Virus record (IMG/VR): IMGVR_UViG_3300030012_003336
Coordinates: 1-60,601 of that record
Direction: 5' to 3' (one strand)
Length of the DNA stretch: 60,601 nucleotides
From: a virus
Lineage: Duplodnaviria; Caudoviricetes
Part shown: piece after piece, positions 1 through 60,601 of the stretch
Position numbering within the stretch: position 1 is the first letter of the stretch
Layout: every line of letters begins with the position of its first letter
Translations under genes and position numbers: made by a program
Notes under the pieces: generated by a model
What the model was told of the DNA's origin: nothing
The model's database searches: none
What the model saw: the letters and a program-made list of their open reading frames with translations, nothing else

Positions 1-3000
1 CGGATCTCACTGGCTGTCTGATCTGCCGTAGCACCAGACTCGATGCCGTCGAGCTTCGAGCCGTCAGTGGCTACGTCTCTGCCGTCAATCGTGCCGGTAG
101 TAGTTAGATTCTGAGCAAGGTCAATGGTCTGTGTGCCGCCGTTAATAGTCAGGTAATTCGTAACGCCACTCGATCCATCATAGGCTCTAAGGAATATATC
201 TCTCCCTGATGAATCTGAGTTCTGAATAACGAGGTCATCAGTCAAGGCAGAGATAACTGAATTACCGTCCGTAACTTGATTTATCCTCATCTTGCTCCCG
301 AACTGAGCAAAAAGTCCTTGGTTTAGAATGAGGTTTCCAGTCAGCGTGCCACCAGCGAGTGGTAGCTTGGTAGCTATACTATTAGTGATGGTCGTCGAGA
401 AGTTCGCGTCATCACCAATCGCAGCCGCCAACTCATTGAGCGTGTCGAGTGCTCCTGGTGCAGCGTCCACTAGGTTGGATACAGCCGTGCTAACAAAGGC
501 GGTGGTTGCAATGCGAGTGGAATCGTTTCCAGCACTCTGAGTCGGGGCGGTAGGATTCCCAGTCAGAGCTGCACTGGAGAACATCGTAGCCTTGGACTCA
601 TTCGTTACGTTGCCCAGTCCGATTGAGGAAGGTGTGACTGAGAAGTCCAACGTGCCATCACCATCTTGGTAAGTGACAGTAACGCCTGTTTCGGTGTTGC
701 TGCTGACCATCCCGCCCACGATGTCTTGGACCTGCTCAGTAGACAGTTGCGTGTTGGTGTCAGTAGCTGTGATAGTTCCGTCAGACCCTATCGAAATATT
801 TGATCCAGCAGTTAAGGCGGCAACCACATTTGCGGTGTCGGTTACGTCTGCGCTGGCCTCGATAGCGTTGAGCTTAGAATGATCTGCGTCAGTGAATACG
901 TTCGAGTCAGATGCTGATTCGACTAAAGTGCGGATCTCTGCGGCTGTTTGATCTGCTGTTGCCCCTGACTCGATACCGTCAAGCTTCGATCCGTCAGTAG
1001 CTACGTCCCTGCCATCTATAGTCGAAGTTGTTGTAAGAGGCTTACTAAGTAAGATGTCTTCTACATTACCCCTTAATTTAAGATACTGGGTGACTCCTCC
1101 AGAGCCGTTATCGCACTGGAACTCGATACTCTTAGAATCTGCATTTTGTGTGAAATACAAATCTCCGTTAGCGTTCTCGAAAAACGAATCCGTGCCATCG
1201 TGCGAAAGCTTAATATCAAACCCGCTTCCTACTCCTAGTGATGTTCCATCTGTAAACTTTGTGTTTGCAGAAATCGTGCCACCAGTATTTAGCATCAACG
1301 CACCCGCAGCAGCTACGTTGGTGGCGTCAGTTACATCGGCGCTGGCCTCTATTCCATCTAACTTACTGTGGTCGGCGTTGGTAAAGTTTTGGTCAGTCTG
1401 TGAAGCAACAGAGAAGTCCAACGTGCCATCACCGTCCTGATAGGTAACGGTGATCCCACTTTCAGTGTTGCTGCTTACCATCGCCCCCACGATGTCCTGA
1501 ACCTGCTCGCTTGATAGCTGCGTGTTCGTATCGGTAGACGAGATAGTTCCGTCCGATCCGATACTAATGTTCGATCCAGCCGACAGCGCGGCGACAACAT
1601 TGGCGGTGTCAGTTACGTCTGCCGAGGCTTCAATGTTATTTAGTTTTGTATGATCTGCATCAGTAAATACGTTCGAATCGGAGGCTGATTCGACCAAAGC
1701 GCGAATCTCACTGGCCGTTTGGTCCGCAGTAGCACCAGACTCAATACCATCTAGCTTTGCATGATCTGCTGTCGTAAAATTCTCGTCAGTCTGTGAAGCA
1801 ACAGAGAAGTCCAACGTGCCATCACCGTCTTGGTAAGTGACGGTAATACCACTCTCCGTGTTGCTGCTAACCATGCCGCCCACGATGTCCTGCACCTGCT
1901 CGTTCGAGAGTTGTGTGTTGGTATCCGTAGCCGCTATGGTTCCGTCACTGCCGATACTAATGTTTGATCCTGCGGATAGCGCAGCGACTACGTTTGCCGT
2001 ATCGGTTACGTCTGCACTAGCCTCAATCGCGTTGAGCTTAGAATGATCAGCGTCAGTGAATACATTCGAGTCGGAGGCTGACTCTACAAGTGCGCGGATC
2101 TCAGAGGCTGTTTGATCCGCTGTTGCCCCTGACTCAATGCCGTCTAATTTACTATGATCGGCATTGGTGAAGTTTTGATCAGTCTGAGAAGCTACGGCAA
2201 AGTCGATTGTTCCGTCGGCATCTTGATAGGTGACGGTGATACCAGACTCTGAGTTGCTACTGACCATAGCCCCCACGATGTCCTGAACTTGTTCGTCGGA
2301 AAGTTGGGTATTGGTATCAGTAGACGAGATAGTTCCGTCCGATCCGATGGAAATGTTGGAACCGGCAGATAGCGCGGCAACTACGTTTGCTGTGTCGGTT
2401 ACATCTGCATTAGCTTCTATACCGTCTAGCTTGGTAGAGGATGCATCGTTAAAGTTGTTTGTATTAGAATTGCTAAGGTAGAGCGTTCGTATCTCCGAAG
2501 CAGTCTGGTCGCCAGTTGCCCCTGCCTCTATACCATCTAACTTCGCATGATCTGCTGTCGTAAAGTTTTCGTCAGTCTGGGACGCAACAGCGAAGTCGAG
2601 CGTTCCGTCTCCGTCCTGATAAGTGACCGTAATCCCACTTTCAGTGTTACTACTGACCATTCCACCCACAATATCCTGAACCTGCTCGTTAGACAGTTGG
2701 GTATTAGTGTCGGTAGAAGAAATTGTTCCGTCAGTTCCTATCGAGATGTTTGACCCCGCAGACAAAGCAGCGACTACGTTTGCTGTATCGGTTACGTCCG
2801 CTGAAGCCTCGATGCCGTCCAGTTTAGAACCATCAGAAGATACGTCTCTGCCATCTACGTTACCAACATTCGTGATGGCGTTACCACCCATGTTCAGACC
2901 ACCCGACATTGTGCCTCCGGCAAGTGGTAACTTGGCGGCAATGCTATTTGTTATTGTAGTGGAGAAGTTCGCGTCATCACCAATAGCGGCGGCTAGTTCA

Positions 3001-6000
3001 TTCAACGTGTCGAGCGCAGCAGGTGCTGAGTCAACAAGATTGCTTACCTGGGTATTAACAAAAGACTGCGTAGCGTAACTAGGATCAGAATCAGGAACCC
3101 AAGACGGCGTAACGTCCGCTCCTGCCTCTATGCCATCCAGCTTCGCATGATCTGCTGTCGTAAAATTTTCGTCAGTCTGTGAAGCGACAACGAAGTCGAG
3201 CGTTCCGTCTCCATCTTGATAAGAGACTGTAATACCACTTTCGGTATTACTGCTGACCATGCCCCCCACGATGTCCTGAACCTGCTCGTTAGACAGTTGG
3301 GTGTTGGTATCTGTGGATGAAATCGTTCCGTCAGATCCAATAGATATGTTTGATCCCGCAGACAATGCAGCGACTACGTTGGCGGTATCCGTAACATCTG
3401 CACTGGCTTCTATAGCGTTGAGCTTAGAATGATCATCGTCAGTAAATACGTTAGAATCTGTAGCGGCGTCAACCAACGTGCGGATCTCACTGGCCGTTTG
3501 ATCAGCCGTAGCGTTAGCTTCTATACCGTCAAGCTTTGCATGATCTGCTGTCGTAAAGTTTTCGTCAGTCTGAGACGCAACAGAGAAGTCGATTGTTCCG
3601 TCTCCATCTTGGTAAGAGACGGTAATACCACTCTCTGTGTTACCAGAAAGCATCCCACCCACAATATCCTGAACCTGCTCGTTAGATAATTGGGTGTTGG
3701 TATTAGTAGCTGCTATGGTTCCGTCAGATCCAATAGATATGTTTGATCCTGCTGACAAAGCAGCAACTACGTTCGCGGTATCAGTCACATCGGCTGATGC
3801 CTCAACGCCAGACAGTTTTGTTTGCAGTGCGTCAGTAAACGCATTCGTGTCGCTGTTGCTCTCGTAGAGCGTTTTTATTTCACTGGCTGTCTGGTCAGCG
3901 GTAGCGCCGGATTCAATCCCGTCTAGCTTTGCATGATCTGCTGTCGTAAAGTTTTCGTCAGTCTGGGACGCAACAGCGAAGTCCAACGTGCCATCGGCAT
4001 CTTGATAAGTTACTGTGATTCCACTTTCAGTGTTACTACTGACCATTCCACCCACGATGTCCTGAACTTGCTCGTTAGACAGTTGAGTGTTGGTATCAGT
4101 AGCTGCAATGGTTCCGTCAGATCCAATAGATATGTTTGACCCAGCAGACAAGGCGGCGACTACGTTGGCCGTGTCGGTTACATCTGCTGAAGCTTCGATT
4201 CCATCCAGCTTTGCGTGATCCGCTGTTGTAAAATTTTCGTCAGTTTGAGATGCGACAGTGAAGTCAATCGTCCCATCAGCATCTTGATAAGCTACGGTGA
4301 TTCCGGTTTCGGTATTCCCCGAGAGCATCCCACCAACGATGTCCTGCACTTGCTCGTTCGAGAGTTGAGTATTCGTGTCGGTAGATGCGATAGTCCCGTC
4401 AGTTCCTATCGAAATATTAGAACCTGCGGATAGCGCCGCCACTACGTTTGCTGTATCGGTGACATCTGCCGAGGCTTCAATGCCGTCGAGCTTTGTGTGG
4501 TCGGCGTCAGTAAATACGTTAGAATCGGTAGCGGAATCGACTAAGGTTCGTATCTCGCTGGCCGTCTGGTCGGCTGTTGCCCCCGACTCGATTCCGTCTA
4601 GTTTTGAGTGATCAGCCGTTGTGAAATTTTCGTCAGTCTGGGACGCAACAGCGAAGTCGATTGTTCCATCTCCGTCTTCATAGCTGACGGTGATTCCACT
4701 CTCAGTGTTTCCAGACAGCATTCCACCAACAATATCCTGAACCTGCTCAGTCGTTAGCTGTGTGTTAGTGTCGGTAGAGCTAATCGTTCCGTCAGATCCA
4801 ATCGATATGTTTGAACCTGCTGATAGCGCAGCGACTACGTTTGCCGTATCGGTTACGTCCGCTGAAGCCTCAATACCGTCTAGCTTTGCTCCGTCTGCAC
4901 TAACGTCCCGCCCGTCTACAGTCTGACTGCCGGACATGACTATGTTGCCTGTCATGGTCCCGCCAGCAAGAGGCAGCTTGGTAGCGATGCTATTAGTTAC
5001 AGTTGTCGAGAAGTTTGCGTCGTCACCAATCGCAGCAGCTAATTCGTTCAGCGTGTCTAATGCACCCGGTGCAGAATCCACTAGGTTACTTACTTGTGTG
5101 GTGACAAACGATTGGGTTGCATAACTAGGGTCAGCGTCAGGAACCCAAGTGGGTGTTACGTCTGCTCCTGCTTCTATGCCGTCTAATTTAGCATGATCGG
5201 CAGTGGTAAAATTCTCGTCAGTCTGTGAAGCGACAGCGAAGTCGATTGTCCCATCGCTGTCTTCATAGGTGACTGTAATTCCAGACTCAGTGTTGCCAGA
5301 CAGCATTCCACCAACGATGTCCTGAACCTGCTCATTCGATAGTTGGGTATTCGTGTCTGTAGCCGCTATGGTTCCGTCAGTTCCTATCGAGATGTTTGAA
5401 CCTGCCGATAATGCTGCGACCACGTTTGCGGTGTCCGTAACATCTGCCAACGCTTCAATGCCGTCGAGCTTCGCATGGTCAGCCGTTGTGAAATTCTCAT
5501 CAGTCTGAGACGAAACAGCGAAATCGATTGTTCCATCGGCATCTTGATAAGTGACTGTTACCCCGCTCTCAGTGTTGCCCGTGAGCATACCACCCACGAT
5601 GTCCTGAACCTGCTCGTTCGAGAGTTGTGTGTTGGTATCTGTCGCAGAGATAGTTCCGTCCGTGCCGATGGAAATGTTCGACCCAGCGGACAATGCGGCT
5701 ACCACGTTGGCCGTGTCAGTTACATCTGCCGCCGCCTCGATGTTGTTTAATTTATTGTGGTCAGCATCCGTGAATACGTTGGAGTCGGAAGCGGCCTCAA
5801 CTAACGTGCGGATCTCCGCAGCAGTTTGATCAGCAGTTGCATTATCCTCAATGTTGTCGAGCTTTGCGTGATCCGCTGTTGTGAAGTTCTCGTCAGTCTG
5901 GGACGCAACAGCGAAGTCGATTGTCCCGTCACTGTCCTCATACGTGACTGTGATTCCTGATTCAGTGTTGCCCGTGAGCATACCACCCACGATGTCCTGA

Positions 6001-6660
6001 ACCTGTTCGTTCGATAGCTGTGTGTTGGTATCGGTAGCGGCAATAGTTCCATCAGTTCCTATGCTGATATTTGAACCTGCTGATAAAGCAGCGACTACGT
6101 TCGCGGTATCGGTTACGTCTGCGGAAGCTTCAATCCCATCCAGCTTACTGTGATCAGCATCCGTGAATACGTTAGAATCCGAAGCTGACTCAACGAGTGC
6201 TCTAATCTCTGCGGCTGTTTGATCTGCGGTCGCATTCGCTTCAATACCATCTAACTTACTGTGATCAGCGGTGGTAAAGTTTTCGTCGGTCTGAGACGCA
6301 ACCGCGAAGTCAATCGTTCCGTCACTGTCCTCGTAGGTGACGGTAATTCCAGACTCAGTATTGCTGGCGACCATTGCGCCAACGATGTCTTGAACTTGCT
6401 CAGTAGTCAGAGCAGCCGAAGTTGCCGAAATAGTTCCGTCGGATCCAATCGCTATGTTGGTGCCAGCGGTAAGTGCAGAGACTACGTTTGCGGTATCGGT
6501 TACGTCTGCGGAAGCTTCAATGGCATTGAGCTTAGTATGATCAGCGTCAGTAAAGACGTTGGAATCCGTAGCCGACTCAACAAGTGCTCGGATTTCCGCA
6601 GCGGTCTGATCTGCGGTAGCTGATGCTTCGATAGCATTCAGTTTGCTTAGTAATGCGTCA
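1..6660 (-). repeat. Coding tandem repeats of the fibre (393-nt/131-aa and 282-nt/94-aa units)
   Basis: Recurrent ADVTDTANVVAALSAGSNISIGSDGTI..TDTNTQLS.EQVQDIVG.M..NTESGITVTY.D.DGT.DF.VASQTD.NFT.ADH.KLDGIE, with or without a 37-aa ATADQTASEIR.LV.SASDSNVFTDADH module. Confidence 0.95.
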
Positions 6661-7061
6661 GTGAACGCATTTGACCCCGTGCCATTGATGGTCAGGGCGT
6701 CCGTCTCAAGAGTTCCGTCTACATCGACGTTACCCGAAATGTCCAGGGAAGCAGCAGAAAATTCGCCGGTAAGAGAAGCATTGCCAGATTTAAGAACTAT
6801 AAACTTAGAAGACCCACTAAGTTGTAGGTCTAAAAGTTCGCTAGTAGCTGCGCTAGAAGTGTCGGTCGCATTAACCAGTAAGCTGGTAAACTCAGTCCCA
6901 CTGGCGTTCCATGTTGGGGTGATCGTGAGATTACCGTCGATGTCTCCTCCAGAGCCGAGATTGGCACCAGAGTTAGTCGTTACTATGGAGGCTGAGTTGG
7001 TGGACTGAGTTACCGTTACTGAATTAGTTGCTTGGTTTACAGTTACGGTTTCGTTAGCCAT
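1..7061 (-). CDS. Giant repetitive tail fibre/adhesin, N-terminal part (runs off left edge, >=2353 codons)
   Basis: ATG at 7061 (MANETVTVNQATNSV...). The frame at position 5 (..GIESGATADQTASEI) matches the start frame. Contains the fibre motif VDSAPGALDTLNELAAAIGDDANFSTT three times and ~14 QVQDIVG repeat units. Absent from the ORF track because there is no stop inside the window. Confidence 0.9.
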   Translation of the reverse strand, partial: MANETVTVNQATNSVTVTQSTNSASIVTTNSGANLGSGGDIDGNLTITPTWNASGTEFTSLLVNATDTSSAATSELLDLQLSGSSKFIVLKSGNASLTGEFSAASLDISGNVDVDGTLETDALTINGTGSNAFTDALLSKLNAIEASATADQTAAEIRALVESATDSNVFTDADHTKLNAIEASADVTDTANVVSALTAGTNIAIGSDGTISATSAALTTEQVQDIVGAMVASNTESGITVTYEDSDGTIDFAVASQTDENFTTADHSKLDGIEANATADQTAAEIRALVESASDSNVFTDADHSKLDGIEASADVTDTANVVAALSAGSNISIGTDGTIAATDTNTQLSNEQVQDIVGGMLTGNTESGITVTYEDSDGTIDFAVASQTDENFTTADHAKLDNIEDNATADQTAAEIRTLVEAASDSNVFTDADHNKLNNIEAAADVTDTANVVAALSAGSNISIGTDGTISATDTNTQLSNEQVQDIVGGMLTGNTESGVTVTYQDADGTIDFAVSSQTDENFTTADHAKLDGIEALADVTDTANVVAALSAGSNISIGTDGTIAATDTNTQLSNEQVQDIVGGMLSGNTESGITVTYEDSDGTIDFAVASQTDENFTTADHAKLDGIEAGADVTPTWVPDADPSYATQSFVTTQVSNLVDSAPGALDTLNELAAAIGDDANFSTTVTNSIATKLPLAGGTMTGNIVMSGSQTVDGRDVSADGAKLDGIEASADVTDTANVVAALSAGSNISIGSDGTISSTDTNTQLTTEQVQDIVGGMLSGNTESGITVSYEDGDGTIDFAVASQTDENFTTADHSKLDGIESGATADQTASEIRTLVDSATDSNVFTDADHTKLDGIEASADVTDTANVVAALSAGSNISIGTDGTIASTDTNTQLSNEQVQDIVGGMLSGNTETGITVAYQDADGTIDFTVASQTDENFTTADHAKLDGIEASADVTDTANVVAALSAGSNISIGSDGTIAATDTNTQLSNEQVQDIVGGMVSSNTESGITVTYQDADGTLDFAVASQTDENFTTADHAKLDGIESGATADQTASEIKTLYESNSDTNAFTDALQTKLSGVEASADVTDTANVVAALSAGSNISIGSDGTIAATNTNTQLSNEQVQDIVGGMLSGNTESGITVSYQDGDGTIDFSVASQTDENFTTADHAKLDGIEANATADQTASEIRTLVDAATDSNVFTDDDHSKLNAIEASADVTDTANVVAALSAGSNISIGSDGTISSTDTNTQLSNEQVQDIVGGMVSSNTESGITVSYQDGDGTLDFVVASQTDENFTTADHAKLDGIEAGADVTPSWVPDSDPSYATQSFVNTQVSNLVDSAPAALDTLNELAAAIGDDANFSTTITNSIAAKLPLAGGTMSGGLNMGGNAITNVGNVDGRDVSSDGSKLDGIEASADVTDTANVVAALSAGSNISIGTDGTISSTDTNTQLSNEQVQDIVGGMVSSNTESGITVTYQDGDGTLDFAVASQTDENFTTADHAKLDGIEAGATGDQTASEIRTLYLSNSNTNNFNDASSTKLDGIEANADVTDTANVVAALSAGSNISIGSDGTISSTDTNTQLSDEQVQDIVGAMVSSNSESGITVTYQDADGTIDFAVASQTDQNFTNADHSKLDGIESGATADQTASEIRALVESASDSNVFTDADHSKLNAIEASADVTDTANVVAALSAGSNISIGSDGTIAATDTNTQLSNEQVQDIVGGMVSSNTESGITVTYQDGDGTLDFSVASQTDENFTTADHAKLDGIESGATADQTASEIRALVESASDSNVFTDADHTKLNNIEASADVTDTANVVAALSAGSNISIGSDGTISSTDTNTQLSSEQVQDIVGAMVSSNTESGITVTYQDGDGTLDFSVASQTDQNFTNADHSKLDGIEASADVTDATNVAAAGALMLNTGGTISANTKFTDGTSLGVGSGFDIKLSHDGTDSFFENANGDLYFTQNADSKSIEFQCDNGSGGVTQYLKLRGNVEDILLSKPLTTTSTIDGRDVATDGSKLDGIESGATADQTAAEIRTLVESASDSNVFTDADHSKLNAIEASADVTDTANVVAALTAGSNISIGSDGTITATDTNTQLSTEQVQDIVGGMVSSNTETGVTVTYQDGDGTLDFSVTPSSIGLGNVTNESKATMFSSAALTGNPTAPTQSAGNDSTRIATTAFVSTAVSNLVDAAPGALDTLNELAAAIGDDANFSTTITNSIATKLPLAGGTLTGNLILNQGLFAQFGSKMRINQVTDGNSVISALTDDLVIQNSDSSGRDIFLRAYDGSSGVTNYLTINGGTQTIDLAQNLTTTGTIDGRDVATDGSKLDGIESGATADQTASEI

Positions 7062-7062
7062 T

Positions 7063-7446
7063 TTATTCTATAACTTCGGGTAAGATGTCAAAGGTGAGCC
7101 GAATGTGGTGAATTACTTCGGCGGACGAATTTAAAATTTTAAGATCTCCAATAACTGTGATCTTTTCGTTAGGTAGTGCGGTTGCTTGTGCCGTTGTCCA
7201 ATGAAGCCGGATGTTTGGCCCAGAGGACGGATTTAAAAAAGTAATACGAGAATCAGCGTCGCTTCGAGCTGGATTGGAAGTCCCGTGTCTCAGAGTATCA
7301 ACAATGGAACCTGTCAAAGAACGACGAATAACTAACTCGGCATCGTGGCTCCCACTCGTAAAGTCTTCGGCCGAACTCTGCCCTGCAAGAGTGTAGGTAA
7401 CATCTACATCTTGTTTTAAACCCCGCTGAAGCTGAATGTTAGCCAT
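7063..7446 (-). CDS. Putative fibre-attachment/baseplate-upper (BppU-N-like) protein
   Basis: 127 aa, beta-rich, directly upstream of the fibre gene; family resemblance judged by eye. Confidence 0.45.
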   Translation of the reverse strand: MANIQLQRGLKQDVDVTYTLAGQSSAEDFTSGSHDAELVIRRSLTGSIVDTLRHGTSNPARSDADSRITFLNPSSGPNIRLHWTTAQATALPNEKITVIGDLKILNSSAEVIHHIRLTFDILPEVIE

Positions 7447-7450
7447 GATC

Positions 7451-7834
7451 TTATGAATTAGCTCCGATTTGGACGGCCATGTAAGAAACGTCTACTGTTC
7501 CTGTGTGAGCCTTTAACTTAATGTTTGAAAGGTTTTCTGTGCTAAGAAGATTTGTCTGACCGTTTAGCAAGACAAGGTGAATTGCAGATGTTCCGTCTAC
7601 ACACACCTGTAATTCAGAATTACCTGTAGTGTTTTCGTTTTTAATTAGAAGCAAGACTTTTGAAGACGAGGCGTCTACATCCCCTGCTGGGATCGTGTCA
7701 AAACTAGTGTCTGCACGGAATGTCCCTAAAACAAAATCAGTAGGGTCGGCAGTAGCCGTAGAGGTGTCGCTCAACGCCAAGGCTACATCACCCAGTGAAA
7801 GCGATACGGAGTGGGTTACAGATTTAGCGGCCAT
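7451..7834 (-). CDS. Hypothetical protein, probably structural
   Basis: 127 aa, tightly packed in the late operon, beta-strand-like composition. Confidence 0.7.
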   Translation of the reverse strand: MAAKSVTHSVSLSLGDVALALSDTSTATADPTDFVLGTFRADTSFDTIPAGDVDASSSKVLLLIKNENTTGNSELQVCVDGTSAIHLVLLNGQTNLLSTENLSNIKLKAHTGTVDVSYMAVQIGANS

Positions 7835-7843
7835 AGCTAGAGT

Positions 7844-8143
7844 TTACTCTTCCATACGCCTTTCAACCATCACTAAAAATGGTGCAGACTTATCGGAATG
7901 CATTTTTTTATCGTGGCTACTCATCACGTAATCTCGAACGGAATCTACATAATCTGTAGCCAAAATAATTTTCTTCTTAACCCAGCTCTCTTTGAGGTGA
8001 GGCTCGGCGCACTCTTTGAAATGCTCAAGAAGATCGCAAGCGTTCTCATGCAGGTTGTTAAGCTGCCGCATGATCATCTTAGTCTCCTCGTCCATCTGAT
8101 GCATACCGGCATCAGAGTGCGCCATTTTTTTATCCCCGTACAT
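7844..8143 (-). CDS. Hypothetical protein
   Basis: 99-aa ORF, 3-9 nt gaps to neighbours. Confidence 0.7.
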   Translation of the reverse strand: MYGDKKMAHSDAGMHQMDEETKMIMRQLNNLHENACDLLEHFKECAEPHLKESWVKKKIILATDYVDSVRDYVMSSHDKKMHSDKSAPFLVMVERRMEE

Positions 8144-8146
8144 CGA

Positions 8147-8890
8147 CTACTGGCGGTAGAGCTTCAGAGCAAACCTCTCTTGATTTTCTTCCTTAGTCAA
8201 ATCACCAAAGCTTTGCCCGGACAAAAGAAGGCTTCTAAGCTTCTTCATCTTATCGCGGTCCATGCTAGACTTAGGATCAAAGTTCCCGCCATGCGCTGTT
8301 TTGAAGAGCTGCATTTCTAGATCTCCAGGGTCGCCGGACATTTCTTCCGCCATTTCAGGATTGAAAGCAACGTCGGGTTCTTCACCGGCAGGATTATCTA
8401 ATGCCGTAGGGGATCCTTCTTTAAGGCCAGCAAGCATTCGATCTTTGGCCGCTTGATCACGACTAGGAAGAGCATCTTTTGCTTTTTCCTTAGCAGCTTC
8501 CATTTCAGCTTCCGCATCTTCTGCTTCTTGTTCTTTTGCTTGTTCCGCTAGAGAAGCTTCGTATCTAGCCTCCATTGGATCGGGGGCAGACATTCGTTTT
8601 TCTTCAGCTTTGCGAGCTTTCCGTTCGGCTTTACGAGCCTTCCGTTCGGCTTTACGAGCTTTGTTGCCTAAAGGACCTTCTTCTTCTGAAGCAAGATTTC
8701 CCCTGTCCATTCGCGACTCCGGGAAAGGCCCGTCGCTCATTCTTGTCTCTCCCGGCTTGAGAGGATCTCCCGGAACAGGAGAAACAGGTTCTTTTGGACC
8801 GCGCCCAAAACTTGCTTCAATTTCAGCAATCTGGGCTCTCAGCCTCGCGATCATTTCTTCCTTCTCTTCTTGAGTGCGTGTATCGCTCAT
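8147..8890 (-). CDS. Hypothetical charged protein with KARKAER repeat
   Basis: 247 aa; 21-nt coding tandem repeat at ~8605-8661. Confidence 0.75.
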   Translation of the reverse strand: MSDTRTQEEKEEMIARLRAQIAEIEASFGRGPKEPVSPVPGDPLKPGETRMSDGPFPESRMDRGNLASEEEGPLGNKARKAERKARKAERKARKAEEKRMSAPDPMEARYEASLAEQAKEQEAEDAEAEMEAAKEKAKDALPSRDQAAKDRMLAGLKEGSPTALDNPAGEEPDVAFNPEMAEEMSGDPGDLEMQLFKTAHGGNFDPKSSMDRDKMKKLRSLLLSGQSFGDLTKEENQERFALKLYRQ

Positions 8891-8904
8891 ATAATTAAGT
8901 AGGT

Positions 8905-8947
8905 AAAAGAAATCCCGAACCCCGAAGGGCTCCTCAGGGTTCGGGAT
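8905..8947 (-). terminator. Intrinsic terminator after capsid gene
   Basis: ATCCCGAACCCTGAGG-AGC-CCTTCGGGGTTCGGGAT followed by TTCTTTT on the minus strand. Confidence 0.85.
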
Positions 8948-8972
8948 AACTATGTTAGGGTGCTATGAAACC

Positions 8973-10307
8973 TTATACCACAGAGGCAGTGTCAGTATCC
9001 CTCTTGAAGATAACTACGTAACCAAACTGAGTCTTAATCGGCTTGGATGCGCTAGCCATGATTCCCCGGAAGAAACCGATGTTTCCATCAGGATTATTTG
9101 TGGCGTCCGGGATGTTTCGGAACGCGAAGTCTCCAGTGTATTGGATGGGGTCAAACGTCATTCCAGGTGCGCTAGTAATAGGCTGTGGAACAAGTGACTC
9201 CATGACATCATCAACCAGAACGTAAGCGGCCTCAAACTCGGCACTTTCGTATGCTGGGTTTACGATAACTTTGTTACCGCTGACGATGTAGGGCTCAACC
9301 TTGACAAGGGTGTTCGCCTGTCCCGAACGACTCTTGTAGCGGGTGGTGAGATCATCAACCAAGTGGTAGAACCCACGGAAGGACTTCTCAACTCCAAGGG
9401 GTGCGATCAGCTCGCCAACCTTAGCGTTGTTGTAACGGATGTCGTCCCGGATCTTATCGTCCTCAGTAAGGAGCTGATGAGATGCCTCAGAGGAAAGAAC
9501 AACCGAAAAGATCGGGCGTCCGTTCTCGCGTCCGTAAGCCTTGAGACCTGCACCAGCGCGAATGAGCTGGAAGTAGATCTTGTCCATGACTGCGTTGGAG
9601 ATGTTGCCGCTAGGCTCAAGTTCTCCAGTTCCGTCGTCGTCGTCGTCGAGGTCTCCCGTCTTAACGGTCGTTCCTGCTTGAGCCAAACCATCGGAGTCGT
9701 CGATTACGAAGGACTGCTTGTTTTCGCCATCAGTAATGAAGGTCGTGCTCGCGGACTTACAAAGAACACAGTTGTCAGCCAAACGGTCGTACTCGTCACG
9801 ATAACGATTCTCCCAAGTGTTGCGGACAGACTCTTTCATCAGGTCCATGATGGCCCGGAGCTGCTCGGCGCGGTGAGCTGCGTAACGCAGGTCTTCGACG
9901 TTAATCCGAGGAGACTCAACGACCGCCTTACTCAGGGAGTAAGACTTGAGCACCCGTGTGAAGTCCAGTGTAGCTTTCTTCTCATCGGTAAGACCGGCGC
10001 TAGCCGTGGTCTGACCTGCGGTGAAACCAATGTCACTTCCTCCGGCAGAACCGGTTTGAAGTGCCGTCCAGTCAACACCAGTATTTCCACTAGCAAGACT
10101 GCCGCCATTCTTAATAGGAAGAGCGCGGTCGTAAATCAGCGTGTTGAGTTGATAGCCCATTCCCTCAGGGAATGCACTCTGTCTAATAAGGTCAATCCAC
10201 GGAGATGTGTGGAGGGTTGCCTTGTGAATGTCGGAACCGATACGATTAGCTTCCTGAGTCAGGATGTTGTTAATCGCAGCGGTACTATCTGTAAATGATC
10301 CAGCCAT
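8973..10307 (-). CDS. Major capsid protein
   Basis: 444 aa; follows the acidic coiled-coil scaffold gene; has its own promoter and a strong terminator; portal-scaffold-capsid order. Confidence 0.8.
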   Translation of the reverse strand: MAGSFTDSTAAINNILTQEANRIGSDIHKATLHTSPWIDLIRQSAFPEGMGYQLNTLIYDRALPIKNGGSLASGNTGVDWTALQTGSAGGSDIGFTAGQTTASAGLTDEKKATLDFTRVLKSYSLSKAVVESPRINVEDLRYAAHRAEQLRAIMDLMKESVRNTWENRYRDEYDRLADNCVLCKSASTTFITDGENKQSFVIDDSDGLAQAGTTVKTGDLDDDDDGTGELEPSGNISNAVMDKIYFQLIRAGAGLKAYGRENGRPIFSVVLSSEASHQLLTEDDKIRDDIRYNNAKVGELIAPLGVEKSFRGFYHLVDDLTTRYKSRSGQANTLVKVEPYIVSGNKVIVNPAYESAEFEAAYVLVDDVMESLVPQPITSAPGMTFDPIQYTGDFAFRNIPDATNNPDGNIGFFRGIMASASKPIKTQFGYVVIFKRDTDTASVV

Positions 10308-10386
10308 TGTAAAAAATAAGTAAGTAATTAATAGAATACGGACCCCTAACGTAGGGGCCTAAAAAGAAACAAAGAATGTGGTGAAC

Positions 10387-10495
10387 CCGCTTAGAACTAA
10401 TCAATGGCTAGAGCAACCAGCAGTATTCTGTGATGGATGGAACAAAGCCCAAAAAGCAACCTTAGAACTAATTTTGGCTAGAGCAACCGGCTGCT
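10387..10495 (-). promoter_or_regulatory. Tandem structured motif in capsid 5' leader
   Basis: Two copies of GGTTGCTCTAGCC-N4/5-TTAGTTCTAA, each enclosed by different but mutually complementary flanks. Confidence 0.6.
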
Positions 10496-10504
10496 ATGGT
10501 GCGT

Positions 10505-10534
10505 AGCATATTACAAAATATGCCAGGATGTCAA
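10505..10534 (-). promoter_or_regulatory. sigma70-type promoter for capsid gene
   Basis: TTGACA-18-TATGCT. Confidence 0.65.
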
Positions 10535-10545
10535 TACGCTAATAT

Positions 10546-11746
<1,201 letters not shown>

Positions 11747-11769
<23 letters not shown>

Positions 11770-12046
11770 TTACGATTTCGTTCGGTTGGTTTTTAGTAGG
11801 AGTATTCGACAACTTGTAGAGGTCGTTCAGTGCGTCCCGGTAACCCGCATACCAAGCATGACGCATTGCATTACTTTCTGCATCTTGCAAAGTATTGTAC
11901 GACGGTCCAGCTAATTCTTTGAGGGTAGCCGCCGCTTTACGGAAAGTCTCGCTCGCCAATAAAGCTCTAAGCTCTTCAACAGTTTTTACATCCCGATACC
12001 AAGTATCAAGAGGGACCGGGGGCGTAATTGGTTTTTGTTTAGCCAT
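11747..12046 (-). CDS. Small head-module protein
   Basis: 99 aa; overlaps the MTase stop and the scaffold start. Confidence 0.75.
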
Positions 12047-12957
12047 TAGTTATGTAGTTCGCGTAGTAAATCGGAAAAAGCTTTGGCAACAACAGCAGGG
12101 ACACAACCATTACCCAGCATTCTCAGTCGGTCGGTGCGGTTCGCCACCGGGCACACAATTGTGTCCACCCAACCAGGGGGAGGCCCATCAACTGCTCCAC
12201 CCAATTCGGATTCAATCTCCCCGTTTCCCGATCCGGAATCCCGGTCCCGGTTTCCTGCAACCCGTGGGTGCTCCCACTCATGCTGGTCCTCTTCAGGTAA
12301 ACTAGGCCACCGTAGTTGTGGACTTCCCTCCCTAAAAGACAGTTTGACGGGACATTCCGACAACTCCCCGCCGTCCCGTCCTTCCAATCCCGACTCGTCG
12401 GCGTGGGCCAAGATGAAGACTCTTTTCCGCTGGTGGGGGCCCCCAACTTCGCTCGCCGTAAACATTCCGAACGAACATCGGTAATCTTCTCGCTCCAACT
12501 CTCGGAGGACATGCAACAATACCGGCGTCCCAGCCGGGTCTCCCCAGTGGTCTCCTTTGAGTTCGCTCGTAATGATTCCTTCGACGTTCTCGAGGAACAC
12601 GTAGCGAGGTCGAATAACTCTAATTGCATTCTTTATGTAGGGGAAGAGGTGCCGTCCGTCTGAATCCGCGTTCCGGCGTCCGGGGACAGAGAACGGGGTG
12701 CATGGGAAACCTCCGCTGATAATCTCAATGCCTTTTGGAAAGCATTCCAATGGCAGGGTTTTAATGTCCGTCCACAAAGGTGCCGGATCCAAGTAGCCCG
12801 CTTCCATCTTACTAACCAGGTTTGCGATGGCGAAGGCTTCGACCTCCACGTAAGCGAGTGTTCTGCAATTCGGGAGAACTCTTCGGAGTCCGAGGTCGAT
12901 TCCTCCATACCCAGTGCAGAGCGATAAGTGTCTAATAGTTCCTCGGGCAAAATCCAC
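12046..12957 (-). CDS. DNA (cytosine-5) methyltransferase, large (alpha) chain
   Basis: Motif I LCTGYGG, IV GGFPC, VI ENV, VIII HQRKR, X LGNGCV; no recognisable motif IX in this frame. Confidence 0.92.
   Translation of the reverse strand: MDFARGTIRHLSLCTGYGGIDLGLRRVLPNCRTLAYVEVEAFAIANLVSKMEAGYLDPAPLWTDIKTLPLECFPKGIEIISGGFPCTPFSVPGRRNADSDGRHLFPYIKNAIRVIRPRYVFLENVEGIITSELKGDHWGDPAGTPVLLHVLRELEREDYRCSFGMFTASEVGGPHQRKRVFILAHADESGLEGRDGGELSECPVKLSFREGSPQLRWPSLPEEDQHEWEHPRVAGNRDRDSGSGNGEIESELGGAVDGPPPGWVDTIVCPVANRTDRLRMLGNGCVPAVVAKAFSDLLRELHN
12123..12629 (-). CDS. Overprinted methyltransferase small (beta) chain
   Basis: 168-aa ATG ORF in the +1 frame, entirely inside the MTase; WPTPTSRDWK and motif-IX-like RLNPNWVEQLMGLP. 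Confidence 0.7.
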   Translation of the reverse strand: MQLELFDLATCSSRTSKESLRANSKETTGETRLGRRYCCMSSESWSEKITDVRSECLRRAKLGAPTSGKESSSWPTPTSRDWKDGTAGSCRNVPSNCLLGREVHNYGGLVYLKRTSMSGSTHGLQETGTGIPDRETGRLNPNWVEQLMGLPLVGWTQLCARWRTAPTD

Positions 12958-13024
12958 ACTACACCCACTAACTAAGTTTTAGCTTTTCGTTCAAGATTTT
13001 TATTCTAAAAAGCGAAGATATCCC

Positions 13025-13243
13025 ATGAGTAAAGCTAGCGCACCCATCAACGTAGCAAAATACTGGACTGAAATTCAAAGGGTCTCCACCAAAAAGGTAA
13101 TCGAGCTAAACCTTCAAGAAATAAAGGACGCCGCCAAAGAAGCTCAAAAGGTAAAACCTAAGCCAGCTCTAGCGTTAAACCTCAGTCGTCGTATCGAGGA
13201 ATTGGCTCAAGAAACTGAACTCCTTGTTCGTCGGCTACGTTAG
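13025..13243 (+). CDS. Hypothetical protein
   Basis: 72-aa helical ORF filling the gap; 3' end overlaps the convergent gene by 62 nt. Confidence 0.5.
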   Translation: MSKASAPINVAKYWTEIQRVSTKKVIELNLQEIKDAAKEAQKVKPKPALALNLSRRIEELAQETELLVRRLR

Positions 13244-13556
13244 CACGCTCCTCCATCAGGAGCCCCTTACCCAGAATCATGTAGTTGATAATGTCGTTAA
13301 AGGCATCCTCAACACTCTCGTCCGGAACCTGTAACTCCGAATCGTTCACAAACGAACGAATCCGCTGAATCTTATCCAGCACCCGCATCAGGAGTCCTAA
13401 TACCGGATGCACGCCCAAGACAGTGCTGCTTTTAAAATTGGCAAATGGATCTGTGGCATTTTTGCCGCCAGTATAATCCGAGTTTTTGGTTTGCATGATT
13501 TGCTTGCATTCAATGCAAGTCGAGTCATGCAGGGCTAGAAGTTCTTTAGAGGTCAC
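13182..13556 (-). CDS. DUF1599/Nmad1-like all-alpha nucleotide-pyrophosphatase-fold protein
   Basis: KNSDY..DPFANF..GLLMRVLDKIQRI..DESVEDAFNDIINY pattern. Confidence 0.75.
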   Translation of the reverse strand: MTSKELLALHDSTCIECKQIMQTKNSDYTGGKNATDPFANFKSSTVLGVHPVLGLLMRVLDKIQRIRSFVNDSELQVPDESVEDAFNDIINYMILGKGLLMEERANVADEQGVQFLEPIPRYDD

Positions 13557-15756
13557 CTTGGCGGAACTCTAACGCCGCTTTGGCGTCACGTATAGCCATT
13601 TCTTGGTCATGTTTTTTCTGCTTAATAGCCATGTCCAACTCGGCTTTCTCTTGGGCAATCTGCATCTTTATCTGATGCTCGGCCAGTTTAGCGTCAGGCT
13701 GCTGCGGCATCTGCCCACCTTGAGCTTGAGCCGCTTCCGCTTGCTCCCGCTGAATCTTCTGAGCCGCTTTCGCAGTGTTGTTGATGACCTCTTCGGCAAA
13801 GTTCAACGTCTGCTTGGTCTGACCAACAATGCCCTCGAGGGCCGGATCGCCCGCTGCGAACTGAACTGTCTGACTGATATGCTGGTAGAATGCTTGCAAC
13901 ACCGGCAACGACTGCATCGGATCTGCCTCGCCAACATTCAACTGCTCCAAAAGCTGATTCAATACCGGAACATGAACCTCGAGGTGGGTGCCATGTAACT
14001 CGTTAGCGACAACAGGAACTTGTTGCCCGGCCATCAACTGCTGATTCTCGAAGAACGCAATCTTAACATCTACCGTCGGACGCTTCTGAACTTCCGCTGG
14101 CACATACCGGTCGGCAAGATCATGCCCAACACGGGTGGAAACAATGTCCCTGGTAAGATTGCGACGGCCGACATCGTCGAACTGGCCGCTGATCCCCTGA
14201 AGCTCGCGCAAGGCAACCATCCTATTGGCGTGGCTACCGTTACCAATAGAACGGACAGCCTTGGTGCGGTCAACATCCAGCGTCTGAATAAACTCTTTGG
14301 AAACTCCACGGGCTTCGCACCGCGCAAAGAAATCTTTAACCGCCGCGTCAGGTCGCTTGGTAGTAGCAATCCGACGAACAATCTCGCGGAGAAGACGCCC
14401 CCAGCTCGAATAGAACAAGTTCAGGCTAGCCCCAGACAAACGGGTCGTGACATCCATGTCCGCCACAACCTGCATCTGATTCCGGTATGGGGAACTCTGA
14501 GTCGGGCCGTAGGTGCTGACGGTGTCGGTATTGAGTTGCAACTGCTGAGTAAGGTCCTGCAAGGCAGGCTGAACCGCAGTTCCAAGATTCGGGATCGCTT
14601 TCTCGACGATTTTGACATTCGGGGACATCACCGCGTAAGCCCCATAGAATGTAAACTGCAACTCGTCCAAAGAACGCTGGTTCTCCGGCTGAATCATTAT
14701 TGCAGAAGCCAGCATGGCCCCGTCGATCTGCTGGCAGCGGAGACGGTTGCTCGTCTGGACATGGGAAAAGATACGCTGACCTAGACCCCGGATAGAATGA
14801 TAAGTGCCATTCGACCCCACGCCGTAAGTAAACATGACATACGCCTGCTCTGCTTTTTGATAGCGGGATACTTTCTTATACAGAAAGTCTTTGGGGCTGT
14901 CTTCGGCCGCGATGTAATGGCTAACACTACCGTCCATCTCCTTGACCCAGAAGTGCAGGACTGCAACCGAGGGATTCTGGATCCCGGTATACAGATCATT
15001 GTTCTTCAACTCGGCTTGGACTTCCTCGTAATCCCGATACGTCTGACGCTGCCGCGTAGTCGCATTACTTTTTATGACACGTTTTACCTCCTCAACATTC
15101 CAGCCCACCTTAGCCGCAGCCTTAGGGTCCTTGATGTATGAGTGCAATTCGTGCAGCAGGTAGTTTCGGCGACCAATCGCAATATCAATTGCCTCCTCAC
15201 TAGATGCTGTTTGTCTAGGAATCAGGATGTCTGTAAAACCGCCGACTCGAAATCGCCAGTCATCCGGCGAATCAAAGTAAGCTACAGCTACCCCGTGTTT
15301 AATAAATGTTGTGCAAAGCCGTAAATAGGCGCTGTGGAACTCGGGCCAACTCCGCATCAAGTGCGTGAGTTCTTCTGCAACGATTTCCTCATTCGGTTTA
15401 ATTTCGCTTCCTTCACCCTGAGTTCCCTTAACTTCAACGAGTCTCTCCAAAGAAGAATACAAGTCAACGTAAGCAGACAGAGAGATATCCAAGAGTCGTT
15501 GTGCATCTCCAAAATTTAAATTTGTTTTGAGTCCTTGCCCACTAGTCTGGAGCTGAGTCGCATTGTACGGAGCAGCTCCGTCAAACATTGCATCGATCCG
15601 TGCGCGGTTGATAGCAGATTTTTCATCCGCTCGCCGTAGGGTTCCAAATATGGAAATCGCGCTTTTTACGTCTTTCAGACGGGTTTCAACTGGGGCCCCC
15701 GCATCATCAAGCGATCCAAGATTTAAACCGTCGAGATAACTCGGGGTGTCACTCAT
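13546..15756 (-). CDS. Portal protein
   Basis: ~736 aa from ATG 15756; helical with Q-rich coiled-coil C-terminus (P22-like barrel); first gene of the head module; upstream TTGACT-17-TATGAA-7-ATG. Confidence 0.75.
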   Translation of the reverse strand: MSDTPSYLDGLNLGSLDDAGAPVETRLKDVKSAISIFGTLRRADEKSAINRARIDAMFDGAAPYNATQLQTSGQGLKTNLNFGDAQRLLDISLSAYVDLYSSLERLVEVKGTQGEGSEIKPNEEIVAEELTHLMRSWPEFHSAYLRLCTTFIKHGVAVAYFDSPDDWRFRVGGFTDILIPRQTASSEEAIDIAIGRRNYLLHELHSYIKDPKAAAKVGWNVEEVKRVIKSNATTRQRQTYRDYEEVQAELKNNDLYTGIQNPSVAVLHFWVKEMDGSVSHYIAAEDSPKDFLYKKVSRYQKAEQAYVMFTYGVGSNGTYHSIRGLGQRIFSHVQTSNRLRCQQIDGAMLASAIMIQPENQRSLDELQFTFYGAYAVMSPNVKIVEKAIPNLGTAVQPALQDLTQQLQLNTDTVSTYGPTQSSPYRNQMQVVADMDVTTRLSGASLNLFYSSWGRLLREIVRRIATTKRPDAAVKDFFARCEARGVSKEFIQTLDVDRTKAVRSIGNGSHANRMVALRELQGISGQFDDVGRRNLTRDIVSTRVGHDLADRYVPAEVQKRPTVDVKIAFFENQQLMAGQQVPVVANELHGTHLEVHVPVLNQLLEQLNVGEADPMQSLPVLQAFYQHISQTVQFAAGDPALEGIVGQTKQTLNFAEEVINNTAKAAQKIQREQAEAAQAQGGQMPQQPDAKLAEHQIKMQIAQEKAELDMAIKQKKHDQEMAIRDAKAALEFRQGDL

Positions 15757-15845
15757 CAACAAGTTCATACCTTTTTGAAAGCGTATAGTCAATTATGTAG
15801 TTTTATCTGGACACTCAGACAGCGCCTGAATAAAAGAATCAAGTT

Positions 15846-16067
15846 ATGAAAGGTTATTTCCTATACATGCACTTAATTATGGTCGCAGGATTCTTCACAG
15901 TTTCTTGTTCTACAGCAGACCTCGGCGGACAAGTTCCACTGCCGTTCACCTCGCCATCTACTAGTGCAAAGCTGGACCTCGAACTCCGGCCTATGCCACC
16001 AAAATTCTGTATCGGGCTTGATCTAGTTCCGACTGAGCCCGAAGCAGGGACTACAGCAGACAAGTAG
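15846..16067 (+). CDS. Small putative lipoprotein
   Basis: MK plus hydrophobic stretch plus TVSC lipobox-like motif; TGGACA-17-TAAAAG upstream. Confidence 0.6.
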   Translation: MKGYFLYMHLIMVAGFFTVSCSTADLGGQVPLPFTSPSTSAKLDLELRPMPPKFCIGLDLVPTEPEAGTTADK

Positions 16068-16137
16068 GGAATACTGTGCGGGGGAACCCTACTTAGAAAC
16101 AGACTGCCAGGCAACCAGTCCCCCCGCACAACTCTTT

Positions 16138-16215
16138 ATGCCAAAGCATACAACAAAAAAGCCTAAGCCATATGGTGGTGGTAAGCCGAAGCCGATGGTT
16201 AAACGGCCCAAATAA
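16138..16215 (+). CDS. 25-aa Lys/Pro-rich peptide
   Basis: MPKHTTKKPKPYGGGKPKPMVKRPK*, ends just before the terminator. Confidence 0.5.
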   Translation: MPKHTTKKPKPYGGGKPKPMVKRPK

Positions 16216-16223
16216 ATAAAATC

Positions 16224-16259
16224 AAGCCCGCCTTGGAGTAGCTGCCGAGGCGGGCTTTT
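16224..16259 (+). terminator. Intrinsic terminator, probably bidirectional
   Basis: AAGCCCGCCTTGG/CCGAGGCGGGCTT stem, TTTT on +, A-rich tract on the other side, between convergent genes. Confidence 0.8.
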
Positions 16260-16277
16260 CCGTGACACTCAAGGTTT

Positions 16278-16481
16278 TCACGGGGGTGGGTTGGGGGAAC
16301 CTCTAGTATAAATCGTGTTGCCCGAAGGGTGCGAATTCTGGGGGTCGTAGATGTGTTGTTCTTTCTTCACATTGGTGAAACTCTCGTAAACTCGAAATGC
16401 GGCTTCGATTACAAGGCCGGTCAAAACCATCGTAATCGCCACAACCACAAGGGTTTCCATGAATGTGGACGCCTTTTTCAC
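16278..16481 (-). CDS. Type IV prepilin-like mini-protein (67 aa)
   Basis: GTG start: MKKA|STFMETLVVVAITMVLTGLVIEAAFRVY; basic leader, Glu at +5, hydrophobic helix; extended -10 TGnTACTAT 8 nt upstream. Confidence 0.6.
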   Translation of the reverse strand: MKKASTFMETLVVVAITMVLTGLVIEAAFRVYESFTNVKKEQHIYDPQNSHPSGNTIYTRGSPNPPP

Positions 16482-16565
16482 GCCCTCGCATAGTAACACG
16501 GGCGGTATAGGCAAGAAAGACACCATTAGGGTGAGGGCATCGACACAACCTAGCAAAGTGTCGAT

Positions 16566-17039
16566 TTAAGGGCCTATATTCGACAGGTCCCCCCAGACCT
16601 CATGCAAAAGTTTGTCAACCCGAGCAAAAACTTGCCGTTTGTCGTAGCCCCTCAGGCGGACGCACTCATGTCCTTGGTGATCAACGGCAGTTACAACGTG
16701 TATACGTCCCGCGTTGGGACCCCGCTCATGGGGCTCTATACAGTAAACAAGACCATAGACAGTAATCGCATATCGGGTATTTGAAGGAATTACCCGTGCC
16801 TTTTCTGTGTGTAAGACATAATCCACAGACAACTCGGGCAATTTTTCGTCGTCGATAGCATCGTGACGAAATTTAAATGATTTCCCATTTTTATCTACAA
16901 CGGCTGTTCTTATGGCACCCCCGATATAACTAGGCGTTAACGCGCGGCCCGTCTTCAAGTTCATAACAAGACCGGTCTCTTCACAGAGGGCATAGTGGTT
17001 TGTGTCTGGAACACGCTTAAATCCGGTCGGTATCTGCAT
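16566..17039 (-). CDS. Tandem NUMOD4-like DNA-binding protein without nuclease domain
   Basis: Two copies of (V/I)P....YA....GLV; second ends CVRL..RVDKLLHEVW; no HNH motif. Confidence 0.55.
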   Translation of the reverse strand: MQIPTGFKRVPDTNHYALCEETGLVMNLKTGRALTPSYIGGAIRTAVVDKNGKSFKFRHDAIDDEKLPELSVDYVLHTEKARVIPSNTRYAITVYGLVYCIEPHERGPNAGRIHVVTAVDHQGHECVRLRGYDKRQVFARVDKLLHEVWGDLSNIGP

Positions 17040-17188
17040 ATCGCTACTCAAAAAGTTTTCTATAGACTATATATCTTATATTCCAGAATAAAAGATATAT
17101 CTATATTAGAAAAGTTTTCATTCTGGGTTTTGCATAAACACGCATCCACCTTAGGGCTAATCCCTGTTCAACGCCTTTTATTTTAACG

Positions 17189-17443
17189 CTATTCAGCGGT
17201 AGAGTCGCTTGCCTGCGCTTTTTTTAAATCTTGGTATCTCTCGGCTCTACGCTTCAAAAGACGCTCTCTGTTCTTGAGGTAATACTCGCGGTTGTATTTT
17301 AGCCTGCGCTCTATTTTTTCTGGGTCAACCGCCTCCTCAATTTGCCGTTTACGGTTAATCTTGTCTTTGTTTTTCTGGTAGTATTTACGCTGATACTCGC
17401 ACCTGGCCTGCTTATTTCTGTCGTAATAGGATGGCTGCTCCAT
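17189..17443 (-). CDS. Small basic protein with YYxxN repeats
   Basis: YYDRNK, YYQKNK, YYLKNR; TTGACA at 17477-17472. Confidence 0.7.
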   Translation of the reverse strand: MEQPSYYDRNKQARCEYQRKYYQKNKDKINRKRQIEEAVDPEKIERRLKYNREYYLKNRERLLKRRAERYQDLKKAQASDSTAE

Positions 17444-17613
17444 TCCTCAATTAATGGAATTGATGGTATTTTGTCAAATTTTTTCATACACACTGATATA
17501 TATGAGTAGCGTGCCGCAGAAAAACGGCAGGGTGGGGGGTGGCGTGTCAACACGTAGCACACAACACACTGTATCCAGCTCGCTTCGCTCGTCGTATTTT
17601 TTGGGGGGAAAAG

Positions 17614-17917
17614 CTACCCGGGCCCGGGGCCCGGCAGCATGTTTGCAATCTACCCGGGCCCGGAGGCCCGGCAGCAGGCCACAGGCTCCCGGCTCCCGGT
17701 TCCCGGGTTCCGGCTCCCGCCATCATCCGCCGGTTGCACGGTTCCGGGTGCCGGATTCCGGGGGCCGGGATCATTTTACTAGGACCCCGCACCCCCGTGG
17801 AACGCGTGGAACAATCCAGCCTTTCCCGTGGAACACGCGTGGAACCCGGAGCCCGGAACCCGGAAAAAAGATTCAATTGTTCAATCCTTTTTACTTGTCA
17901 AAGGTGCCGGTTGCCGG
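17614..17917. repeat. CCGG-rich non-coding array
   Basis: ~20 CCGG in ~300 bp; direct repeat CTACCCGGGCCCGG(G/AG)GCCCGGCAGCA at 17614 and 17650; CGTGGAAC x4. Confidence 0.9.
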
Positions 17918-17923
17918 TAGCTT
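17895..17923 (+). promoter_or_regulatory. Early promoter (leaderless type)
   Basis: TTGTCA-17-TAGCTT, 8 nt before ATG 17932. Confidence 0.7.
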
Positions 17924-17931
17924 CCAACCGT

Positions 17932-18162
17932 ATGCAATTCTTACCCACTATTGAAGTCACGGGCGCGGTTTCCCTCGCCCTCAGTAAAGGCGCTTTAACA
18001 CTTCAGCCGGGCCAATGGATCCGGATTCACAAGGATTCCCCGCCCTCCCGTTTCGTACGCGTGAAGCCGAATGGAGTGATTTACGCAGTCCACCCGCACG
18101 GGAAAGAAGGCGTATCAAATGAGCGATTCCAAGAGGCTCTCACCTGCTGGCCCGTAAAGTAG
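17932..18162 (+). CDS. Early hypothetical protein (76 aa)
   Basis: MQFLPTIEV... start assigned from the promoter; the upstream ORF extension is low-complexity repeat. Confidence 0.7.
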   Translation: MQFLPTIEVTGAVSLALSKGALTLQPGQWIRIHKDSPPSRFVRVKPNGVIYAVHPHGKEGVSNERFQEALTCWPVK

Positions 18163-18185
18163 TAACCCCACACCATCCAAACAAT

Positions 18186-18683
18186 ATGAAAAGACAATTC
18201 CACATTACCACCGGCCGCAATCGCTCTGTTGAGAGAGTTTGGATTGAGGGCTCTGCCAATCTTCCCGGCTGGCGTCCGGGAGATAGATTCGACGCGCTAT
18301 TTCACAAGGGCGGTTTGATCTACCAAAAAAACCCCGCCGGAAAGCGGAAAGTTTCCGGAAAGAATGGAGAGCCCGTTCTGGACACGAACTCGAAAAAACT
18401 CGCGACGGTTTGCGGGTTCTCTACCGGTGACCGGCTCCCGGTGCAAGTCTCCCCGGATCATATCGCGATAGGGTGCCCTGATCAGTTAAACCGCTGGCGC
18501 GGGATAACGGAAACCGTAGACAGCGTCACGGCCGCCCGCAATCTTGAAAAGCTCCGGGCAATCGATCCCGCGCACGCGGCAAGGATTGAGGAACTCGAGT
18601 TGCAGCTTGCCAATTTGAAAGCCCTACGAGCGAACGCTCCGCGCGGGTGGGATATGGCTGAAACCTCAACCCCCAACGGATAG
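18186..18683 (+). CDS. Early protein, AbrB/SymE-like fold
   Basis: RVWIEG..GWRPGDRF and GFSTGDRLPVQV, two swapped-hairpin-like halves. Confidence 0.5.
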   Translation: MKRQFHITTGRNRSVERVWIEGSANLPGWRPGDRFDALFHKGGLIYQKNPAGKRKVSGKNGEPVLDTNSKKLATVCGFSTGDRLPVQVSPDHIAIGCPDQLNRWRGITETVDSVTAARNLEKLRAIDPAHAARIEELELQLANLKALRANAPRGWDMAETSTPNG

Positions 18684-18687
18684 ACCC

Positions 18688-19143
18688 ATGATGCGACTAG
18701 AAACCGTAAACGAGACGCGCCAGCTATTACGCGGGCGGTTGCTCTCGATTGAGAACCGGCTCCGGAATTGGGAAGACACGGCCCCGCACGGGCTACGGCT
18801 GACTTATTTCATAGAGGGCTTCGAGGGGTGGATTTCCCGCGAAGTTTTGCCGGGCGATTTCTTCCCTAGCCATGGGATCCCTACCGGCCGGGATGCGTTA
18901 GACTTTGCTGAATACTGCTGCCCTTCCCTCGCCACTTGGTGCCGGTTTTTACGGCTCCGGGATCCTCGAGCGGATGCGATTGACTACGGCATTTCCTGCC
19001 GGGTGGAAAAGCTCCCGGCTCCAGAGGAGGTTTATGACGAGTTCGGAGTTAACACCTGTAACACATTCAACACCCCGGCCCCGGCCCCGGCTCCGGGGGA
19101 TCCTCAATTTTGGGGGATAGATCACGACGGGGTTCCCTACTAA
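18688..19143 (+). CDS. Early hypothetical protein
   Basis: 151 aa, packed after the previous gene, followed by a terminator. Confidence 0.65.
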   Translation: MMRLETVNETRQLLRGRLLSIENRLRNWEDTAPHGLRLTYFIEGFEGWISREVLPGDFFPSHGIPTGRDALDFAEYCCPSLATWCRFLRLRDPRADAIDYGISCRVEKLPAPEEVYDEFGVNTCNTFNTPAPAPAPGDPQFWGIDHDGVPY

Positions 19144-19170
19144 CGGAGCCCGGAACCCGGAACCCGGAAG

Positions 19171-19204
19171 CCTCGCCCCTGCCACGGGGGCGGGGTTTTC
19201 TTTT
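19171..19204 (+). terminator. Intrinsic terminator
   Basis: CCTCGCCCCTG-CCA-CGGGGGCGGGG then TTTTCTTTT. Confidence 0.8.
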
Positions 19205-19258
19205 GGGGCACGCGCGGGCCGTGAGCCTGGCAAATGCCTGGCGCGTTGCGCTTTTTGC

Positions 19259-19287
19259 TTGTTCAATTCTTTCCTGGCGGGTATAGT
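19259..19287 (+). promoter_or_regulatory. Early promoter (leaderless type)
   Basis: TTGTTC-17-TATAGT, 8 nt before ATG 19296. Confidence 0.75.
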
Positions 19288-19295
19288 TCCCGCGT

Positions 19296-19508
19296 ATGAA
19301 TGACATGACCCTACTCCCGGCATACGGGAGAGATTACACAAGCCGGGCAAAAGTTCTGGCAGATTGGAACGCGGAAAAGGATTTTATCATTGCGGATATT
19401 TCCTCCCCGTATGATGGGAAGCCAGTTAATAAACAACAACTCGCCAAGGGAACGCGGGTGCAATTTCGCTACGCTCGGAATCTGAAAACATTTGTCCTTG
19501 CCATATGA
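19296..19508 (+). CDS. Small phage hypothetical protein
   Basis: 70 aa, PAYGRDY..ADW...KDF motif; ATGA overlap with the next gene. Confidence 0.75.
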   Translation: MNDMTLLPAYGRDYTSRAKVLADWNAEKDFIIADISSPYDGKPVNKQQLAKGTRVQFRYARNLKTFVLAI

Positions 19509-20386
19509 AAATTACCCAAAAGGTTTTACTTTCCGTCGCCCGGGAATTGATACGGGGAAAAACTAAACGCGCGGAAAAAATAGTTGCCAGCCTGCCGGCC
19601 GGTAGTTCCGCGTCGTGGTCTGGAGTATTTCAGAAGCTGATAAACCAAGCGAAGGCGCTTGAATCCGGCACCCTTGAACGGGGCGCATTCTCGATATTCG
19701 CAAAGGGAAACAGTAAGCTTCCGTTCTGGAGCTTTTCAAGCATGGCGGTTCTCGACTGTCCCGGCCGGGGAGATTGCGCGGGGTGGTGTTACAGTCTGAA
19801 ATCATGGCGCAACCCCAACGCAGCCGGGCGGCAAATCTCCAATAGCATGATTTTGCGCTACGCGTGCGGCCGGGATTTGATCCGGCGAGAGTTTGCCAAG
19901 CTGAAAACGGAGACGGTTCGCCTGTATGTCGACGGAGATTTCCCGGATAAAGAAACCCTCGCCTTTTGGATGGACACCATACGCACGCGCCCCGAGGTGT
20001 CCGTCTATGGCTATTCGAAAAGCTGGGTTGAGTTTATGGCATTACAGCTTTCCGGTTTCGATTGGCCTGCCAACTATCTACTGAATCTTTCCGGCGGATC
20101 CCGGCACCCGGAGCCCCTACGCGCGGCAATGGAATCTTTACCCGTAACACGCGGGGAATTCTTAGCCGTGCCAGTGGACCGGGAGCATCTTAAAAACCAC
20201 GCTTACCAATCCCGCCGGAACGTGGGTTTCCGGTCCTATGCAAAGCAGGTGCGGGAAAACTCCCCGCGTTCCGTCTTTGTATGCTCCGGAACTTGTGGCG
20301 ATTGTCTCACCATCCGCGGGGAGAATGTCCACGCGTGCGGATTTGAAGGCATGAGAGGGAAGGCAATCGCAATCGGAACCCATTGA
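19505..20386 (+). CDS. Gp88-like Cys-rich (radical-SAM-like Fe-S) protein
   Basis: GNSKL, CPGRGDCAGWCY, RLYVDGDF, YGYSK, C-terminal CSGTCGDC..C..IAIGTH. Confidence 0.75.
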   Translation: MKITQKVLLSVARELIRGKTKRAEKIVASLPAGSSASWSGVFQKLINQAKALESGTLERGAFSIFAKGNSKLPFWSFSSMAVLDCPGRGDCAGWCYSLKSWRNPNAAGRQISNSMILRYACGRDLIRREFAKLKTETVRLYVDGDFPDKETLAFWMDTIRTRPEVSVYGYSKSWVEFMALQLSGFDWPANYLLNLSGGSRHPEPLRAAMESLPVTRGEFLAVPVDREHLKNHAYQSRRNVGFRSYAKQVRENSPRSVFVCSGTCGDCLTIRGENVHACGFEGMRGKAIAIGTH

Positions 20387-20464
20387 TTAAATGAGAATCC
20401 TTAGCTTTCTGATTTCCCTTTTCTTTCTCCTGTTTGCTTTTCACATTGGGATTTCCTTTCTGTC

Positions 20465-20770
20465 ATGGCTGTGGAATTGACAACCGCTGCCGCTATCCTC
20501 GAGGCTATGAATATTGACACGGGCGACGTTGCGCGTGTCCACTTGGGGCGCGGGGAAATGGCATTGGCGGAAATCTGGCAACCGCTCCCGGAAGACTGGA
20601 CACGGCCCCCGGCGGAATGGCGGGGAGATACCCCAGAGGATCCGCTCGGAAAAACCCCGCCGGAAAAAATGGTCATGATCCGCTTTGAGGGCTCCCGGGA
20701 TTGGGAGCCTTGCTCTGTGCATGATGTCTCGCCATACGATCCGGTCTGGCATGATCGCCCCGCCTGGTAA
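20465..20770 (+). CDS. Early hypothetical protein
   Basis: 101-aa ATG ORF. Confidence 0.55.
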   Translation: MAVELTTAAAILEAMNIDTGDVARVHLGRGEMALAEIWQPLPEDWTRPPAEWRGDTPEDPLGKTPPEKMVMIRFEGSRDWEPCSVHDVSPYDPVWHDRPAW

Positions 20771-20848
20771 TCCTGGCACCCTGCACCCGGAAGCCGGGCT
20801 CCGGACTCCGGGCCCTGGCATTCCTGGCCCCGCCGCTGGTGGGCACCC

Positions 20849-20916
20849 GCGCGATGACCGGCGCGATGACCGGCGCATGACCGGCGCATGACCGGCGCAT
20901 GACCGGCGCATGACCG
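20849..20916. repeat. Non-coding tandem repeat
   Basis: GCGCGATGACCG x2 then GCGCATGACCG x4. Confidence 0.95.
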
Positions 20917-20964
20917 GCGGACCACTCGCCTGGCAAGCCTGGAAAAAAAAGATGCAGAAAGAAA

Positions 20965-20993
20965 TGGACAACACCTTATGGGCACGGTAGCGT
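20965..20993 (+). promoter_or_regulatory. Early promoter (leaderless type)
   Basis: TGGACA-17-TAGCGT, 9 nt before ATG 21003, A-tract upstream. Confidence 0.6.
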
Positions 20994-21002
20994 CTTCCCC
21001 GT

Positions 21003-21377
21003 ATGAAAGACCAACCACCGGCCATCGGCCACAAGCAGGCGACCCTTCGCACCCCCATCGTTCTCCCCCTCATCCATCCCAACGGTAATGATCGGGAGAC
21101 TCTCCGCGCCCAATACGCGAAAGCCGACAACCACCTAGCCGACGCTCGCGAGGCCTTCAACAAAATCGAATTCCACCCGCGCGACTACTACCCGCTAGGG
21201 CAAGATGCCATCGCGGTAAGTAGCGCAGCACGCGCCGCAATCCATGCCGCCTTCGACATTATCGAAGCGTATCTGGAAGAGCACACTCTGGCCCTCACCC
21301 TGCCTGAGGAACCCCGCACCATCAAAGAGATGCGCGTGGGATATGCCCTGCCGGAAGACGAGCCTGCTACCCTCTAG
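21003..21377 (+). CDS. Phage hypothetical protein
   Basis: 124 aa, PLIHPNG..HPRDYYP motif. Confidence 0.75.
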   Translation: MKDQPPAIGHKQATLRTPIVLPLIHPNGNDRETLRAQYAKADNHLADAREAFNKIEFHPRDYYPLGQDAIAVSSAARAAIHAAFDIIEAYLEEHTLALTLPEEPRTIKEMRVGYALPEDEPATL

Positions 21378-21381
21378 TTTC

Positions 21382-21627
21382 ATGGACTCTTACAGTGAGA
21401 ACCAAGTTTACATCCGGACAGCGGACAAGATCGTTAATCGTGTTCGCGTATGGCAGGCCAACCAAGGCAGAGCTAATGAGCGTGCCGCTCGCGAGGTCAA
21501 GCTGGACGCATCCGCCGAGCTATATCAGGAGATACGGAATCACATTAGATCTCTCGACGTTCCCGTGGTGGACCGCTTCGCTCTGCTTACCCAAGTGAAA
21601 AAGCTAGTAGAACTCGCCAACCTCTAA
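21382..21627 (+). CDS. Hypothetical protein
   Basis: ATG 21382 (MDSYSENQ), 4 nt after the upstream stop. Confidence 0.65.
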   Translation: MDSYSENQVYIRTADKIVNRVRVWQANQGRANERAAREVKLDASAELYQEIRNHIRSLDVPVVDRFALLTQVKKLVELANL

Positions 21628-21631
21628 ACCA

Positions 21632-21814
21632 ATGCCCCGCGACAGCGAATCTTTCAGCCAGTTCTTTGCCGATGTCGTCTATCAAGACGAGCGGACGAGG
21701 ACAAACCGGCTCCCGGATGAGGAGCGCACGACCGAGGCGCTCGTAGAAATCGGCTCCGCGTGCAAGATCCTGCCTAGTGCGGCCCCGCAACAATTATCCC
21801 GTGCAGTAGATTAA
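21632..21814 (+). CDS. Hypothetical protein
   Basis: 60 aa, packed in operon. Confidence 0.55.
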   Translation: MPRDSESFSQFFADVVYQDERTRTNRLPDEERTTEALVEIGSACKILPSAAPQQLSRAVD

Positions 21815-21833
21815 ACCACCAACACCATATAGA

Positions 21834-22478
21834 ATGATACCACCAATACCTGACATAGAAGAAAGCGCCGAAGGCGTTAAGAAATATCTAGCGTGGCTCT
21901 GGAAGAGCCCGTTTCAATACCACCTCGACGATGACCCTATGGATATAGAATTCAATGCCCTCGGCGTTCATAATTCTCGATCCGTGGATCCGTGGCGGCG
22001 GCGGTTGTCAGAGAATCACACGGCTCTGAATTCCCTCGCTAAGATTCACGGCATTGATTTGTGGGCACACTACGCCAAGACCGTGACTCCGGCCACGTTC
22101 AGCTTAGGCGATGGGCCTGATAGGCTAATCGTTAACGGCTACCACCAGCCGGAGGTCAAGTGGAATGGGTGGGAGTGTCCCTACTTTACCAAGGAAGATG
22201 CCGACAAGATCGTGGAGAGCATGGGGCATAGTGGATTGTGGTTCGATGGCAACTACGACAGTGGATCCGGACTCCGGATCAGGGCATACGTGTCCTTGAT
22301 CGGGATCGAAGAAGATGATCTAGCGGTTGAAGGTCCTGACCTTTACGAGGGCGAAGATGTTCTGACACCGGACGGCCTGCGAGAAGTATTCCCAGTAGGC
22401 TCACAGTGGTGGACATGGGAGCTTGCCGGTCAAGATGAAGAGGCTATCCGCCGCCGTGGAATCCAGAACCAAGCGTGA
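21834..22478 (+). CDS. Hypothetical protein
   Basis: 214 aa, WNGWECPYFT motif. Confidence 0.75.
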   Translation: MIPPIPDIEESAEGVKKYLAWLWKSPFQYHLDDDPMDIEFNALGVHNSRSVDPWRRRLSENHTALNSLAKIHGIDLWAHYAKTVTPATFSLGDGPDRLIVNGYHQPEVKWNGWECPYFTKEDADKIVESMGHSGLWFDGNYDSGSGLRIRAYVSLIGIEEDDLAVEGPDLYEGEDVLTPDGLREVFPVGSQWWTWELAGQDEEAIRRRGIQNQA

Positions 22479-22480
22479 TC

Positions 22481-22651
22481 ATGTTTGATATCAGAGATCT
22501 ATTTGAACAGGCACGCCCCAAGGATATGCCCAGTGCTGAGAAGATTCGTCGTGTCCTTCAGGACATCCGCGAATCCCAGCACGACGGCCCTCGTTCCGGG
22601 ATCCTCAATGCCGACGAACTTGAAGACCAAATCCAAGACCATGACAGTTAA
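22481..22651 (+). CDS. Hypothetical protein (56 aa, not in ORF track)
   Basis: MFDIRDLFEQ...; fills the gap and overlaps the next ATG. Confidence 0.55.
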   Translation: MFDIRDLFEQARPKDMPSAEKIRRVLQDIRESQHDGPRSGILNADELEDQIQDHDS

Positions 22652-23486
22652 AGAACGCTACGAAGAATTCATTGGCGGCGCGGCCCACGTTACCCTGCCT
22701 GAATTGATGACCCTCCTCAGACTCCCTGGCGATAAGCTAGCTGACCTGGAAAGCGAACTGTTCGCAGACTTCCAGCCGGGCGAGATTGATTCCGCGTATA
22801 TGTATCCCGGCAACTATTACTTGTTGGGTAACCACAACCCGCCACTATGGGTGGCGCATATTGACAACGCGATCTACAAATCCAAGAAGTTCTCAGACCT
22901 CGAGCCTATGCTCTTCGAGCATTCGCGCGAGGATGGCTACGACATACCCATGGAGTTCCTGCACAAATATGCCGTGCGGGAGATTCACAAATGGGAAGAC
23001 TGGCAGGAGGAACCGGGCAACAGTCCGTGCCTTCTTTATTTCCCCAACAAGAATAACTTCCACGGCTTGGAAGCATTTCAATACTGGGAGGATCGCCATG
23101 TCGCAATCGGCGGGCTCAACGAGCGCACCGAGTATGTCCTACTTGACGGGCCCCGTGACCTACGCAATGTCGTGACAAGGGAACACGTTCGTCCGGGCAA
23201 CAAGCCAACCCGCCAGCTAATCTGGGTGTCGTCATGCGCGGATGTCTTCAAGGGCTACGGGCTGACGGCTACAGGGTATACGCAAGAAGAAGCGGAAGAC
23301 GCTTTGTGGTTTGAGTATATGCGTAAGGCCCCCAGCCGGAATGAAAAGTTCCCCAACATCGAGCGCCTACGCGAATACTATGGGATCCACACTCGAGCCT
23401 ACGAGATTGGCAAAGGGTATATGGGAGACGACGACTTCGACGTTAAGGACAACGAAATCAAATCAATTGGCAAAAGTTATGTCTAA
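22641..23486 (+). CDS. Hypothetical protein
   Basis: ATG 22641 preferred to TTG 22485. Confidence 0.75.
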   Translation: MTVKERYEEFIGGAAHVTLPELMTLLRLPGDKLADLESELFADFQPGEIDSAYMYPGNYYLLGNHNPPLWVAHIDNAIYKSKKFSDLEPMLFEHSREDGYDIPMEFLHKYAVREIHKWEDWQEEPGNSPCLLYFPNKNNFHGLEAFQYWEDRHVAIGGLNERTEYVLLDGPRDLRNVVTREHVRPGNKPTRQLIWVSSCADVFKGYGLTATGYTQEEAEDALWFEYMRKAPSRNEKFPNIERLREYYGIHTRAYEIGKGYMGDDDFDVKDNEIKSIGKSYV

Positions 23487-23787
23487 AGGATCGAAACTGG
23501 ACACCCATCTGGTCTACACCTACGTCTTTTGTATTGGCAGATACAAACCCCAGCGAGTGGAAGTTTACCGAGACACTCCAGAGCAGAAGTGCTACACTGA
23601 GGACGACGGCTTCCGGCTCTCTGAGCCTCTCGAGGTTATCGAGCATTCTCGTAAGGATGTTATTCTCAAGCGTCTCAGGGAACTGGATGTTCCACGGGAT
23701 CAGCTCAAGGATCTCAGTTGGATGATGTCTCAAAAGGAGGCCGCCATCATCCACCCTGACAAAATCGTGCAAACAAGATTCTTGTAG
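23479..23787 (+). CDS. Hypothetical protein
   Basis: ATG 23479 overlaps the upstream stop. Confidence 0.65.
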   Translation: MSKGSKLDTHLVYTYVFCIGRYKPQRVEVYRDTPEQKCYTEDDGFRLSEPLEVIEHSRKDVILKRLRELDVPRDQLKDLSWMMSQKEAAIIHPDKIVQTRFL

Positions 23788-23888
23788 ATCGTGAGTAAAT
23801 TTGCCGGTGGTCCGGGCATGGTGTGCAGGGAGATCCTGCAACGGGTTTGCAATGCCTATATGAAACACCCGGTCCACCGGCTCTTGAT

Positions 23889-25196
23889 ATGAAGACACTA
23901 TTCCCCAAGCAACAGGGGGCGCTTGACTTCTTTGATCGCGCCCACGACAACGGGCACAATACGCTAGATCAATCTGACACCGGCACTGGTAAGACAGTGG
24001 TGGCTGTGAAGCTGGCGAAGCGCCAAGGGAAACCCCTCGCCGTCATATGCCCGAAGGCTGTCATCCCTGCATGGAGGCAGGAGCTAGCAGAAGAGGGCAT
24101 CGAGGCAACCTTCATCCTGAATCTGGAAGCTCTACGCGGTGGCCGGAAGCAGTGGGTAACTAAGACCGGCAAGAAAACATACCGCTGGAATCTGGAACCC
24201 GGAACCCTGGTCTTTGTAGACGAGATCCATAAATGCAAAGGCCCGTTCTCGCAAGCCGCTGGCCTGCTGGTGGCCTTGGTGAAGCAGGGCTACAGCATAC
24301 ATGGCATGAGCGGGACAAGCTGCGAGGATCCGACTGAGATGCGTCCGTTGGGTTTGATGCTCAAGCTCCACTCTGGTGACCAGCGCAAGGAAGGATATAA
24401 GATGTGGTGGCCGTGGATGCAGGAGTATGGATGCCGCCGCAATCACTTCAAATCGTGGGAGCTAGCAGACCGCAGTAAGCTGAAGTATCTGCGACAGATC
24501 ATGTATGCGACGACTACGCACCGGCTATCGGTGGATGACTTCCCGGACTCATTCAAGCTGAACAGGATATTCGTTCAGCCGATGGAGTTCAAAGAGAATA
24601 AGAAGATTGTAAAAGCCTACGAGGAACTGGGGCTCACCGCCGAGATCATCGAAGACTACATCGAGAACGGAACCGTGACTGACACGGGGCATATTCTCTC
24701 GGACATAACGCGAGCCCGGCGGCTGGCAGAGGCCCTGAAGGTCCCGGACATATGCGACCTTGCCAAAGATTTGCGAGATGAAGGCAACTCGATAGTCATA
24801 TTTGTTAACTATTCAGAAACCATCGACGGCATACAGGACATCCTTGAGTGCCCTAAGATCGACGGGCGGCAAGACGCGGAGGAACGTCAGCGAACAATCG
24901 AGGCTTTCCAAGCCGACGAAGAGCACTGCATCGTGGTTAACTCGGCCGCTGGGGGCACGGGGATATCGCTCCACGACACGCACGGTAACCGGCCTCGGAT
25001 CTCTTTGATAACGCCCTCGTTCTCCTGCAAGACATATATGCAGGTCCTCGGAAGGATCCACCGCAATGGTGGCAAGACCGACGCCATTCAATATGTATTG
25101 GTATCCGAAGGATCTATCGAACAGCAAGTGATGCGCTCAGTAAACCGACGCTTGCAGAATCTAAAAGAATTGCACAATATAGACCCCCATGCCTAA
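23889..25196 (+). CDS. Superfamily 2 helicase
   Basis: TGTGKT, DEIH, SGT, GGTGISL, QVLGRIHR. Confidence 0.92.
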   Translation: MKTLFPKQQGALDFFDRAHDNGHNTLDQSDTGTGKTVVAVKLAKRQGKPLAVICPKAVIPAWRQELAEEGIEATFILNLEALRGGRKQWVTKTGKKTYRWNLEPGTLVFVDEIHKCKGPFSQAAGLLVALVKQGYSIHGMSGTSCEDPTEMRPLGLMLKLHSGDQRKEGYKMWWPWMQEYGCRRNHFKSWELADRSKLKYLRQIMYATTTHRLSVDDFPDSFKLNRIFVQPMEFKENKKIVKAYEELGLTAEIIEDYIENGTVTDTGHILSDITRARRLAEALKVPDICDLAKDLRDEGNSIVIFVNYSETIDGIQDILECPKIDGRQDAEERQRTIEAFQADEEHCIVVNSAAGGTGISLHDTHGNRPRISLITPSFSCKTYMQVLGRIHRNGGKTDAIQYVLVSEGSIEQQVMRSVNRRLQNLKELHNIDPHA

Positions 25197-25434
25197 GAAT
25201 ATTGTCAGAGATGTACAACCGAAGGGAATGCCCTTGTTGACTCAAGGAGAGATTGACCCGGAAGACGGACTCCTGATCTACCATCAGACTGCTGTATATC
25301 CGATCACCCCAGAAGGAACTGTAGGGGCCCGGCTCCCTATGTTTAGAACATTCCCCCCGAACGATTTAGAGCAGGCGATAATGAACCGCCTATCTAATAT
25401 TTACCACGGCAAACCTGTGACCGATGACTGTTGA
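25189..25434 (+). CDS. Hypothetical protein
   Basis: 81 aa, overlaps helicase end. Confidence 0.6.
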   Translation: MPKNIVRDVQPKGMPLLTQGEIDPEDGLLIYHQTAVYPITPEGTVGARLPMFRTFPPNDLEQAIMNRLSNIYHGKPVTDDC

Positions 25435-25603
25435 AGAAAAAGAATACCTGGAAGCTAGACTTGAGACATTGAAGTCTTTCTCTGCGGACACGACGAATCG
25501 CATCAAGATCCTGCAAGAGCGCCGCAAGGAAATCAACCGCGAGTATCGAGGCATCCGGGCCCGGCTCGTCCGCTCAGAGATCGAAGAGGTCGCTGACTGG
25601 TAA
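25424..25603 (+). CDS. Small coiled-coil protein (59 aa, not in ORF track)
   Basis: MTVEEKEYLEARLETLK...; stop abuts the convergent giant gene. Confidence 0.6.
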   Translation: MTVEEKEYLEARLETLKSFSADTTNRIKILQERRKEINREYRGIRARLVRSEIEEVADW

Positions 25604-25605
25604 GC

Positions 25606-28600
25606 TTACTGGTCAATCTCTATAAACCTTGGATCCTGCATTGCAGCTTCCGACAGCGTCCTAAGCCTAGCTTCTCCATTAGGAGTCTGCATTAGATCTC
25701 GTCTCAAGGGTAACGATGGCAGGTATCTTTCTTGAAACCCCTGCCCTGTGAACAATAGCTGTGATCTGGTCTCGCCATACTTTGCTTTCCGCATGGCTCG
25801 ATACATCTCGCCCTCAGACATAAAGGATCCGAACCCACGTATGGCGGTCCTCAGTGCGGAATTGATTTCCAGCATCCGTTCTTTTGTGTCCTTGTAGAGA
25901 TTCACGATTTCTCTATCGGACATTGCTTCGTCCTGTCTTAGCCTATTATACATCCGCCTTGCCCGGCTGTATTCATCCCGGAGGGCGTAGAGGGTTCTTT
26001 CAAACTGTCTCTTAGGATCAACCGGGCGGGATGTAACTGGCATTGCTTCTTGGAATATAAGCCCCATAGGCGAATCTAAGAAGTGCGACTCACCTCCTTC
26101 GACAGCCGTGCGATATGCCTCCATAACTTTCTTAGGAGTTCTTCCCCCGTAGGCTTCCCGTAGAATGTAGCCTAGAGACTTACCAATCTTGCTGTTAAAG
26201 TCTTCAGACTCTTCGTAAATCGGCGCGTCGTTTGAGGCTTGCCTGTTTTCTAAGACATCAAATACAGCTCCCGATAGTATCTGTTGCCCTAAGAATGGGG
26301 CGAACACTCCAGTCATCACGGCCTTCTGCATACCTTCAACTGGCTCTCCTCGGAACAAGTGCTCCATGAATCGGAGCGAGGGATCCGCGATCATGCTAAA
26401 CGGATTCATGTAAGTCAGGTCAAGAGATCTTAGCTGATCTGATCCTGGTCGCTTGAAGTAGAAGAACGTGTGGTTTCTCAGGTAGACGGGAAGAGATGCT
26501 CGTATTGCTTCGTCTTCGTCTTTACCGATCCCGCCGACTACTGCTCTCAGCAATGTAGGAAGGACCATGCTTACTAGACCCACGGTCCCTATAAATCCTG
26601 TTATTCTCTTCCTCCCCCGTGCCCGGATGACCGGGTTATCCGACTTCATTTCCTTCCGCGCGAGACGAATTGTATTCGCGGTGATGCGGGGGATCTCTGC
26701 GGTGAATCGAATGAACGGAGCAAACAGCAATCCAAAATTAGTCTCCGTAGTTATTTTCTTAATAATCGGAAGAGCCCGATCATAGGATTGCGCGGTAGCA
26801 CTTACGATGTCGGCAGCGTCCTGCTCTATCTGAGTATCAGAGGGCGGCGGGTTCTCTTTGTTGAACTTGCCTGTTTTTATATCGTGTGCGCGTGCTTCAA
26901 GCAGGACTTTCTTTTCATGCTCGAAGTAAGCAATCTTGTAGAAAGAATCCATTGCCGATGCGATCCGCCCGAGGTTATCTCTGATTTGTCGTAAAGCGGA
27001 CCCCGTTACGTTAGGGTTCTTGGCCTGCTCCGATAGCTCACTCAGTTTAGCTTGCAAGCTGTTCATGGATTCCTCTCCGCGCATCAGGCGGATCATAATC
27101 TGAGAACGAATCTCGTTGCCGAATACTCCAGTAGCTTCGAGCCGAGATAGGTAAGCGTCCGTATCTCTTACGCTGCCACTGCCGATAGCTCGTCTGAACA
27201 TATCGCCTGCCCCATACTTGCCTCCGATCTTGAGCAATCTAAAGGATCCATAGAATCCTTGGGCGGGACCAAAGAACATAATGTTCGACAGTGCGTTACG
27301 CAGATAGAATCCGAAAGACAGTAGGGTCTTAGCCCCCATTGAATAGCCCGTGAACTTATGCGCGTAACCCATGATGTTGTTCAGGGTCTGCGAGGTGGCG
27401 TCACTCCCTGTCCGGGAGATGGGCTGCATGAGAACTTTGAGTTCTTCTATGATGTCTTCTTTTGCGTAAAGACCTGCAAGGGGGTTGTTACCCATGTCGG
27501 CCTTATCGCTCTTCACTCTTCTATACTTACTGCCTTCGGCAAAGTTATCTTCTTTAAGATCTTCGACTTGTTTCGCGGTGAGCAACCATCCCCCCGCTTG
27601 ACCTTGTGCCTTCAGCTTCTGAAGAAATGACTGGTGCGCGGCGATACGGCTCACCATACCCAACGAGTAAACGAGGTCGTTGACGCTATCTTCTTTGATG
27701 TTGTTTGCCCCCATCAAGTTAGCCAGTGCCTCGGGTAGCTCTCTTCTTTTCTTCAGGTTATCTACAAGAGCTTTGAGACCATCTGATGTACCCTCGATCC
27801 GGATTGCGGAACCCTCTGCCAGGTCAAAGGCATCCGCGAAGTCTCGAGCTGAGTTCGCGCTGCCATAAGCATCGAGGAACTCAATCATCATCTGGTGCCC
27901 TTTGCTAGCGCCCCCGACTTCAGCTTCATCATACAACTGCTTGGCTTGCTGCTCGGCTTCCGAAACAGTGGCTCCCTCTGTGATCAGCCTTTGAGTTTCT
28001 TGAGAGATAAAGACATCCCGCATGAACTGGATTGCAGCCTGTCGTATATTGACGGCCTCCGCTGAATCCGAAGTCTTGATCATCTCAATGTAATCCGGAT
28101 TCATAAACATCTGGTAAGTCCGCGTGATGTAGACCCCCATCTGGTTATCAAACCTCAAATCAACTCCGTCTCCCCCGAACAAAACCTTTGCGGAGGCGGA
28201 CATCTTATCTGTTAAATTACGAAGGTTAAGCACTACGGTGTACACCGATCTGTGCGTATCCTTTAGATATTGTAGTCCTTCATTTCTCTCGGCTTTCGCT
28301 TTCTCTCGAGCTTGCACTCTGAGGTCTTGCATCCCCTCCGCTTGTCGAGTCCTGAGAGCTTCGCGTTGAGTCTCGGCTTCAGCATCATCTATAATGCCTT
28401 GGTCTCTGTTAATTGTTATGACCGCTCTCGCTTGAGCGATGCTATCTTCTAACTCTTTGACACGAGCTTCGTCCGGGACGACGGTTCTGGAACCAGTGGC
28501 CTGTTGCAGCATAGTCCAGAACTTATCGTCAGACGGGGGCACGTTGTCCCCGAACTCTTCTTTCATCGCCTCTTTGTAGCTCTGATAGAAGCGGCCAATC

Positions 28601-31600
28601 AGATTGTCGTTAGCCTTGATAAAGTTATCACGCTCACGCAAGAACCTGACCACCGTAGGATCCGCTGTCCTTACAAATAACTTCGAGAACAGGCTCTTCG
28701 ATTTTTCATACGCGGCGTCTGTTTTAGCAATGACAGGGATCTCTAAGAGTTCCATGTGATTGAAGTCGATCAGGTCGTCATCTACATCCAAGGACTCAGG
28801 AAAATCTGAGGCCCGTTCAGTCTGTGCGTTGATTCCAAGGCCGCTAGCCGCTCTTGCCGGGGCGGTTTGATCTTCTTCTGGTTGTGGGGCGTCTATGCCT
28901 GCGGATAATCGACCGTTGATATCAAGTTGCCGCATGAACTCTTCTATCGTGGCCGCAGGATTTTCTGGGTCGAACTGCAATACGCGGGACTTATAGACAT
29001 AACCGGTTTGTAACGCTCTAAGCTGTATCCTAGTCCGTTCGATAGCCGTTCTCACTTTTGGAGACAGGTTCTTCATGTTCCTCTCAAACTTCTTACGCCT
29101 AAAGTGGCCCTTGAGATACCGCATCAAAATGTCTTTGTTACTCGGATTCCGGGACAGGAATTCTGCTTGCTCTTCAGTTGTGAATCCCATCCGGGACCGT
29201 TGCCCGAACATCCGAAGCATCTCCTCGGCTATAGTGAGTCTGGCATCCGGATCTCCTTCAAGGAACCGGGCTTTCAGATCCTCTCGGATTGAATCTTGGT
29301 TGCCGTATTGCGCTAAGACTTCATTAACATCTGACAAGCTTAACGCGGACGCAATAGCCTCTATCTCACTTTTAGATAAAGCCGCCACGGATGCTGCGTG
29401 GGAAATCTCTTCGTCGATTACAATCTCAACTATTTCTCGAACGGGGACTGGTTCGCCACCGTTCTTTTGTACAAGCGACTGCAAGTACTCAAGGATCTTG
29501 TCCGGGTTGATCGTCATTACGCCGGTCTCTTGATCGACTTCCGCCATCCCGTCGATAGTTTCGTCCACCTGCACTTCAATATCGGGAGGAACAATACGCC
29601 TTACGAGATCCGCATACTCTTGCTTGCGCCGTTCATGTTCTTGCGTTGCAGTTCTTTCGGTTCCCGTTGCTCCTTCCAAACCAGAGGCTAACCCCACTGA
29701 GGACCGACGATCCGAAGAAACTTTTTCGGCAGCATTGGTTGCCAGCGAACTGGAAGTAAGGGGGACTGCCAAGCTTGGTTGTGAGGTCGTGGCCTTAGTC
29801 TTGAAGACCCTGTCCGCAATATACTTCTTTGCCCTTGGTGGAATTACTTTTGTCGCCGTCATTCCATCTCTTTGCAAACTAGCGAAGTCTTGCGTAGACA
29901 TTGCCGCAGCTCGTCGTGGCTTAGGGAGCCCTGCAAACACCGAAGTGTGCGCGAGGTCTAGGACTGCGGAAAATGCTTTCCTGAACTTAGGGTATTGTGC
30001 TCGAGCAAGGTTAGGGAAGAGCCCCAAGATTGCGTCGATGATCACTTCAAACACGTTGCGCTTACGGACACCAACTGCTCGAGAGGGGTCAGATAGAACT
30101 TTGACGGCCTGTTGAAACTTGATGTTTGTCAGAAAGTGCGCGATAAACTCGTCAACATTCTCTAGAGCTTCATACATTCTAGAGTCGTGGTTATCATATC
30201 CCGTGCTGACAAATGTCGCACCTCCAAAGCCCCCCATTGACTGATTGGAAAACTGTTCTCTGACTTGATTTATAACATTGTCGAGGACTGCCAAAGCGGA
30301 ACGCTCGCGTCTAGTCAGTTCTGCCTTGGGTTTCCTTGTTATGTTCGAGACATAAGCATGAGTCACTTCGTGTAAAAGTGTGTCCGCCACACCTCTAGGG
30401 TTTCTACCGTTGATGTTGATCGATATTGCCCGAGTCCCGTCGTCTTGAATACGCATACGTCCCGCGTAGTCCAAGTTTGTTTGATCGATTGTAAACGACA
30501 AGTCTGTCAAGAAGCTGGGGTTCTGAATGAGCAACCTTGCCAAGACAACTAGATGCTGGTCGTATTCAGACTCTGCTTCTGAAGACGATTCGATAATTCG
30601 CCGTAGCGCCTCGAGGATGCTGTCCGGGTTGTTGTTTTCTAAACCGAGCGCCAATATCTCTTCGAGGTTAGCTTCCTGTATCTCCTCGAGACTAAAGTCC
30701 GCGTTCTCTGATCTCAGGTATAGGTCAGACTTTGCTTTTTCAATCGACGCAATGAATGCGTTTATCTCTGGAGGGGTCGGAGTTCTCCCCAGTAGTTGCT
30801 GCAAGCTAACTTCAAAGGTTTGCCGGTATCCGGAATCCTGCATCGGGTCTCCTTCAACAGACTTCGCTGACAGGGACAATATGTTTAGGGCCTTACGAAC
30901 AGGGGCCCCCATCTCAAACAAGTCTGTCTTCAGGGCCTGCTGGAAATCTAAGCTAACAACATTAGATTGATTGTTGCCTTGTGCCATCCAGTTAGTGAAG
31001 AGCCCCCAAGCTTCTTTGTTTGTCATCTTTGAAAAGTTAATCGACGACGACTGATAAACTTCTTGCTCGAGGATATTAAGAACAGCCGCGCGGATTTCTG
31101 GGTCTGCCGCCATTGCTTCAATAGCTTGGTCTTGGGCATCCTTGATCGTTGAAGCAATCTTACGTGTAGGTAGTTGCTCCGCAGGTAGCACGGGGAACGG
31201 CTGATACGGATCTGATATTTCCTGTTCAGGTGAGAAGTTTTCGTTCTGCTCGAGTGCGGGGACGGCATCTACAGGAATGGTCGCAATATACGACTGCTTC
31301 AGATGCTCTGAACGGGCATCTTGCATCTTCGTATACTCTTGCGTTATCTCACGACCTAGGGATATCAGCGATGGCTCTTGCCCCCGCATCAACGCATTCA
31401 TTGCCCTTAGTTGCAAATCGAGAAGGGCTGTTTGCTGGACAGTAGGAGTCAAGCTTTCGGGGATAAATCTGCGGAGATTTTCTTCATTGGAGACAAGATC
31501 AAGTGCCTCCTCGATTGTGATCTCTCTGTCTTCACTGTTAGTTCGATCAAGGTCGAACGGATCTCGTATTAAGGTAGTGGCTTCTAATTCCTCGGGAGTC

Positions 31601-34600
31601 GGGGTGGCGAACCTCGACTCGTCTTCTGGATCAATGTCAGAAAGAGATCGAGCCTGTCTAAGCTCGGCCACTTGCTCGATTAGACCTTGGAGCATGGAGT
31701 AGTCTTCGCGGAGCGTAAGAACTTTGTCGGAAGGCGTGAGGGCGGAGACTTGTCCTCCGGACTCTGATAGAACTATATCCGACACAACGAATTGATCTCC
31801 AATCTGAGCAAACCTAAACGACGGGTTTGTTGTCGTAGCATTGATTACGGATTCCGGAACCCGGATTGGGGTTCCTTGCTCCATCAACGCAGCCATGCTT
31901 TGTGGGTCGTTGTTGAAAATGCCTACTTGGTCGGGGCCTACTTTTGCTTTTACATCAGTAAGCGTAGTCACCGCGTAGCCACCTTCGGGAGTTTTGACAT
32001 CCGTCACAGGAAACCTTCTAGAAGTTTCTCTTTGGATCTTGGCGTTGCTATCTTCAATAAACTTCTTTGACAAAGTCCTTTCTGAAACCGGCACCCCAAG
32101 CCTGGCTAACTTAGCTGGAGTGAGAACATACGGGAACCCTGTTGCAATAAGCCGATCCACGGCAGCATCTTCTTCCGGATCAACTTCTTCATTCGACTCA
32201 ACGGTGCGAGTCACGCGCAGGGCATTTAGAGATTCGTTTCTCTCTCGGAACGCTTGACGTTTTTGAGCAAGTCCATCCTCGGGACTGAGTGTTCCGGCTT
32301 CCTCTTCTCTTTTTACCTCGTTTACTTTGTCGGTAAAAGTCTGCTCTATCTGTTCCGCTTGCTCAGACTTCTCGGGGTCTTGCTCTAGTCTAGTCGAAGG
32401 TTCTGCTTCAGAATAAACTATGCCTTCTAACCCTGCGGCGGTGTCTCTAAACGCTTGGTGGTCTGATCCTTCGACCGCACTGTTTTGTACAGGATCTGCC
32501 CCCAGACCACTAGCAAGCCCCCGCTTTCTAGCCAATACTCGGGGACTAACGGTCTCAGAATCAACTGTTGCACTTGAGGTGACGGCAGCTAAGGCGGACC
32601 TAATAGACTTGGGACTAGCTTCGTCCTTTAGATTTAACTCGAGTTGCTCCCGAGGCGGAGCCGCTGCTTGCTCTTTGTTGGTAAACAACGCAGGAATTTC
32701 CAATACGGTCCCACCCTCGGCGGCTCTATTCGCAATATAGATATTAACTTCGTCCCCGTGCTGCCGAACTTGTTGTTCGGTCATTCCTGATTGTTGCATT
32801 GCATAGTTCAAAAAAGCATCAAAGTTTTTTGATCTATTCTTGCTACTACGGCGGACGATATATGCGGCCTTATCTAGCAAACTTGCGAATCTAACTTCTC
32901 GTTGTAGCCCATTGTGAACCGGCTTGGGAGCTGCTTTTGCGAGCTTACTTTCTACGTCGGCTAATTGAGGGATGGCACCCCTTTGAGGGGCCGGTGCTTT
33001 ACTCGGGGTCTCCGGCACAGACTCCGCATTCACTTCAGGCGCTACAGGAGAAGTCGTGTCCTCCGGAGTAGGAGTAACTGTCGGCACGGGCTCTGATAAA
33101 TTTTCAGCGGACTGTTCGACGGGCGTTGCCGTGTCACTTACAGGAAGAGGAGGAGGAGTAGCTGCGCGAGTCGTGTTGGCTTGACCAATAGCCTCGTCCA
33201 CTCGAGCGTCTCTCTTTGTGTCGTCGAACCGTGTAGGATCCCCTATGGCCTCTCTAAGAGCCTTAGCGGCTTCTTTGCTATTGCTAGCCTCAAGCCTAGC
33301 CACAGCGCCTGCGATTATAGAATCCTGTGCGGACATCTTAGAGTCCTGAAAATTTCGACCCCCTATAAGTTTCTTACCGGCTCGAATTGCTGGGACGGCT
33401 CCACCTAATGCACCCCCCATCAGTGCCGCCATATACCCCTGCTTTAGTTGTTGTTCTATAGGAGTATTCTCATTTAAGGCGGCATCTGCAAACAGCCCTG
33501 TGACCAGCTCATCGATGCCCTCTTCGAGCGCCTCTGATCCGGCGGGGATACCTAATGTCACCACTGGTCTGAATATCCCTTTTACTTTTGCCGGTAGCCC
33601 CACAGACCTCTTTAGATTTTCTTTCAGCTCTGCCTCAAGCAAGTCTGCGAACTTCACTTGTTGACCGGTCGTAGTTTTAAACGTCCTGTCTCCTAGTTGT
33701 CTAGCTTTGCTAATTAGAAAATCTCCGGCTTCATTTAACTGCTTATAAGTAAGCCCCCTACCAAGAACACTTTCAAAACCACCAAAGCCTATACGAGAAA
33801 ACGATGCGGTTAATATACCTGTAAATGCTGCGGCTTGTATACTTGCCCCTAAGGCTTTGTCGTGAGCCTCTTCTCTTGTAACTCCTTCGTCGATCAATTG
33901 CCCGTATACCTGGCCATAGGTGGCTGACCCTGACCGCGTTCCGGCCGTTGCAATTAAGGGCAGCGTGGAAGGACCAATTGCATCAGCCATAACCCGACCT
34001 ATGTGTTTCTTATTGAAGTCGTCTAAGAACCCAGTCAACTGAGATGCCGCTTTGTCTGGGTCGGACACCATGATTAGCTTTTTAGTGAGGCTATCGCTGG
34101 CCTCATCAATACCGTCTTTAGTGACTGTTTTGACGCCGGTCCTTGTTTTGGTGCCCACTAGGCCCGCCTTTAAAAGCTCGTCCGCAAGAGTCCTGCTATC
34201 TTTGGTGCGTCCTACGGCTACCGTTTTAAACGTATTGCCTACAGCCGCTTTACCAAACCCGGACAATGTAAATTTTGCTCCGGACTTAGCGGCGGATCTA
34301 GCCGCAAACAAAGCTACGCCCGCTCCCGCCCCGGCACCTCCTGAAACAGACGTTATCAAAGCAGTCGCTGCAACATCCCCCACCATCGGAAGTGCTGTTT
34401 CTCCCAGCTCAGAGAAAAATCCATACTCGTCACCAAACATACCCGCAACTCTCCTGCGTTTAGCCCGCTCCGCAGCCATGCCTGAAAAGTATTCGGCCGC
34501 AGCTTCTTTATCAAATAGACCTCCTATTGCCATAGGAAGAGCAGCAATCGTATCAAGTGCGGCAAAACCTAATCCTAAAGCCCTGTTTGCAAACTGACTA

Positions 34601-36066
34601 TAATTGTCGTTATCGGCTAAGTAGTCTTCTAATATTTGATAGTCTTCCAACCCCGCTTGTTTCCCCGCAGCTAAGGCACTAGACCACTCACCAGACTTGT
34701 AAGTGGTCAGAAGAAAATCACTACTATCTTGAAAGCCTGCTTTTAAGCGTTCGATTCTTTGTTCGTTTAGTAAGACTTTAGCTTCAGAACTTAGATCTTT
34801 TCTATCCGCAAGAGCTTTCTCAAAGAGATCTTTTTTAAACGCCAGTTTAGATGGTACATACGGCAGACCGAACCCCCCTTTGCGTATATTCTTAGCTAAG
34901 TCCTCATCATCATCATGGAATCTGTAAAAGCCCTGCTCAGTTCCAAACTCGAGTAACGATTGTTTTAAAGCTGGTAATATGTCTGTTGGGTTGAACCCAA
35001 GCTTGTCCGCATATTCGTCAGCTAAATCGTCAATGTTTGTATTTTTTGCCCTGTCTACGGCCTGTAACCGTTTTTCGGCATCGCTAACTTCGTACTCATC
35101 AAATTCTTCTCCAAGTGCCTCTCGTATTTTTTTTATAGGGGCCGTGATAGCAAAAGGATTTTCCCCGTGATATACAGAGTGAACATATTTTTTAACTTTT
35201 CTATATATCCCTGAAGAAAACTTCAAGGCTTTGTCCCCAAATCCCATCTCCTCTTTGTCCCCTTCTCGGCGCGTTATACCTTCCGCAATAATCCGAAACT
35301 CTTCATTTTGACGCAGTTCATCATCTATTGCTTGTTTGGCCTCGATGACTTTAAGAACCTTATACAACGGCATATCATAATGCTCGGGGTTCTGACGGAG
35401 CTGCTGTAATTTTAAAGCGTCACGCATGGTGACCCCAGTCATGGCTCCTTGTTTAAGAGCATCAACAGGGTTCATTGTTTCAACAGAATCCCCGACGTAT
35501 AACTCTCCGGAAGAAAGTTTTGCGACAGCCATTTCTCCCGAATCGACTTTCCGTTCTAAGAGACTGTCGTAATTTCCTCCCCCTATACCACTAAACATTA
35601 TCGACGATACCTCATCCCGCAGGTTAGCTACCGTTGTGTTAAGGTAGTCTTCTGTAGGATTAGCTACCTCGGTAGCTGCAATATAATTAGTAAGTGTTTT
35701 CCAATCTTCAGATCTAGAATCAAGAGAGTCTCTGTAAAACTTTACTTGGTCATCAAAGGATCCGCGTGAGTCGTAGCTACCAGCTAGGACATCAATTTCT
35801 TCTGCGTTCGATCCATCAGGCAAAAGAATCCCATCATTGATTAGCGACTGGGTGTAGCCCTCAAAAATCTGGGATTCTATCTCACCGTTATAGGCGTTGT
35901 TAGCAACGTGCTCTTCTCGAAGGTAATCTGAATATCGAACCCTACTCTCGAGTTGATCTTCAAAGGTGTTTTCCTGAGTCCATTCCGAATATGGTTTCGG
36001 TTGTACTAATTCTGCCAGCCCTTCGGCGGCTTCAACGCGGTTAAGAAAATCAAGAGTCTCAGACAT
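25606..36066 (-). CDS. Giant internal virion/ejection (polyvalent-type) protein with zincin-like domains
   Basis: 3486 aa, mostly helical; LLHEVTH..DEFIAH (~aa 1899) and degenerate DEEISH..AEEMLR (~aa 2219); Gly/Ala-rich hydrophobic segments. Confidence 0.75.
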   Translation of the reverse strand: MSETLDFLNRVEAAEGLAELVQPKPYSEWTQENTFEDQLESRVRYSDYLREEHVANNAYNGEIESQIFEGYTQSLINDGILLPDGSNAEEIDVLAGSYDSRGSFDDQVKFYRDSLDSRSEDWKTLTNYIAATEVANPTEDYLNTTVANLRDEVSSIMFSGIGGGNYDSLLERKVDSGEMAVAKLSSGELYVGDSVETMNPVDALKQGAMTGVTMRDALKLQQLRQNPEHYDMPLYKVLKVIEAKQAIDDELRQNEEFRIIAEGITRREGDKEEMGFGDKALKFSSGIYRKVKKYVHSVYHGENPFAITAPIKKIREALGEEFDEYEVSDAEKRLQAVDRAKNTNIDDLADEYADKLGFNPTDILPALKQSLLEFGTEQGFYRFHDDDEDLAKNIRKGGFGLPYVPSKLAFKKDLFEKALADRKDLSSEAKVLLNEQRIERLKAGFQDSSDFLLTTYKSGEWSSALAAGKQAGLEDYQILEDYLADNDNYSQFANRALGLGFAALDTIAALPMAIGGLFDKEAAAEYFSGMAAERAKRRRVAGMFGDEYGFFSELGETALPMVGDVAATALITSVSGGAGAGAGVALFAARSAAKSGAKFTLSGFGKAAVGNTFKTVAVGRTKDSRTLADELLKAGLVGTKTRTGVKTVTKDGIDEASDSLTKKLIMVSDPDKAASQLTGFLDDFNKKHIGRVMADAIGPSTLPLIATAGTRSGSATYGQVYGQLIDEGVTREEAHDKALGASIQAAAFTGILTASFSRIGFGGFESVLGRGLTYKQLNEAGDFLISKARQLGDRTFKTTTGQQVKFADLLEAELKENLKRSVGLPAKVKGIFRPVVTLGIPAGSEALEEGIDELVTGLFADAALNENTPIEQQLKQGYMAALMGGALGGAVPAIRAGKKLIGGRNFQDSKMSAQDSIIAGAVARLEASNSKEAAKALREAIGDPTRFDDTKRDARVDEAIGQANTTRAATPPPLPVSDTATPVEQSAENLSEPVPTVTPTPEDTTSPVAPEVNAESVPETPSKAPAPQRGAIPQLADVESKLAKAAPKPVHNGLQREVRFASLLDKAAYIVRRSSKNRSKNFDAFLNYAMQQSGMTEQQVRQHGDEVNIYIANRAAEGGTVLEIPALFTNKEQAAAPPREQLELNLKDEASPKSIRSALAAVTSSATVDSETVSPRVLARKRGLASGLGADPVQNSAVEGSDHQAFRDTAAGLEGIVYSEAEPSTRLEQDPEKSEQAEQIEQTFTDKVNEVKREEEAGTLSPEDGLAQKRQAFRERNESLNALRVTRTVESNEEVDPEEDAAVDRLIATGFPYVLTPAKLARLGVPVSERTLSKKFIEDSNAKIQRETSRRFPVTDVKTPEGGYAVTTLTDVKAKVGPDQVGIFNNDPQSMAALMEQGTPIRVPESVINATTTNPSFRFAQIGDQFVVSDIVLSESGGQVSALTPSDKVLTLREDYSMLQGLIEQVAELRQARSLSDIDPEDESRFATPTPEELEATTLIRDPFDLDRTNSEDREITIEEALDLVSNEENLRRFIPESLTPTVQQTALLDLQLRAMNALMRGQEPSLISLGREITQEYTKMQDARSEHLKQSYIATIPVDAVPALEQNENFSPEQEISDPYQPFPVLPAEQLPTRKIASTIKDAQDQAIEAMAADPEIRAAVLNILEQEVYQSSSINFSKMTNKEAWGLFTNWMAQGNNQSNVVSLDFQQALKTDLFEMGAPVRKALNILSLSAKSVEGDPMQDSGYRQTFEVSLQQLLGRTPTPPEINAFIASIEKAKSDLYLRSENADFSLEEIQEANLEEILALGLENNNPDSILEALRRIIESSSEAESEYDQHLVVLARLLIQNPSFLTDLSFTIDQTNLDYAGRMRIQDDGTRAISININGRNPRGVADTLLHEVTHAYVSNITRKPKAELTRRERSALAVLDNVINQVREQFSNQSMGGFGGATFVSTGYDNHDSRMYEALENVDEFIAHFLTNIKFQQAVKVLSDPSRAVGVRKRNVFEVIIDAILGLFPNLARAQYPKFRKAFSAVLDLAHTSVFAGLPKPRRAAAMSTQDFASLQRDGMTATKVIPPRAKKYIADRVFKTKATTSQPSLAVPLTSSSLATNAAEKVSSDRRSSVGLASGLEGATGTERTATQEHERRKQEYADLVRRIVPPDIEVQVDETIDGMAEVDQETGVMTINPDKILEYLQSLVQKNGGEPVPVREIVEIVIDEEISHAASVAALSKSEIEAIASALSLSDVNEVLAQYGNQDSIREDLKARFLEGDPDARLTIAEEMLRMFGQRSRMGFTTEEQAEFLSRNPSNKDILMRYLKGHFRRKKFERNMKNLSPKVRTAIERTRIQLRALQTGYVYKSRVLQFDPENPAATIEEFMRQLDINGRLSAGIDAPQPEEDQTAPARAASGLGINAQTERASDFPESLDVDDDLIDFNHMELLEIPVIAKTDAAYEKSKSLFSKLFVRTADPTVVRFLRERDNFIKANDNLIGRFYQSYKEAMKEEFGDNVPPSDDKFWTMLQQATGSRTVVPDEARVKELEDSIAQARAVITINRDQGIIDDAEAETQREALRTRQAEGMQDLRVQAREKAKAERNEGLQYLKDTHRSVYTVVLNLRNLTDKMSASAKVLFGGDGVDLRFDNQMGVYITRTYQMFMNPDYIEMIKTSDSAEAVNIRQAAIQFMRDVFISQETQRLITEGATVSEAEQQAKQLYDEAEVGGASKGHQMMIEFLDAYGSANSARDFADAFDLAEGSAIRIEGTSDGLKALVDNLKKRRELPEALANLMGANNIKEDSVNDLVYSLGMVSRIAAHQSFLQKLKAQGQAGGWLLTAKQVEDLKEDNFAEGSKYRRVKSDKADMGNNPLAGLYAKEDIIEELKVLMQPISRTGSDATSQTLNNIMGYAHKFTGYSMGAKTLLSFGFYLRNALSNIMFFGPAQGFYGSFRLLKIGGKYGAGDMFRRAIGSGSVRDTDAYLSRLEATGVFGNEIRSQIMIRLMRGEESMNSLQAKLSELSEQAKNPNVTGSALRQIRDNLGRIASAMDSFYKIAYFEHEKKVLLEARAHDIKTGKFNKENPPPSDTQIEQDAADIVSATAQSYDRALPIIKKITTETNFGLLFAPFIRFTAEIPRITANTIRLARKEMKSDNPVIRARGRKRITGFIGTVGLVSMVLPTLLRAVVGGIGKDEDEAIRASLPVYLRNHTFFYFKRPGSDQLRSLDLTYMNPFSMIADPSLRFMEHLFRGEPVEGMQKAVMTGVFAPFLGQQILSGAVFDVLENRQASNDAPIYEESEDFNSKIGKSLGYILREAYGGRTPKKVMEAYRTAVEGGESHFLDSPMGLIFQEAMPVTSRPVDPKRQFERTLYALRDEYSRARRMYNRLRQDEAMSDREIVNLYKDTKERMLEINSALRTAIRGFGSFMSEGEMYRAMRKAKYGETRSQLLFTGQGFQERYLPSLPLRRDLMQTPNGEARLRTLSEAAMQDPRFIEIDQ

Positions 36067-36102
36067 AGCTGTAGCTCGGGTTGGATATGTGGGTTGTGGG
36101 AA

Positions 36103-37071
36103 TTACTGATCGTAAAGGTCAGACAGATTTGGAGCTTTAGAAGTAGAGGGGGCCAGTTGATCGCGTCTTATTTTGTCGAGCAAAGCCGCTTGAATAGCAT
36201 TTCCATTTTCGAATTGACTAACAACCGCAAGAGCCTGTGGCTCATTTCTAAACACCATCTGAGCATACTTTTTAAGTCGAGCTATTTGGTCTGCTGAATG
36301 TATTTTTTGCACTTTGTCGGCGTCAACAAGACTTGAAAGATCTTTCTCGTCCATTTCAGGAAGTTCAGACGGCTGTATTGCTTTAATGTCAGTCACAAGT
36401 GAGTTAAGGACTTTATCAGTCCTAGCTTTTTCTTCTGCTTGAGCTTGAATTTGTTCTTGGGATTGTTTTTGACTTGCTGCCGCTTTATTTTTTGCCTCTA
36501 CGGCCGTAGAGTAATCAATCGCGGCTGCTTCTTGTGCAGAAATATTACCATCCTTCATAGCTTCCCGCATGACAAAGCTCGTCATGCCCTGCTGCACCGC
36601 ATTAAAAGCAAACGGACTAAGTTTACCTGCGGCCTCTTGCCCTGAAACAGTTTTGTACGCGCTATCAAACAGAGTTTTTGTTGCTGTAGAAGTTAGACCC
36701 CCCGCAGCAGCAATTTCCATTTGCTTTCTTGCTAGCTCCTGACTCTTTTGAATCGGGGTTGTGTTTTCGTTTTCAGTAATGCTACGCAAACCGTCAGCAA
36801 GTTCTCCAAGTTTTGATATCTCTTCTCTTCTTTTTCTAGCACGATCTTTTTTCTCTTCTAAGTCTAAAAGACCAGATTCGTAAGCAAGATCTGCGGCTCG
36901 CATTCTATTCCTAGCCGTTTGTAGTTGGATTATATCGGCTGCAATCTTGTCATTTTGTGAGCCAAACTGCCGTCTGATAAAATCGCTCTCGCGATTAGAC
37001 AAGGGTCTAGTGTTAAAAAAGTCCCCTTTGATCGGGGCAATATCATTTGAGTAAGAAAATTCTTCGGCCAT
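36103..37071 (-). CDS. Putative internal virion protein
   Basis: 322 aa, A/Q/K-rich helical, precedes the giant gene. Confidence 0.55.
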   Translation of the reverse strand: MAEEFSYSNDIAPIKGDFFNTRPLSNRESDFIRRQFGSQNDKIAADIIQLQTARNRMRAADLAYESGLLDLEEKKDRARKRREEISKLGELADGLRSITENENTTPIQKSQELARKQMEIAAAGGLTSTATKTLFDSAYKTVSGQEAAGKLSPFAFNAVQQGMTSFVMREAMKDGNISAQEAAAIDYSTAVEAKNKAAASQKQSQEQIQAQAEEKARTDKVLNSLVTDIKAIQPSELPEMDEKDLSSLVDADKVQKIHSADQIARLKKYAQMVFRNEPQALAVVSQFENGNAIQAALLDKIRRDQLAPSTSKAPNLSDLYDQ

Positions 37072-37077
37072 CTTACT

Positions 37078-38253
37078 TTATATTCTAGTTCCTCGACCCG
37101 CTCCCGGTGTCGCGTTTTTATTTACGGTCTTTTGAGACCGATCCTTACCCTCCTGCACCATTGCTGCTATTTGTTTTCGTTTCTCTTCTTCGAGTTTCTC
37201 TTGCTGCTCTCGAGCGGCTTTTTCTGCGGCCCTTGCCGCCTGAGTGCGAATGCCTGGCCTGCCCATAGCTTCGGCTGCGGCCCGTGCTTCTCCGGCTTCT
37301 TTTTTATTACCGGCTCTCTCGAGGGCTCTAGCAGCTCTATTCAGTCTTCCTTTTTCTGATTCTAAGCTGCGATTAGCGTCTCCTAATCCTCCTACAGACC
37401 CCTCTAATGCTGTAGAAGTTCCGAATGCCCTTCCTTGCATGGCCTCCTGTCTATCCAAACCCGGCGTTTTGGTAACTGCGCTACGGGCTGGGTCAGTCAA
37501 AGAATCTTTAAATCTTTGAGCCTCGAGGTTTTTCATCATGCGGCGGCCAGTCCGATTGAACTGTTCAGCCGACACAAGACCTTGGCTAACCATAGCCTCT
37601 CTCAGGCCACTCATATTAGCTTTCAGCGCGTCCCCTGAGAGATTCTCTAGCCCGGTTTGCATTGCCTGCCCGAAATCAATTCTAGCTTTTCTTTTTTGAA
37701 AAGCGTCTCCTATCGCAGCGATTCCTTTTCTAGCCAGTTCAGCTTTCTCCGCAGCATCTTTATTTTTTCGATCTCTATCCGCATCGCGACGAGCAGTTAT
37801 CTCGGCGAGTTTAGCTTCTGCGGCTTGTTGTCTTTCTTTAAAACCTGTTAGCTTTTCTTCTCTAAGAAGTGCAGGATCTTTTGGCGTATTAAATTGACCA
37901 GAATAATTAACGTCCTCCGCATCTTCTGGAAATGCTTCGACTTTACTAAACCGTGGATCAACCTCGAGAGTAGTAAGCTCCGGAGTCTTGTTCTCATTTA
38001 AAGGGAACACCGTCGCTTTAGGTGGGTCGTCTGAAGCCACATCAGCCGCTTCGTCTTCATCGGCGGCAATGACGGCGGTAAGAGCTTTTTGCTTTGTGTC
38101 GCCAACACGGTCTAGACGCCCCTGCAACGCAGCTAGCTTATCGCTTTGAGCTTTAGTAGGTTTCTTGCCACCTATTTTTTTTAAAAGCTTTTGAATCTTA
38201 TCTCCAAGCGCCTCTTCTTTTTCTTGGAGCTTTTTTAGCTGTTCAGGATCCAT
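37078..38253 (-). CDS. Putative internal virion protein
   Basis: 391 aa, charged helical, first of three. Confidence 0.55.
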   Translation of the reverse strand: MDPEQLKKLQEKEEALGDKIQKLLKKIGGKKPTKAQSDKLAALQGRLDRVGDTKQKALTAVIAADEDEAADVASDDPPKATVFPLNENKTPELTTLEVDPRFSKVEAFPEDAEDVNYSGQFNTPKDPALLREEKLTGFKERQQAAEAKLAEITARRDADRDRKNKDAAEKAELARKGIAAIGDAFQKRKARIDFGQAMQTGLENLSGDALKANMSGLREAMVSQGLVSAEQFNRTGRRMMKNLEAQRFKDSLTDPARSAVTKTPGLDRQEAMQGRAFGTSTALEGSVGGLGDANRSLESEKGRLNRAARALERAGNKKEAGEARAAAEAMGRPGIRTQAARAAEKAAREQQEKLEEEKRKQIAAMVQEGKDRSQKTVNKNATPGAGRGTRI

Positions 38254-38293
38254 GATTTAGAGATTGCAAGTGTCTAATTTTTAAGGGTCAAAG

Positions 38294-40081
38294 TCAATCC
38301 AGCAAAACCGCATCGTTGTTTTGTAAGGCCCCCCTGAGAGATTTAATTGTTCGGCGTTGGCGCGGGTTGTTTTTCTCCGCTTCATTCGGTGGATCCACGG
38401 CGACTAACCCAAGACGTTGCCTAGCTAAATCCAAAGCCAGAAACGCGGCGTCTGCTAAATCAGGGCTTTTTCCAAAGCGAGATTTGAATTCTTGTTTAGA
38501 CTCTATTTTGACCCGAAGAGTTCCGCTTTTGACTAAATCGTAGTTTCTGCTGGTAATTTCTTGGGCTAAATCGTGCTTGATGCCAAATACTTGACGAGTT
38601 CGCATCAGCTCTTTTCCTACAAACCAAAGCTCCGAGACTCGATTAACATACAATTCTTCTCCAATTGCTTTGCTATTCGCACTAACCCGCCGGTCACTCG
38701 CTTTGCCCCCAAAGCTAACCCTTAAAAATCGATCCGACCACTCACCAGCCAATACATCACAAAAAGGTGCTCCGGCTCCAGTGGCGTCTACGGCCACGTT
38801 CTCAGGTAGAATATTTCTTCTAGTGCAGTGCTCTTTGATTTGTCTCACTATTTGATATGTGCGGGGAACAGCCTTGTTCGACGCATCATCGTTAAGATGT
38901 ATCGACTCCCCAAACTCGATTACAAATTGCCCCGTCGAGTCGTAGCCAACAGCCGCCGTGAACAAAATGGTTCGGTCACCGCCGTTGGTAAAAGCGGGAT
39001 CAATACCAGCCAAATAGATTGGTTGCCCTTTCCACGATACCTGGCTCATAGCCTTACTTATGGTTAGCTCGTTTTCTCCGTATATGCCTTGTGTCTCATC
39101 GCTGTCGAAGAAAACCGCGCGGACCATCCGCATGTAGCCTCGGGACTCAGGCCCTAGCAACGCCTTGTCCTCATTAATCTTTTCTTCTGTAGGTAACCAC
39201 GGATACAAGACCTCTCCGGCCAGTATGTTGGGGGATCTTTCTCCATCTAATCGGATGTAGTCCCCGCCCCATTTAGTTGTCCAGTCGTCTTGATTGTTTG
39301 TGTCCACTGAGTCCCACCCATTAATAGGTTCGGACCACACTCCAAAAGCATCAAACCTGCTGTTGGGATTGCTCATGCCTATGAGCTGAAACTCAGGGTT
39401 CTTCGACAGGTTGGTCAATCCGGCTTGCAGAATACTTTCTGACAACTCAGATAGCTCGTCTGCAATGAGCAGCGTTCTACGAGCCTTAATACCGATTAGC
39501 TTGCCTACAGCCTCGCGTGTCTTAGACCGCTCCGACGCAATCAACGATAGGCCCGCCCGCTCTATCAAAGTACCCTTTTCAGAAACATAAGCAGCCGATC
39601 CGATTGAATCCCGAATCTTGATCGGGGCACCCTCAACCACTGACAGTAAAGACATGACAGAACCCCAAATCCTTTTACGGGCTTCCCGTAAAGTAGTCGA
39701 GGTCATCAAGACTAGTGTGTCTTTGGGCTGGGACAGCCAATTAACAATACCCCATGCCGCCATAGTGTGACTCTTACCAGATGATGCGCTGCCCCCGATT
39801 GCTAAATACTTGTTATTCAAAGCAGCCCAAATCATTTGCTCCGCCCAAGGATGACGAACCATTAAAGGTTCCGGCAATTCATCATGATTCCATAGCTCGT
39901 CACAAATGCGCCAAAAGTAGTATTCCTTCGCACGTAAATTTTCATGGTGTGCAAATCCATAAAGCAAGCCAGTTAACGGACTCGTAGGTGGTATCATTAA
40001 CCCACCTACGTCCATCTTCTTAGTCTCCGCATCGATGTGCGGTTCTAGTATCTGCTTGATGGATTTCTTTGAAACGGACAT
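38294..40081 (-). CDS. terL: Terminase large subunit
   Basis: Walker A GSASSGKS, Walker B LLIADE, SNP, nuclease GIDPA..GGD, AVDATG, SPDLADA. Confidence 0.93.
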   Translation of the reverse strand: MSVSKKSIKQILEPHIDAETKKMDVGGLMIPPTSPLTGLLYGFAHHENLRAKEYYFWRICDELWNHDELPEPLMVRHPWAEQMIWAALNNKYLAIGGSASSGKSHTMAAWGIVNWLSQPKDTLVLMTSTTLREARKRIWGSVMSLLSVVEGAPIKIRDSIGSAAYVSEKGTLIERAGLSLIASERSKTREAVGKLIGIKARRTLLIADELSELSESILQAGLTNLSKNPEFQLIGMSNPNSRFDAFGVWSEPINGWDSVDTNNQDDWTTKWGGDYIRLDGERSPNILAGEVLYPWLPTEEKINEDKALLGPESRGYMRMVRAVFFDSDETQGIYGENELTISKAMSQVSWKGQPIYLAGIDPAFTNGGDRTILFTAAVGYDSTGQFVIEFGESIHLNDDASNKAVPRTYQIVRQIKEHCTRRNILPENVAVDATGAGAPFCDVLAGEWSDRFLRVSFGGKASDRRVSANSKAIGEELYVNRVSELWFVGKELMRTRQVFGIKHDLAQEITSRNYDLVKSGTLRVKIESKQEFKSRFGKSPDLADAAFLALDLARQRLGLVAVDPPNEAEKNNPRQRRTIKSLRGALQNNDAVLLD

Positions 40082-40110
40082 ACTAAACTCACAGCCTACG
40101 CCTAAGAAAA

Positions 40111-40674
40111 GTGTCTGACAAACCTAAACCCGATAGCTTACAACATAGAGCCCTTGCTATGTACAAGGACAACTGGAAGACCGTTTCGATTGCTAAAGAA
40201 CTGGGAGTCCATCCGGGAACGGTGCGGCGGTGGTTTAAAAAGATGGGGATGCCTGCAAAGAAAAACGGGCTGCAACCAAATCCTATACAGGAAGTATCTG
40301 AGGAAACCGACGCCATCGAAGCACACTTGGAGAACACTACCGACGAGGCGATTAAAAGAGCGCAGCACGACGAGAGGCAAAGAGAAGATGCTTCGATTAT
40401 AGACATCGCCGCAAGCCAAGCATCTCCGGCCGAAAAGTATCAGCACTACATTGCGGCTACGGGCATTAAACTGATGCGGGATGGAGTCAAAAACCTCCGC
40501 CCCCCTAAGACCGTGCGGGAGCTTTCTGAGTTAGATCAGATCGTGCGGCGTAATCTAGGTCTGAATTCCAAGAGTGGTGCGCCTGCAAAGATGCAGATCG
40601 ATATTTCTATTCTTAACAACACAAAAGCGGACAGGGGCGGCGGCGCAGTAAAACCTATTATTGACGTTGAATAA
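40111..40674 (+). CDS. HTH protein, candidate terminase small subunit
   Basis: N-terminal HTH VSIAKELGVHPGTVRRWF, helical middle, adjacent to terL. Confidence 0.6.
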   Translation: MSDKPKPDSLQHRALAMYKDNWKTVSIAKELGVHPGTVRRWFKKMGMPAKKNGLQPNPIQEVSEETDAIEAHLENTTDEAIKRAQHDERQREDASIIDIAASQASPAEKYQHYIAATGIKLMRDGVKNLRPPKTVRELSELDQIVRRNLGLNSKSGAPAKMQIDISILNNTKADRGGGAVKPIIDVE

Positions 40675-41057
40675 TGAGCTACTTTTTTAATTTTGATTCC
40701 GGAGCACCAGAATTTGATGGATCTCACTACGATCCAGACAACGACCCATATATTTTTAGGCAGGAAAATCCTGTGTATATGGAGTTCACAGAAACAAAAA
40801 AATACTCAGCAGGCAAGTCAACTACAGGGCCCAAAGGAGTAATCCTGTATAGCGAACTACGTGATGCTTTTCTGGGTATTGTTGAACACGCCTCCAAGCC
40901 ACCTGTTGCTTGTTACTCGACCTCGGGGACGTTGTCCATTCTACAGACTAAGCATGGGCTTAACTCTACAGAAGCTGAACTAGCTCTGGATCAATTGAAA
41001 TCGTGCAACCTCGGTCCAGAGACTCCTTGTTTTTTAGACTCAAGTTCGATTGAGTAA
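40674..41057 (+). CDS. Phage hypothetical protein
   Basis: 127 aa, DAFLG..PVACY..EA..TPCF pattern. Confidence 0.7.
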   Translation: MSYFFNFDSGAPEFDGSHYDPDNDPYIFRQENPVYMEFTETKKYSAGKSTTGPKGVILYSELRDAFLGIVEHASKPPVACYSTSGTLSILQTKHGLNSTEAELALDQLKSCNLGPETPCFLDSSSIE

Positions 41058-41305
41058 TGGACTCTATTTTCAAAGATAGGGAGGTAGAAATCAACCCTAC
41101 CGTCTTGATCAGAGAAGACGACAAAAGTAAAAACGATTTTACTTTTTACCGGAAACAACTGTTCGGTGTCTACTATCGAGTCACTCCTAAGACGCCGAAA
41201 GAAATATTCTTTATCCAAAGGCTAACTAAGAATTCTGTCCTGTTCACTCCTGACGCTGGCGACGGGCTTATTGTCGCTCCTTCTTGTTTCAAGCATCTTC
41301 AATGA
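41057..41305 (+). CDS. Hypothetical protein
   Basis: 82 aa, coupled to both neighbours. Confidence 0.65.
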   Translation: MDSIFKDREVEINPTVLIREDDKSKNDFTFYRKQLFGVYYRVTPKTPKEIFFIQRLTKNSVLFTPDAGDGLIVAPSCFKHLQ

Positions 41306-41793
41306 TCATTGGAATTGACAACGGGTTGGCTGGAGGTCTTTGTGCGATCTCAGATTTCAATGGTGTAATCATAGACAAGATTGCGATGCCAACACTTCAG
41401 CGATCTAAAAAGAAAGAGGTCTGCATTGATTCTATATCCAACTGGTTGACGCAATTTGATTCTCGCTTCACGTTAGCAATCGAGGAGCCCTTGGCACACG
41501 CCAAAAGTTCACAGGCAGTTCGCTCGATGGCACTTAGCTTTGGAAAACTGTTGGGTATGGCCGAGGTCAAAGGCTGGGCGCATAACAGGATCTCTGTCCA
41601 TAAATGGCAAAAAGAAATGCTCGGTAGGACTCCCAAGGGTATGACCAAAATAGCAGCCCTCAACACCGCTGAACGATTAGCGCCACAGGAGAACTGGTTG
41701 AAAAACAAACGCTGCCGGACACCGCACGACGGGATGATCGATGCGTTCTTGATAGCCCGATATTATTTGACAAAGGCTAACAAGAATCTATAA
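41302..41793 (+). CDS. RuvC-like Holliday junction resolvase
   Basis: IIGIDNG, IEE, SFG, WQK, DGMIDAFLIA. Confidence 0.85.
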   Translation: MIIGIDNGLAGGLCAISDFNGVIIDKIAMPTLQRSKKKEVCIDSISNWLTQFDSRFTLAIEEPLAHAKSSQAVRSMALSFGKLLGMAEVKGWAHNRISVHKWQKEMLGRTPKGMTKIAALNTAERLAPQENWLKNKRCRTPHDGMIDAFLIARYYLTKANKNL

Positions 41794-41794
41794 G
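41767..41794 (+). promoter_or_regulatory. Promoter for replication genes (leaderless type)
   Basis: TTGACA-16-TATAAG, 7 nt before ATG 41802. Confidence 0.65.
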
Positions 41795-41801
41795 GCCCGC
41801 T

Positions 41802-42920
41802 ATGCCTGACAGTCACTCTGACCGCGACCACGCGGAATTCAGTCCGTCGTCCCTTAAATATGTAGCCGGATGTCCTGGCTATGAGGGCCGCAGTGGAACT
41901 AGCGCGGCGGCTGAAAAAGGAACCCGGATCCATGAAGCCTTAGAAATCGAAGATCCTTCAAACCTTGAAAGCGAGGAAGAGGTAGACATCTACAACCAGA
42001 TCATGGTTCAGGAATCCGGATTCCTGAAAGAGTTTACGGATCAAGGAGTTACGGTTCTGGAAGACCTAAAGGAGATTCAGCTTAACGTAGAGCTGACAGG
42101 AACCGAAACGTGGGGGACCTGTGACCGGTTAAGTATCTTCGATAATCAGACAGCCGTTCTTGGGGACTACAAAACCGGTATCTCAGTCATAGACTCGCCA
42201 GAGATCAATAGGCAGGCTCAAGCATACACAGTAGGAGCTTTTCAAAAGTATCCCGACATCACAGAGATCACCTTTGTTTTCTATGTTCCTGTGAGGAACG
42301 AGGTGCTATCGCACAAGTTTCATAGAGACGATTTGCCTGGTCTTGTAGCCCAGCTATCCAAAATCATTAAGGATGGAGAAAGAATACGCCCCCGATGGAA
42401 ATTGGGGGAACAGGACCTCTCCGACCTATCTCCCACAGTCAATTGCAGGTTCTGCAAACACGAGGAGACTTGCCCAGCACTCGGGTATCTAGTCATCTCG
42501 GTCGCTAAAAAAATAAATCCAGACCTCCCCGAGGTGGACTTTGATAGCACGGAAAATCCTGAGATTGTCGAACAACTGTGGGTGATTGCTAAGATCGTAT
42601 CAAACTGGTCAGACAGACTGAAAAAAAGAGCGATTAAAATGGCGCAAGAGGGCGTGGAGTTTCCCACCTTGAAACTCAAAAGCATGGGCTCTCCTAGAAA
42701 AATTTCGGATAATGAAGCGATGCTTAAAGTAGCCGAAGGCTATGGTATGAGCCTAGAAACTATCTTAGGACTCGCCAGCATACCCCTTGGAAAGCTGTCA
42801 AAAGAAGCGGCAGCAAACGCTGAAAGAGGAAGCAAGAAGAAAATTTCTGACGAATTTCTTGACGACTTAGAAAGCCAAGGCATTATCGAAACCTCAAATC
42901 CAAGATTTACTCTTGGATAG
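41802..42920 (+). CDS. Cas4-like/DUF2800 PD-(D/E)XK exonuclease
   Basis: SPSS..CPG, GTRIH, GTCD, DYKTG, Q..AY, CRFC....CP. Confidence 0.85.
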   Translation: MPDSHSDRDHAEFSPSSLKYVAGCPGYEGRSGTSAAAEKGTRIHEALEIEDPSNLESEEEVDIYNQIMVQESGFLKEFTDQGVTVLEDLKEIQLNVELTGTETWGTCDRLSIFDNQTAVLGDYKTGISVIDSPEINRQAQAYTVGAFQKYPDITEITFVFYVPVRNEVLSHKFHRDDLPGLVAQLSKIIKDGERIRPRWKLGEQDLSDLSPTVNCRFCKHEETCPALGYLVISVAKKINPDLPEVDFDSTENPEIVEQLWVIAKIVSNWSDRLKKRAIKMAQEGVEFPTLKLKSMGSPRKISDNEAMLKVAEGYGMSLETILGLASIPLGKLSKEAAANAERGSKKKISDEFLDDLESQGIIETSNPRFTLG

Positions 42921-42958
42921 AACAGAGAAAATAGAACAGAGAAAATAGAACAGAGAAA
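42918..42958 (+). repeat. 14-nt tandem repeat x3 in leader of putative SSB gene
   Basis: TAGAACAGAGAAAA TAGAACAGAGAAAA TAGAACAGAGAAA. Confidence 0.9.
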
Positions 42959-42962
42959 TAAG

Positions 42963-43613
42963 ATGAGTAGTACTAAGCTAGCTAAAATCAGTGAGACACA
43001 GAAAGCGATTGTTGCCCAGTTGCAGCAAAACATGATGGTCGATGCAGGCGATTTGGAAATACCAAGACTCAACGTCGTGCAGAAAACCTCAAACATCGAT
43101 GCCCCTTTTGGGTCGTTGGTAATCGACAAGCAATTTGTGCTTGCTGATCCCGGTCAGAAAATAAGCTGTATCCCAATCAACACCATGAAAGGGTGGGTCG
43201 AAGACGTTCCTTTTGGTGAGGGCGATGCTCGAAGGGCTTACAATGAGGCCGATAAGGATGCGCTGCAAAACGATTCCAAGTTTAAGATCTTGGAGTTTGC
43301 AGAAGTCGTGTTGGGCTTTCCGCAGCCCGAAGAGTCTGAAACAGCCGATGAAGCCTACCCCCACATCGTTGGAGGTAAGAACTACGCAATCGGTAAAATC
43401 TACGTGCAAAAAGGAGCGTATAGATTTGTGTTCAAAAAACTCGCGACGTTCTTGCAATGTAACCCAACTTTACCCTTATTCTGGGTGAATTGGTCTATCA
43501 CTACGATGGAGAAAACCGCAGGTATGAACACATGGTTTGAACCGATGCTTTCAAATAGCACCAGTGAAACCACTGAAGCCGAGCGGGATTGGGCTACAAA
43601 GTTTGTGATTTAA
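42963..43613 (+). CDS. Putative single-stranded DNA-binding protein
   Basis: DLEIPRLNVVQ..S start; sits between the exonuclease and PolA. Confidence 0.55.
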   Translation: MSSTKLAKISETQKAIVAQLQQNMMVDAGDLEIPRLNVVQKTSNIDAPFGSLVIDKQFVLADPGQKISCIPINTMKGWVEDVPFGEGDARRAYNEADKDALQNDSKFKILEFAEVVLGFPQPEESETADEAYPHIVGGKNYAIGKIYVQKGAYRFVFKKLATFLQCNPTLPLFWVNWSITTMEKTAGMNTWFEPMLSNSTSETTEAERDWATKFVI

Positions 43614-43855
43614 TGAGTGATCCAAACTTTGACGCTGGGGTCGTCCGCAAAGAGATCGATAATCTTAACGAGATGATCGGCCAGGCTAACGAGCAAATAA
43701 AAGTGAGCAAGTCTGCTCTGTCTACTTTTTACCACGTTCGGAGCGCACTGGCTCATTCCATTGGAGAGCGCATTGACATCCCTGATGACAATCAGCTTAA
43801 CCTTTCTCTCGTCATTGACGAGGTGATTACCGAGACATCGCTGGGTGATAAATAG
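43613..43855 (+). CDS. Hypothetical coiled-coil protein
   Basis: ATG overlaps the upstream TAA. Confidence 0.65.
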   Translation: MSDPNFDAGVVRKEIDNLNEMIGQANEQIKVSKSALSTFYHVRSALAHSIGERIDIPDDNQLNLSLVIDEVITETSLGDK

Positions 43856-43858
43856 GTA

Positions 43859-43941
43859 ATGTGGCGGATCAATAAGACGGGGCACGGCTTATTGGTCTGG
43901 TCAATTGCATGGCCTTTAGGGTAACCACATAAAACCCTAAA
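43859..43941 (+). ncRNA. Candidate pseudoknotted structured RNA
   Basis: ATGTGG/CCACAT, GATCAATAAG/CTTATTGGTC, GGTCA/TGGCC, TTTAGGGT/ACCCTAAA. Confidence 0.5.
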
Positions 43942-43944
43942 ATC

Positions 43945-43984
43945 ATACCCCCACAGGTAGTCTCGGGCCTGTGGGGGTATTTTT
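43945..43984 (+). terminator. Terminator-like hairpin directly before polA start
   Basis: 13-bp ATACCCCCACAGG/CCTGTGGGGGTAT stem followed by TTTT. Confidence 0.75.
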
Positions 43985-43988
43985 AGAT

Positions 43989-45764
43989 ATGACTGTTTAC
44001 GCAATAGATTTTGAGACCTACTACGACAAAGATTGTTCTATCCGGACTCTCGGACCTCTAGGGTATTTTGCTCACCCAGATTTTGACGCCTACATGGTTA
44101 CGGTTGTCGGGGACGATGGGACTGAGTTTGTTGGTCACCCTAAAGATTTTGATTGGTCTCTGATAACGGGAAACATAGCCCTTTCCCACAACGCTACTTT
44201 TGATGAAACCTTATATTTATATGGAATTAGGCAAGGATGGTGGGAAGAAGCCACGCCAGAACACTGGCACTGTACGGCGGATATGGCCGCGTATGTGCGG
44301 CTTCCTCGCTCGCTTAAAGCATCTACTAAAGCGGCCTTTGGACTAGAAGTTGATAAGTCCACACGGGACAACATGAGTGGAAAGAAATGGGAGTCGATGG
44401 ATGAAGACTTCAAGACGGAAGTTAGTGAATACGCCCTCAAAGACTCTGAGCTATGCTTACAGCTTTGGGACACTTTCAGCGAACAATGGCCCGAAAGAGA
44501 GCGTGTCATAAGCACACTGAACCGAAGAATTTGTCAGGGCGGGATTCCTATCGACACTGATTTACTGAAGACACAACTTGAAACCATAGCTGGTTATTTG
44601 TTTGAAGCAGAAAATGCAATCCCGTGGATGGGGTCTAAACCTCTCTTGAGCCGGGCAGCATTTGACGAACACTGTCAAAATTTAGGCTTAGAGCCGCCTG
44701 CCAGTCTGGCAGCAACAGATCCCGAGGCTAAAAAATGGTTGGAATATCACGGAAAGAAACATTCTTGGATCAACGCCGTGCAAAACTGGAGACGTATAAA
44801 TGCATTAAAGAAAAAGGTCGAAAGCTTTGATGTAGCGACAATGCCTGATGGCCGTTACTACGGCGGCTTTATGTATTTTGGAGCGCACACTGGACGATTT
44901 AGTGGGAGCGGAGGAAATCTTAATCTACAGAATTTACCACGGGACGAGATGTTCGGGGTCAATCTTCGGCACCTTATACGGGCTAAACAAGGAACGAAGC
45001 TAGTCGTTGTAGATCTTAGCCAGATCGAAGTAAGAACTTTATGCTGGCTTGCTAAGGATAGTCAGATGATGGAGGAAATCGCTTCTTGCGAAGACATTTA
45101 TGAGGCGTTTGCAATCCGCTTCAACCTTTGGCAAAAGGAATCCGGATCCCTGAAACAGGACCCCAAGCTCCGGCACAAAGTAAAAGCCATGGTGCTAGGA
45201 TGCGGATACGGGGCAGGCAAGAAACGCTTCGCAGAAATGTCCGGCATGAAGCGTTCAGAAGCTGACGCAGCCGTGGATATGTATCGAGACTCGATGAGGA
45301 GCGTGACTCAATTATGGCAAAAATATAATATGACAATCTCGTCGTCGCACGAACTGACACAACAGGGATACCCCACAAAGTTTGTCGTGCCCTTACCAAG
45401 TGGCCGGGTTCTGGATTACGGTTACATCAGAGAAGACTATGTCGAGAACAAAGGGAGTCAGTACACAGCTTACTTTCCTAAAGGTACAAAAATGGTTCCT
45501 ACAAGATTGTGGGGAGGGTTTGTGGCTGAGAACGCCTCTCAAGCATTAGCGCGGGATATTTTTTCAGACATGCTTGTCCGGGTATCGGAAGCCGGTCACA
45601 AAATAATTATGCACGTTCACGATGAAATCGTCGTGGAGACCGAGAAAAACTGTGCCGAGCAAACTCTTTCTGAGATGATTGAAATTATGACGACACCCCC
45701 GGAATGGATTCCGGATATACCCTTAGATGCAGATGGTTCTGTAGTAGAGAAATACACTAAATGA
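43989..45764 (+). CDS. polA: Family A DNA polymerase with 3'-5' exonuclease
   Basis: IDFET, AHTGRFSG, LQNLPR, motif A DLSQIEVR, motif B RHKVKAMVLGCGYG, motif C HVHDE. Confidence 0.95.
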   Translation: MTVYAIDFETYYDKDCSIRTLGPLGYFAHPDFDAYMVTVVGDDGTEFVGHPKDFDWSLITGNIALSHNATFDETLYLYGIRQGWWEEATPEHWHCTADMAAYVRLPRSLKASTKAAFGLEVDKSTRDNMSGKKWESMDEDFKTEVSEYALKDSELCLQLWDTFSEQWPERERVISTLNRRICQGGIPIDTDLLKTQLETIAGYLFEAENAIPWMGSKPLLSRAAFDEHCQNLGLEPPASLAATDPEAKKWLEYHGKKHSWINAVQNWRRINALKKKVESFDVATMPDGRYYGGFMYFGAHTGRFSGSGGNLNLQNLPRDEMFGVNLRHLIRAKQGTKLVVVDLSQIEVRTLCWLAKDSQMMEEIASCEDIYEAFAIRFNLWQKESGSLKQDPKLRHKVKAMVLGCGYGAGKKRFAEMSGMKRSEADAAVDMYRDSMRSVTQLWQKYNMTISSSHELTQQGYPTKFVVPLPSGRVLDYGYIREDYVENKGSQYTAYFPKGTKMVPTRLWGGFVAENASQALARDIFSDMLVRVSEAGHKIIMHVHDEIVVETEKNCAEQTLSEMIEIMTTPPEWIPDIPLDADGSVVEKYTK

Positions 45765-47923
45765 CTTACCGATATATAAAAAACCTTAGGGATGCTTCAG
45801 CGCAAAAGTGCTCTGACCTGTCGTCTCTAAAAACACAAAAACCTGGATTCCAAAACAAGGCTGACTACAGAGCATGGTGCGCCACAGATACCACCAATCA
45901 TGTATTCTACACAGCCCTAGAAGGTAGAGCCCCGTCGAAAAGAATATCGGCCGACAATCCCGTCAACGTAGCGCACGGCATGGTGATTGACTACGATGCC
46001 CCGGTAGATTGGAACTTGGTAGAACTCAAAATAAAAACGGTGTGCAAAGATAAACTTCCGACATGGAGGTCTAGGACGCACTCGGGATACATAAGACTAG
46101 TATGGGAGTTTGACACACCCGTCCCTATTAGTCCTGATATGTTTTCTGCTTTCTTTAACGAGTTAAAAAATATTCTCCAAGCGCATAAAGTCTTCGCGGG
46201 GTTTGACAACACTTCTTTAAACGCGGCTCAATATTTCGAGCTTGGAGAAGACTGGACAAAGATAGGAGACCCCTTGCCAGACAGTGTGATACAGACGGCG
46301 CTGTTGAAAGCAGCGAATGTAGCGCCTCCTCAGAGTAAAGACACCGCGATCCCCATCGAGGTCATTGCAGCTAAGGTAGCCGAAACCTATGGTCATCGTT
46401 GGCGAGGAGAATTTGAAGTAGGGTGCCGAGGTCCTTTGTTTTGGATTGATGATGGTATCGATAGAGAGGGGGCTCAAGTCTCGGAGGATGGGATGATTTG
46501 TTACAGCGACCGTGCTGGTAGGGGATTCGTAACATGGAGGGATATCTTTGGAGCCGAATTTGTATCTGACTACGAACAAAAGAAAATGGGGAATCTTTTG
46601 GATGAGTATTGGTTCAATGGAAAAACATTTTTTAAACTGCTCAACAATATCGCGGTTCAAATTCCCAGAGACCAAATAATACTAGAGCTAAGACAACTGG
46701 GATTTAGTCCCAAGAAGAAGAAAGGTGTTCCTTTGTCTGAAGTAGAGTCGGCCCTTCTTGTCATCAGCAATCAAAATAGAATCCACGAAATCGCCCCCGT
46801 AGTGTTTTCAAAAGAGAGAATTGTAGAATGTAGTGGGAACAGGATTCTTAATACATCTATGATTGAGCCTGTAGAACCGGCTGAAAGCGGTGCTAAAGAA
46901 CACTGGCCTTTCTTATACGGGTGGCTTACCCAACTATTCGAGAACTCTACTGACAGGCCCACTGTCGAATATTTCTTTGCGTGGATGAAGAGATTTTATG
47001 AGGCTGTTTTGGAAAGAGAACCGAAGCAGGGCCAGGCACTTATTCTTGTGGGCCCGACCAACAAAGGCAAAAGCTTACTATCAAACAGGGTCATCTCTGG
47101 ATTGGTCGGAGGATTCTCTGACGCTTCGGATTACTTATCGGGGCACACCAAGTTTAACAAAGATCTTGGCCGAGTAGCTGCTTGGGTAATCGACGACACG
47201 ACAAGTGCAAGTTCTTTCCAAGACCAGCGAAAAGCTACTGAGTTGATAAAAAGGGCGGTCGCTAATCCACGAATTGAATACATGGCTAAGTATGCGGATG
47301 CCCTGTCTATTCCTTGGGCAGGTAGAGTTATTATGTCCTTAAACATGGACGCAAATAGCTTGTCTGTGATACCGGCCTTGGACAGCAGTAACAGGGATAA
47401 GCTCATAGCGTTGAAAGTAAGGGATGACGCTACGAGTAAGTTTCCAGCGAATAAAATTCTAGAAGAGACTATTTGGAGAGAATTACCCCACTTTGGAAAG
47501 TGGCTTATGGATTGGCAAGTACCACAAGAAATAGAATCTTACGGCCGTTTCGGCGTTAACAGCTTCATCGACATAGCGGTTGCATCTGCGGCTTACGACA
47601 ATTCAAGCAGGTCTTCGGTGGCAGAACTAGTTGAGTTCTTTGCCAAGAGATGTCGTTCAATGAACGACTCAATAAAGCAATGGGAAGGAACTCTTACAGA
47701 GTTTCAAGTAACTCTGCACGATTTTAACAACGGAAGAAACGTGGGAATGTCGAACAACTTAGAGTTCGTTCGGCGGGGTATGTCAGCGTTAGAAGAAGCA
47801 GGCAAAGCAAACCCAAACGTAAGACCAGTTAAATCTGTGGGGCACGGCGGAGGTAAGGTCTGGTCAATCAGTATTGACGAAAAGTATGATATTACTCCGG
47901 CCTTAGTGTCACTTCCAACTTAA
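45761..47923 (+). CDS. Primase-helicase (prim-pol-like N-terminus, SF3-like ATPase)
   Basis: IDYD, SRTHSG..RLVW, Walker A GPTNKGKS, VIDD. Confidence 0.8.
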   Translation: MTYRYIKNLRDASAQKCSDLSSLKTQKPGFQNKADYRAWCATDTTNHVFYTALEGRAPSKRISADNPVNVAHGMVIDYDAPVDWNLVELKIKTVCKDKLPTWRSRTHSGYIRLVWEFDTPVPISPDMFSAFFNELKNILQAHKVFAGFDNTSLNAAQYFELGEDWTKIGDPLPDSVIQTALLKAANVAPPQSKDTAIPIEVIAAKVAETYGHRWRGEFEVGCRGPLFWIDDGIDREGAQVSEDGMICYSDRAGRGFVTWRDIFGAEFVSDYEQKKMGNLLDEYWFNGKTFFKLLNNIAVQIPRDQIILELRQLGFSPKKKKGVPLSEVESALLVISNQNRIHEIAPVVFSKERIVECSGNRILNTSMIEPVEPAESGAKEHWPFLYGWLTQLFENSTDRPTVEYFFAWMKRFYEAVLEREPKQGQALILVGPTNKGKSLLSNRVISGLVGGFSDASDYLSGHTKFNKDLGRVAAWVIDDTTSASSFQDQRKATELIKRAVANPRIEYMAKYADALSIPWAGRVIMSLNMDANSLSVIPALDSSNRDKLIALKVRDDATSKFPANKILEETIWRELPHFGKWLMDWQVPQEIESYGRFGVNSFIDIAVASAAYDNSSRSSVAELVEFFAKRCRSMNDSIKQWEGTLTEFQVTLHDFNNGRNVGMSNNLEFVRRGMSALEEAGKANPNVRPVKSVGHGGGKVWSISIDEKYDITPALVSLPT

Positions 47924-48448
47924 AGGAGATCGCAAGCTTTTTAGAGGGATGTGATAGCCGCTGGCTCGATACATAAAACCACTAGAATCTTCGTCGCCGC
48001 GCTTCTTAAACTCACCTTCAGTGAGCAAAGCTTTCCTAGTTACCCACCCCAACAGCCACGCTTTTGTTAAGTCTTTGTCTACACGGACAAAGTAGTAGTA
48101 ACTGGCTTTTGGAGTTACTTTGGCCGCACAGTTAACAGAAGCCGTGTAGTGCGGCAAGGGAGGTGATCCGCAGGTTTTTGACTTAACGTCTATCTTGCGG
48201 CGACCGAGAACAAAATCATGGTCTAAACTTGTCCCACCGACGTACGACGCTTCAGGATACAAATGTTCAAACGCAAGCTCCCCTAAGAAACCGGTCATGC
48301 GGCCAGCCCCATAGGTAAACGAGTTGGGTAACACCCCCTGTCGTTTACTCCGCTGAAAAGCAATTTTTATGTCTTCTGGCGCGGGCTCAAAAACCACAAA
48401 CTTGCACCCCTTTTCCTTTGAGAATTGAGGGGGCAAGGGGCGTTTCAT
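47909..48448 (-). CDS. PD-(D/E)XK nuclease-like protein
   Basis: GFLGELAF, DHDF, IDVKSK. Confidence 0.7.
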   Translation of the reverse strand: MKRPLPPQFSKEKGCKFVVFEPAPEDIKIAFQRSKRQGVLPNSFTYGAGRMTGFLGELAFEHLYPEASYVGGTSLDHDFVLGRRKIDVKSKTCGSPPLPHYTASVNCAAKVTPKASYYYFVRVDKDLTKAWLLGWVTRKALLTEGEFKKRGDEDSSGFMYRASGYHIPLKSLRSPLSWK

Positions 48449-48745
48449 TTACCAGAGGTGTTTACAGGCCCAATATCGAGCCGTAGTTTTATCTTTAGCT
48501 GTTGAACACCGCATCCTTGATCTAAAGTTGGCGCGGCGTTTGGGGTCTTTGTGCGTTCTAAAATCTTCGTAATCGCGATGCCCGTAAGATATTTTGCGGA
48601 TTTTATTTCCCTGTTTTGCAAGAACTATGAACTTCTTCTTGCTACCTTTAGGGGCTCGCTTTGGTTTGTTTATACCAGGAAAAGTCTCGCCTCGATACGA
48701 GATCTTTCCTGAAGGTAATCTTTTGAATTGTCTTTTAGTAGCCAC
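48449..48745 (-). CDS. Basic protein (DUF5754-like)
   Basis: KKKF.V..ISYG..DYEDF..HKDPKRRANFRSR..ARYWA..LW. Confidence 0.7.
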   Translation of the reverse strand: MATKRQFKRLPSGKISYRGETFPGINKPKRAPKGSKKKFIVLAKQGNKIRKISYGHRDYEDFRTHKDPKRRANFRSRMRCSTAKDKTTARYWACKHLW

Positions 48746-49007
48746 GAGGAACTTCTTTCTTCATTCGGGCTTCAACGGCCTTTTCAAAAGGAGCGTCATC
48801 CTTTTCTGACTTTTTATTAGCCGTTTTTTTCTTTGCCGTTTTCTTCTTAGCTTTTTTCTGAGCCTCTTTAGAAAGCTCATCAAAATGAAAAAGTTTTTGG
48901 CTGTTTTTGTTATGAGATGAACCTGTATGGACCTCTCCATTTGGCATCTTATGAGTGCCCCCCTTATGAAGGGTTCCGTCTTTTAGGTAATGTGCTACAC
49001 CTTTCAT
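48735..49007 (-). CDS. Basic His/Lys-rich protein
   Basis: HYLKDG..HKMPNG..HTG. Confidence 0.75.
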   Translation of the reverse strand: MKGVAHYLKDGTLHKGGTHKMPNGEVHTGSSHNKNSQKLFHFDELSKEAQKKAKKKTAKKKTANKKSEKDDAPFEKAVEARMKKEVPRGY

Positions 49008-49015
49008 GGTTATTG

Positions 49016-49417
49016 TTATCTAGTTGCTTTTATAAATGCTCTTCTTTCAGCCTTGGTATACTTAGCCCGTTGTTTTCCAGCCCGGGTCGCTTTTCTTTTA
49101 GCTCTGTTACCTGCTGCTCGCTGTGACTTAGTTAACATCTTGCGAGCTTTTCTTGGCAAATAACGCTCGCCCGTTTCTGATGATTTTTTACCGGAACTGG
49201 TTCCCCAATCTTGTTTAGACCACTTGCGTAATTTATTTCCGGATTTTCTTTTACCTTTATAACGACCCCCTCTTTTCTTGTAAATTTTAGTCGCGAGCTG
49301 CATTGCTCGAGCAGAATGCTTCCCTCCCATTCTTCGTTTAGCTTCAGCTTTAGCTTGAGCCCAAAGTTTTGGATTGGACTTAGTCGCAGTCCCTGAAGTT
49401 TTCTTTTTTCTACTCAT
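49016..49417 (-). CDS. Very basic protein (DUF5872-like)
   Basis: SARAMQL..YKKRGG.Y..KWSKQDW..ERYLP. Confidence 0.7.
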   Translation of the reverse strand: MSRKKKTSGTATKSNPKLWAQAKAEAKRRMGGKHSARAMQLATKIYKKRGGRYKGKRKSGNKLRKWSKQDWGTSSGKKSSETGERYLPRKARKMLTKSQRAAGNRAKRKATRAGKQRAKYTKAERRAFIKATR

Positions 49418-49725
49418 GCTTTAAATCGCTTACAAAATCTTTCCCAAGGTCCAAAAAATAATTCTTCCAAACATACTACTACAGATTCTTCGGCGAATGT
49501 GTCTAGACGATCTAAACCGGAAAAAGCAAAGCAAGCGTGCAGCATTTCATGCCTTACAGTCGCTTTGACCTCTGCTGGTTTTAAATTAGAATCTACGACA
49601 ATAGTTTTTCGTTCGTGTGAGTAATACCCAAAATATCCCTTTGAACGGCCGTTCTCATCGCTCAAATCTTCCCGGACTATCTTAACAGGAACTCCTGCTA
49701 TATGGACTGATTTGGGGAGAGTCAT
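49414..49725 (-). CDS. Small zincin-like (HEXXH) protein
   Basis: TVRHEMLHA..EE. Confidence 0.75.
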   Translation of the reverse strand: MTLPKSVHIAGVPVKIVREDLSDENGRSKGYFGYYSHERKTIVVDSNLKPAEVKATVRHEMLHACFAFSGLDRLDTFAEESVVVCLEELFFGPWERFCKRFKA

Positions 49726-50279
49726 CCGTCTGCGAATTTATTTATAGCTCTGGCAAATACTCCGGCGAGTTTGCCCCTATTATTATTAATTTTCTGCCAC
49801 TCGTCGCAGTTACTTCCGAAGAATGGCTCGGCCAAAACGCACGGGACCGGAGTCTTGCGAAGAGCGTAACTGCCCCTCTGATTTTTGGCTCTAGGTTTAG
49901 CCCCCCTAGATTTCATCTCAGGGTATGTAATCTGCATTTCGTCCCTTAAAGCGTAAGCTAACCGTGCCCCTTCTTTGCTCGTGTGCCAATACAACCACTC
50001 ATGCCCCTCGGCCTTAGGACCTGCTGAATTGAAATGAAATTCAACGACCGCATCGACTTTGTCTTCAGTTAACTTCCGAGACAGGTAATTTATTCCTCCA
50101 ACATAACTACGGGCTACATAGTCATCGTAAATTACATAATCTACTTGTAAGCCTGGCAAAATCCTACGGACTAAATCGCAATTAAACTGCCACTCAGAAA
50201 TAGAGTAACCTGACTCCCTTGAAGTCATAGCTCCTTCATCTCCTTTGCGAGAGTGTCCTACAGCCAAACCAATTTTCAT
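49722..50279 (-). CDS. Endolysin, N-acetylmuramoyl-L-alanine amidase (Amidase_3)
   Basis: VGHS, SE..FN, EFHFNS, LAEPFF. Confidence 0.9.
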   Translation of the reverse strand: MKIGLAVGHSRKGDEGAMTSRESGYSISEWQFNCDLVRRILPGLQVDYVIYDDYVARSYVGGINYLSRKLTEDKVDAVVEFHFNSAGPKAEGHEWLYWHTSKEGARLAYALRDEMQITYPEMKSRGAKPRAKNQRGSYALRKTPVPCVLAEPFFGSNCDEWQKINNNRGKLAGVFARAINKFADG

Positions 50280-50440
50280 TTCTTAATGATCCTGTAAAGA
50301 GATGCTAGCCCAACCGCTATACCCACTACTAAAGACCCTACCCGTAACCAATACTCGAATTGCTCCTGCATACTTGTAACCAGCCCTATGACGGGGGCGG
50401 CCATGCCTATCAACGAATCAAATATTCTAGTGTTGATCAT
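50276..50440 (-). CDS. Holin-like membrane protein (54 aa, not in ORF track)
   Basis: Two hydrophobic segments, basic C-terminus RIIKK, ATGA overlap with the amidase. Confidence 0.6.
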   Translation of the reverse strand: MINTRIFDSLIGMAAPVIGLVTSMQEQFEYWLRVGSLVVGIAVGLASLYRIIKK

Positions 50441-50673
50441 TTTCCGCCAATAATAATTGCTCGTTGATAACTGTAATCAGAATGAAATTTATGATTTTTT
50501 CGTCCGATTAAAGTTCCTTCTACAAAAGAATAAGGAACCCCCTCTACTAGAGTAATCGTTGGGGGATCATAAAGAGCGGAGTCGTTTACGCTCTCTGCGA
50601 ATTCTTCGTGCCATACGTTCGAGGAGCAGCTTACTAGAAGGACTACCGTCAGCAGCCAAACGAGCAAGCTCAT
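50437..50673 (-). CDS. Lipoprotein, candidate o-spanin
   Basis: MSLLVWLLTVVLLVSC lipobox; 5' part overlaps the upstream gene in another frame. Confidence 0.55.
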   Translation of the reverse strand: MSLLVWLLTVVLLVSCSSNVWHEEFAESVNDSALYDPPTITLVEGVPYSFVEGTLIGRKNHKFHSDYSYQRAIIIGGK

Positions 50674-50767
50674 CTTCCAGCTCGTCAATGCGCCGGTCTC
50701 TTTTGAACCTGACACTTTCGATGTAAGCATTGAGTGCAGCAGTTAAAAGTTGAACAAAGGATTTCAC
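50567..50767 (-). CDS. Candidate i-spanin-like protein
   Basis: Weakly hydrophobic N-terminus plus coiled coil; overlaps the lipoprotein gene. Confidence 0.45.
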   Translation of the reverse strand: MKSFVQLLTAALNAYIESVRFKRDRRIDELEDELARLAADGSPSSKLLLERMARRIRRERKRLRSL

Positions 50768-50943
50768 TTGCTCTTAGCTTTGCCCACATTGAGCGCAAGC
50801 CATGAAATGACTGCTGAAGCGCGGGAAACCCACTTATTGTCGCTTTCGTTCGGAGTCAATGTAGCAACAAGAGAAGCTACGGCGATTACACTCGCTGCGA
50901 TTTGAAGCAGGGTGTCTACGTTTGCTGTAATGTATTCGATCAT
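50764..50943 (-). CDS. Holin-like membrane protein (59 aa, not in ORF track)
   Basis: Hydrophobic helix, TPNESDNKW, LALNVGKAK. Confidence 0.6.
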   Translation of the reverse strand: MIEYITANVDTLLQIAASVIAVASLVATLTPNESDNKWVSRASAVISWLALNVGKAKSK

Positions 50944-50954
50944 ATAATTGGGGG

Positions 50955-52307
50955 TTACATCATGTTAAGTAAAACTCCCCCAGAGCCTGAGGGATCAATC
51001 CGCACTGCGGGTTTGGCTGCTCCACGGTGAGCATCAAGTTGTTCATCAAGGACCGCCCGGCACACTCCCCAATGGTAGTTAGCTCGCTCAAGGTCTGCAT
51101 TCTCCTCCGCCGTGTTTCCTAGCAGCGCATGTTTGATAGCGTTCAAACTAGATATGTGAACTAGATCATCTTGATCTAAGAAAGGAATAAATTTACGCTT
51201 CAACAAAAGTCGCAAGTTTGATTTTTGATTTTCGAGCGTATCTACGCGGTACCTTCGATAACGACTCACTTTGTTTGGTTGACGAACGGTAGCGAGCTGC
51301 GTCGTGGCGTAATGATATATTTTATTAGGTAAGGGGTTGCCTGAACTATCTGTCCCTCCGGTTGACCAAGTTATTGCGGCTGAAGTTGCCCTAGCCAAAT
51401 ATATGTTGTGTGGCGTAGATGTTGTGTCTACGCCGCCTACCGCAAACAAACTGGGGACAGCATCTAAGTCTACGCCGCCTTGCTCCTGCCACCCAACAAA
51501 CGACAAAAAATCCCCTTCTTTAACAGACGAGGCATCGGTCACAGGGACAGTTATTGTTGTTGAAGAACTAAATGAACCTGTGCCACCTCCTTGTTTAATT
51601 GTAGTCCCACTGAGAGTTAATTCTTGGTCAGCAGGATTAGTCGTTACATAATATGCAACAACCTTCACTTCTTGCCCAAGATCGAGCCCTTGTGTTTTAA
51701 CCTCTAAAATCTCAGAAACATCTGAGTCGGCTCCCGCTAAAAATTGTTGGCCGTTAAGATTAAATGTTTCTGTTTTAATCCCCGCTTTTACCTTAAACAC
51801 AACAGTTATTTTACGAGAATCTGATACAGTGGGGGGAAGAGAAAGATCAGGGAAAGATGGGGTGATGATTAGATAATAACCTTGAGAGGCCGGAGTGATA
51901 TCTGAAATAGGCTTTAATTCATTCTGCGTAGAGGTGTATCCGTCATCAACAATCCCGAACGATGATAGAGTGTTTTCCCCAGTCTTATCATTCCTACCGA
52001 CGATATTGTAATCGTGGAACTGAGACCTAATTCGTTGAGGATACGAATGATCCACGGTATCTCCGGTCGGATCGAGTAATGCCGCAACAATTGACTCAGC
52101 ATGATCCGGAATAGTAAAAGTTCCGTCCTCAGTAGAAACTGTATGCTCGAATAATAAATCTCTCCACATCCCCATATTATACAAACGGGGGAGCGCAAGG
52201 TTCAGTTCTTCCCTAAAAATAGGTGCGCCTTCAATGCCTTGTGCGGCAGGAGACCCACATACAGATCGGAGAGCTTCGGTTACGCCCTGGACGGTAAGGG
52301 TAGCCAT
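50955..52307 (-). CDS. Putative head-tail adaptor/tail protein
   Basis: ATG 52307 preceded by TTGACC-17-TAGGTT; helical termini around a beta-rich middle; tail module. Confidence 0.55.
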   Translation of the reverse strand: MATLTVQGVTEALRSVCGSPAAQGIEGAPIFREELNLALPRLYNMGMWRDLLFEHTVSTEDGTFTIPDHAESIVAALLDPTGDTVDHSYPQRIRSQFHDYNIVGRNDKTGENTLSSFGIVDDGYTSTQNELKPISDITPASQGYYLIITPSFPDLSLPPTVSDSRKITVVFKVKAGIKTETFNLNGQQFLAGADSDVSEILEVKTQGLDLGQEVKVVAYYVTTNPADQELTLSGTTIKQGGGTGSFSSSTTITVPVTDASSVKEGDFLSFVGWQEQGGVDLDAVPSLFAVGGVDTTSTPHNIYLARATSAAITWSTGGTDSSGNPLPNKIYHYATTQLATVRQPNKVSRYRRYRVDTLENQKSNLRLLLKRKFIPFLDQDDLVHISSLNAIKHALLGNTAEENADLERANYHWGVCRAVLDEQLDAHRGAAKPAVRIDPSGSGGVLLNMM

Positions 52308-52368
52308 GCCCAAACCTATCAAATATAGGGTCAAGGGTCAAGATTGCGCCCCCTTACAAAGTATTGAA

Positions 52369-53502
52369 TTATGAGTGTGTTCTATCAAGGACGACAGGTC
52401 GCCAACAAACATCTGAAGACACTTCTTGTTTGATCCTATTATCATTGGTTACCGACCCGAGCTTTACGCGGTAGGTCCCTTCCGTGCTACTATTTTCAGG
52501 ATCATCATCAAGCCTATCAGTAATTGCACTGCCAATCCCTATACCAGATATGGGGGAGGTGCCGGGATCACCTACTTGCACCCAACATTTTTGCACTACA
52601 GGACTTAATTCAAGGTCCACTTTCCAAACCAAATAAATGTCCCCGTAACCAGTAAGTTGGAAATATTCGTTTGGTATCTCACTAGTCATAGGATTTCCAT
52701 CTTCTGTATCTATATTGGGAACTTGCTGCGTTATCTCAGGAATCGCCTGCTGCCCCATCGAATCAACGTGCTCTATTGTAGCACTGCTACCAATCCCCGA
52801 AGCAACTCCGTCTATGGTAAGGCTATGTTTAAGAACACAATCAGGGGCCGTGGTTGTACCATCGGTGTCTTTGACACCTGAGTGATCCGTGTGCCCTAAA
52901 ACAGTTCCCGCCGCAGCATCAGTCCCATTTGGGGCTTTTACACCTGAATGCGTGAGTGCTGCATTAGGCCCATCTGTTACAGTCCCAATTTGGGATACCG
53001 TCGTGTGGCTATGCTGAGATATGCTGTGATCGTGAGAATGAGGATGCACATGGCCGTCGCTAGTATAAGTAGTGCCGATGCCAGAACTAGATGCGGTAGC
53101 CGCGCTCGTATTTATAGGATTAGCTATTCCTGTAGTAGTAGCCCCATTTAAATCAGTTGTATGTGAATGAGTATAGACATGAGTATGAGAATCATGTGGC
53201 GCATGAGAGTGATCCGTGTGATCCTCGTGAGGTTCATGGGAGTGATCGCAATGGTCGTTAACAGAAATGGTCGTTGTCTTGAAATTAGCGATCAAGACAT
53301 CAATCGCCCAGTGGAGTTCCCCGTAGGCAACTTTGGCTCCGGTCTCCCCTCCGTGCATCAACGCGAACGCATGGGGCCGGTGCAACAACGGTCCCGGTGG
53401 GCCGTCATTCTCTGGAGCTTCACTAGAAGCGTCTACAGAACCGTCTGAATAGTTAGTGTTCGATTCCGGCGCGGGGCCTGCGGACTCAATTTCTACCGGC
53501 AT
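52369..53502 (-). CDS. His-rich tail needle/spike-like protein
   Basis: Many HxH motifs (HSH, HTH, HVHPHSHDH) in a Thr/Ser-rich central region. Confidence 0.55.
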   Translation of the reverse strand: MPVEIESAGPAPESNTNYSDGSVDASSEAPENDGPPGPLLHRPHAFALMHGGETGAKVAYGELHWAIDVLIANFKTTTISVNDHCDHSHEPHEDHTDHSHAPHDSHTHVYTHSHTTDLNGATTTGIANPINTSAATASSSGIGTTYTSDGHVHPHSHDHSISQHSHTTVSQIGTVTDGPNAALTHSGVKAPNGTDAAAGTVLGHTDHSGVKDTDGTTTAPDCVLKHSLTIDGVASGIGSSATIEHVDSMGQQAIPEITQQVPNIDTEDGNPMTSEIPNEYFQLTGYGDIYLVWKVDLELSPVVQKCWVQVGDPGTSPISGIGIGSAITDRLDDDPENSSTEGTYRVKLGSVTNDNRIKQEVSSDVCWRPVVLDRTHS

Positions 53503-53507
53503 AATCT

Positions 53508-54791
53508 TTAGGGAATCTCACCTGTTACAGTCTCGACAAGAAAACCCCCTCTGAATGGTCGTGAGCTAGCCGCTACGTTTACCGTGCCCGTAGGCTGGGC
53601 GGTGGGGGTGCTGCCTTGTTCAAAGAAATTTGATGCGTATGCGCCAGGCTTAAAGGTCGGATGATTCGTCCCGACAGTATCAATCAGAGTAAACGGGCGG
53701 GTCAAAACATTCGAGTAACTCAAACGAAATAACGCACCAGAGTAACTACCACTGCGAGGCTTATACGTATCAACGTCACCGAAAGCCGTAAGGGCTGCGT
53801 CCGCGTCAGTCGAATCCTTATACCAGCGTCGATTCACTGTCATTTTTATCGGCCCTGAAAAAGCGTCTTTCTCTTGGGCAGTAACAGAGTTCTGAGTAGC
53901 CCCGTCTCTACGGCTGATAGTCGTGAACTTAAATCCAATCAGTTCTGCGGGGTAAGAGTAATTTTGATTCGTTTTGTACTGATACCCAGCAAGTAAATTT
54001 GATCCTACAATCTGCTGCTTGGTAATCTTCCACCAATCATTAGATAACCGGACTACCTCGTAGTTATATACGCCGTCTTCTGTCTCAGGACTAGATGCTG
54101 TTTCTACTTTTACCCCCCAGTTCGCTCTAGTGGACGCCGAGTCAGCCGCCCATGTAATCGGGTTTGGCGCGGCCGTAGGCACATTGGCCTTAGTAACGAA
54201 GGCTAAAATCTCAGTCGTTTTTAGCTCATCATTGAATTCTAAGTCCGTGTTAAACGAGACCTTGTCCTCGTATTTAATGTAGACCCGCTGCTCAACAACA
54301 AACACCGCGTCGAGCTGCTGCTCTCCGATCCGGCGCTGCTGCCGGGTCATCAAGATATAGTCATCCGAAAACTTGTTCTCGGCATCCGGCATCGGGGTTC
54401 CGGCAGTGTGTGCCGTGTCCGTGTCAGAAAAATCTGACCGCAGGGTAACGTAAGTTCTTACTACCGAATCATAGTCGTTTCCTCCGAGATCGGCCTGGCT
54501 AAACTCAAAGTTGTATTTGTCCTGCTCAGTGCGTTTGGCCGCATAGTAATACTCGTAAAACAATCCGTTCGCGTCGGATTGACGAACGAAGCACAAGATG
54601 TGGTCTGGGTAGCTGTCGGAATCCGGATGCGAGGTTCCGTATGCAGGTATATTCGCAATTATTTCTGTAGGAGTCTTACCAATTTTTTGAGCATCTACGG
54701 TCTCAAAAAATAATAAATCCGATACCTTTGGAGAAACAAAGGTAAGAGCAGATTGCCTCTGTGGGCTGGGCTGGTTCCTCGATACAGGCAC
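53508..54791 (-). CDS. Putative tail structural protein
   Basis: 427 aa, beta-rich; TTGAAA-16-TATACT 6 nt before the GTG. Confidence 0.6.
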   Translation of the reverse strand: MPVSRNQPSPQRQSALTFVSPKVSDLLFFETVDAQKIGKTPTEIIANIPAYGTSHPDSDSYPDHILCFVRQSDANGLFYEYYYAAKRTEQDKYNFEFSQADLGGNDYDSVVRTYVTLRSDFSDTDTAHTAGTPMPDAENKFSDDYILMTRQQRRIGEQQLDAVFVVEQRVYIKYEDKVSFNTDLEFNDELKTTEILAFVTKANVPTAAPNPITWAADSASTRANWGVKVETASSPETEDGVYNYEVVRLSNDWWKITKQQIVGSNLLAGYQYKTNQNYSYPAELIGFKFTTISRRDGATQNSVTAQEKDAFSGPIKMTVNRRWYKDSTDADAALTAFGDVDTYKPRSGSYSGALFRLSYSNVLTRPFTLIDTVGTNHPTFKPGAYASNFFEQGSTPTAQPTGTVNVAASSRPFRGGFLVETVTGEIP

Positions 54792-54829
54792 CCGTCGAGT
54801 ATATTCAAACGGGTATGGATTTCAAGCGG

Positions 54830-55024
54830 TTAAGAGGCGTCTTCAACGTCCTCATCCTCTACTTCTTCAGAAGCTTCCGCAGGATAATCCGCAAATTTAG
54901 AGGCAAGGATAGCGGCTGGTTGCGCGATTCTCACCCCACCAGCAGGAGACTTAACGGCCATGTCGATCAGAGCGACGACCGCGCGGCATTCTTCATCAGT
55001 GAATTCAATAGTTTTGCTCATCAA
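54830..55024 (-). CDS. Small acidic protein (possible fibre chaperone)
   Basis: 64 aa, downstream of the fibre and GT genes. Confidence 0.55.
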   Translation of the reverse strand: MMSKTIEFTDEECRAVVALIDMAVKSPAGGVRIAQPAAILASKFADYPAEASEEVEDEDVEDAS

Positions 55025-55029
55025 AAGAA

Positions 55030-55719
55030 CTAAATAATAAAAGATTTGAGATGTCCAACACGAAGTTTGGGGACTACTAGAGGCTTAATACCAGTGACTT
55101 TGTAGCAATTATTGCAGAAACTTACGTCCTCAAAAGACAGGTCTTCTACGTCAAATATCCTATCTTTGTTATTAGGGTCCACGCATCCCTTCACGCTAAC
55201 GTGATTCAGGGGGTAGTATGGGTATTTCATCTTCTCATAAATAGAACGATGAACTCTGGTAAACCCAAACCCACACCAGTCAACTCGCAACAGCTTGTCG
55301 GATTCTTCCGCTTTCTCCTTCAAAAACTTGGCCGAAGTGAACGGCATATGTAGGTGTTTGCGAAAGTGTTTTTTGTCCCACAGGCCCACCATAGCTGCAT
55401 CAGTGAAGTTGCTTTGATACCACCCCGTAACGAATTTATGTTTATCTTTGATACCGTGTAGGTGCTTAATCTGATCAAGCGTAAATTGAATATCGGAGTC
55501 GATCCAAAACAACCACTCAGCCTCGATCGGTGTGGGGTCCATATAACCTGACCCGCCAGTAGCCAGATGATTCCTAGCAAAGTTGAGAAACATTCCCTGG
55601 CACGTAACAATCTGAGAATTGTTCTCTTCGCACCAAGTATGTAACTCTAAGTATTGCTCGAAAAGCAACCCGTGGATTCCGCGATGATCAATCGGTATTA
55701 AGAAAGCAGTGTCAATCAC
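55030..55719 (-). CDS. GT-A fold (GT2-like) glycosyltransferase
   Basis: ARN, WIDSD (DxD), CGFGF, EDVSFC, VGHLK. Confidence 0.75.
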   Translation of the reverse strand: MIDTAFLIPIDHRGIHGLLFEQYLELHTWCEENNSQIVTCQGMFLNFARNHLATGGSGYMDPTPIEAEWLFWIDSDIQFTLDQIKHLHGIKDKHKFVTGWYQSNFTDAAMVGLWDKKHFRKHLHMPFTSAKFLKEKAEESDKLLRVDWCGFGFTRVHRSIYEKMKYPYYPLNHVSVKGCVDPNNKDRIFDVEDLSFEDVSFCNNCYKVTGIKPLVVPKLRVGHLKSFII

Positions 55720-58700
55720 TCCGGTGACAATGCCACTTCAATGTCGTCGTCGTCAACTGGTTCCGGTCCATCATCCCCAGATTCTTGCTCTGGCTCAGGT
55801 TCTGGCTCAGGCTCAACATCAGGCTCTAGCGTAATCTTCTCAATATCCTTACGCTCTCCATAGATCGTGTAGAAGTAGTCTTCACCACCCTCGACCTCCA
55901 CGTTGCCATCTTCGTCGATGCTCTTAACAACCAGATCCTGTTTTGCTCCATATGGGGTCAGGTCCACCGTCATTGTCGAAACATCAACTAAACCGGCCCA
56001 GTAATCTGGGACAGGAATAGTCGATTCAGTAGTCCGGCCACGATAGTAAACAGCGTGTTCTGGACCCTCAAGGCAACCGTGAACAAGGTGCTTGTCTTCC
56101 TTCGTCGGGTGCTCGATGCGGAATGATTTTGAGTTCGCTACAAACGAACCATTCACTTGAAGCGCGTAGCTACCCAAGCCAGATGATGTTCCGATACCGA
56201 CGACCCCTTGGATCATCATGCCGTTGGAAGGAGCTGCGCCACCTACATAACTTGCACCAACAGCAACGCCGCCGGATACTGCCATCTTGCTGCCCGGACT
56301 GGTGGTCCCCACACCCAGTCTACCGGCGCTGGTAATCGTTACGCCGCCGCTGGCAGAACTGGTGCCGCCGTTAGGCCTGAACCTAAATCCTTTGCTGGTC
56401 GATGCAGCAAAATACATGTGGTCCGAGCTGTTAGCAAAGATCCTATGATGACCGTTAGTTAAGTTGGTGGTGCCAATACCAATCGCTCCGTAGTCTGACC
56501 CAAAAGTCCCATCAGCGTCGATCTTGGTCGTAGCATCCGTGACAGTAAGCTCAGAGAATGAAACGGAGCTTCCCGATGCTACAAAATTAGAGCCGTTGGT
56601 TAGCTGGTTGGTATTGGTAGGAATCGTAGTAGAGTTATAAGCATTCGACCCAAATATCTCACTGAACCTCTTTCTTCTTTGCGCTCCATTATCAAGAAGA
56701 ACTAATTCATCTTGAGATGTGTTGACGGAAGAAGTCATATCAGTCAACTCACTGAGATCAACATTAACAGTCGGAGTAGCTGTGCCACTATCATCAACAT
56801 CTATTAAAGTGCCAGCATCAATCCCTGTTACTGTTCCAGTATTAGCAGTGGCACCACTTGCAATCCCATCTAGCTTCGCTCCGTCAGATGCTACGTCCCT
56901 GCCGTCAACGGTGCCGCTTACAGTGATGTTAGTGAAGTCACCCGCACCATCTACTTTAATACCCCCAACTACAGTTCCGCTACGATCTACCCTGTAGGCG
57001 TATTCGGCGGTAGTTTTATTAGTAGTGCTAACATTAAAGTTAGGGCCATCAACATTCAGGTTATTAGTATTATTGACTACGCCGGTTAGTGTTAGGTCTC
57101 CAGCAACAGTGTCATCGACATCACTTCTTACAAATGCACTACCAGCAATACCGTCAAGAGTATCCGCATCTAAGCCCGACCCGCCACCGTCAACAGTCTT
57201 GATAAGCGTGAGAATCTCACTAGCGGTCTGGTCTGCCGTAGCACCAGACTCAATGCCGTCGAGCTTCGAGCCGTCCGCAGAAACATCACGCCCGTCTACT
57301 GTATTGCCTCCCCCTAAGGTAAGGTTCCCAGCAATATTTGTATCTTGGTTTATCTGTATTTCTTCGGAGCCATTAGTGGTTACAAAACGAAGATAAAGAT
57401 TACTTCCTTCTTTTACTTCAAGAGCTGCGCCCTGATTGTCAGTAAGAAGAATATCACTGTTATTAACTTCTAAGTTATGTCCACTCTGAAGTGTGAGATC
57501 GCCGTCGATGCTCAAGTCCCCTGTCAAGGTATCACTCGTGTCTGATCTCAAGAATGAGGCAGAGCTAATCCCGTCGAGGGTGTCGGCGTCTAGTCCAGAT
57601 CCAGATCCATCAACAGTCTTGATAAGCGTGAGAATCTCACTGGCTGTCTGATCTGCCGTAGCACCAGACTCAATGCCGTCGAGCTTCGAGCCGTCAGATG
57701 CTACGTCCCTGCCGTCAACCGTTCCAGCGAGTGTGACGTTACCATTTTCCCCATCAACTTTAAATAGCTCGCTGCTGATTGTGCCCGTCCCTTCTCCATG
57801 TCTTCCGATAAGGAAATCAGCACCTGAGCTATTATTGTTGTTCGAGTCGAGGTCAATATAGAGTGCTCCGAAACTGCTGATTCTAATATCATCATTAGCA
57901 TTTCCGTTCTGATCCCTTGATTGGATTGAGTGTCGGACGTTGCCGTCACCATAGAAGGTGATAGCTTTGTCCCGCTCCAAGTCAATATCCCCATCCATTG
58001 TTATAGACCCCGTCATCGTTCCACCAGACAAAGGCAGCTTGGTAGCGATGCTGTTGGTAACAGTGGTCGAGAAGTTGGCGTCATCGCCAAGAGCTGCGGC
58101 CAGCTCGTTCAGCGTGTTGAGCGCGGACGGTGCAGAGTCTACAATAGCTGCGGCAGCAGCGTCTGCGTAAGCCGTGGTCGCAATGCGAGTTGAGTTGTTA
58201 CCGGCGCTTTGAGTCGGAGCAGTTGGGTTGCCCGTCAACGCCGCGCTGGAAAACATCGTAGCCTTGGACTCGTTAGTGACGTTGCCTAAGCCGATAGAAG
58301 ATGGAGTGACAGAGAAGTCCAACGTCCCATCTCCGTCTTGATAGGTCACGGTAATACCTGTCTCAGTATTACTAGAAACCATCCCACCGACGATGTCCTG
58401 GACTTGCTCGTTTGAAAGTTGGGTATTAGTGTCAGTAGCGGCAATAGTTCCGTCGGTTCCTATACTAATGTTGCTGCCAGCGGTTAGAGCTGCTACCACA
58501 TTGGCTGTGTCGGTTACGTCCGCACTGGCTTCTATCCCGTCGAGTTTCGATCCGTCCGAAGAGACATCACGCCCGTCTACATTTCCAACATTGGTTATCG
58601 CAAAACCACCAGCATTAAGAGAACCAGACAGAGTTACTTGTGCGGTTTCCCCATCAACTTTAAACAAAGTGCTGCTGATTGTGCCTGTCGAATCCCCGTG

Positions 58701-60601
58701 TCTTCCGACAATAAAATCAGCGGATGAACTGTTGTTACTGTTTGAGTCGAGGTTAATTAATAGCGACCCGTAACTGTTAATTCTAAGATCGTCGGCAGTG
58801 CTACCATCAATACCCCTAGACTGAATTGAGTGGCGTAGACTGGAATCACCGAAGAAGGTGATAGCTTTGTCCTGTGCCATATCAATATCACCAGAAGGCA
58901 CTAAACGTCCGCAGATAATTTCTGAATCAGAATTCTTTAGTTGAATCCCCCCACTATTCAGATTGATATTACCGGTCATCGTGCCGCCGGTCTTCATCAG
59001 CGCACCGGCTGCGGACACGTTGGTCGCATCAGTTACGTCCGCACTAGCTTCGATAGCGTTTAACTTCGAGTGATCGGCGTCAGTGAATACGTTCGAGTCC
59101 GATGCAGACTCTACTAGCGTGCGTATCTCACTAGCAGTCTGATCAGCGGTAGCTCCAGTCTCAATCCCGTCGAGCTTACTGTGATCAGCATTTGTAAAAT
59201 TGTTATCTGTTTGCGAAGCGACAGCGAAGTCGAGCGTTCCGTCTCCATCTCGATACGTTACGGTGATGCCGGTCTCAGTGTTGCTCGACACCATCGCGCC
59301 GACGATATCTTGGACCTGCTCATCACTGAGCGAGATAGTTCCATCACCCGCAATAGTAATGTTACTACCCGCAGTCAGCGCAGCTACTACGTTGGTCGTA
59401 TCGGTTACGTCCGCGCTCGCTTCGATGCCATCCAACTTACTGTGGTCGGCGGTAGTGAAGTTCTCGTCTGTTTGAGATGCAACACTGAAGTCAATCGTGC
59501 CATCTCCATCTCGATACGTTACGGTAATACCAGATTCAGTGTTGCTCGACACCATCGCGCCAACGATATCTTGGACCTGCTCGTCAGACAGTTGGGTGTT
59601 AGTGTCAGTGGCAGCAATAGTTCCGTCGGACCCTATCGAAATATTAGAACCCGCAGTTAGAGCTGCTACCACATTGGCTGTATCGGTTACGTCCGCACTA
59701 GCCTCAATACCATTCAGCTTTGAATGATCAGCATCGGTAAACACATTTGAGTCGGAAGCTGATTCAACCAACGTGCGGATCTCGCTCGCGGTCTGGTCAG
59801 CAGTAGCCCCAGTCTCGATGCCATTTAGCTTTGTGTGGTCAGCATCGGTGAAGTTCTGATCCGTCTGAGAAGCAACGCTGAAGTCCAACGTGCCATCTGC
59901 ATCTTGATAAGTGACGGTGATTCCACTCTCAGAGTTGCTGCTCACCATCGCCCCAACAATGTCCTGCACCTGCTCGTTAGACAGTTGGGTGTTCGTGTCA
60001 GTAGCGGAAATAGTTCCGTCAGATCCTATCGAAATATTAGAACCTGCGGATAACGCTGCGACCACATTCGCTGTATCAGTAACGTCTGCACTGGCTTCGA
60101 TCGCATTTAACTTCGAGTGATCGGCGTCAGTGAATACATTGGAGTCGGAGGCTGACTCTACTAACGTGCGGATCTCACTAGCGGTCTGATCGGCTGTAGC
60201 ACCAGATTCGATCCCGTCGAGTTTAGAACCGTCAGATGCTACGTCCCTGCCATCAACGGTGCCAGTTACACTAATATTACCGAGGACTGACAGAGGGGTG
60301 CCAGTGTCTCTATGGATGTAAACAAGATCGACTCCAAAATCAGATGCAATTCTTCCCTTGAACTCTAGTCTATCGTTAGCGCCGTTGTAATCTATTTGAA
60401 AATGAGGATCGGTGCCTGTTTCACTAAATATAATTGAACCATTAGGATCAGTGTTTGCCCCAGAATTATCAAACAGAGTTATGGTAGGGTCAGTTTTAGC
60501 AATCGTTAGATCGCCGGACGTTGTGTCATTTGCGTCTGACCTCAAGAACGAGGCAGAACTAATCCCGTCGAGGGTGTCGGCGTCTAACCCTGATCCAGCG
60601 C
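55716..60601 (-). CDS. Giant tail fibre, C-terminal part (enters from right edge)
   Basis: Frame stays open past the TTG at 60545 to the window edge; same repeats as 1-7061; duplicated knob-like domain; terminal KSFRIEHP..LVHGCLEGPE..VYYRG domain. Confidence 0.9.
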   Translation of the reverse strand, partial: AGSGLDADTLDGISSASFLRSDANDTTSGDLTIAKTDPTITLFDNSGANTDPNGSIIFSETGTDPHFQIDYNGANDRLEFKGRIASDFGVDLVYIHRDTGTPLSVLGNISVTGTVDGRDVASDGSKLDGIESGATADQTASEIRTLVESASDSNVFTDADHSKLNAIEASADVTDTANVVAALSAGSNISIGSDGTISATDTNTQLSNEQVQDIVGAMVSSNSESGITVTYQDADGTLDFSVASQTDQNFTDADHTKLNGIETGATADQTASEIRTLVESASDSNVFTDADHSKLNGIEASADVTDTANVVAALTAGSNISIGSDGTIAATDTNTQLSDEQVQDIVGAMVSSNTESGITVTYRDGDGTIDFSVASQTDENFTTADHSKLDGIEASADVTDTTNVVAALTAGSNITIAGDGTISLSDEQVQDIVGAMVSSNTETGITVTYRDGDGTLDFAVASQTDNNFTNADHSKLDGIETGATADQTASEIRTLVESASDSNVFTDADHSKLNAIEASADVTDATNVSAAGALMKTGGTMTGNINLNSGGIQLKNSDSEIICGRLVPSGDIDMAQDKAITFFGDSSLRHSIQSRGIDGSTADDLRINSYGSLLINLDSNSNNSSSADFIVGRHGDSTGTISSTLFKVDGETAQVTLSGSLNAGGFAITNVGNVDGRDVSSDGSKLDGIEASADVTDTANVVAALTAGSNISIGTDGTIAATDTNTQLSNEQVQDIVGGMVSSNTETGITVTYQDGDGTLDFSVTPSSIGLGNVTNESKATMFSSAALTGNPTAPTQSAGNNSTRIATTAYADAAAAAIVDSAPSALNTLNELAAALGDDANFSTTVTNSIATKLPLSGGTMTGSITMDGDIDLERDKAITFYGDGNVRHSIQSRDQNGNANDDIRISSFGALYIDLDSNNNNSSGADFLIGRHGEGTGTISSELFKVDGENGNVTLAGTVDGRDVASDGSKLDGIESGATADQTASEILTLIKTVDGSGSGLDADTLDGISSASFLRSDTSDTLTGDLSIDGDLTLQSGHNLEVNNSDILLTDNQGAALEVKEGSNLYLRFVTTNGSEEIQINQDTNIAGNLTLGGGNTVDGRDVSADGSKLDGIESGATADQTASEILTLIKTVDGGGSGLDADTLDGIAGSAFVRSDVDDTVAGDLTLTGVVNNTNNLNVDGPNFNVSTTNKTTAEYAYRVDRSGTVVGGIKVDGAGDFTNITVSGTVDGRDVASDGAKLDGIASGATANTGTVTGIDAGTLIDVDDSGTATPTVNVDLSELTDMTSSVNTSQDELVLLDNGAQRRKRFSEIFGSNAYNSTTIPTNTNQLTNGSNFVASGSSVSFSELTVTDATTKIDADGTFGSDYGAIGIGTTNLTNGHHRIFANSSDHMYFAASTSKGFRFRPNGGTSSASGGVTITSAGRLGVGTTSPGSKMAVSGGVAVGASYVGGAAPSNGMMIQGVVGIGTSSGLGSYALQVNGSFVANSKSFRIEHPTKEDKHLVHGCLEGPEHAVYYRGRTTESTIPVPDYWAGLVDVSTMTVDLTPYGAKQDLVVKSIDEDGNVEVEGGEDYFYTIYGERKDIEKITLEPDVEPEPEPEPEQESGDDGPEPVDDDDIEVALSPE

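What the first reader, a model, noticed from the sequence alone, without database searches (positions are those of the whole stretch)
16278..16498. Phage-encoded type IV prepilin mimic
Seen: from GTG 16481 the ORF reads MKKA|STFMETLVVVAITMVLTGLVIEAAFRVYE followed by only ~35 polar residues, with an extended -10 (TGTTACTAT) 8 nt upstream, the spacing of the other leaderless promoters here. Established: class III signal peptides have a basic leader, G/A at -1, Glu at +5 and a hydrophobic helix; the KKAFTLIELLVVIAII..L.GL form is abundant in Verrucomicrobia and Planctomycetes. Inference: a headless pilin, with non-canonical Ser at +1, that could poison pilus/T2SS assembly or occupy prepilin peptidase and so give superinfection exclusion. 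It also hints at a PVC-group host.
Basis: partly seen in the sequence, partly recalled or inferred. Interest (0 to 1): 0.85.

Follow-up and report, generated by a model that had tools for sequence, protein, structure and literature searches.

The report
Headless pilin-like gene in marine phage
An uncultured marine phage carries a small, optional gene whose product looks like only the signal and membrane stalk of a bacterial type IV pilus subunit, probably to tamper with the host's pili or secretion fibres, an idea already in print for other phages and still untested.

Summary
GTG 16481 to stop 16278 (minus strand) is a real 67-codon gene with its own extended -10 (16498-16490) and a terminator hairpin (16257-16211). 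Relatives show 14 synonymous and 0 non-synonymous codon changes in 31 codons. In three loci stop codons lie just upstream of the GTG, and the internal ATG is lost in several copies.

The protein fails Pfam N_methyl (11.5 bits against 21.2). However, a profile of its phage family matches prepilin N-termini in exact register: Ala4 on -1, Glu9 on +5. hhalign gives 95.5% probability and score 41.3, against at most 21.5 in 61 controls. In two PVC-group MAGs that carry related phage contigs, all 19 profile matches fall on N_methyl sites. Glu+5 is invariant in 20 of 20 family members.

There is no head domain: the model is one helix (2-43) plus a disordered tail. The gene is accessory, present in 2 of 25 near-complete related phage records.

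Processing by prepilin peptidase and any exclusion function are inferred, not shown. Truncated PilA-like proteins of virulent Pseudomonas phages are already in print (PMC12952977). This scan noted the same family on two other genomes and similar stubs in at least 15 genomes. I rate it a new variant of a known kind.

The parts
16490..16498 (-). Extended -10-like promoter element TGTTACTAT, 8 nt before the start codon
   Evidence: Read. The equivalent block (TGGTATGAT, GGGTATTAT, TGGTATTAT, TGATATGAT, TGTTACTAT, GGGTATTCT) sits 7-8 nt before the start in all 7 related loci, while the rest of the upstream DNA does not align. The generic -35/-10 scan found no promoter here, so no -35 is claimed.
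16278..16481 (-). 67-codon gene (GTG start, TGA stop) for the headless pilin-like protein
   Evidence: Translation. Homologues. Purifying selection and broken alternative frames. Start fixed by upstream stops in L067, L068 and L071.
16470..16481 (-). Four-residue basic leader M-K-K-A, with Ala4 at the predicted -1 position
   Evidence: hhalign and HMMER put Ala4 on the Gly/Ala -1 column of prepilins. The -1 column is Ala in 14 and Gly in 3 of the 17 family members that have an N-terminus.
16407..16469 (-). 21-residue hydrophobic tract S5-I25, interrupted only by Glu9 (the +5 position; codon 16455-16457)
   Evidence: Sequence. Glu9 is the only invariant column in 20 diverged members. Mature pilin chains of the PDB align with their residue 1 on this +1 position.
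16353..16478 (-). Single long alpha-helix, residues 2-43 (pilin alpha1-like stalk)
   Evidence: AlphaFold2 on alignment A4 gives helix 2-43, with pLDDT 96-97 over residues 11-30.
16281..16352 (-). Polar, Pro/Gly-rich tail, residues 44-67, predicted disordered; no globular pilin head
   Evidence: pLDDT 49-56, no secondary structure. The profile search of 1.84 billion representatives found only proteins of 52-94 aa.
16263..16302 (-). 40-nt DNA element covering the last 7 codons and the stop of the gene; it also exists without the gene
   Evidence: Present with at most 6 substitutions in 6 of 65 related loci. Four of these (L004, L007, L009, L054) have no pilin-like gene before it.
16211..16257 (-). 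Intrinsic-terminator-like hairpin (10-bp G+C-rich stem) followed by a U-rich run
   Evidence: RNA fold of 16290-16205 gives -33.7 kcal/mol, z -3.36, and 0 of 200 shuffles fold as well. The simple scan missed it because the loop exceeds 8 nt.

Best explanation
The gene encodes a 'headless' type IV pilin-like protein. It has a 4-residue basic leader (MKKA), a 21-residue hydrophobic stalk carrying the signature Glu at +5, an amphipathic continuation of the helix, and a short disordered tail instead of the globular pilin domain.

Shown:
- It is a real, selected gene with its own promoter-like element and terminator.
- It is optional cargo, inserted at a variable slot of an uncultured marine phage lineage.
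- Its family resembles prepilin N-terminal domains specifically and in register.

Inferred:
- The protein inserts into the host inner membrane with the N-terminus inside.
- It is recognised, and perhaps cut after Ala4, by the host prepilin peptidase.
- Through its stalk it joins or blocks the host's type IV filament machinery (pilus, T2SS pseudopilus or a related fibre).
- The likely benefit to the phage is keeping other phages, or its own progeny, from adsorbing to an already infected cell.

My odds: real gene about 0.97; pilin-derived N-terminal domain about 0.8; substrate of or binder to the prepilin peptidase or assembly platform about 0.5; exclusion as the selected function about 0.3. The host is probably a PVC-group bacterium, on weak evidence.
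For: Gene reality and start: (14 synonymous and 0 non-synonymous changes in 31 codons against L070; stops upstream of the GTG in 3 loci).

Pilin likeness:
1. A family profile without the one canonical-looking member (A4, 19 sequences) against all PDB sequences gives 10 hits at E<=10. Seven are pilins or pseudopilins; the top one is Geobacter PilA-N 'geopilin domain 1' at E 0.008. With that member included (A3), 17 of 20 hits are pilins, with best E 5.5e-5. Mature chains start on the predicted +1 column.
2. The same A4 profile, searched in six frames over two whole MAGs (3.2 and 7.8 Mb), gives 19 matches at E<=1. All 19 lie on sites that Pfam N_methyl finds independently.
3. hhalign of A4 against 44 prepilin N-termini from those MAGs gives probability 95.5%, score 41.3, 40 columns, with A4 on -1 and E9 on +5. 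Controls: reversed target 16.5; 30 column shuffles at most 11.8; 30 shuffles within the hydrophobic block at most 21.5.
4. Glu+5 is invariant in 20 of 20 members at 27% mean column identity. The -1 column is only Ala (14) or Gly (3). The +2 column is only Thr or Ser.
5. NCBIfam pilin models are the commonest weak hits: ComGE in 10 of 20 members (window protein E 3.7e-4), ComGD in 9 of 20.
6. The published PilFind motif rule (PMC3244431, section 15) is met by 16 of the 17 members that have an N-terminus.

Ala at -1 is normal in the candidate hosts: 12 of 47 N_methyl sites, or 10 of 44 distinct sequences, in the two MAGs. Both MAGs encode Peptidase_A24.

No head.

Accessory cargo:
- 2 of 49 related virus records searched carry it, and 2 of 25 that are at least 90% complete.
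- In L067 it sits at another place in the gene order.
- L009 has a tRNA-Trp in the same slot.

Precedent: a phage minor pilin gives exclusion, and ~60-residue PilA stubs occur in six virulent Pseudomonas phages (PMC12952977, sections 17-18 read).

One 160-nt contig of a metatranscriptomic library matches 16327-16485 without a difference. This shows presence in an RNA library, not proof of transcription.
Against: - The curated models reject it. Pfam N_methyl gives 11.5 bits against 21.2 (E 0.24), ComGE 20.5 against 49, and TIGR02532 is not listed for it at E<=1. Only 1 of 20 family members (P0033) passes N_methyl.
- The leader has 4 residues. The review I read gives 6-26 and calls the final Gly 'absolutely critical' for processing (PMC4471445, passages).
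- The +1 residue is Ser/Ala/Thr/Lys/Met in 16 of the 17 members with an N-terminus (Phe only in P0033), and +6 is an invariant Thr in the 19-member family A4 (Leu only in P0033). In 47 host-candidate prepilin sites, +1 is Phe 39, Leu 5, Val/Ile/Tyr 1 each, and +6 is never Thr (one regex mis-hit corrected by eye). The protein may therefore be a poor or non-substrate.
- The bare PilFind motif is weakly specific here. 12 of 370 six-frame ORFs of the window pass, and 0-10 per shuffle of the window pass.
- The ESM Atlas feature search gave no pilin cluster (best score 0.85, below the tool's lead threshold).
- Foldseek found nothing, as expected for one helix.
- The host is unknown. The PVC link rests on two binned MAG contigs, and one member of a distant subfamily is filed under a Flavobacteriaceae MAG.
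- No pilus, secretion or peptidase gene is in the phage. No experiment exists for any such stub.
Confidence: 0.55

Rival explanations
1. It is an ordinary single-pass inner-membrane protein of the phage, for example an injection-blocking or envelope-modifying exclusion protein. It has nothing to do with pilins, and the N-terminal likeness is convergent or fortuitous.
For: It scores below every curated pilin cut-off. It has a 4-residue leader, Ala at -1, a non-aromatic +1 and Thr at +6, unlike the 47 prepilin sites of the two MAGs. The Atlas neighbours are unnamed small membrane proteins. The loose PilFind motif also hits junk ORFs.
Against: The similarity depends on residue order, not composition: hhalign scores 41.3 against at most 21.5 in 61 controls. 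In 11 Mb of six-frame sequence the profile found only prepilin N-termini (19 of 19) and no other membrane helix. An invariant Glu five residues after an invariantly small residue is not expected of a plain anchor. One subfamily (P0026) has Pro at exactly +22; I recall this as a typical pilin position.
Confidence: 0.2
2. It is a complete minimal pilin rather than a spoiler. It is cut and then polymerised by the host machinery into phage-directed filaments, or built into host filaments as a working subunit. Short pilins such as Geobacter PilA-N, and the pilins of the archaeal virus SNJ2, work this way.
For: The best PDB matches are the 61-90-residue geopilins, which are filament subunits. SNJ2 pilins use the host machinery to form the dominant filaments of the host (PMC12426801, abstract only). 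The conserved tail motifs (D-P-x-N-S-H-P-S-G-N in most close members) suggest a selected exposed part.
Against: No partner subunit and no assembly gene lies in the phage. The tail is predicted disordered, and its last 7 codons belong to a DNA element that exists without the gene. The family departs from host pilins at +1 and +6. Pfam Flp_Fap is not listed even at E<=10.
Confidence: 0.12
3. It is an uncleavable decoy. It binds the prepilin peptidase or the platform protein but is not processed, and so starves host pilins of maturation.
For: It has a short leader, Ala at -1 in the window copy and a non-canonical +1. The review states that the -1 Gly is critical for cleavage, while Glu5 is dispensable for processing but needed for assembly (PMC4471445, passages).
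Against: Ala at -1 is common in the candidate hosts' own prepilins (10 of 44 distinct sequences), so it need not block cleavage. Three family members have Gly at -1. A decoy would not need an invariant Glu+5.
Confidence: 0.1
4. It is a holin or other lysis-timing membrane protein.
For: It is small, has one transmembrane helix and has a charged, polar C-terminal part.
Against: It is absent from 23 of 25 near-complete related phage records, so it is not a core lysis function. It is a stand-alone unit between a putative HNH-like gene and the 748-aa conserved gene, with no lysin recognised beside it. It has no holin family hit in Pfam, NCBIfam or PHROGs.
Confidence: 0.04

Closest known systems
Truncated PilA-like proteins ('P-PilA', N-terminal ~60 residues) in six virulent Pseudomonas phages, noted by Sztanko et al., Cell Rep 2026 (PMC12952977, section 17 read)
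   Same: A phage-encoded protein of about 60 residues consisting of the pilin N-terminal helix without the head. It is carried by phages that are not obviously temperate. The proposed roles are incorporation without phage-binding sites, or inhibition of pilus assembly. Both are untested.
   Different: There is no sequence relationship. tblastn of this protein and of P0033 against 50,697 GenBank phage records found nothing meaningful. The family here departs from host pilins (Ala -1, Ser/Ala/Thr +1, Thr +6) and fails Pfam N_methyl, whereas the published ones were found by similarity to PilA. Table S3 of that paper was not visible to me.
Prophage FimU (P-FimU) of F10-like Pseudomonas phages (same paper, abstract and discussion read)
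   Same: A phage copy of a type IV pilus subunit, used against competing phages. This is the experimentally shown precedent for the principle.
   Different: P-FimU is a full-length, functional minor pilin with extra loops, expressed from a prophage. Here there is only a stalk, in a phage with no sign of lysogeny examined, and no experiment.
Geobacter PilA-N ('geopilin domain 1'; PDB 7tgg, 9egp, 2m7g)
   Same: These are the best solved-structure matches of the family profile (E 5.5e-5 to 0.0015 with A3; 0.008 to 0.11 with A4). They are naturally short pilins made of little more than alpha1, and the alignment covers leader, +1 to +5 and about 25 further residues.
   Different: Geopilins are cellular, pass the canonical motif (Gly -1, Phe +1) and work with a partner, PilA-C (recalled). 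Similarity to the phage protein is marginal and limited to the N-terminal 30 residues.
Prepilin-type N-terminal cleavage/methylation domain proteins of PVC bacteria (Pfam PF07963, TIGR02532)
   Same: hhalign gives 95.5% probability in register with 44 such N-termini from the Opitutae and Blastopirellula MAGs. Ala at -1 occurs in both.
   Different: The bacterial proteins are 141-520 aa open frames with C-terminal domains, apart from three short ones (47, 48 and 53 aa), two of which are cut by contig ends. They have Phe or Leu at +1, and Leu/Val/Ile/Met at +6 in all but one. The phage protein scores 11.5 bits against the cut-off of 21.2.
Type IV pilins of the archaeal provirus SNJ2 (PMC12426801, abstract read)
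   Same: Virus-encoded pilins that use the host's secretion and assembly machinery.
   Different: These are an archaeal host and full pilins that form the dominant filaments and serve another virus as receptor. There is no evidence of filament formation here.

Membership tests
Class III signal peptide / type IV prepilin (definition in Berry and Pelicic 2015, PMC4471445, passages read) | Hydrophilic leader of 6-26 residues | tested here: not met
   The leader is M-K-K-A, 4 residues, fixed by stop codons just upstream in L067, L068 and L071. It is basic in all 17 family members that have an N-terminus. The review notes that leaders can be shortened in some systems.
Class III signal peptide / type IV prepilin | Leader ends in Gly (-1) | tested here: not met
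   It is Ala4 in the window copy. Across the family it is Ala in 14 and Gly in 3 of 17. Ala at -1 is found in 12 of 47 N_methyl sites of the two PVC MAGs, so the rule is looser in the candidate hosts.
Class III signal peptide / type IV prepilin | About 21 predominantly hydrophobic residues directly after the cleavage site | tested here: met
   S5 to I25 is 21 residues, with only Glu9 charged and the next charge at E26. It is predicted helical with pLDDT 96-97.
Class III signal peptide / type IV prepilin | Glu at +5 | tested here: met
   Glu9 is +5. It is the only invariant column in 20 members and aligns to the invariant Glu of 44 MAG prepilins.
Class III signal peptide / type IV prepilin | Cleavage and N-methylation by a prepilin peptidase (Peptidase_A24) | not testable with these tools
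   The enzyme is present in both candidate-host MAGs.
Pfam PF07963 N_methyl / TIGR02532 | Score at or above the curated cut-off | tested here: not met
   N_methyl gives 11.5 bits against 21.2, E 0.24. TIGR02532 is listed for 2 of 20 members and not for the window protein. Only P0033 passes N_methyl, with 26.6 bits.
Pfam PF07963 N_methyl / prepilin N-terminal domain (homology, not curated membership) | Profile-profile similarity in register, above composition controls | tested here: met
   hhalign of A4 against A6 gives 95.5%, score 41.3. Controls give 16.5 (reversed), at most 11.8 (30 column shuffles) and at most 21.5 (30 within-helix shuffles). All 19 genome matches lie on N_methyl sites.
PilFind rule (Imam et al. 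2011, PMC3244431, section 15 read) | [GAS]-x4-[DE] within 35 residues, then 14 uncharged residues; at most 350 aa; one N-terminal TM | tested here: met
   A-STFM-E followed by 14 uncharged residues. 16 of 17 members with an N-terminus pass. This is weak evidence: my re-implementation omitted the TM test, and 12 of 370 six-frame ORFs of the window also pass.
Full-length type IV pilin | Globular C-terminal alpha-beta head packed on alpha1-C | tested here: not met
   The model is helix 2-43 then 24 disordered residues. All 14 profile hits among 1.84 billion representatives are 52-94 aa.
   There is no match in the window at E<=10, and it is not among the PHROG hits of the protein at E<=10.
NCBIfam NF041013 ComGE (competence minor pilin) | Score at or above the equivalog cut-off | tested here: not met
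   20.5 bits against 49, E 3.7e-4 over residues 2-45. This is a significant but sub-threshold likeness, not membership.
Flp/Tad (type IVc) pilin, Pfam PF04964 | Match to Flp_Fap (a G-x4-E-Y motif, as I recall it) | tested here: not met
   Flp_Fap is not listed at E<=10 for the protein, nor among families matched by any of 20 members at E<=1. +6 is Thr, not Tyr.
Holin | Core lysis gene next to an endolysin, with a holin family match | tested here: not met
   There is no holin family hit. The gene is present in only 2 of 25 near-complete relatives. No lysin was recognised among the neighbours scanned.

The most novel reading that the evidence does not exclude
The invariant departures from host prepilins (small polar +1, Thr +6, Glu at +22 in place of the usual helix breaker, 4-residue leader) may mark a purpose-built 'chain-terminator' subunit. 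On this reading the host peptidase and platform accept it, and it is loaded into the growing type IV filament, but it cannot be extended or retracted. A few copies would then shut down all type IV filaments of a planctomycete or verrucomicrobial host. That would be a new, generic, stoichiometric way for a virulent phage to disarm pili and secretion. It would also be the first handle on what the hugely expanded prepilin-like protein sets of PVC bacteria do during infection.
Probability: 0.15. Interest if true: 0.75.

Novelty: new variant of a known kind. Interest (0 to 1): 0.48.

Why it matters
Type IV pili and related fibres are common phage receptors and are central to motility, adhesion, DNA uptake and secretion. 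A phage minor pilin has been shown to protect lysogens. Truncated 'pilin stubs' in virulent phages have only been noted, never tested.

This case adds three things:
- A separate, phage-only family that curated models miss. It is traceable by an invariant Glu+5 and a Thr+6 conserved in all but one member.
- An abundant but uncultured marine phage lineage, probably of PVC-group bacteria.
- Clean genetics: its own promoter-like element and terminator, presence and absence among close relatives, and a defined insertion slot.

It is a compact 67-residue test object for asking how little of a pilin is needed to enter or jam the machinery. It also suggests that such stubs are more widespread than sequence annotation shows. 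It does not open a new category.

Tried and rejected
- GenBank phages: blastn of 13000-18500 found no match. tblastn of the protein gave 8 records, all at E>=2, which is chance. tblastn of the 748-aa and 720-aa proteins and of P0033 found no match. There are therefore no cultured relatives and no host from that route.
- Bacterial genomes: a scan with the A2 pattern found 25 pattern hits, none a relative. There is no cellular parent gene.
- tRNA and Rfam over the whole window: nothing. The permissive Rfam search of 15780-16320 gave only two chance-level rows.
- Pfam on the giant ORFs and PHROGs on the neighbours gave no useful names. My early guess that this is an N4-like phage, and that the 748-aa gene is the portal, is unsupported. 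I call it only 'the 748-aa conserved gene'.
- Foldseek against the PDB found no match, and the ESM Atlas gave no informative neighbour. Neither is informative for a single helix.
- The generic promoter scan found no -35/-10 pair and missed the terminator.
- I first took the conserved stretch at 15880-16060 for a structured RNA. The consensus fold is weak (-6.1 kcal/mol), and conservation has 3-nt periodicity with one open frame, so it is a small protein gene.
- RNA libraries: only Logan contigs were available, with shares of 0.10-0.17. The one contig over the gene ends 4 nt upstream of the GTG, and nothing covers 16504-17100. Contig ends and uncovered parts cannot show a transcription start or silence, so I draw nothing from them.
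- Complex prediction was not used. The host is unknown, and enzyme-substrate or filament pairs are poor cases for it.
- The second structure job, the remaining fold searches and the 'longer'/'shorter' modes of the search for homologous proteins were not used. One search has no length filter and already covers longer forms.
- Supplementary Table S3 of PMC12952977, which lists the phage PilA-like groups, could not be seen.
Full report
WHAT IS THERE

The window is one complete-looking IMG/VR virus record of 60,601 nt (CheckV 100%, linear).

On the minus strand, GTG at 16481 opens a 67-codon frame ending at TGA 16280-16278. It reads a 4-residue basic leader (M/V-K-K-A), then S-T-F-M-E-T and a hydrophobic run to I25. 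An amphipathic stretch (E-A-A-F-R-V-Y-E-S-F) follows, then 32 mostly polar, Pro/Gly-rich residues.

TGTTACTAT lies at 16498-16490, 8 nt before the GTG. After the stop comes a 10-bp G+C-rich hairpin with a U-rich tail at 16257-16211. Its fold energy is -33.7 kcal/mol, z is -3.36, and 0 of 200 shuffles fold as well.

IS IT A GENE, AND WHERE DOES IT START?

A search of 5.8 billion clustered proteins found 18 clusters, all from marine metagenomes and all at E<=9e-11. A pattern scan of IMG/VR found 7 loci.

Over the 31 codons from +1, the window and L070 differ by 14 synonymous and 0 non-synonymous codon changes. The window and L071 differ by 17 and 5. The two divergent copies, L072 and L073, keep the frame. 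Almost every other frame on either strand is broken by stops in the relatives; each of the five alternative frames is interrupted in at least four of the six related copies, including the overlapping Cys-rich frame.

Gene callers chose three different starts, but the DNA settles it:
- In L067, L068 and L071 a stop codon lies 1-3 codons before the GTG, which is then the first start codon.
- The internal Met8 is Thr in L067/L068, P0008 and P0011, and Leu in L072.
- Upstream of the start, the 8 aligned copies share nothing but a TGnTAnnAT-like block 7-8 nt away and a G-rich trinucleotide. This fits a transcript with almost no leader.

The generic -35/-10 scan finds no promoter, so only the extended -10 is claimed.

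IS IT PILIN-LIKE?

By curated models, no.
- Pfam N_methyl gives 11.5 bits against a gathering score of 21.2 (E 0.24).
- NCBIfam ComGE gives 20.5 against 49 (E 3.7e-4), and UpsA gives E 0.013-0.02.
- PHROGs gives nothing below E 0.1.

By family-level evidence, yes.

A profile of 13 close and divergent copies (A2) was searched against 1.84 billion representatives. It found 14 proteins at E<=1e-3, all 52-94 aa. This widens the family to 20 sequences with 27% mean column identity, in which Glu9 is the only invariant column (A3). Among the 17 members that have an N-terminus:
- the residue before the hydrophobic tract is Ala (14) or Gly (3);
- a Lys or Arg precedes it in all of them;
- +2 is only Thr or Ser.

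One member, P0033, looks canonical and is the only one to pass N_methyl, with 26.6 bits. A cluster mate of it is named a prepilin-type cleavage/methylation protein by its source. I therefore left it out of the test profile (A4, 19 sequences).

Three tests used A4:
- Against all PDB sequences it gives 10 hits at E<=10. Seven are pilins or pseudopilins and three are variants of one O-methyltransferase. The top hit is Geobacter PilA-N at E 0.008. With P0033 included, 17 of 20 hits are pilins, the best E is 5.5e-5, and mature chains begin on the predicted +1 column.
- Searched in six frames over two whole MAGs (3.2 and 7.8 Mb), it gives 19 matches at E<=1. Every one lies on a site that Pfam N_methyl finds independently, out of 47 such sites at E<=0.01. 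No other membrane helix in 11 Mb matched.
- hhalign against 44 distinct prepilin N-termini cut from those MAGs (A6) gives 95.5% probability and score 41.3 over 40 columns. Ala4 falls on the -1 column, Ser5 on +1 and Glu9 on +5.

The hhalign controls were as follows:

| Target | Score |
|---|---|
| Real A6 | 41.3 |
| A6 reversed | 16.5 |
| 30 random column shuffles | at most 11.8 |
| 30 shuffles confined to the hydrophobic block | at most 21.5 |

The likeness therefore depends on residue order, not on being a hydrophobic helix.

The published PilFind rule (PMC3244431, section 15) is met by 16 of 17 members. My re-implementation lacked the TM step, and 12 of 370 six-frame ORFs of the window pass it, so this adds little.

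WHAT DOES NOT FIT

A review of type IV filaments (PMC4471445, passages) makes three relevant statements:
- The leader is 6-26 residues long and ends in a Gly that is critical for processing.
- The following 21 hydrophobic residues are interrupted by Glu5.
- Glu5 is dispensable for cleavage but needed for homopolymer assembly.

Here the tract is exactly 21 residues with Glu at +5, but the leader has 4 residues and ends in Ala.

In the two MAGs, Ala at -1 is common: 12 of 47 sites, or 10 of 44 distinct sequences (one regex mis-hit, L114, corrected by eye). Ala is therefore unlikely to be disqualifying in such hosts.

However, their +1 is Phe 39, Leu 5, Val/Ile/Tyr 1 each, and their +6 is never Thr. 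In the phage family +1 is Ser/Ala/Thr/Lys/Met in 16 of the 17 members with an N-terminus (Phe only in P0033), and +6 is an invariant Thr in A4 (Leu only in P0033). The family is thus a consistent variant of the motif, not a member by the curated rules.

NO HEAD

AlphaFold2 on A4 gives one helix, residues 2-43 (pLDDT 96-97 in the core), and a disordered tail. No longer relative exists at E<=1e-3 in the representative library, which has no length filter.

The last 7 codons and the stop lie in a 40-nt DNA element (16302-16263). That element recurs in 6 of 65 related loci, four of which lack the gene. The very end of the protein may therefore be dictated by DNA rather than by protein function.

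CONTEXT

The gene lies between a conserved 161-codon gene (16566-17051; weak HNH-endonuclease PHROG hit, E 0.0046) and a small conserved gene (15854-16129). The 748-aa conserved gene (13546-15792) lies beyond that.

The 748-aa gene has 65 relatives in IMG/VR. It has no Pfam, PHROG or GenBank-phage match.

The pilin-like gene is optional:
- 2 of 49 related virus records searched carry it, and 2 of 25 that are at least 90% complete. L019 was not held, and L052-L066 were not searched.
- In L067 it sits, together with the small conserved gene, between homologues of 10546-11769 and 8973-10307 instead.
- In L071 it has other neighbours.
- In L009 a tRNA-Trp occupies the same slot, directly before the 40-nt element.

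It behaves as a self-contained cargo unit. This argues against a core role such as lysis.

A more distant subfamily (P0026 type) is also on phage contigs that share the homologue of 13182-13556.

HOST

Nothing cultured is related. The only two genome records with the 748-aa gene are contigs of 18 and 29 kb. They are binned into MAGs titled 'uncultured Opitutae bacterium' and 'Blastopirellula sp.'.

Both MAGs hold many N_methyl sites (18 and 29) and Peptidase_A24. This is two of two for the PVC group, but it rests on binning only. A member of the distant P0026 subfamily is filed under a Flavobacteriaceae MAG on a 3.3-kb contig.

MECHANISM

Shown: a selected, separately controlled small gene whose product has a prepilin-like signal and stalk and no head.

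Inferred, in order of decreasing confidence:
1. It inserts with the N-terminus inside, through the basic leader.
2. It is recognised by the host prepilin peptidase and the assembly platform.
3. It either enters filaments as a bare stalk or blocks their growth.
4. The selected benefit is that no further phage adsorbs to the infected cell.

The alternatives are weighed in the rival list. They are a plain membrane protein, a true minimal pilin that forms filaments, an uncleavable peptidase decoy and a holin.

WHAT IS KNOWN

Two searches led to Sztanko et al. 2026 (PMC12952977). I read its outline, section 17 and the discussion.
- Prophage FimU copies are built into the P. aeruginosa pilus and block tip-binding phages.
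- In passing, the paper reports that one of four PilA-like groups in GenBank phages consists of the N-terminal 60 residues only, in six non-temperate Pseudomonas phages.
- It proposes incorporation or assembly inhibition as possible roles.

The archaeal provirus SNJ2 encodes pilins that use the host machinery (PMC12426801, abstract).

The principle and the 'stub' idea are therefore in print and untested. The present family is unrelated in sequence to anything in GenBank phages and to phrog_10597.

This scan has met the same family on two other genomes (first-reader notes only) and comparable stubs in at least 15 genomes.

VERDICT

This is a new variant of a known kind, of moderate interest.

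Noticed in passing
window 15854-16129 (-), core 15900-16037: A small conserved protein gene lies between the pilin-like gene and the 748-aa gene. A core of about 137 nt is kept at 69-81% identity in 16 related loci. Conservation shows 3-nt periodicity, and one open frame (…SVGTRSSPIQNFGGIGRSSRSSFA…) runs in the direction of the neighbours. The consensus RNA fold is weak. Contigs from 4 metatranscriptomic libraries of one study cover 15869-16112. In L067 it travels with the pilin-like gene to a position ahead of the homologue of 8973-10307. No family is known.
   Followed up: partly
window 16263-16302 (-); L004, L007, L008, L009, L021, L054 at about 5477-5602: A 40-nt element (it begins AGGTTCCCCCAACCC…) overlaps the 3' end of the pilin-like gene. 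It is kept, with at most 6 substitutions, in 6 of 65 related loci. Four of these have no such gene before it, and in L008 it lies 350 nt downstream of the gene, behind an extra ORF. It may mark the boundary of a cargo slot or be a regulatory site.
   Followed up: partly
L009:5381-5456 (-): A tRNA-Trp (anticodon CCA) sits in the slot where the window has the pilin-like gene, directly before the 40-nt element. The window itself has no tRNA.
   Followed up: partly
window 16566-17051 (-): The 161-codon gene upstream of the finding is conserved in relatives (40-49% identity in L070 and L072). Its only family hit is a weak one to an HNH-endonuclease PHROG (phrog_959, E 0.0046). A homing-type nuclease next to a variable cargo slot would make sense, but this is not shown.
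   Followed up: no
window 13546-15792 (-) and L082, L083: The 748-aa conserved gene has 65 IMG/VR relatives but no Pfam, PHROG or GenBank-phage match. Its only genome-collection relatives are contigs binned into an Opitutae MAG and a Blastopirellula MAG. L083 is the same 28,849-nt contig as IMG/VR locus L066.
   Followed up: partly
L074-L078 (IMG/VR contigs of 40-527 kb): Canonical-looking prepilin N-termini occur in other, mostly very large, viral contigs: 62-74% identical to residues 1-25 of P0033, and one at 36% over 92 residues. Pilin-like genes therefore recur in unrelated viral records.
   Followed up: no
L079:3152-3376, L080:6001-6222: A distant subfamily of the same small protein (P0026 type; Lys at +1, Pro at +22, different tail) lies on A+T-rich phage contigs that share only the homologue of 13182-13556 with the window. 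One cluster member is filed in NCBI under a Flavobacteriaceae MAG on a 3.3-kb contig.
   Followed up: partly

What the first reader, a model, noticed from the sequence alone, without database searches (positions are those of the whole stretch)
17614..21000. CCGG-saturated early region with arrays ahead of each promoter
Seen: ~20 CCGG in 17617-17917, 7 in 19073-19170, 10 in 20785-20918, and roughly 18 inside the 882-nt Gp88-like gene (counts by eye). CGGAGCCCGGAACCCGGAA occurs at both 17847 and 19144, and CCTGG clusters lie near 19227-19277 and 20772-20942. Phages usually avoid palindromes, so local enrichment is unexpected. Inference: a methylation-linked entry system in which the sites are marked by the phage or host C5-MTase and act as a self signal, a decoy for restriction enzymes, or a landing pad for an ejected or early protein.
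Basis: partly seen in the sequence, partly recalled or inferred. Interest (0 to 1): 0.75.

Follow-up and report, generated by a model that had tools for sequence, protein, structure and literature searches.

The report
CCGG-word arrays in phage early region
The first 3.4 kb of early genes of an uncultured marine phage is packed with the four-letter word CCGG, in short repeat arrays around its start signals and inside its genes, and the word is kept by selection, most likely as landing sites for a DNA-binding protein that is not yet identified.

Summary
Observation confirmed. All four CCGG counts are exact: 83 CCGG in 17614-21000, which is 24.5/kb against 3.7/kb elsewhere and the most enriched tetramer. 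The excess survives codon correction. In six early genes CCGG ranks 1 of 256 tetramers (50 against 35.2; 0 of 1000 synonymous shuffles reach it). Between strains CCGG is the best-kept tetramer (87 of 120 against a background of 0.46).

Relatives share the layout. Short arrays, mostly 7-bp units, form two inverted blocks upstream of the first operon, sit between its stop codon and terminator, and lie ahead of the third start. Their units differ and lack CCGG.

The methylation link gets no comparative support. Two relatives carry the cytosine methylase, one of them a 75-77% identical orthologue, and neither is CCGG-saturated.

Best reading (0.38): CCGG words are multi-copy protein recognition sites that control early transcription. 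One candidate reader is the early protein at 18186-18683. Its N-domain has an MraZ-like fold (Z 7.6) and is fused to C5 methylases elsewhere. Against this candidate, arrays also occur without it. Function is unproven.

An earlier scan note (e1-6072951) describes a GATC/CCGG-saturated early cassette in another marine phage.

The parts
12046..12957 (-). C5 cytosine DNA methyltransferase gene (catalytic chain; an overlapping frame was noted earlier), candidate writer of CCGG marks
   Evidence: Pfam PF00145 E 3.7e-28. Orthologue in G003 is 75-77% identical, and the overlapping frame is 60% identical. Target sequence unknown.
17189..17443 (-). 84-aa basic protein gene, divergent from the early operon, next to array 1
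   Evidence: Translation. Homologues stand at the same place in G003 and L105. No Pfam family at E<=5. Atlas shows only viral hypothetical clusters.
17445..17510 (.). Conserved ~45-bp element with face-to-face -35/-10-like hexamers (inferred divergent promoters)
   Evidence: Read. Nearly the same letters occur in G003. Other strains' contigs share 17464-17503 and diverge on both sides (loose ends). Not found by the strict promoter scan.
17617..17676 (.). Two copies of CTACCCGGGCCCGG(G/AG)GCCCGGCAGCA, holding 6 CCGG, which fold on each other
   Evidence: Terminator-like site on the minus strand at 17634-17618.
17684..17719 (+). Left heptad block (GGCTCCC/CTCCCGG) x5.1, C-rich on the + strand
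   Evidence: TRF period 7. Pairs with the right block in the fold.
17730..17771 (+). Right heptad block (CCGGGTG, CCGGATT, CCGGGGG, CCGGGAT), the inverse of the left block
   Evidence: TRF period 14, which is 2x7. Fold z -3.15. Terminator-like site at 17754-17772 on the + strand.
17797..17845 (+). Four GTGGAAC direct repeats (operator- or iteron-like)
   Evidence: 4 of the 11 copies in the genome lie here. G003 has TGTTCA..TGAACA palindromes at this place.
17841..17865 (+). (CCCGGAR) x3.6 heptads followed by an A-tract
   Evidence: TRF. Same 19-mer as at 19144.
17895..17931 (+). Inferred first early start signal: TTGTCA, a spacer holding two TGCCGGT heptads, GGTAGCTT, then CGTATG
   Evidence: Read. 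The GGTAnnnT..CGTATG pattern recurs before 19296 and 21003. Not confirmed by the consensus scan.
17932..18162 (+). 76-aa early gene (2 CCGG)
   Evidence: No family.
18186..18683 (+). 165-aa early protein with an N-terminal MraZ-like barrel (residues 1-100) and C-terminal long helices; candidate reader of the arrays (10 CCGG in the gene)
   Evidence: AF2 pLDDT 94.3 for residues 1-100. MraZ takes the top four rows, Z 7.6-6.7 with 88-89 of 100 residues aligned; the next row is 3.8. The family has 383 representatives. The domain is fused to C5 methylases and to an HNH nuclease.
18688..19143 (+). 151-aa early gene (13 CCGG), with (CCCCGG)x4 at 19073-19096 coding PAPAPAPG
19144..19169 (+). (CCCGGAA) x3.7 heptads between the stop codon and the terminator
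   Evidence: TRF. Heptads stand at the same place in G003 (CCCTCAC x4.4) and L105 (CCTGCAT x2.9). L108 has CGGAGCC x4.3 there.
19177..19205 (+). Intrinsic terminator of the first operon
   Evidence: stem 19177-19195 followed by TTTTCTTTTG.
19226..19295 (+). Three + strand CCTGGC words and the inferred second start signal
   Evidence: CCTGG is kept 14 of 14 between strains. Top/bottom strand count is 9/0 here and 11/0 in G003.
19296..20770 (+). Second operon: 70-aa gene, GP88-family gene 19505-20386 (18 CCGG) and 101-aa gene
20772..20942 (+). Third array zone: CCTGGC words, (CCGGGCT)x2.9 at 20794-20813, and (ACCGGCGCATG)x6.6 at 20845-20919
   Evidence: G003 has (ACCTGCGG)x8 at the same place, with one more unit inside its promoter spacer.
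20943..21005 (+). A-tract and inferred third start signal ending in CGTATG at 21003
   Evidence: Read. Not confirmed by the scan.

Best explanation
The CCGG words are cis-acting recognition sites on duplex DNA. They are this lineage's version of a control architecture that its phage family shares.

Short tandem arrays, mostly contiguous 7-bp units, sit in four places. Two inverted blocks lie between the divergent start signals upstream of the first early operon. One array lies between that operon's stop codon and its terminator. One lies ahead of the third start. Single units lie inside a promoter spacer.

I propose that a protein with a short recognition core binds these units side by side and cooperatively. 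Known examples of this way of working are the omega repressor on its heptads and MraZ on its boxes. The weaker, dispersed CCGG written into the first two operons would extend the complex over about 3.4 kb. This would time or shut off early transcription, and perhaps mark a replication start.

Shown: the enrichment, its selection, the conserved array positions, and the inverted symmetry. Inferred: that a protein reads them, which protein it is, and the effect on transcription.

One candidate reader is the early protein encoded at 18186-18683, which has an MraZ-like fold. It is a candidate only.
For: (1) CCGG is the top tetramer by density and by synonymous-shuffle z (50 against 35.2, rank 1 of 256). 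It is also top by conservation between strains: window against L108 and L109, 87 of 120 kept against a background of 0.46, rank 1 of 195, p 4.5e-9. These two comparisons share the window and are not independent.

(2) Its flanks are free and roughly strand-symmetric, and it occupies all three codon phases. This points to a duplex-DNA word, not an RNA or protein constraint.

(3) In the GP88 gene, 11 of the 18 CCGG sites fall on residue pairs identical in G003. At 6 of those 11, only this lineage uses the CCGG-making codons.

(4) Arrays stand at the same places in G003, L105 and L110-L113 with other units.

(5) The left and right blocks stay complementary in 7 lineages although their units differ. 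Both strands fold about equally well. This is what inverted binding arrays would give.

(6) Array units lie inside core promoter spacers in two lineages: 2x TGCCGGT before 17932 and ACCTGCGG in G003.

(7) The protein encoded behind the first start has an MraZ-like fold. All top four rows are MraZ, Z 7.6-6.7, and the next row is 3.8. Its domain is fused to C5 methylases (P0145, P0153) and an HNH nuclease (P0099), so a DNA-binding role is likely.

(8) 8 of 10 metagenome loci with a homologue of that protein have a short-period array within about 600 bp upstream (no matched control was run).

(9) The array unit changes in step with the divergence of that protein: CCGG units at 73-98% identity, CCCGC-type heptads at 50-59%, and 11-bp units at 39-40%.

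(10) Precedents, read as passages. Omega/ParB of pSM19035 binds 7-10 contiguous 7-bp repeats, direct or inverted, that overlap three promoters (PMC9499535). MraZ binds series of direct repeats upstream of its operon (PMC8475190).
Against: No binding or expression data exist.

The strict promoter scan finds no sigma-70 site in 17300-21100, so 'ahead of each promoter' rests on reading by eye.

G006/L105 has heptad arrays (CCTGCAT) at the same places, but no MraZ-like domain was found in its 37-kb record. Its first early protein is unrelated. That record is only 66% complete.

None of the 18 other IMG/VR loci that carry (CCCGGAA) repeats encodes the domain in the fetched stretch, and they share no neighbouring gene family.

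The step-wise change of unit with protein divergence is also what shared ancestry alone would give.

A bare 4-bp palindrome with free flanks is more typical of a restriction-modification enzyme site than of a regulator's operator.

Three of the six early genes show no CCGG excess on their own, and two control genes elsewhere reach z 2.6-2.7.
Confidence: 0.38

Rival explanations
1. Methylation-coupled signal. CCGG is the target of the phage's C5 methyltransferase. The dense cluster would work like GATC clusters at oriC or in the P1 pac site, where the methylation state (full, hemi or none) is read to time early transcription, replication start or another DNA transaction.
For: An exact 4-bp palindrome with free flanks is the typical shape of a type II methylase site. 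That CCGG is the HpaII/MspI word is recalled, not tested. The phage encodes a C5 methylase. The early protein's domain is fused to C5 methylases in other proteins. Clusters of a methylatable 4-bp palindrome inside short repeats are known. The P1 pac site has seven TGATCA/G hexamers in two groups around the cut site (passages of PMC10028697). High GATC density occurs at oriC, oriI and oriII (passages of PMC2865523). An earlier scan note (e1-5969435, unchecked) links site-packed spacers to a cytosine methylase in another phage.
Against: G003 has the orthologous methylase (75-77% identical; overlapping frame 60%). G005 has a 59% relative. Neither is CCGG-saturated. In G003 early genes CCGG is depleted (z -2.25), and between G003-clade strains it is kept only at background (10 of 19 against 0.53). 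The methylase target is unknown. Arrays of relatives carry no common palindrome.
Confidence: 0.2
2. Structural or insulating element with slippage by-product. The arrays are GC-rich inverted repeats kept for their hairpin or cruciform, as bidirectional terminators or insulators around the start signals. CCGG is abundant because the unit amplified by slippage happened to contain it.
For: Left and right blocks are complementary in 7 lineages with different units (z -3.2 to -4.7). Terminator-like sites lie at 17634-17618 on the minus strand and 17754-17772 on the + strand. Units change in concert: CGGAACC here against CGGAGCC in L108. The same heptad array occurs in 18 unrelated IMG/VR loci.
Against: It does not explain the 50 CCGG inside genes, their excess over synonymous shuffles, or the site-by-site conservation of CCGG above other GC-rich tetramers (0.72 against 0.32-0.69). 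The arrays after the stop codon and ahead of the third start are not inverted repeats.
Confidence: 0.17
3. Defence-related DNA word. CCGG sites, or the oriented words SCGGAA and CCTGGC, act on a host nuclease. They could be a decoy or sink for a restriction enzyme, or Chi-like sites that protect the first-entering DNA.
For: The early region is expressed first and G003 encodes an ArdC-like protein there (the similarity is judged by eye from the translation). Two oriented words are strongly strand-biased: CGGAA 22/11 here and 20/1 in G003, and CCTGG 9/0 and 11/0.
Against: There is no evidence that this region enters first or lies at a physical end. Contigs bridge 16500-17981. CCGG itself is a palindrome, so it cannot be orientation-dependent. 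The word differs between sister clades that probably have similar hosts. No decoy of this kind is known to me (recalled).
Confidence: 0.08
4. Compositional artefact or recently imported module. The region is a higher-GC cassette whose codon use happens to make CCGG.
For: GC is 56-57% here against 49% for the whole record. CpG and CGCG are also raised. Even shuffled genes give 13.6 CCGG/kb.
Against: CCGG exceeds every one of 1000 synonymous shuffles and ranks first of 256. It is the best-conserved tetramer between strains, whereas CGCG and GCGC are not.
Confidence: 0.05

Closest known systems
Omega (ParB-pSM) heptad arrays of plasmid pSM19035
   Same: Contiguous 7-bp units occur in direct and inverted orientation, several arrays per replicon, placed at or over promoter regions. 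One small dimer binds each unit and binds cooperatively (passages of PMC9499535).
   Different: Omega's unit is WATCACW, a non-palindrome, and its reader is a ribbon-helix-helix protein. No such protein was identified here. Here the word also fills coding DNA over 3.4 kb. The setting is a lytic-type phage early region, not a plasmid partition and copy-control system.
MraZ and its boxes upstream of the dcw/mra operon
   Same: The early protein's N-domain has the MraZ fold (Z 7.6-6.7). MraZ binds a series of short direct repeats upstream of its own operon (passages of PMC8475190; PDB titles 9r4j and 9sz7).
   Different: There is no sequence-family match (no Pfam hit at E<=5). A C-terminal helical extension is present. 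There is no mraW neighbour. The repeats here have 7- and 11-bp periods and carry CCGG. Binding is untested.
Methylation-read clusters of a 4-bp palindrome: GATC at oriC and V. cholerae origins, and the P1 pac hexamers
   Same: There is a local many-fold excess of one methylatable tetranucleotide palindrome, partly inside short repeats arranged in two groups around a central segment. The genome encodes a DNA methylase (PMC2865523 and PMC10028697 passages).
   Different: Those use N6-adenine methylation of GATC with known readers (SeqA, PacA/PacB). Here the mark would be C5-cytosine, the methylase target is unknown, and two relatives with the methylase lack the cluster.
Short repeat arrays next to the early promoters at the left end of T7, and repeat-rich first-step-transfer DNA of T5 (both recalled, not read here)
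   Same: Arrays of short repeats lie close to the first host-type promoters. T7-like marine phages with a homologue of the early protein carry 11-bp arrays upstream of it.
   Different: Those arrays lie beside physical genome ends. No end is shown here, and the arrays recur 1.3 and 3 kb further in.

Membership tests
Omega-type heptad operator/centromere arrays | Contiguous 7-bp repeats, at least 4 in a row | tested here: met
   TRF period 7: 5.1 copies at 17684-17719, 3.6 at 17841-17865, 3.7 at 19144-19169. 18 of 82 CCGG spacings are 7 bp.
Omega-type heptad operator/centromere arrays | Units in direct and inverted orientation | tested here: met
   The left block nnCCCGG and the right block CCGGGnn pair with each other.
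Omega-type heptad operator/centromere arrays | Arrays overlap promoters | tested here: inconclusive
   Two units lie in the spacer of the start signal read by eye before 17932. The consensus scan finds no promoter.
Omega-type heptad operator/centromere arrays | Ribbon-helix-helix reader encoded by the replicon | tested here: inconclusive
   No Pfam family was found for the six small early proteins at E<=5. Absence of a hit does not exclude such a protein.
MraZ family | Tandem swapped-hairpin barrel fold | tested here: met
   9r4j Z 7.6, 9sz7 7.0, 9qlg 6.7, 1n0e 6.7, with 88-89 of 100 residues aligned at rmsd 2.8-3.0; the next row is 3.8. 1n0e scores Z 6.5 in the wide search. Foldseek gives no match at E<=0.001.
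MraZ family | Sequence membership (Pfam MraZ model) | tested here: not met
   No Pfam family at E<=5 and none at 0.01.
MraZ family | Binds direct-repeat boxes upstream of its own operon | not testable with these tools
   Arrays lie upstream in 8 of 10 homologue loci, but binding needs an experiment.
Methylation-read palindrome cluster (oriC / P1 pac type) | Local cluster of one methylatable 4-bp palindrome | tested here: met
   20 CCGG in 301 bp and 83 in 3387 bp, against 3.7/kb elsewhere.
Methylation-read palindrome cluster (oriC / P1 pac type) | Cognate methylase with that specificity | not testable with these tools
   A C5 methylase is present but its target is unknown.
Methylation-read palindrome cluster (oriC / P1 pac type) | Cluster tracks the methylase across relatives | tested here: not met
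   G003 (orthologue 75-77% identical) and G005 (59%) carry a methylase without CCGG saturation.
First-entering terminal DNA (T5 FST / T7 left end) | Region adjoins a physical genome end | tested here: inconclusive
   Logan contigs bridge 16500-17981 and 17188-17869. Contigs cannot show ends, and no raw-read run was available.

The most novel reading that the evidence does not exclude
An m5C-based epigenetic timer in a lytic marine phage. The two-chain C5 methylase marks CCGG late in infection, so the incoming genome carries a densely methylated 3.4-kb early domain. The MraZ-fold early protein, whose domain is fused to C5 methylases elsewhere, reads the methylation state of the heptad arrays and dispersed sites. 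It switches the early promoters or a nearby origin off once unmethylated or hemimethylated daughter DNA appears. This would be SeqA/oriC logic built on cytosine methylation and a new reader fold.
Probability: 0.1. Interest if true: 0.85.

Novelty: new variant of a known kind. Interest (0 to 1): 0.6.

Why it matters
Phage genomes are known for avoiding short palindromes. Here one palindrome is positively selected, about seven-fold above the rest of the genome, in the first-expressed 3.4 kb, both in repeat arrays and inside genes by synonymous codon choice.

Sister lineages use other words at the same array positions, so the word and whatever reads it evolve quickly. This gives a tractable system for asking how uncultured marine phages time their early genes.

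It also points to an uncharacterised MraZ-fold domain family (383 representatives at 50% identity clustering) that is fused to cytosine methylases and an HNH nuclease.

The scan has noted palindrome-packed early cassettes in other phages (e1-6072951, e1-5969435; unchecked). The phenomenon may therefore be general.

Tried and rejected
G-quadruplex/i-motif idea. The heptads give C3/G3 runs every 7 nt, but the window holds no canonical four-run motif. G003 has 3 and L105 has 1. Rejected as the common property.

RNA-level element. Top and bottom strands fold about equally well in all 7 lineages, and CCGG flanks are strand-symmetric. No Rfam family reaches its gathering score. The best row is a CRISPR repeat model at 27.9 bits against a gathering score of 39, which is chance.

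Very-short-patch-repair type mutational drive. CTGG is not depleted in the region (6.2/kb against 3.2/kb) and CCAG is only mildly so (2.1 against 3.5). Nothing explains why such a drive would be local.

Physical genome end. All 20 public runs are kept as contigs. Laying four of them gave bridging contigs over array 1, contig breaks inside the 11-bp array at 20890-20895 in two runs, and no joints. This is no evidence either way. No repeat-number variation was seen in those contigs.

GC-skew profile follows gene orientation and says nothing about an origin.

Shared partner of (CCCGGAA) arrays. The 18 IMG/VR loci with the 19-mer have no MraZ-like domain and no common neighbouring family. Only L135 is a distant relative (polymerase 32% identical). 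Some of these arrays may be coding.

Searches for relatives. The GP88 protein alone found nothing in viral contigs. The two-row alignment found two loci. Alignment A3 in viral contigs found only G003. The 5-kb DNA has no match in the phage collection. The closest cultured phage polymerase is 27.6% identical.

The first AF2 model, from 7 sequences, was poor (pLDDT 62). Foldseek on the good model gave no match at E<=0.001.

Supplementary files of papers were not consulted. The Eraso 2014 MraZ paper is not held, so details of the E. coli MraZ boxes are recalled only.

Full report
WHAT THE WINDOW IS. The window is a whole IMG/VR virus record of 60601 bp, classed as linear, with a CheckV estimate of 100% complete. 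It encodes a terminase, a family-A DNA polymerase, a primase, an exonuclease, giant fibre proteins and a C5 cytosine methylase. No cultured phage is close: the best polymerase identity is 27.6% and the early region has no DNA match in the phage collection. Relatives are common in marine viromes. 570 stretches encode a polymerase relative, and the early region itself is held by marine runs of several studies.

THE OBSERVATION. The region has 24.5 CCGG/kb against 3.7/kb in the rest, the largest ratio of any tetramer. Thirty-three sites lie in 801 nt of non-coding DNA and 50 in 2586 nt of six genes. Tandem Repeats Finder reports eight short arrays with periods 6, 7, 11 and 14. Of 82 spacings between neighbouring CCGG, 18 are 7 bp, 6 are 6 bp and 5 are 11 bp. 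The letters around CCGG are variable and roughly strand-symmetric.

IS IT MORE THAN COMPOSITION?
- The region is GC-richer, at 56-57% against 49%.
- With the amino-acid sequence and each gene's own codon use held fixed, the six early genes still hold 50 CCGG against 35.2 expected. None of 1000 shuffles reaches 50, and CCGG ranks first of 256 tetramers.
- Per gene, three are significant and three small ones are not. Two control genes elsewhere also reach z 2.6-2.7.
- Against genome-wide codon use the three genes reach z 3.2, 5.7 and 6.6.
- In the GP88 gene, 11 of the 18 CCGG fall on residue pairs that are identical in the orthologue of G003. At 6 of those 11, only this lineage uses the CCGG-making codons.
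- Between this record and two other strains of the same clade (L108 and L109, about 76-80% nucleotide identity), CCGG is kept at 87 of 120 sites against a background of 0.46. It is first of 195 tetramers, p 4.5e-9. CGCG and GCGC, which are also enriched, are kept no better than background. The two comparisons share the window and are not independent.

The enrichment is therefore real and maintained by selection on the word itself.

ANATOMY.
- Left of the region, an 84-aa basic protein is read leftwards from 17443.
- A conserved ~45-bp element follows at 17445-17510. It carries -35/-10-like hexamers on both strands.
- Next come two copies of a 26-27-bp CCCGGG-rich unit, at 17617-17676.
- A left heptad block that is C-rich on top follows at 17684-17719, and a right block that is its inverse at 17730-17771.
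- After these stand four GTGGAAC repeats, (CCCGGAR)x3.6 and an A-tract.
- Then comes a start signal read by eye, whose spacer holds two TGCCGGT units. It ends in CGTATG at 17932.
- Operon 1 consists of 76-, 165- and 151-aa genes. It ends with (CCCGGAA)x3.7 placed exactly between the stop codon and an intrinsic terminator.
- CCTGGC words, all on the + strand, precede the second and third start signals.
- The third start is also preceded by (CCGGGCT)x2.9 and (ACCGGCGCATG)x6.6.
- The strict sigma-70 scan finds no promoter in the region. The three starts rest on the recurring GGTAnnnT..CGTATG pattern and on its conservation in G003.
- CCGG density falls from about 20/kb in operons 1-2 to 5-9/kb in the genes after 21003.

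RELATIVES.
- G003 is 57.8 kb, with GP88 72% identical and the early protein 46-50% identical. It has the same layout but at most 5 CCGG per 500 bp.
- G003 has arrays with other units at the homologous places. (CGCTCCG)/(CGCCCCG) and a G-rich inverse block lie upstream of the first operon. (CCCTCAC)x4.4 lies between the stop codon and the terminator. (ACCTGCGG)x8 lies ahead of the third start, with one more unit inside that promoter's spacer.
- L105/G006 (GP88 54% identical) uses CCTGCAT and its inverse.
- Metagenome loci fall into groups. L108, L109 and L110 (early protein 98, 91 and 73% identical) are CCGG-dense with the same arrays. In L108 the post-stop unit has changed in concert to CGGAGCC, and CCGG is kept. 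L111-L113 (50-59%) have CCCGC-type heptads. L114-L116 (39-40%, T7-like) have 11-bp arrays such as CACCTACCGGG x8.
- In seven lineages the left and right blocks remain complementary (fold z -3.2 to -4.7). Both strands fold about equally well. This argues for a duplex-level inverted arrangement and not an RNA element.
- In the G003 clade, CCGG is neither enriched in early genes (14 against 21.1, z -2.25) nor kept above background (10 of 19). Other words stand out there: CCCG at z 5.9 and AGCGG at z 6.4.
- Two oriented words are shared by both clades: CCTGG (9/0 and 11/0, top/bottom strand) and CGGAA (22/11 and 20/1).

THE METHYLATION LINK. The phage has a C5 methylase. G005 has a 59% relative. 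Neither relative is CCGG-saturated. G004 (100% complete) has no methylase, and none was found in G002 and G006, whose records are incomplete. It remains open for specificity, which I could not determine.

A CANDIDATE READER.
- The 165-aa product of 18186-18683 has no Pfam or PHROG family.
- A profile search finds 383 representatives, mostly stand-alone proteins of about 100 aa.
- Of ten representatives scanned, nine of them longer fused forms, two carry the domain in front of a C5 methylase and one in front of an HNH nuclease.
- With 58 sequences, AlphaFold gives pLDDT 94.3 for residues 1-100.
- The top four structural matches are all MraZ, including MraZ on its promoter. They score Z 7.6-6.7 over 88-89 of 100 residues, and the next row is 3.8. 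The wide search agrees, with 1n0e at Z 6.5.
- These Z values are middling by the tool's own note. The gap to the next row and the full coverage make the fold assignment reasonable.
- MraZ binds series of short direct repeats upstream of its operon (passages of PMC8475190).
- Eight of ten homologue loci have a short array within about 600 bp upstream (no control was run).

Against the assignment, G006 has arrays but no such domain in its record, which is 66% complete. The 18 other viral contigs that carry (CCCGGAA) repeats also lack it.

MECHANISM PROPOSED. I take the arrays as side-by-side recognition units for a small oligomeric DNA-binding protein. They are arranged in inverted blocks around a central operator-like segment and repeated at the ends of the first transcription units. 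This resembles omega on its contiguous heptads at three promoters of pSM19035 (passages of PMC9499535). The dispersed genic CCGG would be weaker secondary sites that let the complex cover operons 1-2. The likely effect is timing or shut-off of early transcription, and a role at a replication start is possible. The enrichment, its selection and the architecture are shown. My confidence is 0.38. A methylation-dependent version (0.2) and a purely structural version (0.17) remain live.

VERDICT. This is a confirmed, selected and lineage-specific word saturation, built on a family-wide array architecture. I class it as a new variant of known multi-copy recognition arrays, with an unidentified reader.

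Noticed in passing
whole window: GTAC is strongly avoided everywhere. Observed/expected by the trinucleotide model is 0.13 in the early region and 0.17 in the rest. This looks like ordinary restriction-site avoidance and contrasts with the CCGG excess.
   Followed up: no
window 349, 12429, 20835, 22142, 24266, 54936, 58606: The octamer GCTGGTGG occurs 7 times against 1.36 expected, and 0 of 100 shuffles reach 7. One copy lies in the third array zone. It is the E. coli Chi word (recalled). Orientation is mixed.
   Followed up: partly
window 17614-21000; L102 5200-9300: Two oriented words are shared by both clades. CGGAA is 22 on the top strand against 11 on the bottom here, and 20 against 1 in G003. 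CCTGG is 9/0 and 11/0. CCTGG is kept 14 of 14 and 7 of 7 between strains. Their reader is unknown.
   Followed up: partly
window 17797-17845; L102 5340-5400 and 6070-6120: Four GTGGAAC direct repeats lie between the arrays and the first start. G003 has TGTTCA..TGAACA palindromes at the same place and again before its second operon. They may be operators or origin iterons.
   Followed up: no
L102 6564-7454 (G003): G003 carries a 296-aa gene in its early region whose translation looks like an ArdC-type antirestriction/zincin protein. This is judged by eye and no family search was run. This window has a 151-aa gene at that place instead.
   Followed up: no
L095 6780-7107 and 7287-7508; L122 1-145 and 2078-2166: More distant relatives carry much longer short-period arrays near the helicase or early genes: (CTGCACAGA)x36 and x25, (CAGGA)x19 and (CCTGTTACCGGTTA)x5.8. 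Whether they are coding was not checked.
   Followed up: no
L082, L083, L084, L090, L094, L097, L099, L100: Eight of 19 related contigs end 0.7-2.9 kb upstream of the helicase gene. This suggests a hypervariable or repeat-rich stretch there that breaks assemblies.
   Followed up: no
L106 3857-4270 (GenBank AP013544.1): A 137-aa homologue of the MraZ-fold early protein in a T7-like Mediterranean phage is annotated as 'C-5 cytosine-specific DNA methylase', although it is far too short to be one. This is probably a name carried over from fused forms.
   Followed up: partly
window 3-7061 and 55716-60599: Both ends of the record cut a giant repeat-rich fibre gene on the minus strand.
   Followed up: no

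Follow-up and report, generated by a model that had tools for sequence, protein, structure and literature searches.

The window, i.e. the whole stretch of 60,601 nt of marine phage DNA analysed here, contains the gene of a family A DNA polymerase (polA) that is separated from an upstream 88-aa ORF by a gap of 133 nt (43856-43988). This gap holds most of a structured RNA motif and, behind it, a hairpin with a T-run that resembles an intrinsic terminator; the coordinates of all features are collected in the table below. The operon begins 3.7 kb before the motif, and no promoter-like site was found between 42886 and polA or within 900 nt upstream of the motif. Searches of the window for tRNA and tmRNA genes found none. 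As to transcripts, none of the listed datasets with this stretch is registered as RNA; a single 497-nt contig from one possible RNA run ends at 43600, upstream of the motif, and the contigs of two metatranscriptomes from one carrier sample included none matching the stretch.

Features of the polA upstream region (window coordinates)
Feature	Position	Strand	Remarks
Upstream 88-aa ORF	43589..43855	+	No family match
Double-pseudoknot RNA motif	43855..43941	+	Covariance-model matches extend to 43946 or 43947
Stem A, 5' strand GGT	43855..43857	+	Partner GCC 43912-43914
Stem B, 5' strand TGTGG	43860..43864	+	Partner CCACA 43925-43929; P1 of the initial annotation
Stem C, variable-length hairpin	43865..43899	+	Base C-G, G-U, G-C; fold and covariation; 10-bp hairpin of the initial annotation
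Junction, conserved GTYA (here GTCA) and CAT	43900..43911	+	(Nearly) invariant in 21 sequences found via polA alone
Stem A, 3' strand GCC	43912..43914	+	Covariation; not paired with GGTCA
Stem D, 5' strand TTTAGGG (pseudoknot)	43915..43921	+	Partner 43935-43941
Conserved TAA linker, stems D to B	43922..43924	+	Does not vary among the 21 unbiased sequences
Stem B, 3' strand CCACA	43925..43929	+	Covariation
Conserved A-rich strand TAAAA	43930..43934	+	ATAAAA in every one of the 21
Stem D, 3' strand CCCTAAA	43935..43941	+	Covariation
Intrinsic-terminator-like hairpin and T-run	43945..43984	+	Separate module, outside the RNA family
polA, family A DNA polymerase, 591 aa	43989..45764	+	PF00476, E 9.3e-36

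On the plus strand the gap folds at -59.4 kcal/mol, compared with -39.0 +/- 3.5 kcal/mol for 200 shuffled versions (z -5.77, none of the 200 being as good), and the fold of the minus strand is weaker (z -4.05). The initial annotation had drawn an outer helix ATGTGG (43859-43864)/CCACAT (43925-43930), a long hairpin (43865-43899), a 5-bp hairpin GGTCA (43899-43903)/TGGCC (43910-43914), a possible pseudoknot of TTTAGGGT (43915-43922) with ACCCTAAA (43934-43941) and a terminator hairpin, and all of these strands are indeed present in the sequence. It had also proposed to look for covariation among relatives. In an alignment of 105 related, diverse sequences, comprising 19 pairs in four helices, all four helices covary: 95.0% of the paired cells can pair, compared with 73.4% for shuffled versions and 36-45% with the partners slid out of register, and changes on both sides occur at 14 of the 19 pairs.

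The four helices differ partly from those drawn before. Stem D is paired in 97.1% of cases and changes on both sides at five of its six pairs, which supports the pseudoknot. The long hairpin (stem C) is likewise backed by covariation (both-sided changes at its fourth pair in 63 sequences). From the outer helix, drawn with 6 bp, five pairs covary and are retained as stem B, whereas the A-T pair 43859/43930 is unpaired in 58 of 104 sequences; stem B, which had been left out of the model that built the alignment, changes on both sides at five of six pairs. The 5-bp hairpin had to be given up: it is paired in 70.9%, no more than in shuffles (349 of 500 reached that value), and 99 of the 105 sequences leave its fourth pair unpaired. 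Its GCC instead forms a covarying 3-bp helix with 43855-43857 that was missing from the earlier drawing (stem A, 97.1% paired; pair 1 occurs as GC, CG, AU and GU, pair 3 as UG, CG, UA, GC, AU and GU). As GCC 43912-43914 thus pairs with the first three bases of the motif, the helices follow each other in the order A5'-B5'-[hairpin C]-A3'-D5'-B3'-D3', and the fold is a double pseudoknot. One G-U pair at the base of stem C is kept in 105 of 105 sequences and would be a C-A mismatch on the opposite strand, and at another pair UG is the commonest type. Taken together, 43855-43941 is a genuine structured RNA on the coding strand.

About two dozen near-invariant bases remain unpaired between the helices (GUYA, CAU, UAA and AUAAAAG), and the RNA measures about 75-100 nt across the family (87 nt in the window). 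Most relatives carry an extra G at the A-rich strand. The 14 nt 3' of the last helix contain few Gs (at each position between 3 and 12 of 105 sequences have one) and are therefore probably unstructured. The first G of stem A is also the final base of the TAG stop codon of the upstream ORF. We also looked by eye at an extended stem A (GGUAWUG with CAUCGCC), the CAU of which is only partly conserved; in one locus (L016) a single change at G7 of this extended stem is compensated in stem B, not in the extended stem.

The motif belongs to a large uncatalogued RNA family of uncultured phages and a few prophages. A first covariance model (R1) matches the window only at this site (68.5 bits, E 2.5e-15), and a second one (R2) scores 57.3 bits there. 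We found the motif in 101 of 120 and 101 of 106 viral loci in two scans and in 24 of 80 polA loci in a third, and in 17 of 109 pattern-matched loci of bacterial and archaeal genomes (one genome each of 185,579 species), eight of these 17 being Verrucomicrobiota. Altogether there are 176 distinct motif sequences, 115 of them below 88% identity, with G+C contents from 0.36 to 0.65. The carriers are phages binned with several phyla; among the prophages is one of the cultured, harmless bacterium Cerasicoccus frondis NBRC 105381 (locus L267, motif at 5741-5817). Tandem copies occur in three loci (L178, L337 and L381) and two separated copies in two others (L168 and L278). In cultured phages, blastn with 3 kb around the motif gave no match, and a consensus-like motif gave only chance matches of 21-27 nt, its 16-nt conserved core being near the limit of that search. 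The polA of the window shares no more than about 28% identity with its counterpart in any phage in culture.

No named family can be assigned, as the initial annotation had stated. The whole window has no match at the gathering thresholds of Rfam 15 (4227 models), and within 149 kb from 11 motif loci a tRNA is the only one. With E values up to 10, there are four chance-level matches at the motif of the window and none around another member (L155). Among the matches at the window motif, NsiR1 (RF02399; 43919-43985, E 0.053) covers mainly the terminator hairpin and T-run and was rejected, its 21.7 bits lying under the gathering score of 39. The literature found by full-text search contains no description of the motif, though supplementary files could list it.

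Throughout the family the motif occupies intergenic gaps within blocks of genes for replication, recombination and nucleotide modification, and its flanking genes are co-directional with it in 158 of 176 loci. Neighbours from DNA metabolism include polA, an Enc34-type SSB, AAA_24, DUF3127, DUF1599 and a methyltransferase. The downstream ORFs (149) form 71 clusters and the upstream ones (172) form 77. In 42 of the 149 cases polA follows the motif, the others being spread over 70 further ORF clusters, and in the polA-linked relatives small ORFs homologous to the 88-aa ORF precede the motif (a cluster of 42). By blastp clustering, which could miss remote homologues or genes on cut contigs, no protein family recurs within 7 kb in more than 30 of 115 loci. 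Upstream, the stop codon is at most 20 nt away from the start of the motif in 129 of 172 cases, and the distance to the next ORF varies widely. HNH genes of the homing type, a type known to target highly conserved genes, stand directly upstream in 33 of 172 distinct cases; in the HNH-linked group examined, some 0.5 kb of non-coding DNA rich in repeats comes after the motif.

The predicted terminator is likewise present where the initial annotation had placed it, 4 nt before the polA ATG. It consists of a G+C-rich hairpin at 43945-43980 with 14 pairs (8 G-C) and a loop of 8, then TTTTT ending at 43984, followed by AGAT and the start codon, and is the best such site in 8 kb. However, the suggestion that RNA and terminator form one gate for polA is not backed by our data, for three reasons. 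Terminator-like hairpins precede polA in 14 of 21 loci with the motif but also in 21 of 51 loci without it (compared with 16 of 360 shuffles); only 52 of 173 family members (about 30%) have such a hairpin within 110 nt; and in the 29 loci where a strong terminator starts at most 12 nt from the motif, the motif is as complementary to shuffled arms as to either arm of the terminator (mean z -0.11 and 0.09). The same 29 loci led us to reject a riboswitch-style coupling between the two. The terminator belongs to the region upstream of polA in its own right, as a module separate from the motif.

As to function, we consider it a serious possibility, if one falling slightly short of probable, that the family is a new class of catalytic or machine-binding RNA working without a phage protein, i.e. 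either a new self-cleaving ribozyme fold or a factor-independent RNA that reprograms host RNA polymerase, portable between the replication gene blocks of phages of several bacterial phyla and repeatedly having homing HNH genes parked beside it, as happens at other highly conserved genes. We infer that the RNA is a self-contained module which acts in cis on the transcript that contains it and needs no phage protein of its own. Our single best guess, which we hold tentatively and consider less likely than not, is a new class of small self-cleaving ribozyme, which would cleave the polycistronic mRNA of replication genes between cistrons; in the window, the cut would separate the recombination genes from the part comprising terminator, polA and primase gene. 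A real, strand-specific, covarying RNA suggests this reading, as do its independence of gene context and the missing coupling to terminators. Small self-cleaving ribozymes are described as enriched near phage genes and near each other, mostly without a known role (PMC10085705; PMC6765202), with which the ribozyme reading is consistent, and the tandem and separated copies also count in its favour. On the other side, the models of hammerhead, twister, twister-sister, pistol, hatchet and HDV-like ribozymes gave no match at E up to 10, i.e. no known ribozyme fits even weakly, and the 149 kb of motif loci contain no known ribozyme nearby. Moreover, a ribozyme does not need to be confined to DNA-metabolism blocks, which a regulator would fit at least as well, and it leaves the 29 loci with an adjacent strong terminator unexplained. 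A conserved fold with invariant junctions is just as characteristic of riboswitch aptamers and of RNAs binding to RNA polymerase or to the ribosome.

The terminator itself brings in a second reading, which we regard as unlikely: an RNA overriding terminators in the manner of the HK022 put elements. The nascent RNA would bind the host RNA polymerase and cause read-through at 43945-43984 and at later terminators, so that polA and the primase gene would be transcribed without any phage protein or alternative pairing. As there is no promoter-like site between 42886 and polA and a terminator precedes the gene, polA would need read-through. It is established that RNAs of some 70 nt, acting in cis, override terminators ahead of early phage genes (PMC9378689; PMC11658703). 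In particular, putL and putR of HK022 are nascent RNAs of this size from an early operon that need no dedicated protein and precede terminators ahead of replication genes (PMC9378689). The arrangement of terminator and gene start just behind the motif, in the window as in the 29 loci, would suit such a role, and so would the co-directionality with the operon and the lack of a shared protein partner; occurrence in phages of several phyla is expected for a conserved target in the host machinery, and the missing complementarity to the terminators fits an RNA that targets the polymerase and not the hairpin. However, put consists of two stem-loops near a promoter, and its description (PMC9378689) nowhere uses the word pseudoknot, whereas our motif is a double pseudoknot of four helices 3.7 kb into the operon, and most members have no terminator nearby. 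In addition, relatives lacking the motif keep the pre-polA terminator, so read-through does not depend on the motif.

Two further readings appear improbable to a similar degree. As a riboswitch, the double pseudoknot would serve as an aptamer, recognise some small molecule connected with DNA synthesis or with the state of the host, and control the downstream gene. The fold is aptamer-like indeed, with variable, covarying stems around invariant junctions and tandem copies, all its gene neighbours belong to DNA metabolism, and the next ORF begins no more than 20 nt from the model end in 39 of 149 cases, near enough for the fold to occlude ribosome binding. However, an expression platform that would exclude part of the aptamer could not be found in the 29 terminator loci, there is no Shine-Dalgarno sequence to sequester, the next ORF (at least 50 aa) is more than 150 nt away in 18 of 149 cases, and non-coding repeats follow the motif in the HNH-linked group. 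The near absence from cellular genomes is also unlike metabolite riboswitches, of which no model matches. The other reading, a free-standing stable small RNA, would be released from the mRNA, ended here by the terminator, and act in trans or, as the 3' end of the upstream message, protect it. It would agree with the closely preceding stop codons and the variable distance to the next ORF, with the terminator directly after the motif in the polA group, with a tRNA-Glu gene beginning 4 nt past the motif in one locus (L387) and with the homing-type HNH genes upstream. Against it stand the lack of a promoter-like site within 900 nt upstream in the window, the majority of members without terminator and the absence of an evident target or partner.

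We think it quite improbable that the RNA is a translation element for hosts without Shine-Dalgarno use, the fold coupling or insulating neighbouring cistrons: no Shine-Dalgarno sequence precedes polA or 42 other closely following ORFs and the 3' 14 nt are G-poor, but the start codon lies anywhere from 0 to more than 300 nt from the motif, and in the polA group a terminator may stand between the two. Translational operators in the leaders of polymerase and SSB genes are exemplified in phages by gene 43 and gene 32 of T4, and the initial annotation had offered a polymerase autoregulatory operator; the motif does stand directly before polA in the window and elsewhere, and before SSB-like genes in a few loci, but such an operator should lie consistently in the leader of the gene it regulates, and since polA is downstream in only 42 of 149 cases, most members preceding unrelated genes or none, and the motif is entirely missing from polA relatives of 57-63% identity, we find this reading very hard to maintain. 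Equally little speaks for a DNA-level element, e.g. a single-strand origin or the target of a homing endonuclease, which would suit the replication gene blocks and the iteron-like repeats adjoining the HNH-linked motif but not the conserved G-U pairs, the better fold of the plus strand and an orientation that follows the genes.

New RNA folds with comparable covariation support are rare, and most of those studied further have proved to be ribozymes, riboswitches or machine-binding RNAs. If catalytic, the present family would add a ribozyme class; if it acts on RNA polymerase, put-like control would be shown to be widespread. In either case it bears on the expression of replication genes in phages whose hosts seem to do without Shine-Dalgarno sequences, and it is abundant in uncultured marine and other phages. 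As the RNA is small (about 75 nt) and present in the prophage of the cultured C. frondis strain, its function can be tested at once.

Among known RNAs, HDV-like ribozymes form a nested double pseudoknot too, in the order P1-P2-P3 hairpin-P1'-P4 hairpin-P2'. In our family, however, the 3' strand of stem D comes after that of stem B and not before, and stem A comprises 3 bp instead of about 7; on these grounds we rejected membership. SAM-II and preQ1 riboswitches have H-type pseudoknots as aptamers, as formed here by stems B and D, and the A-rich strand AUAAAAG is placed to run along the groove of stem B as in those RNAs, but the family has the additional helix A and hairpin C, matches neither model, lacks an expression platform and is nearly confined to viruses. 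Pistol follows the order helix 1 5', pseudoknot 5', helix 1 3', helix 2 5', pseudoknot 3', helix 2 3', which is the strand order of our family once the hairpins are left out; it is likewise a small RNA with short A-rich linkers from phage-like metagenomic contexts, whereas the extra hairpin lies in a different loop, stem A has only 3 bp and the conserved bases differ. Finally, comparative genomics has already yielded orphan RNA motifs from phages and metagenomes (Weinberg et al. 2010, PMC2864571; 2017, PMC5737381). Although none of these motifs, which are included in the Rfam 15 families, matches, the present family resembles them in being covarying, intergenic and drawn mostly from uncultured sequence.

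The 133-nt gap of the window separates an 88-aa ORF (43589–43855) from the gene for a family A DNA polymerase (polA), and is embedded in a block of replication and recombination genes, each of them encoded on the + strand. The promoter region of this block must lie beside the end of a 595-aa ORF on the − strand (38294–40111), 3.7 kb upstream of the motif; a distance of 30 nt separates the end of that ORF from the block's first + strand gene. The window equals a whole IMG/VR virus record (60,601 bases), rated complete by CheckV, and its sequence was found again in marine metagenomes of 12 studies, in each case as DNA contigs. A Shine-Dalgarno sequence is absent before polA (43980–43991) and before 42 ORFs starting soon after a motif; the hosts probably initiate translation without it.

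Helices of the RNA motif and genes of the surrounding block (window positions)
Feature	Position	Strand	Remark
Stem A	43855–43857 with 43912–43914	+	missed by the initial annotation
Stem B	43860–43864 with 43925–43929	+	P1 of the initial annotation
Hairpin C	43865–43899	+	10-bp hairpin of the initial annotation
Stem D	43915–43921 with 43935–43941	+	pseudoknot of the initial annotation
polA start ATG	43989	+	PF00476, E 9.3e-36; block member
HTH protein		+	block member
Holliday-junction resolvase		+	block member
DUF2800 PD-(D/E)XK exonuclease		+	block member
DUF5906 primase/helicase		+	block member

On the + strand the gap folds with −59.4 kcal/mol compared to −39.0 ± 3.5 in shuffled sequences (z = −5.77; 0 of 200 shuffles as good); the opposite strand folds more weakly (z = −4.05). 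The initial annotation had seen here a pseudoknotted RNA, and all the pairings it listed are found in the window sequence. To analyze covariation, which it had proposed as a check, 105 sequences were aligned, taken from the first 100 of 111 loci chosen for diversity (11 loci left out). The four-helix structure is paired in 95.0% of the cells of this alignment compared to 73.4% in column shuffles and 36–45% with slid partners. Covariation was indeed detected: 14 of 19 pairs change on both sides (414 cells; none of 500 shuffles matches the observed score), with the counts for stems A, C and D leaning towards the structure, as these stems were built into the model that made the alignment. Stem B lies outside this model, yet five of its six pairs change on both sides, with combinations, judged by eye, such as GUGG/CCAC, GUAG/CUAC, GUGA/UCAC, GAGG/CCUC, GAUG/CAUC and GCGC/GCGC. 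A 5-bp hairpin proposed at the outset (43899–43903 with 43910–43914) has no support: it is paired in 70.9% of cells, equal to shuffles, 99 of the 105 sequences cannot form its fourth pair, and the GCC assigned to it is part of stem A. As the strands follow the order A5'-B5'-C-A3'-D5'-B3'-D3', the RNA is a double pseudoknot. Since G-U pairs are invariant, one of them being kept in 105 of 105 sequences, it is the gene strand that folds. All 21 sequences found via polA alone share the junction bases CUGGU.A, GUAA and AUAAAA; this is the sole set free of search-pattern bias, the pattern having fixed these bases in the other sets. Throughout the family, the 14 nt after stem D (+1 to +14; 43942–43955) contain very little G (at each position, 3 to 12 of 105 sequences have it). 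One subgroup reads CACCUCC there, resembling the 3' end of 16S rRNA.

Among 80 IMG/VR loci with polA relatives confirmed by tblastn, 24 contain a conserved sequence on the same strand in the gap before polA, with the consensus GGNAWUGNNNCGG, a variable hairpin, CUGGUYA, a few bases, CAUC-NCC, a 5–7-nt arm, GUAA-NNNN-AUAAAAG and the complementary arm. Three further scans used short consensus pieces as pattern, followed by a covariance model check for the whole motif. In viral sequences, a 15-base core yielded the whole motif in 101 of 120 loci among the matches listed, and a pattern with stem B free and its commonest form excluded did so in 101 of 106 loci; in a set of 185,579 bacterial and archaeal species, each represented by one genome, the stem-B-free pattern without exclusion gave 17 of 109 loci. 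Eight of these 17 are labelled Verrucomicrobiota, one each Planctomycetota, Bdellovibrionota, Bacteroidota, Acidobacteriota and Rickettsiales, and the other four come from a Kaiserbacteria (candidate phylum) bin, two archaeal bins and one unclassified bin. The bin labels are leads to hosts rather than proof, since bins can contain stray phage contigs. In cultured Cerasicoccus frondis NBRC 105381, a Verrucomicrobiota locus (L267), a RecT-family gene lies ~1 kb downstream of the motif. In this prophage-like region a 349-codon open frame (4776–5825) spans the whole motif (5741–5817), either as a chance extension or as a gene end overlapping the RNA. Altogether we found at least 238 matches, corresponding to at least 176 distinct sequences (G/C content 0.36–0.65), at least 115 of them with <88% mutual identity; the window itself contains one copy.

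Just as the initial annotation could name no family, Rfam 15 gives no match at gathering thresholds within the window. A search of 11 other motif loci (149 kb) returned only a tRNA. With E values up to 10 allowed, the surroundings of the window motif gave nothing above chance level, and those of a consensus-like member gave no match at all. The top Rfam match at the window, NsiR1, scores 21.7 bits where 39 are required, mainly over the terminator. A literature search of main article texts found no description of the motif. It represents a large family of phage RNAs, well supported and not yet catalogued; this is its first sighting, which makes the finding more interesting than initially supposed.

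The motif is intergenic and runs in the same direction as its neighbouring genes in 158 of 176 loci. An upstream stop codon overlaps it or lies within 20 nt (129 of 172), and the next ORF (≥50 aa) follows after 0 to >300 nt. The neighbours are diverse (71 downstream and 77 upstream ORF clusters), and within 7 kb even the most widespread protein family occurs in no more than 30 of the 115 diverse loci. Downstream, polA is found in 42 of 149 loci, besides Enc34-type SSB, AAA_24, DUF3127, DUF1599, a methyltransferase and numerous unknowns. In two loci the polA match is ~2.6 kb long vs 1.77 kb (L066, 3001–5631; L070, 3001–5604), pointing to inserted sequence within the polymerase gene, for instance an intein, intron or endonuclease gene. 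Upstream we found a small ORF family (42 of 172), T7-type primase/helicase, exonucleases, resolvases and, in 33 of 172 distinct cases, an HNH endonuclease of ~210 aa with an N-terminal HTH, ending a few bases before the motif (e.g. L092, 7316–7945, − strand; L352, 8965–9546, + strand; plus 31 others). The HNH gene looks like a homing-type gene, lodging repeatedly next to a conserved RNA gene. Motifs adjoining it differ in stem sequences. In five HNH-linked loci examined, motif and next genes are separated by several hundred bases with many short direct repeats, which may be a replication origin or operator cluster. Such noncoding stretches occur at L352 9640–10340, L319 5340–5800, L364 4480–4870 and L394 9800–10350; examples of repeats are three 12-mers with a spacing of 8 nt and three copies of TGGGGGCAT, and the stretches also contain palindromes rich in G+C. 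Three loci carry tandem copies of the motif (L178, L337, L381) and two carry copies further apart (L168, L278). The second L278 copy (5294–5376, − strand; a Verrucomicrobiia bin) has GGAACCGCGUAGAAC in place of the core GUAACCGCAUAAAAG, scores only 42 bits and may be decaying or divergent. At L387 (1542–1698) a tRNA-Glu (UUC) gene begins 4 nt past the motif end; tRNA genes also lie near motifs in L381 and L350.

Among the terminator-like sites in 8 kb of scanned sequence, the strongest is the hairpin at 43945–43980 together with its T-run. By a strict test, a hairpin with T-run precedes polA in 14 of 21 loci with the motif and 21 of 51 without it, compared to 16 of 360 shuffles; a laxer test, which includes some weak calls, places a terminator-like site within 110 nt of the motif in 52 of 173 evaluable members. 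An attenuator or terminator-type riboswitch requires mutually exclusive pairing. In 29 loci with a strong terminator starting ≤12 nt from the motif, complementarity between the motif and either terminator arm does not exceed that seen with shuffled arms (mean z −0.11 and 0.09), so that there is no sign of such pairing. In the window fold, part of the stem D 3' strand can lengthen the base of the terminator helix, an overlap that is not conserved. The terminator is a module separate from the RNA motif. The initial annotation was largely right in what it observed, and its RNA is real; a single gate made of RNA and terminator is unsupported, as terminators also occur in motif-less relatives and, in the 29 loci, their arms show no excess complementarity to the motif.

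The sequence is kept across phages differing widely in base composition and apparent hosts, it is portable among unrelated gene neighbourhoods, occurs in tandem, lacks a shared protein neighbour and folds into a compact double pseudoknot whose junction bases do not vary. These features suggest a self-contained RNA, whose partner would be itself, a small molecule or a conserved host machine. Its function we infer from the observed family, fold and contexts. As the leading, still tentative reading we propose a new class of self-cleaving ribozyme, ranked first because ribozymes of this kind, too, are concentrated between phage genes and show no constant gene partner (PMC10085705, PMC6765202). Somewhat less probable is an RNA resembling the HK022 putL/putR antiterminator RNAs, whose existence is documented (PMC9378689, PMC11658703), and which would make RNA polymerase ignore terminators; it would best fit the window, since polA lies directly behind the terminator with no promoter-like site between, but is weakened by the terminators retained in motif-less relatives. 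A riboswitch, whose terminator-type form would need the pairing not seen here, and a processed stable small RNA are both rather doubtful, and neither seems the likelier of the two. A translation element appears improbable, and a polymerase operator or an element acting at the DNA level would be very surprising. The self-cleaving ribozyme proposed here would have a structural parallel: hairpins left out, the pistol ribozyme has the same strand order as the motif.
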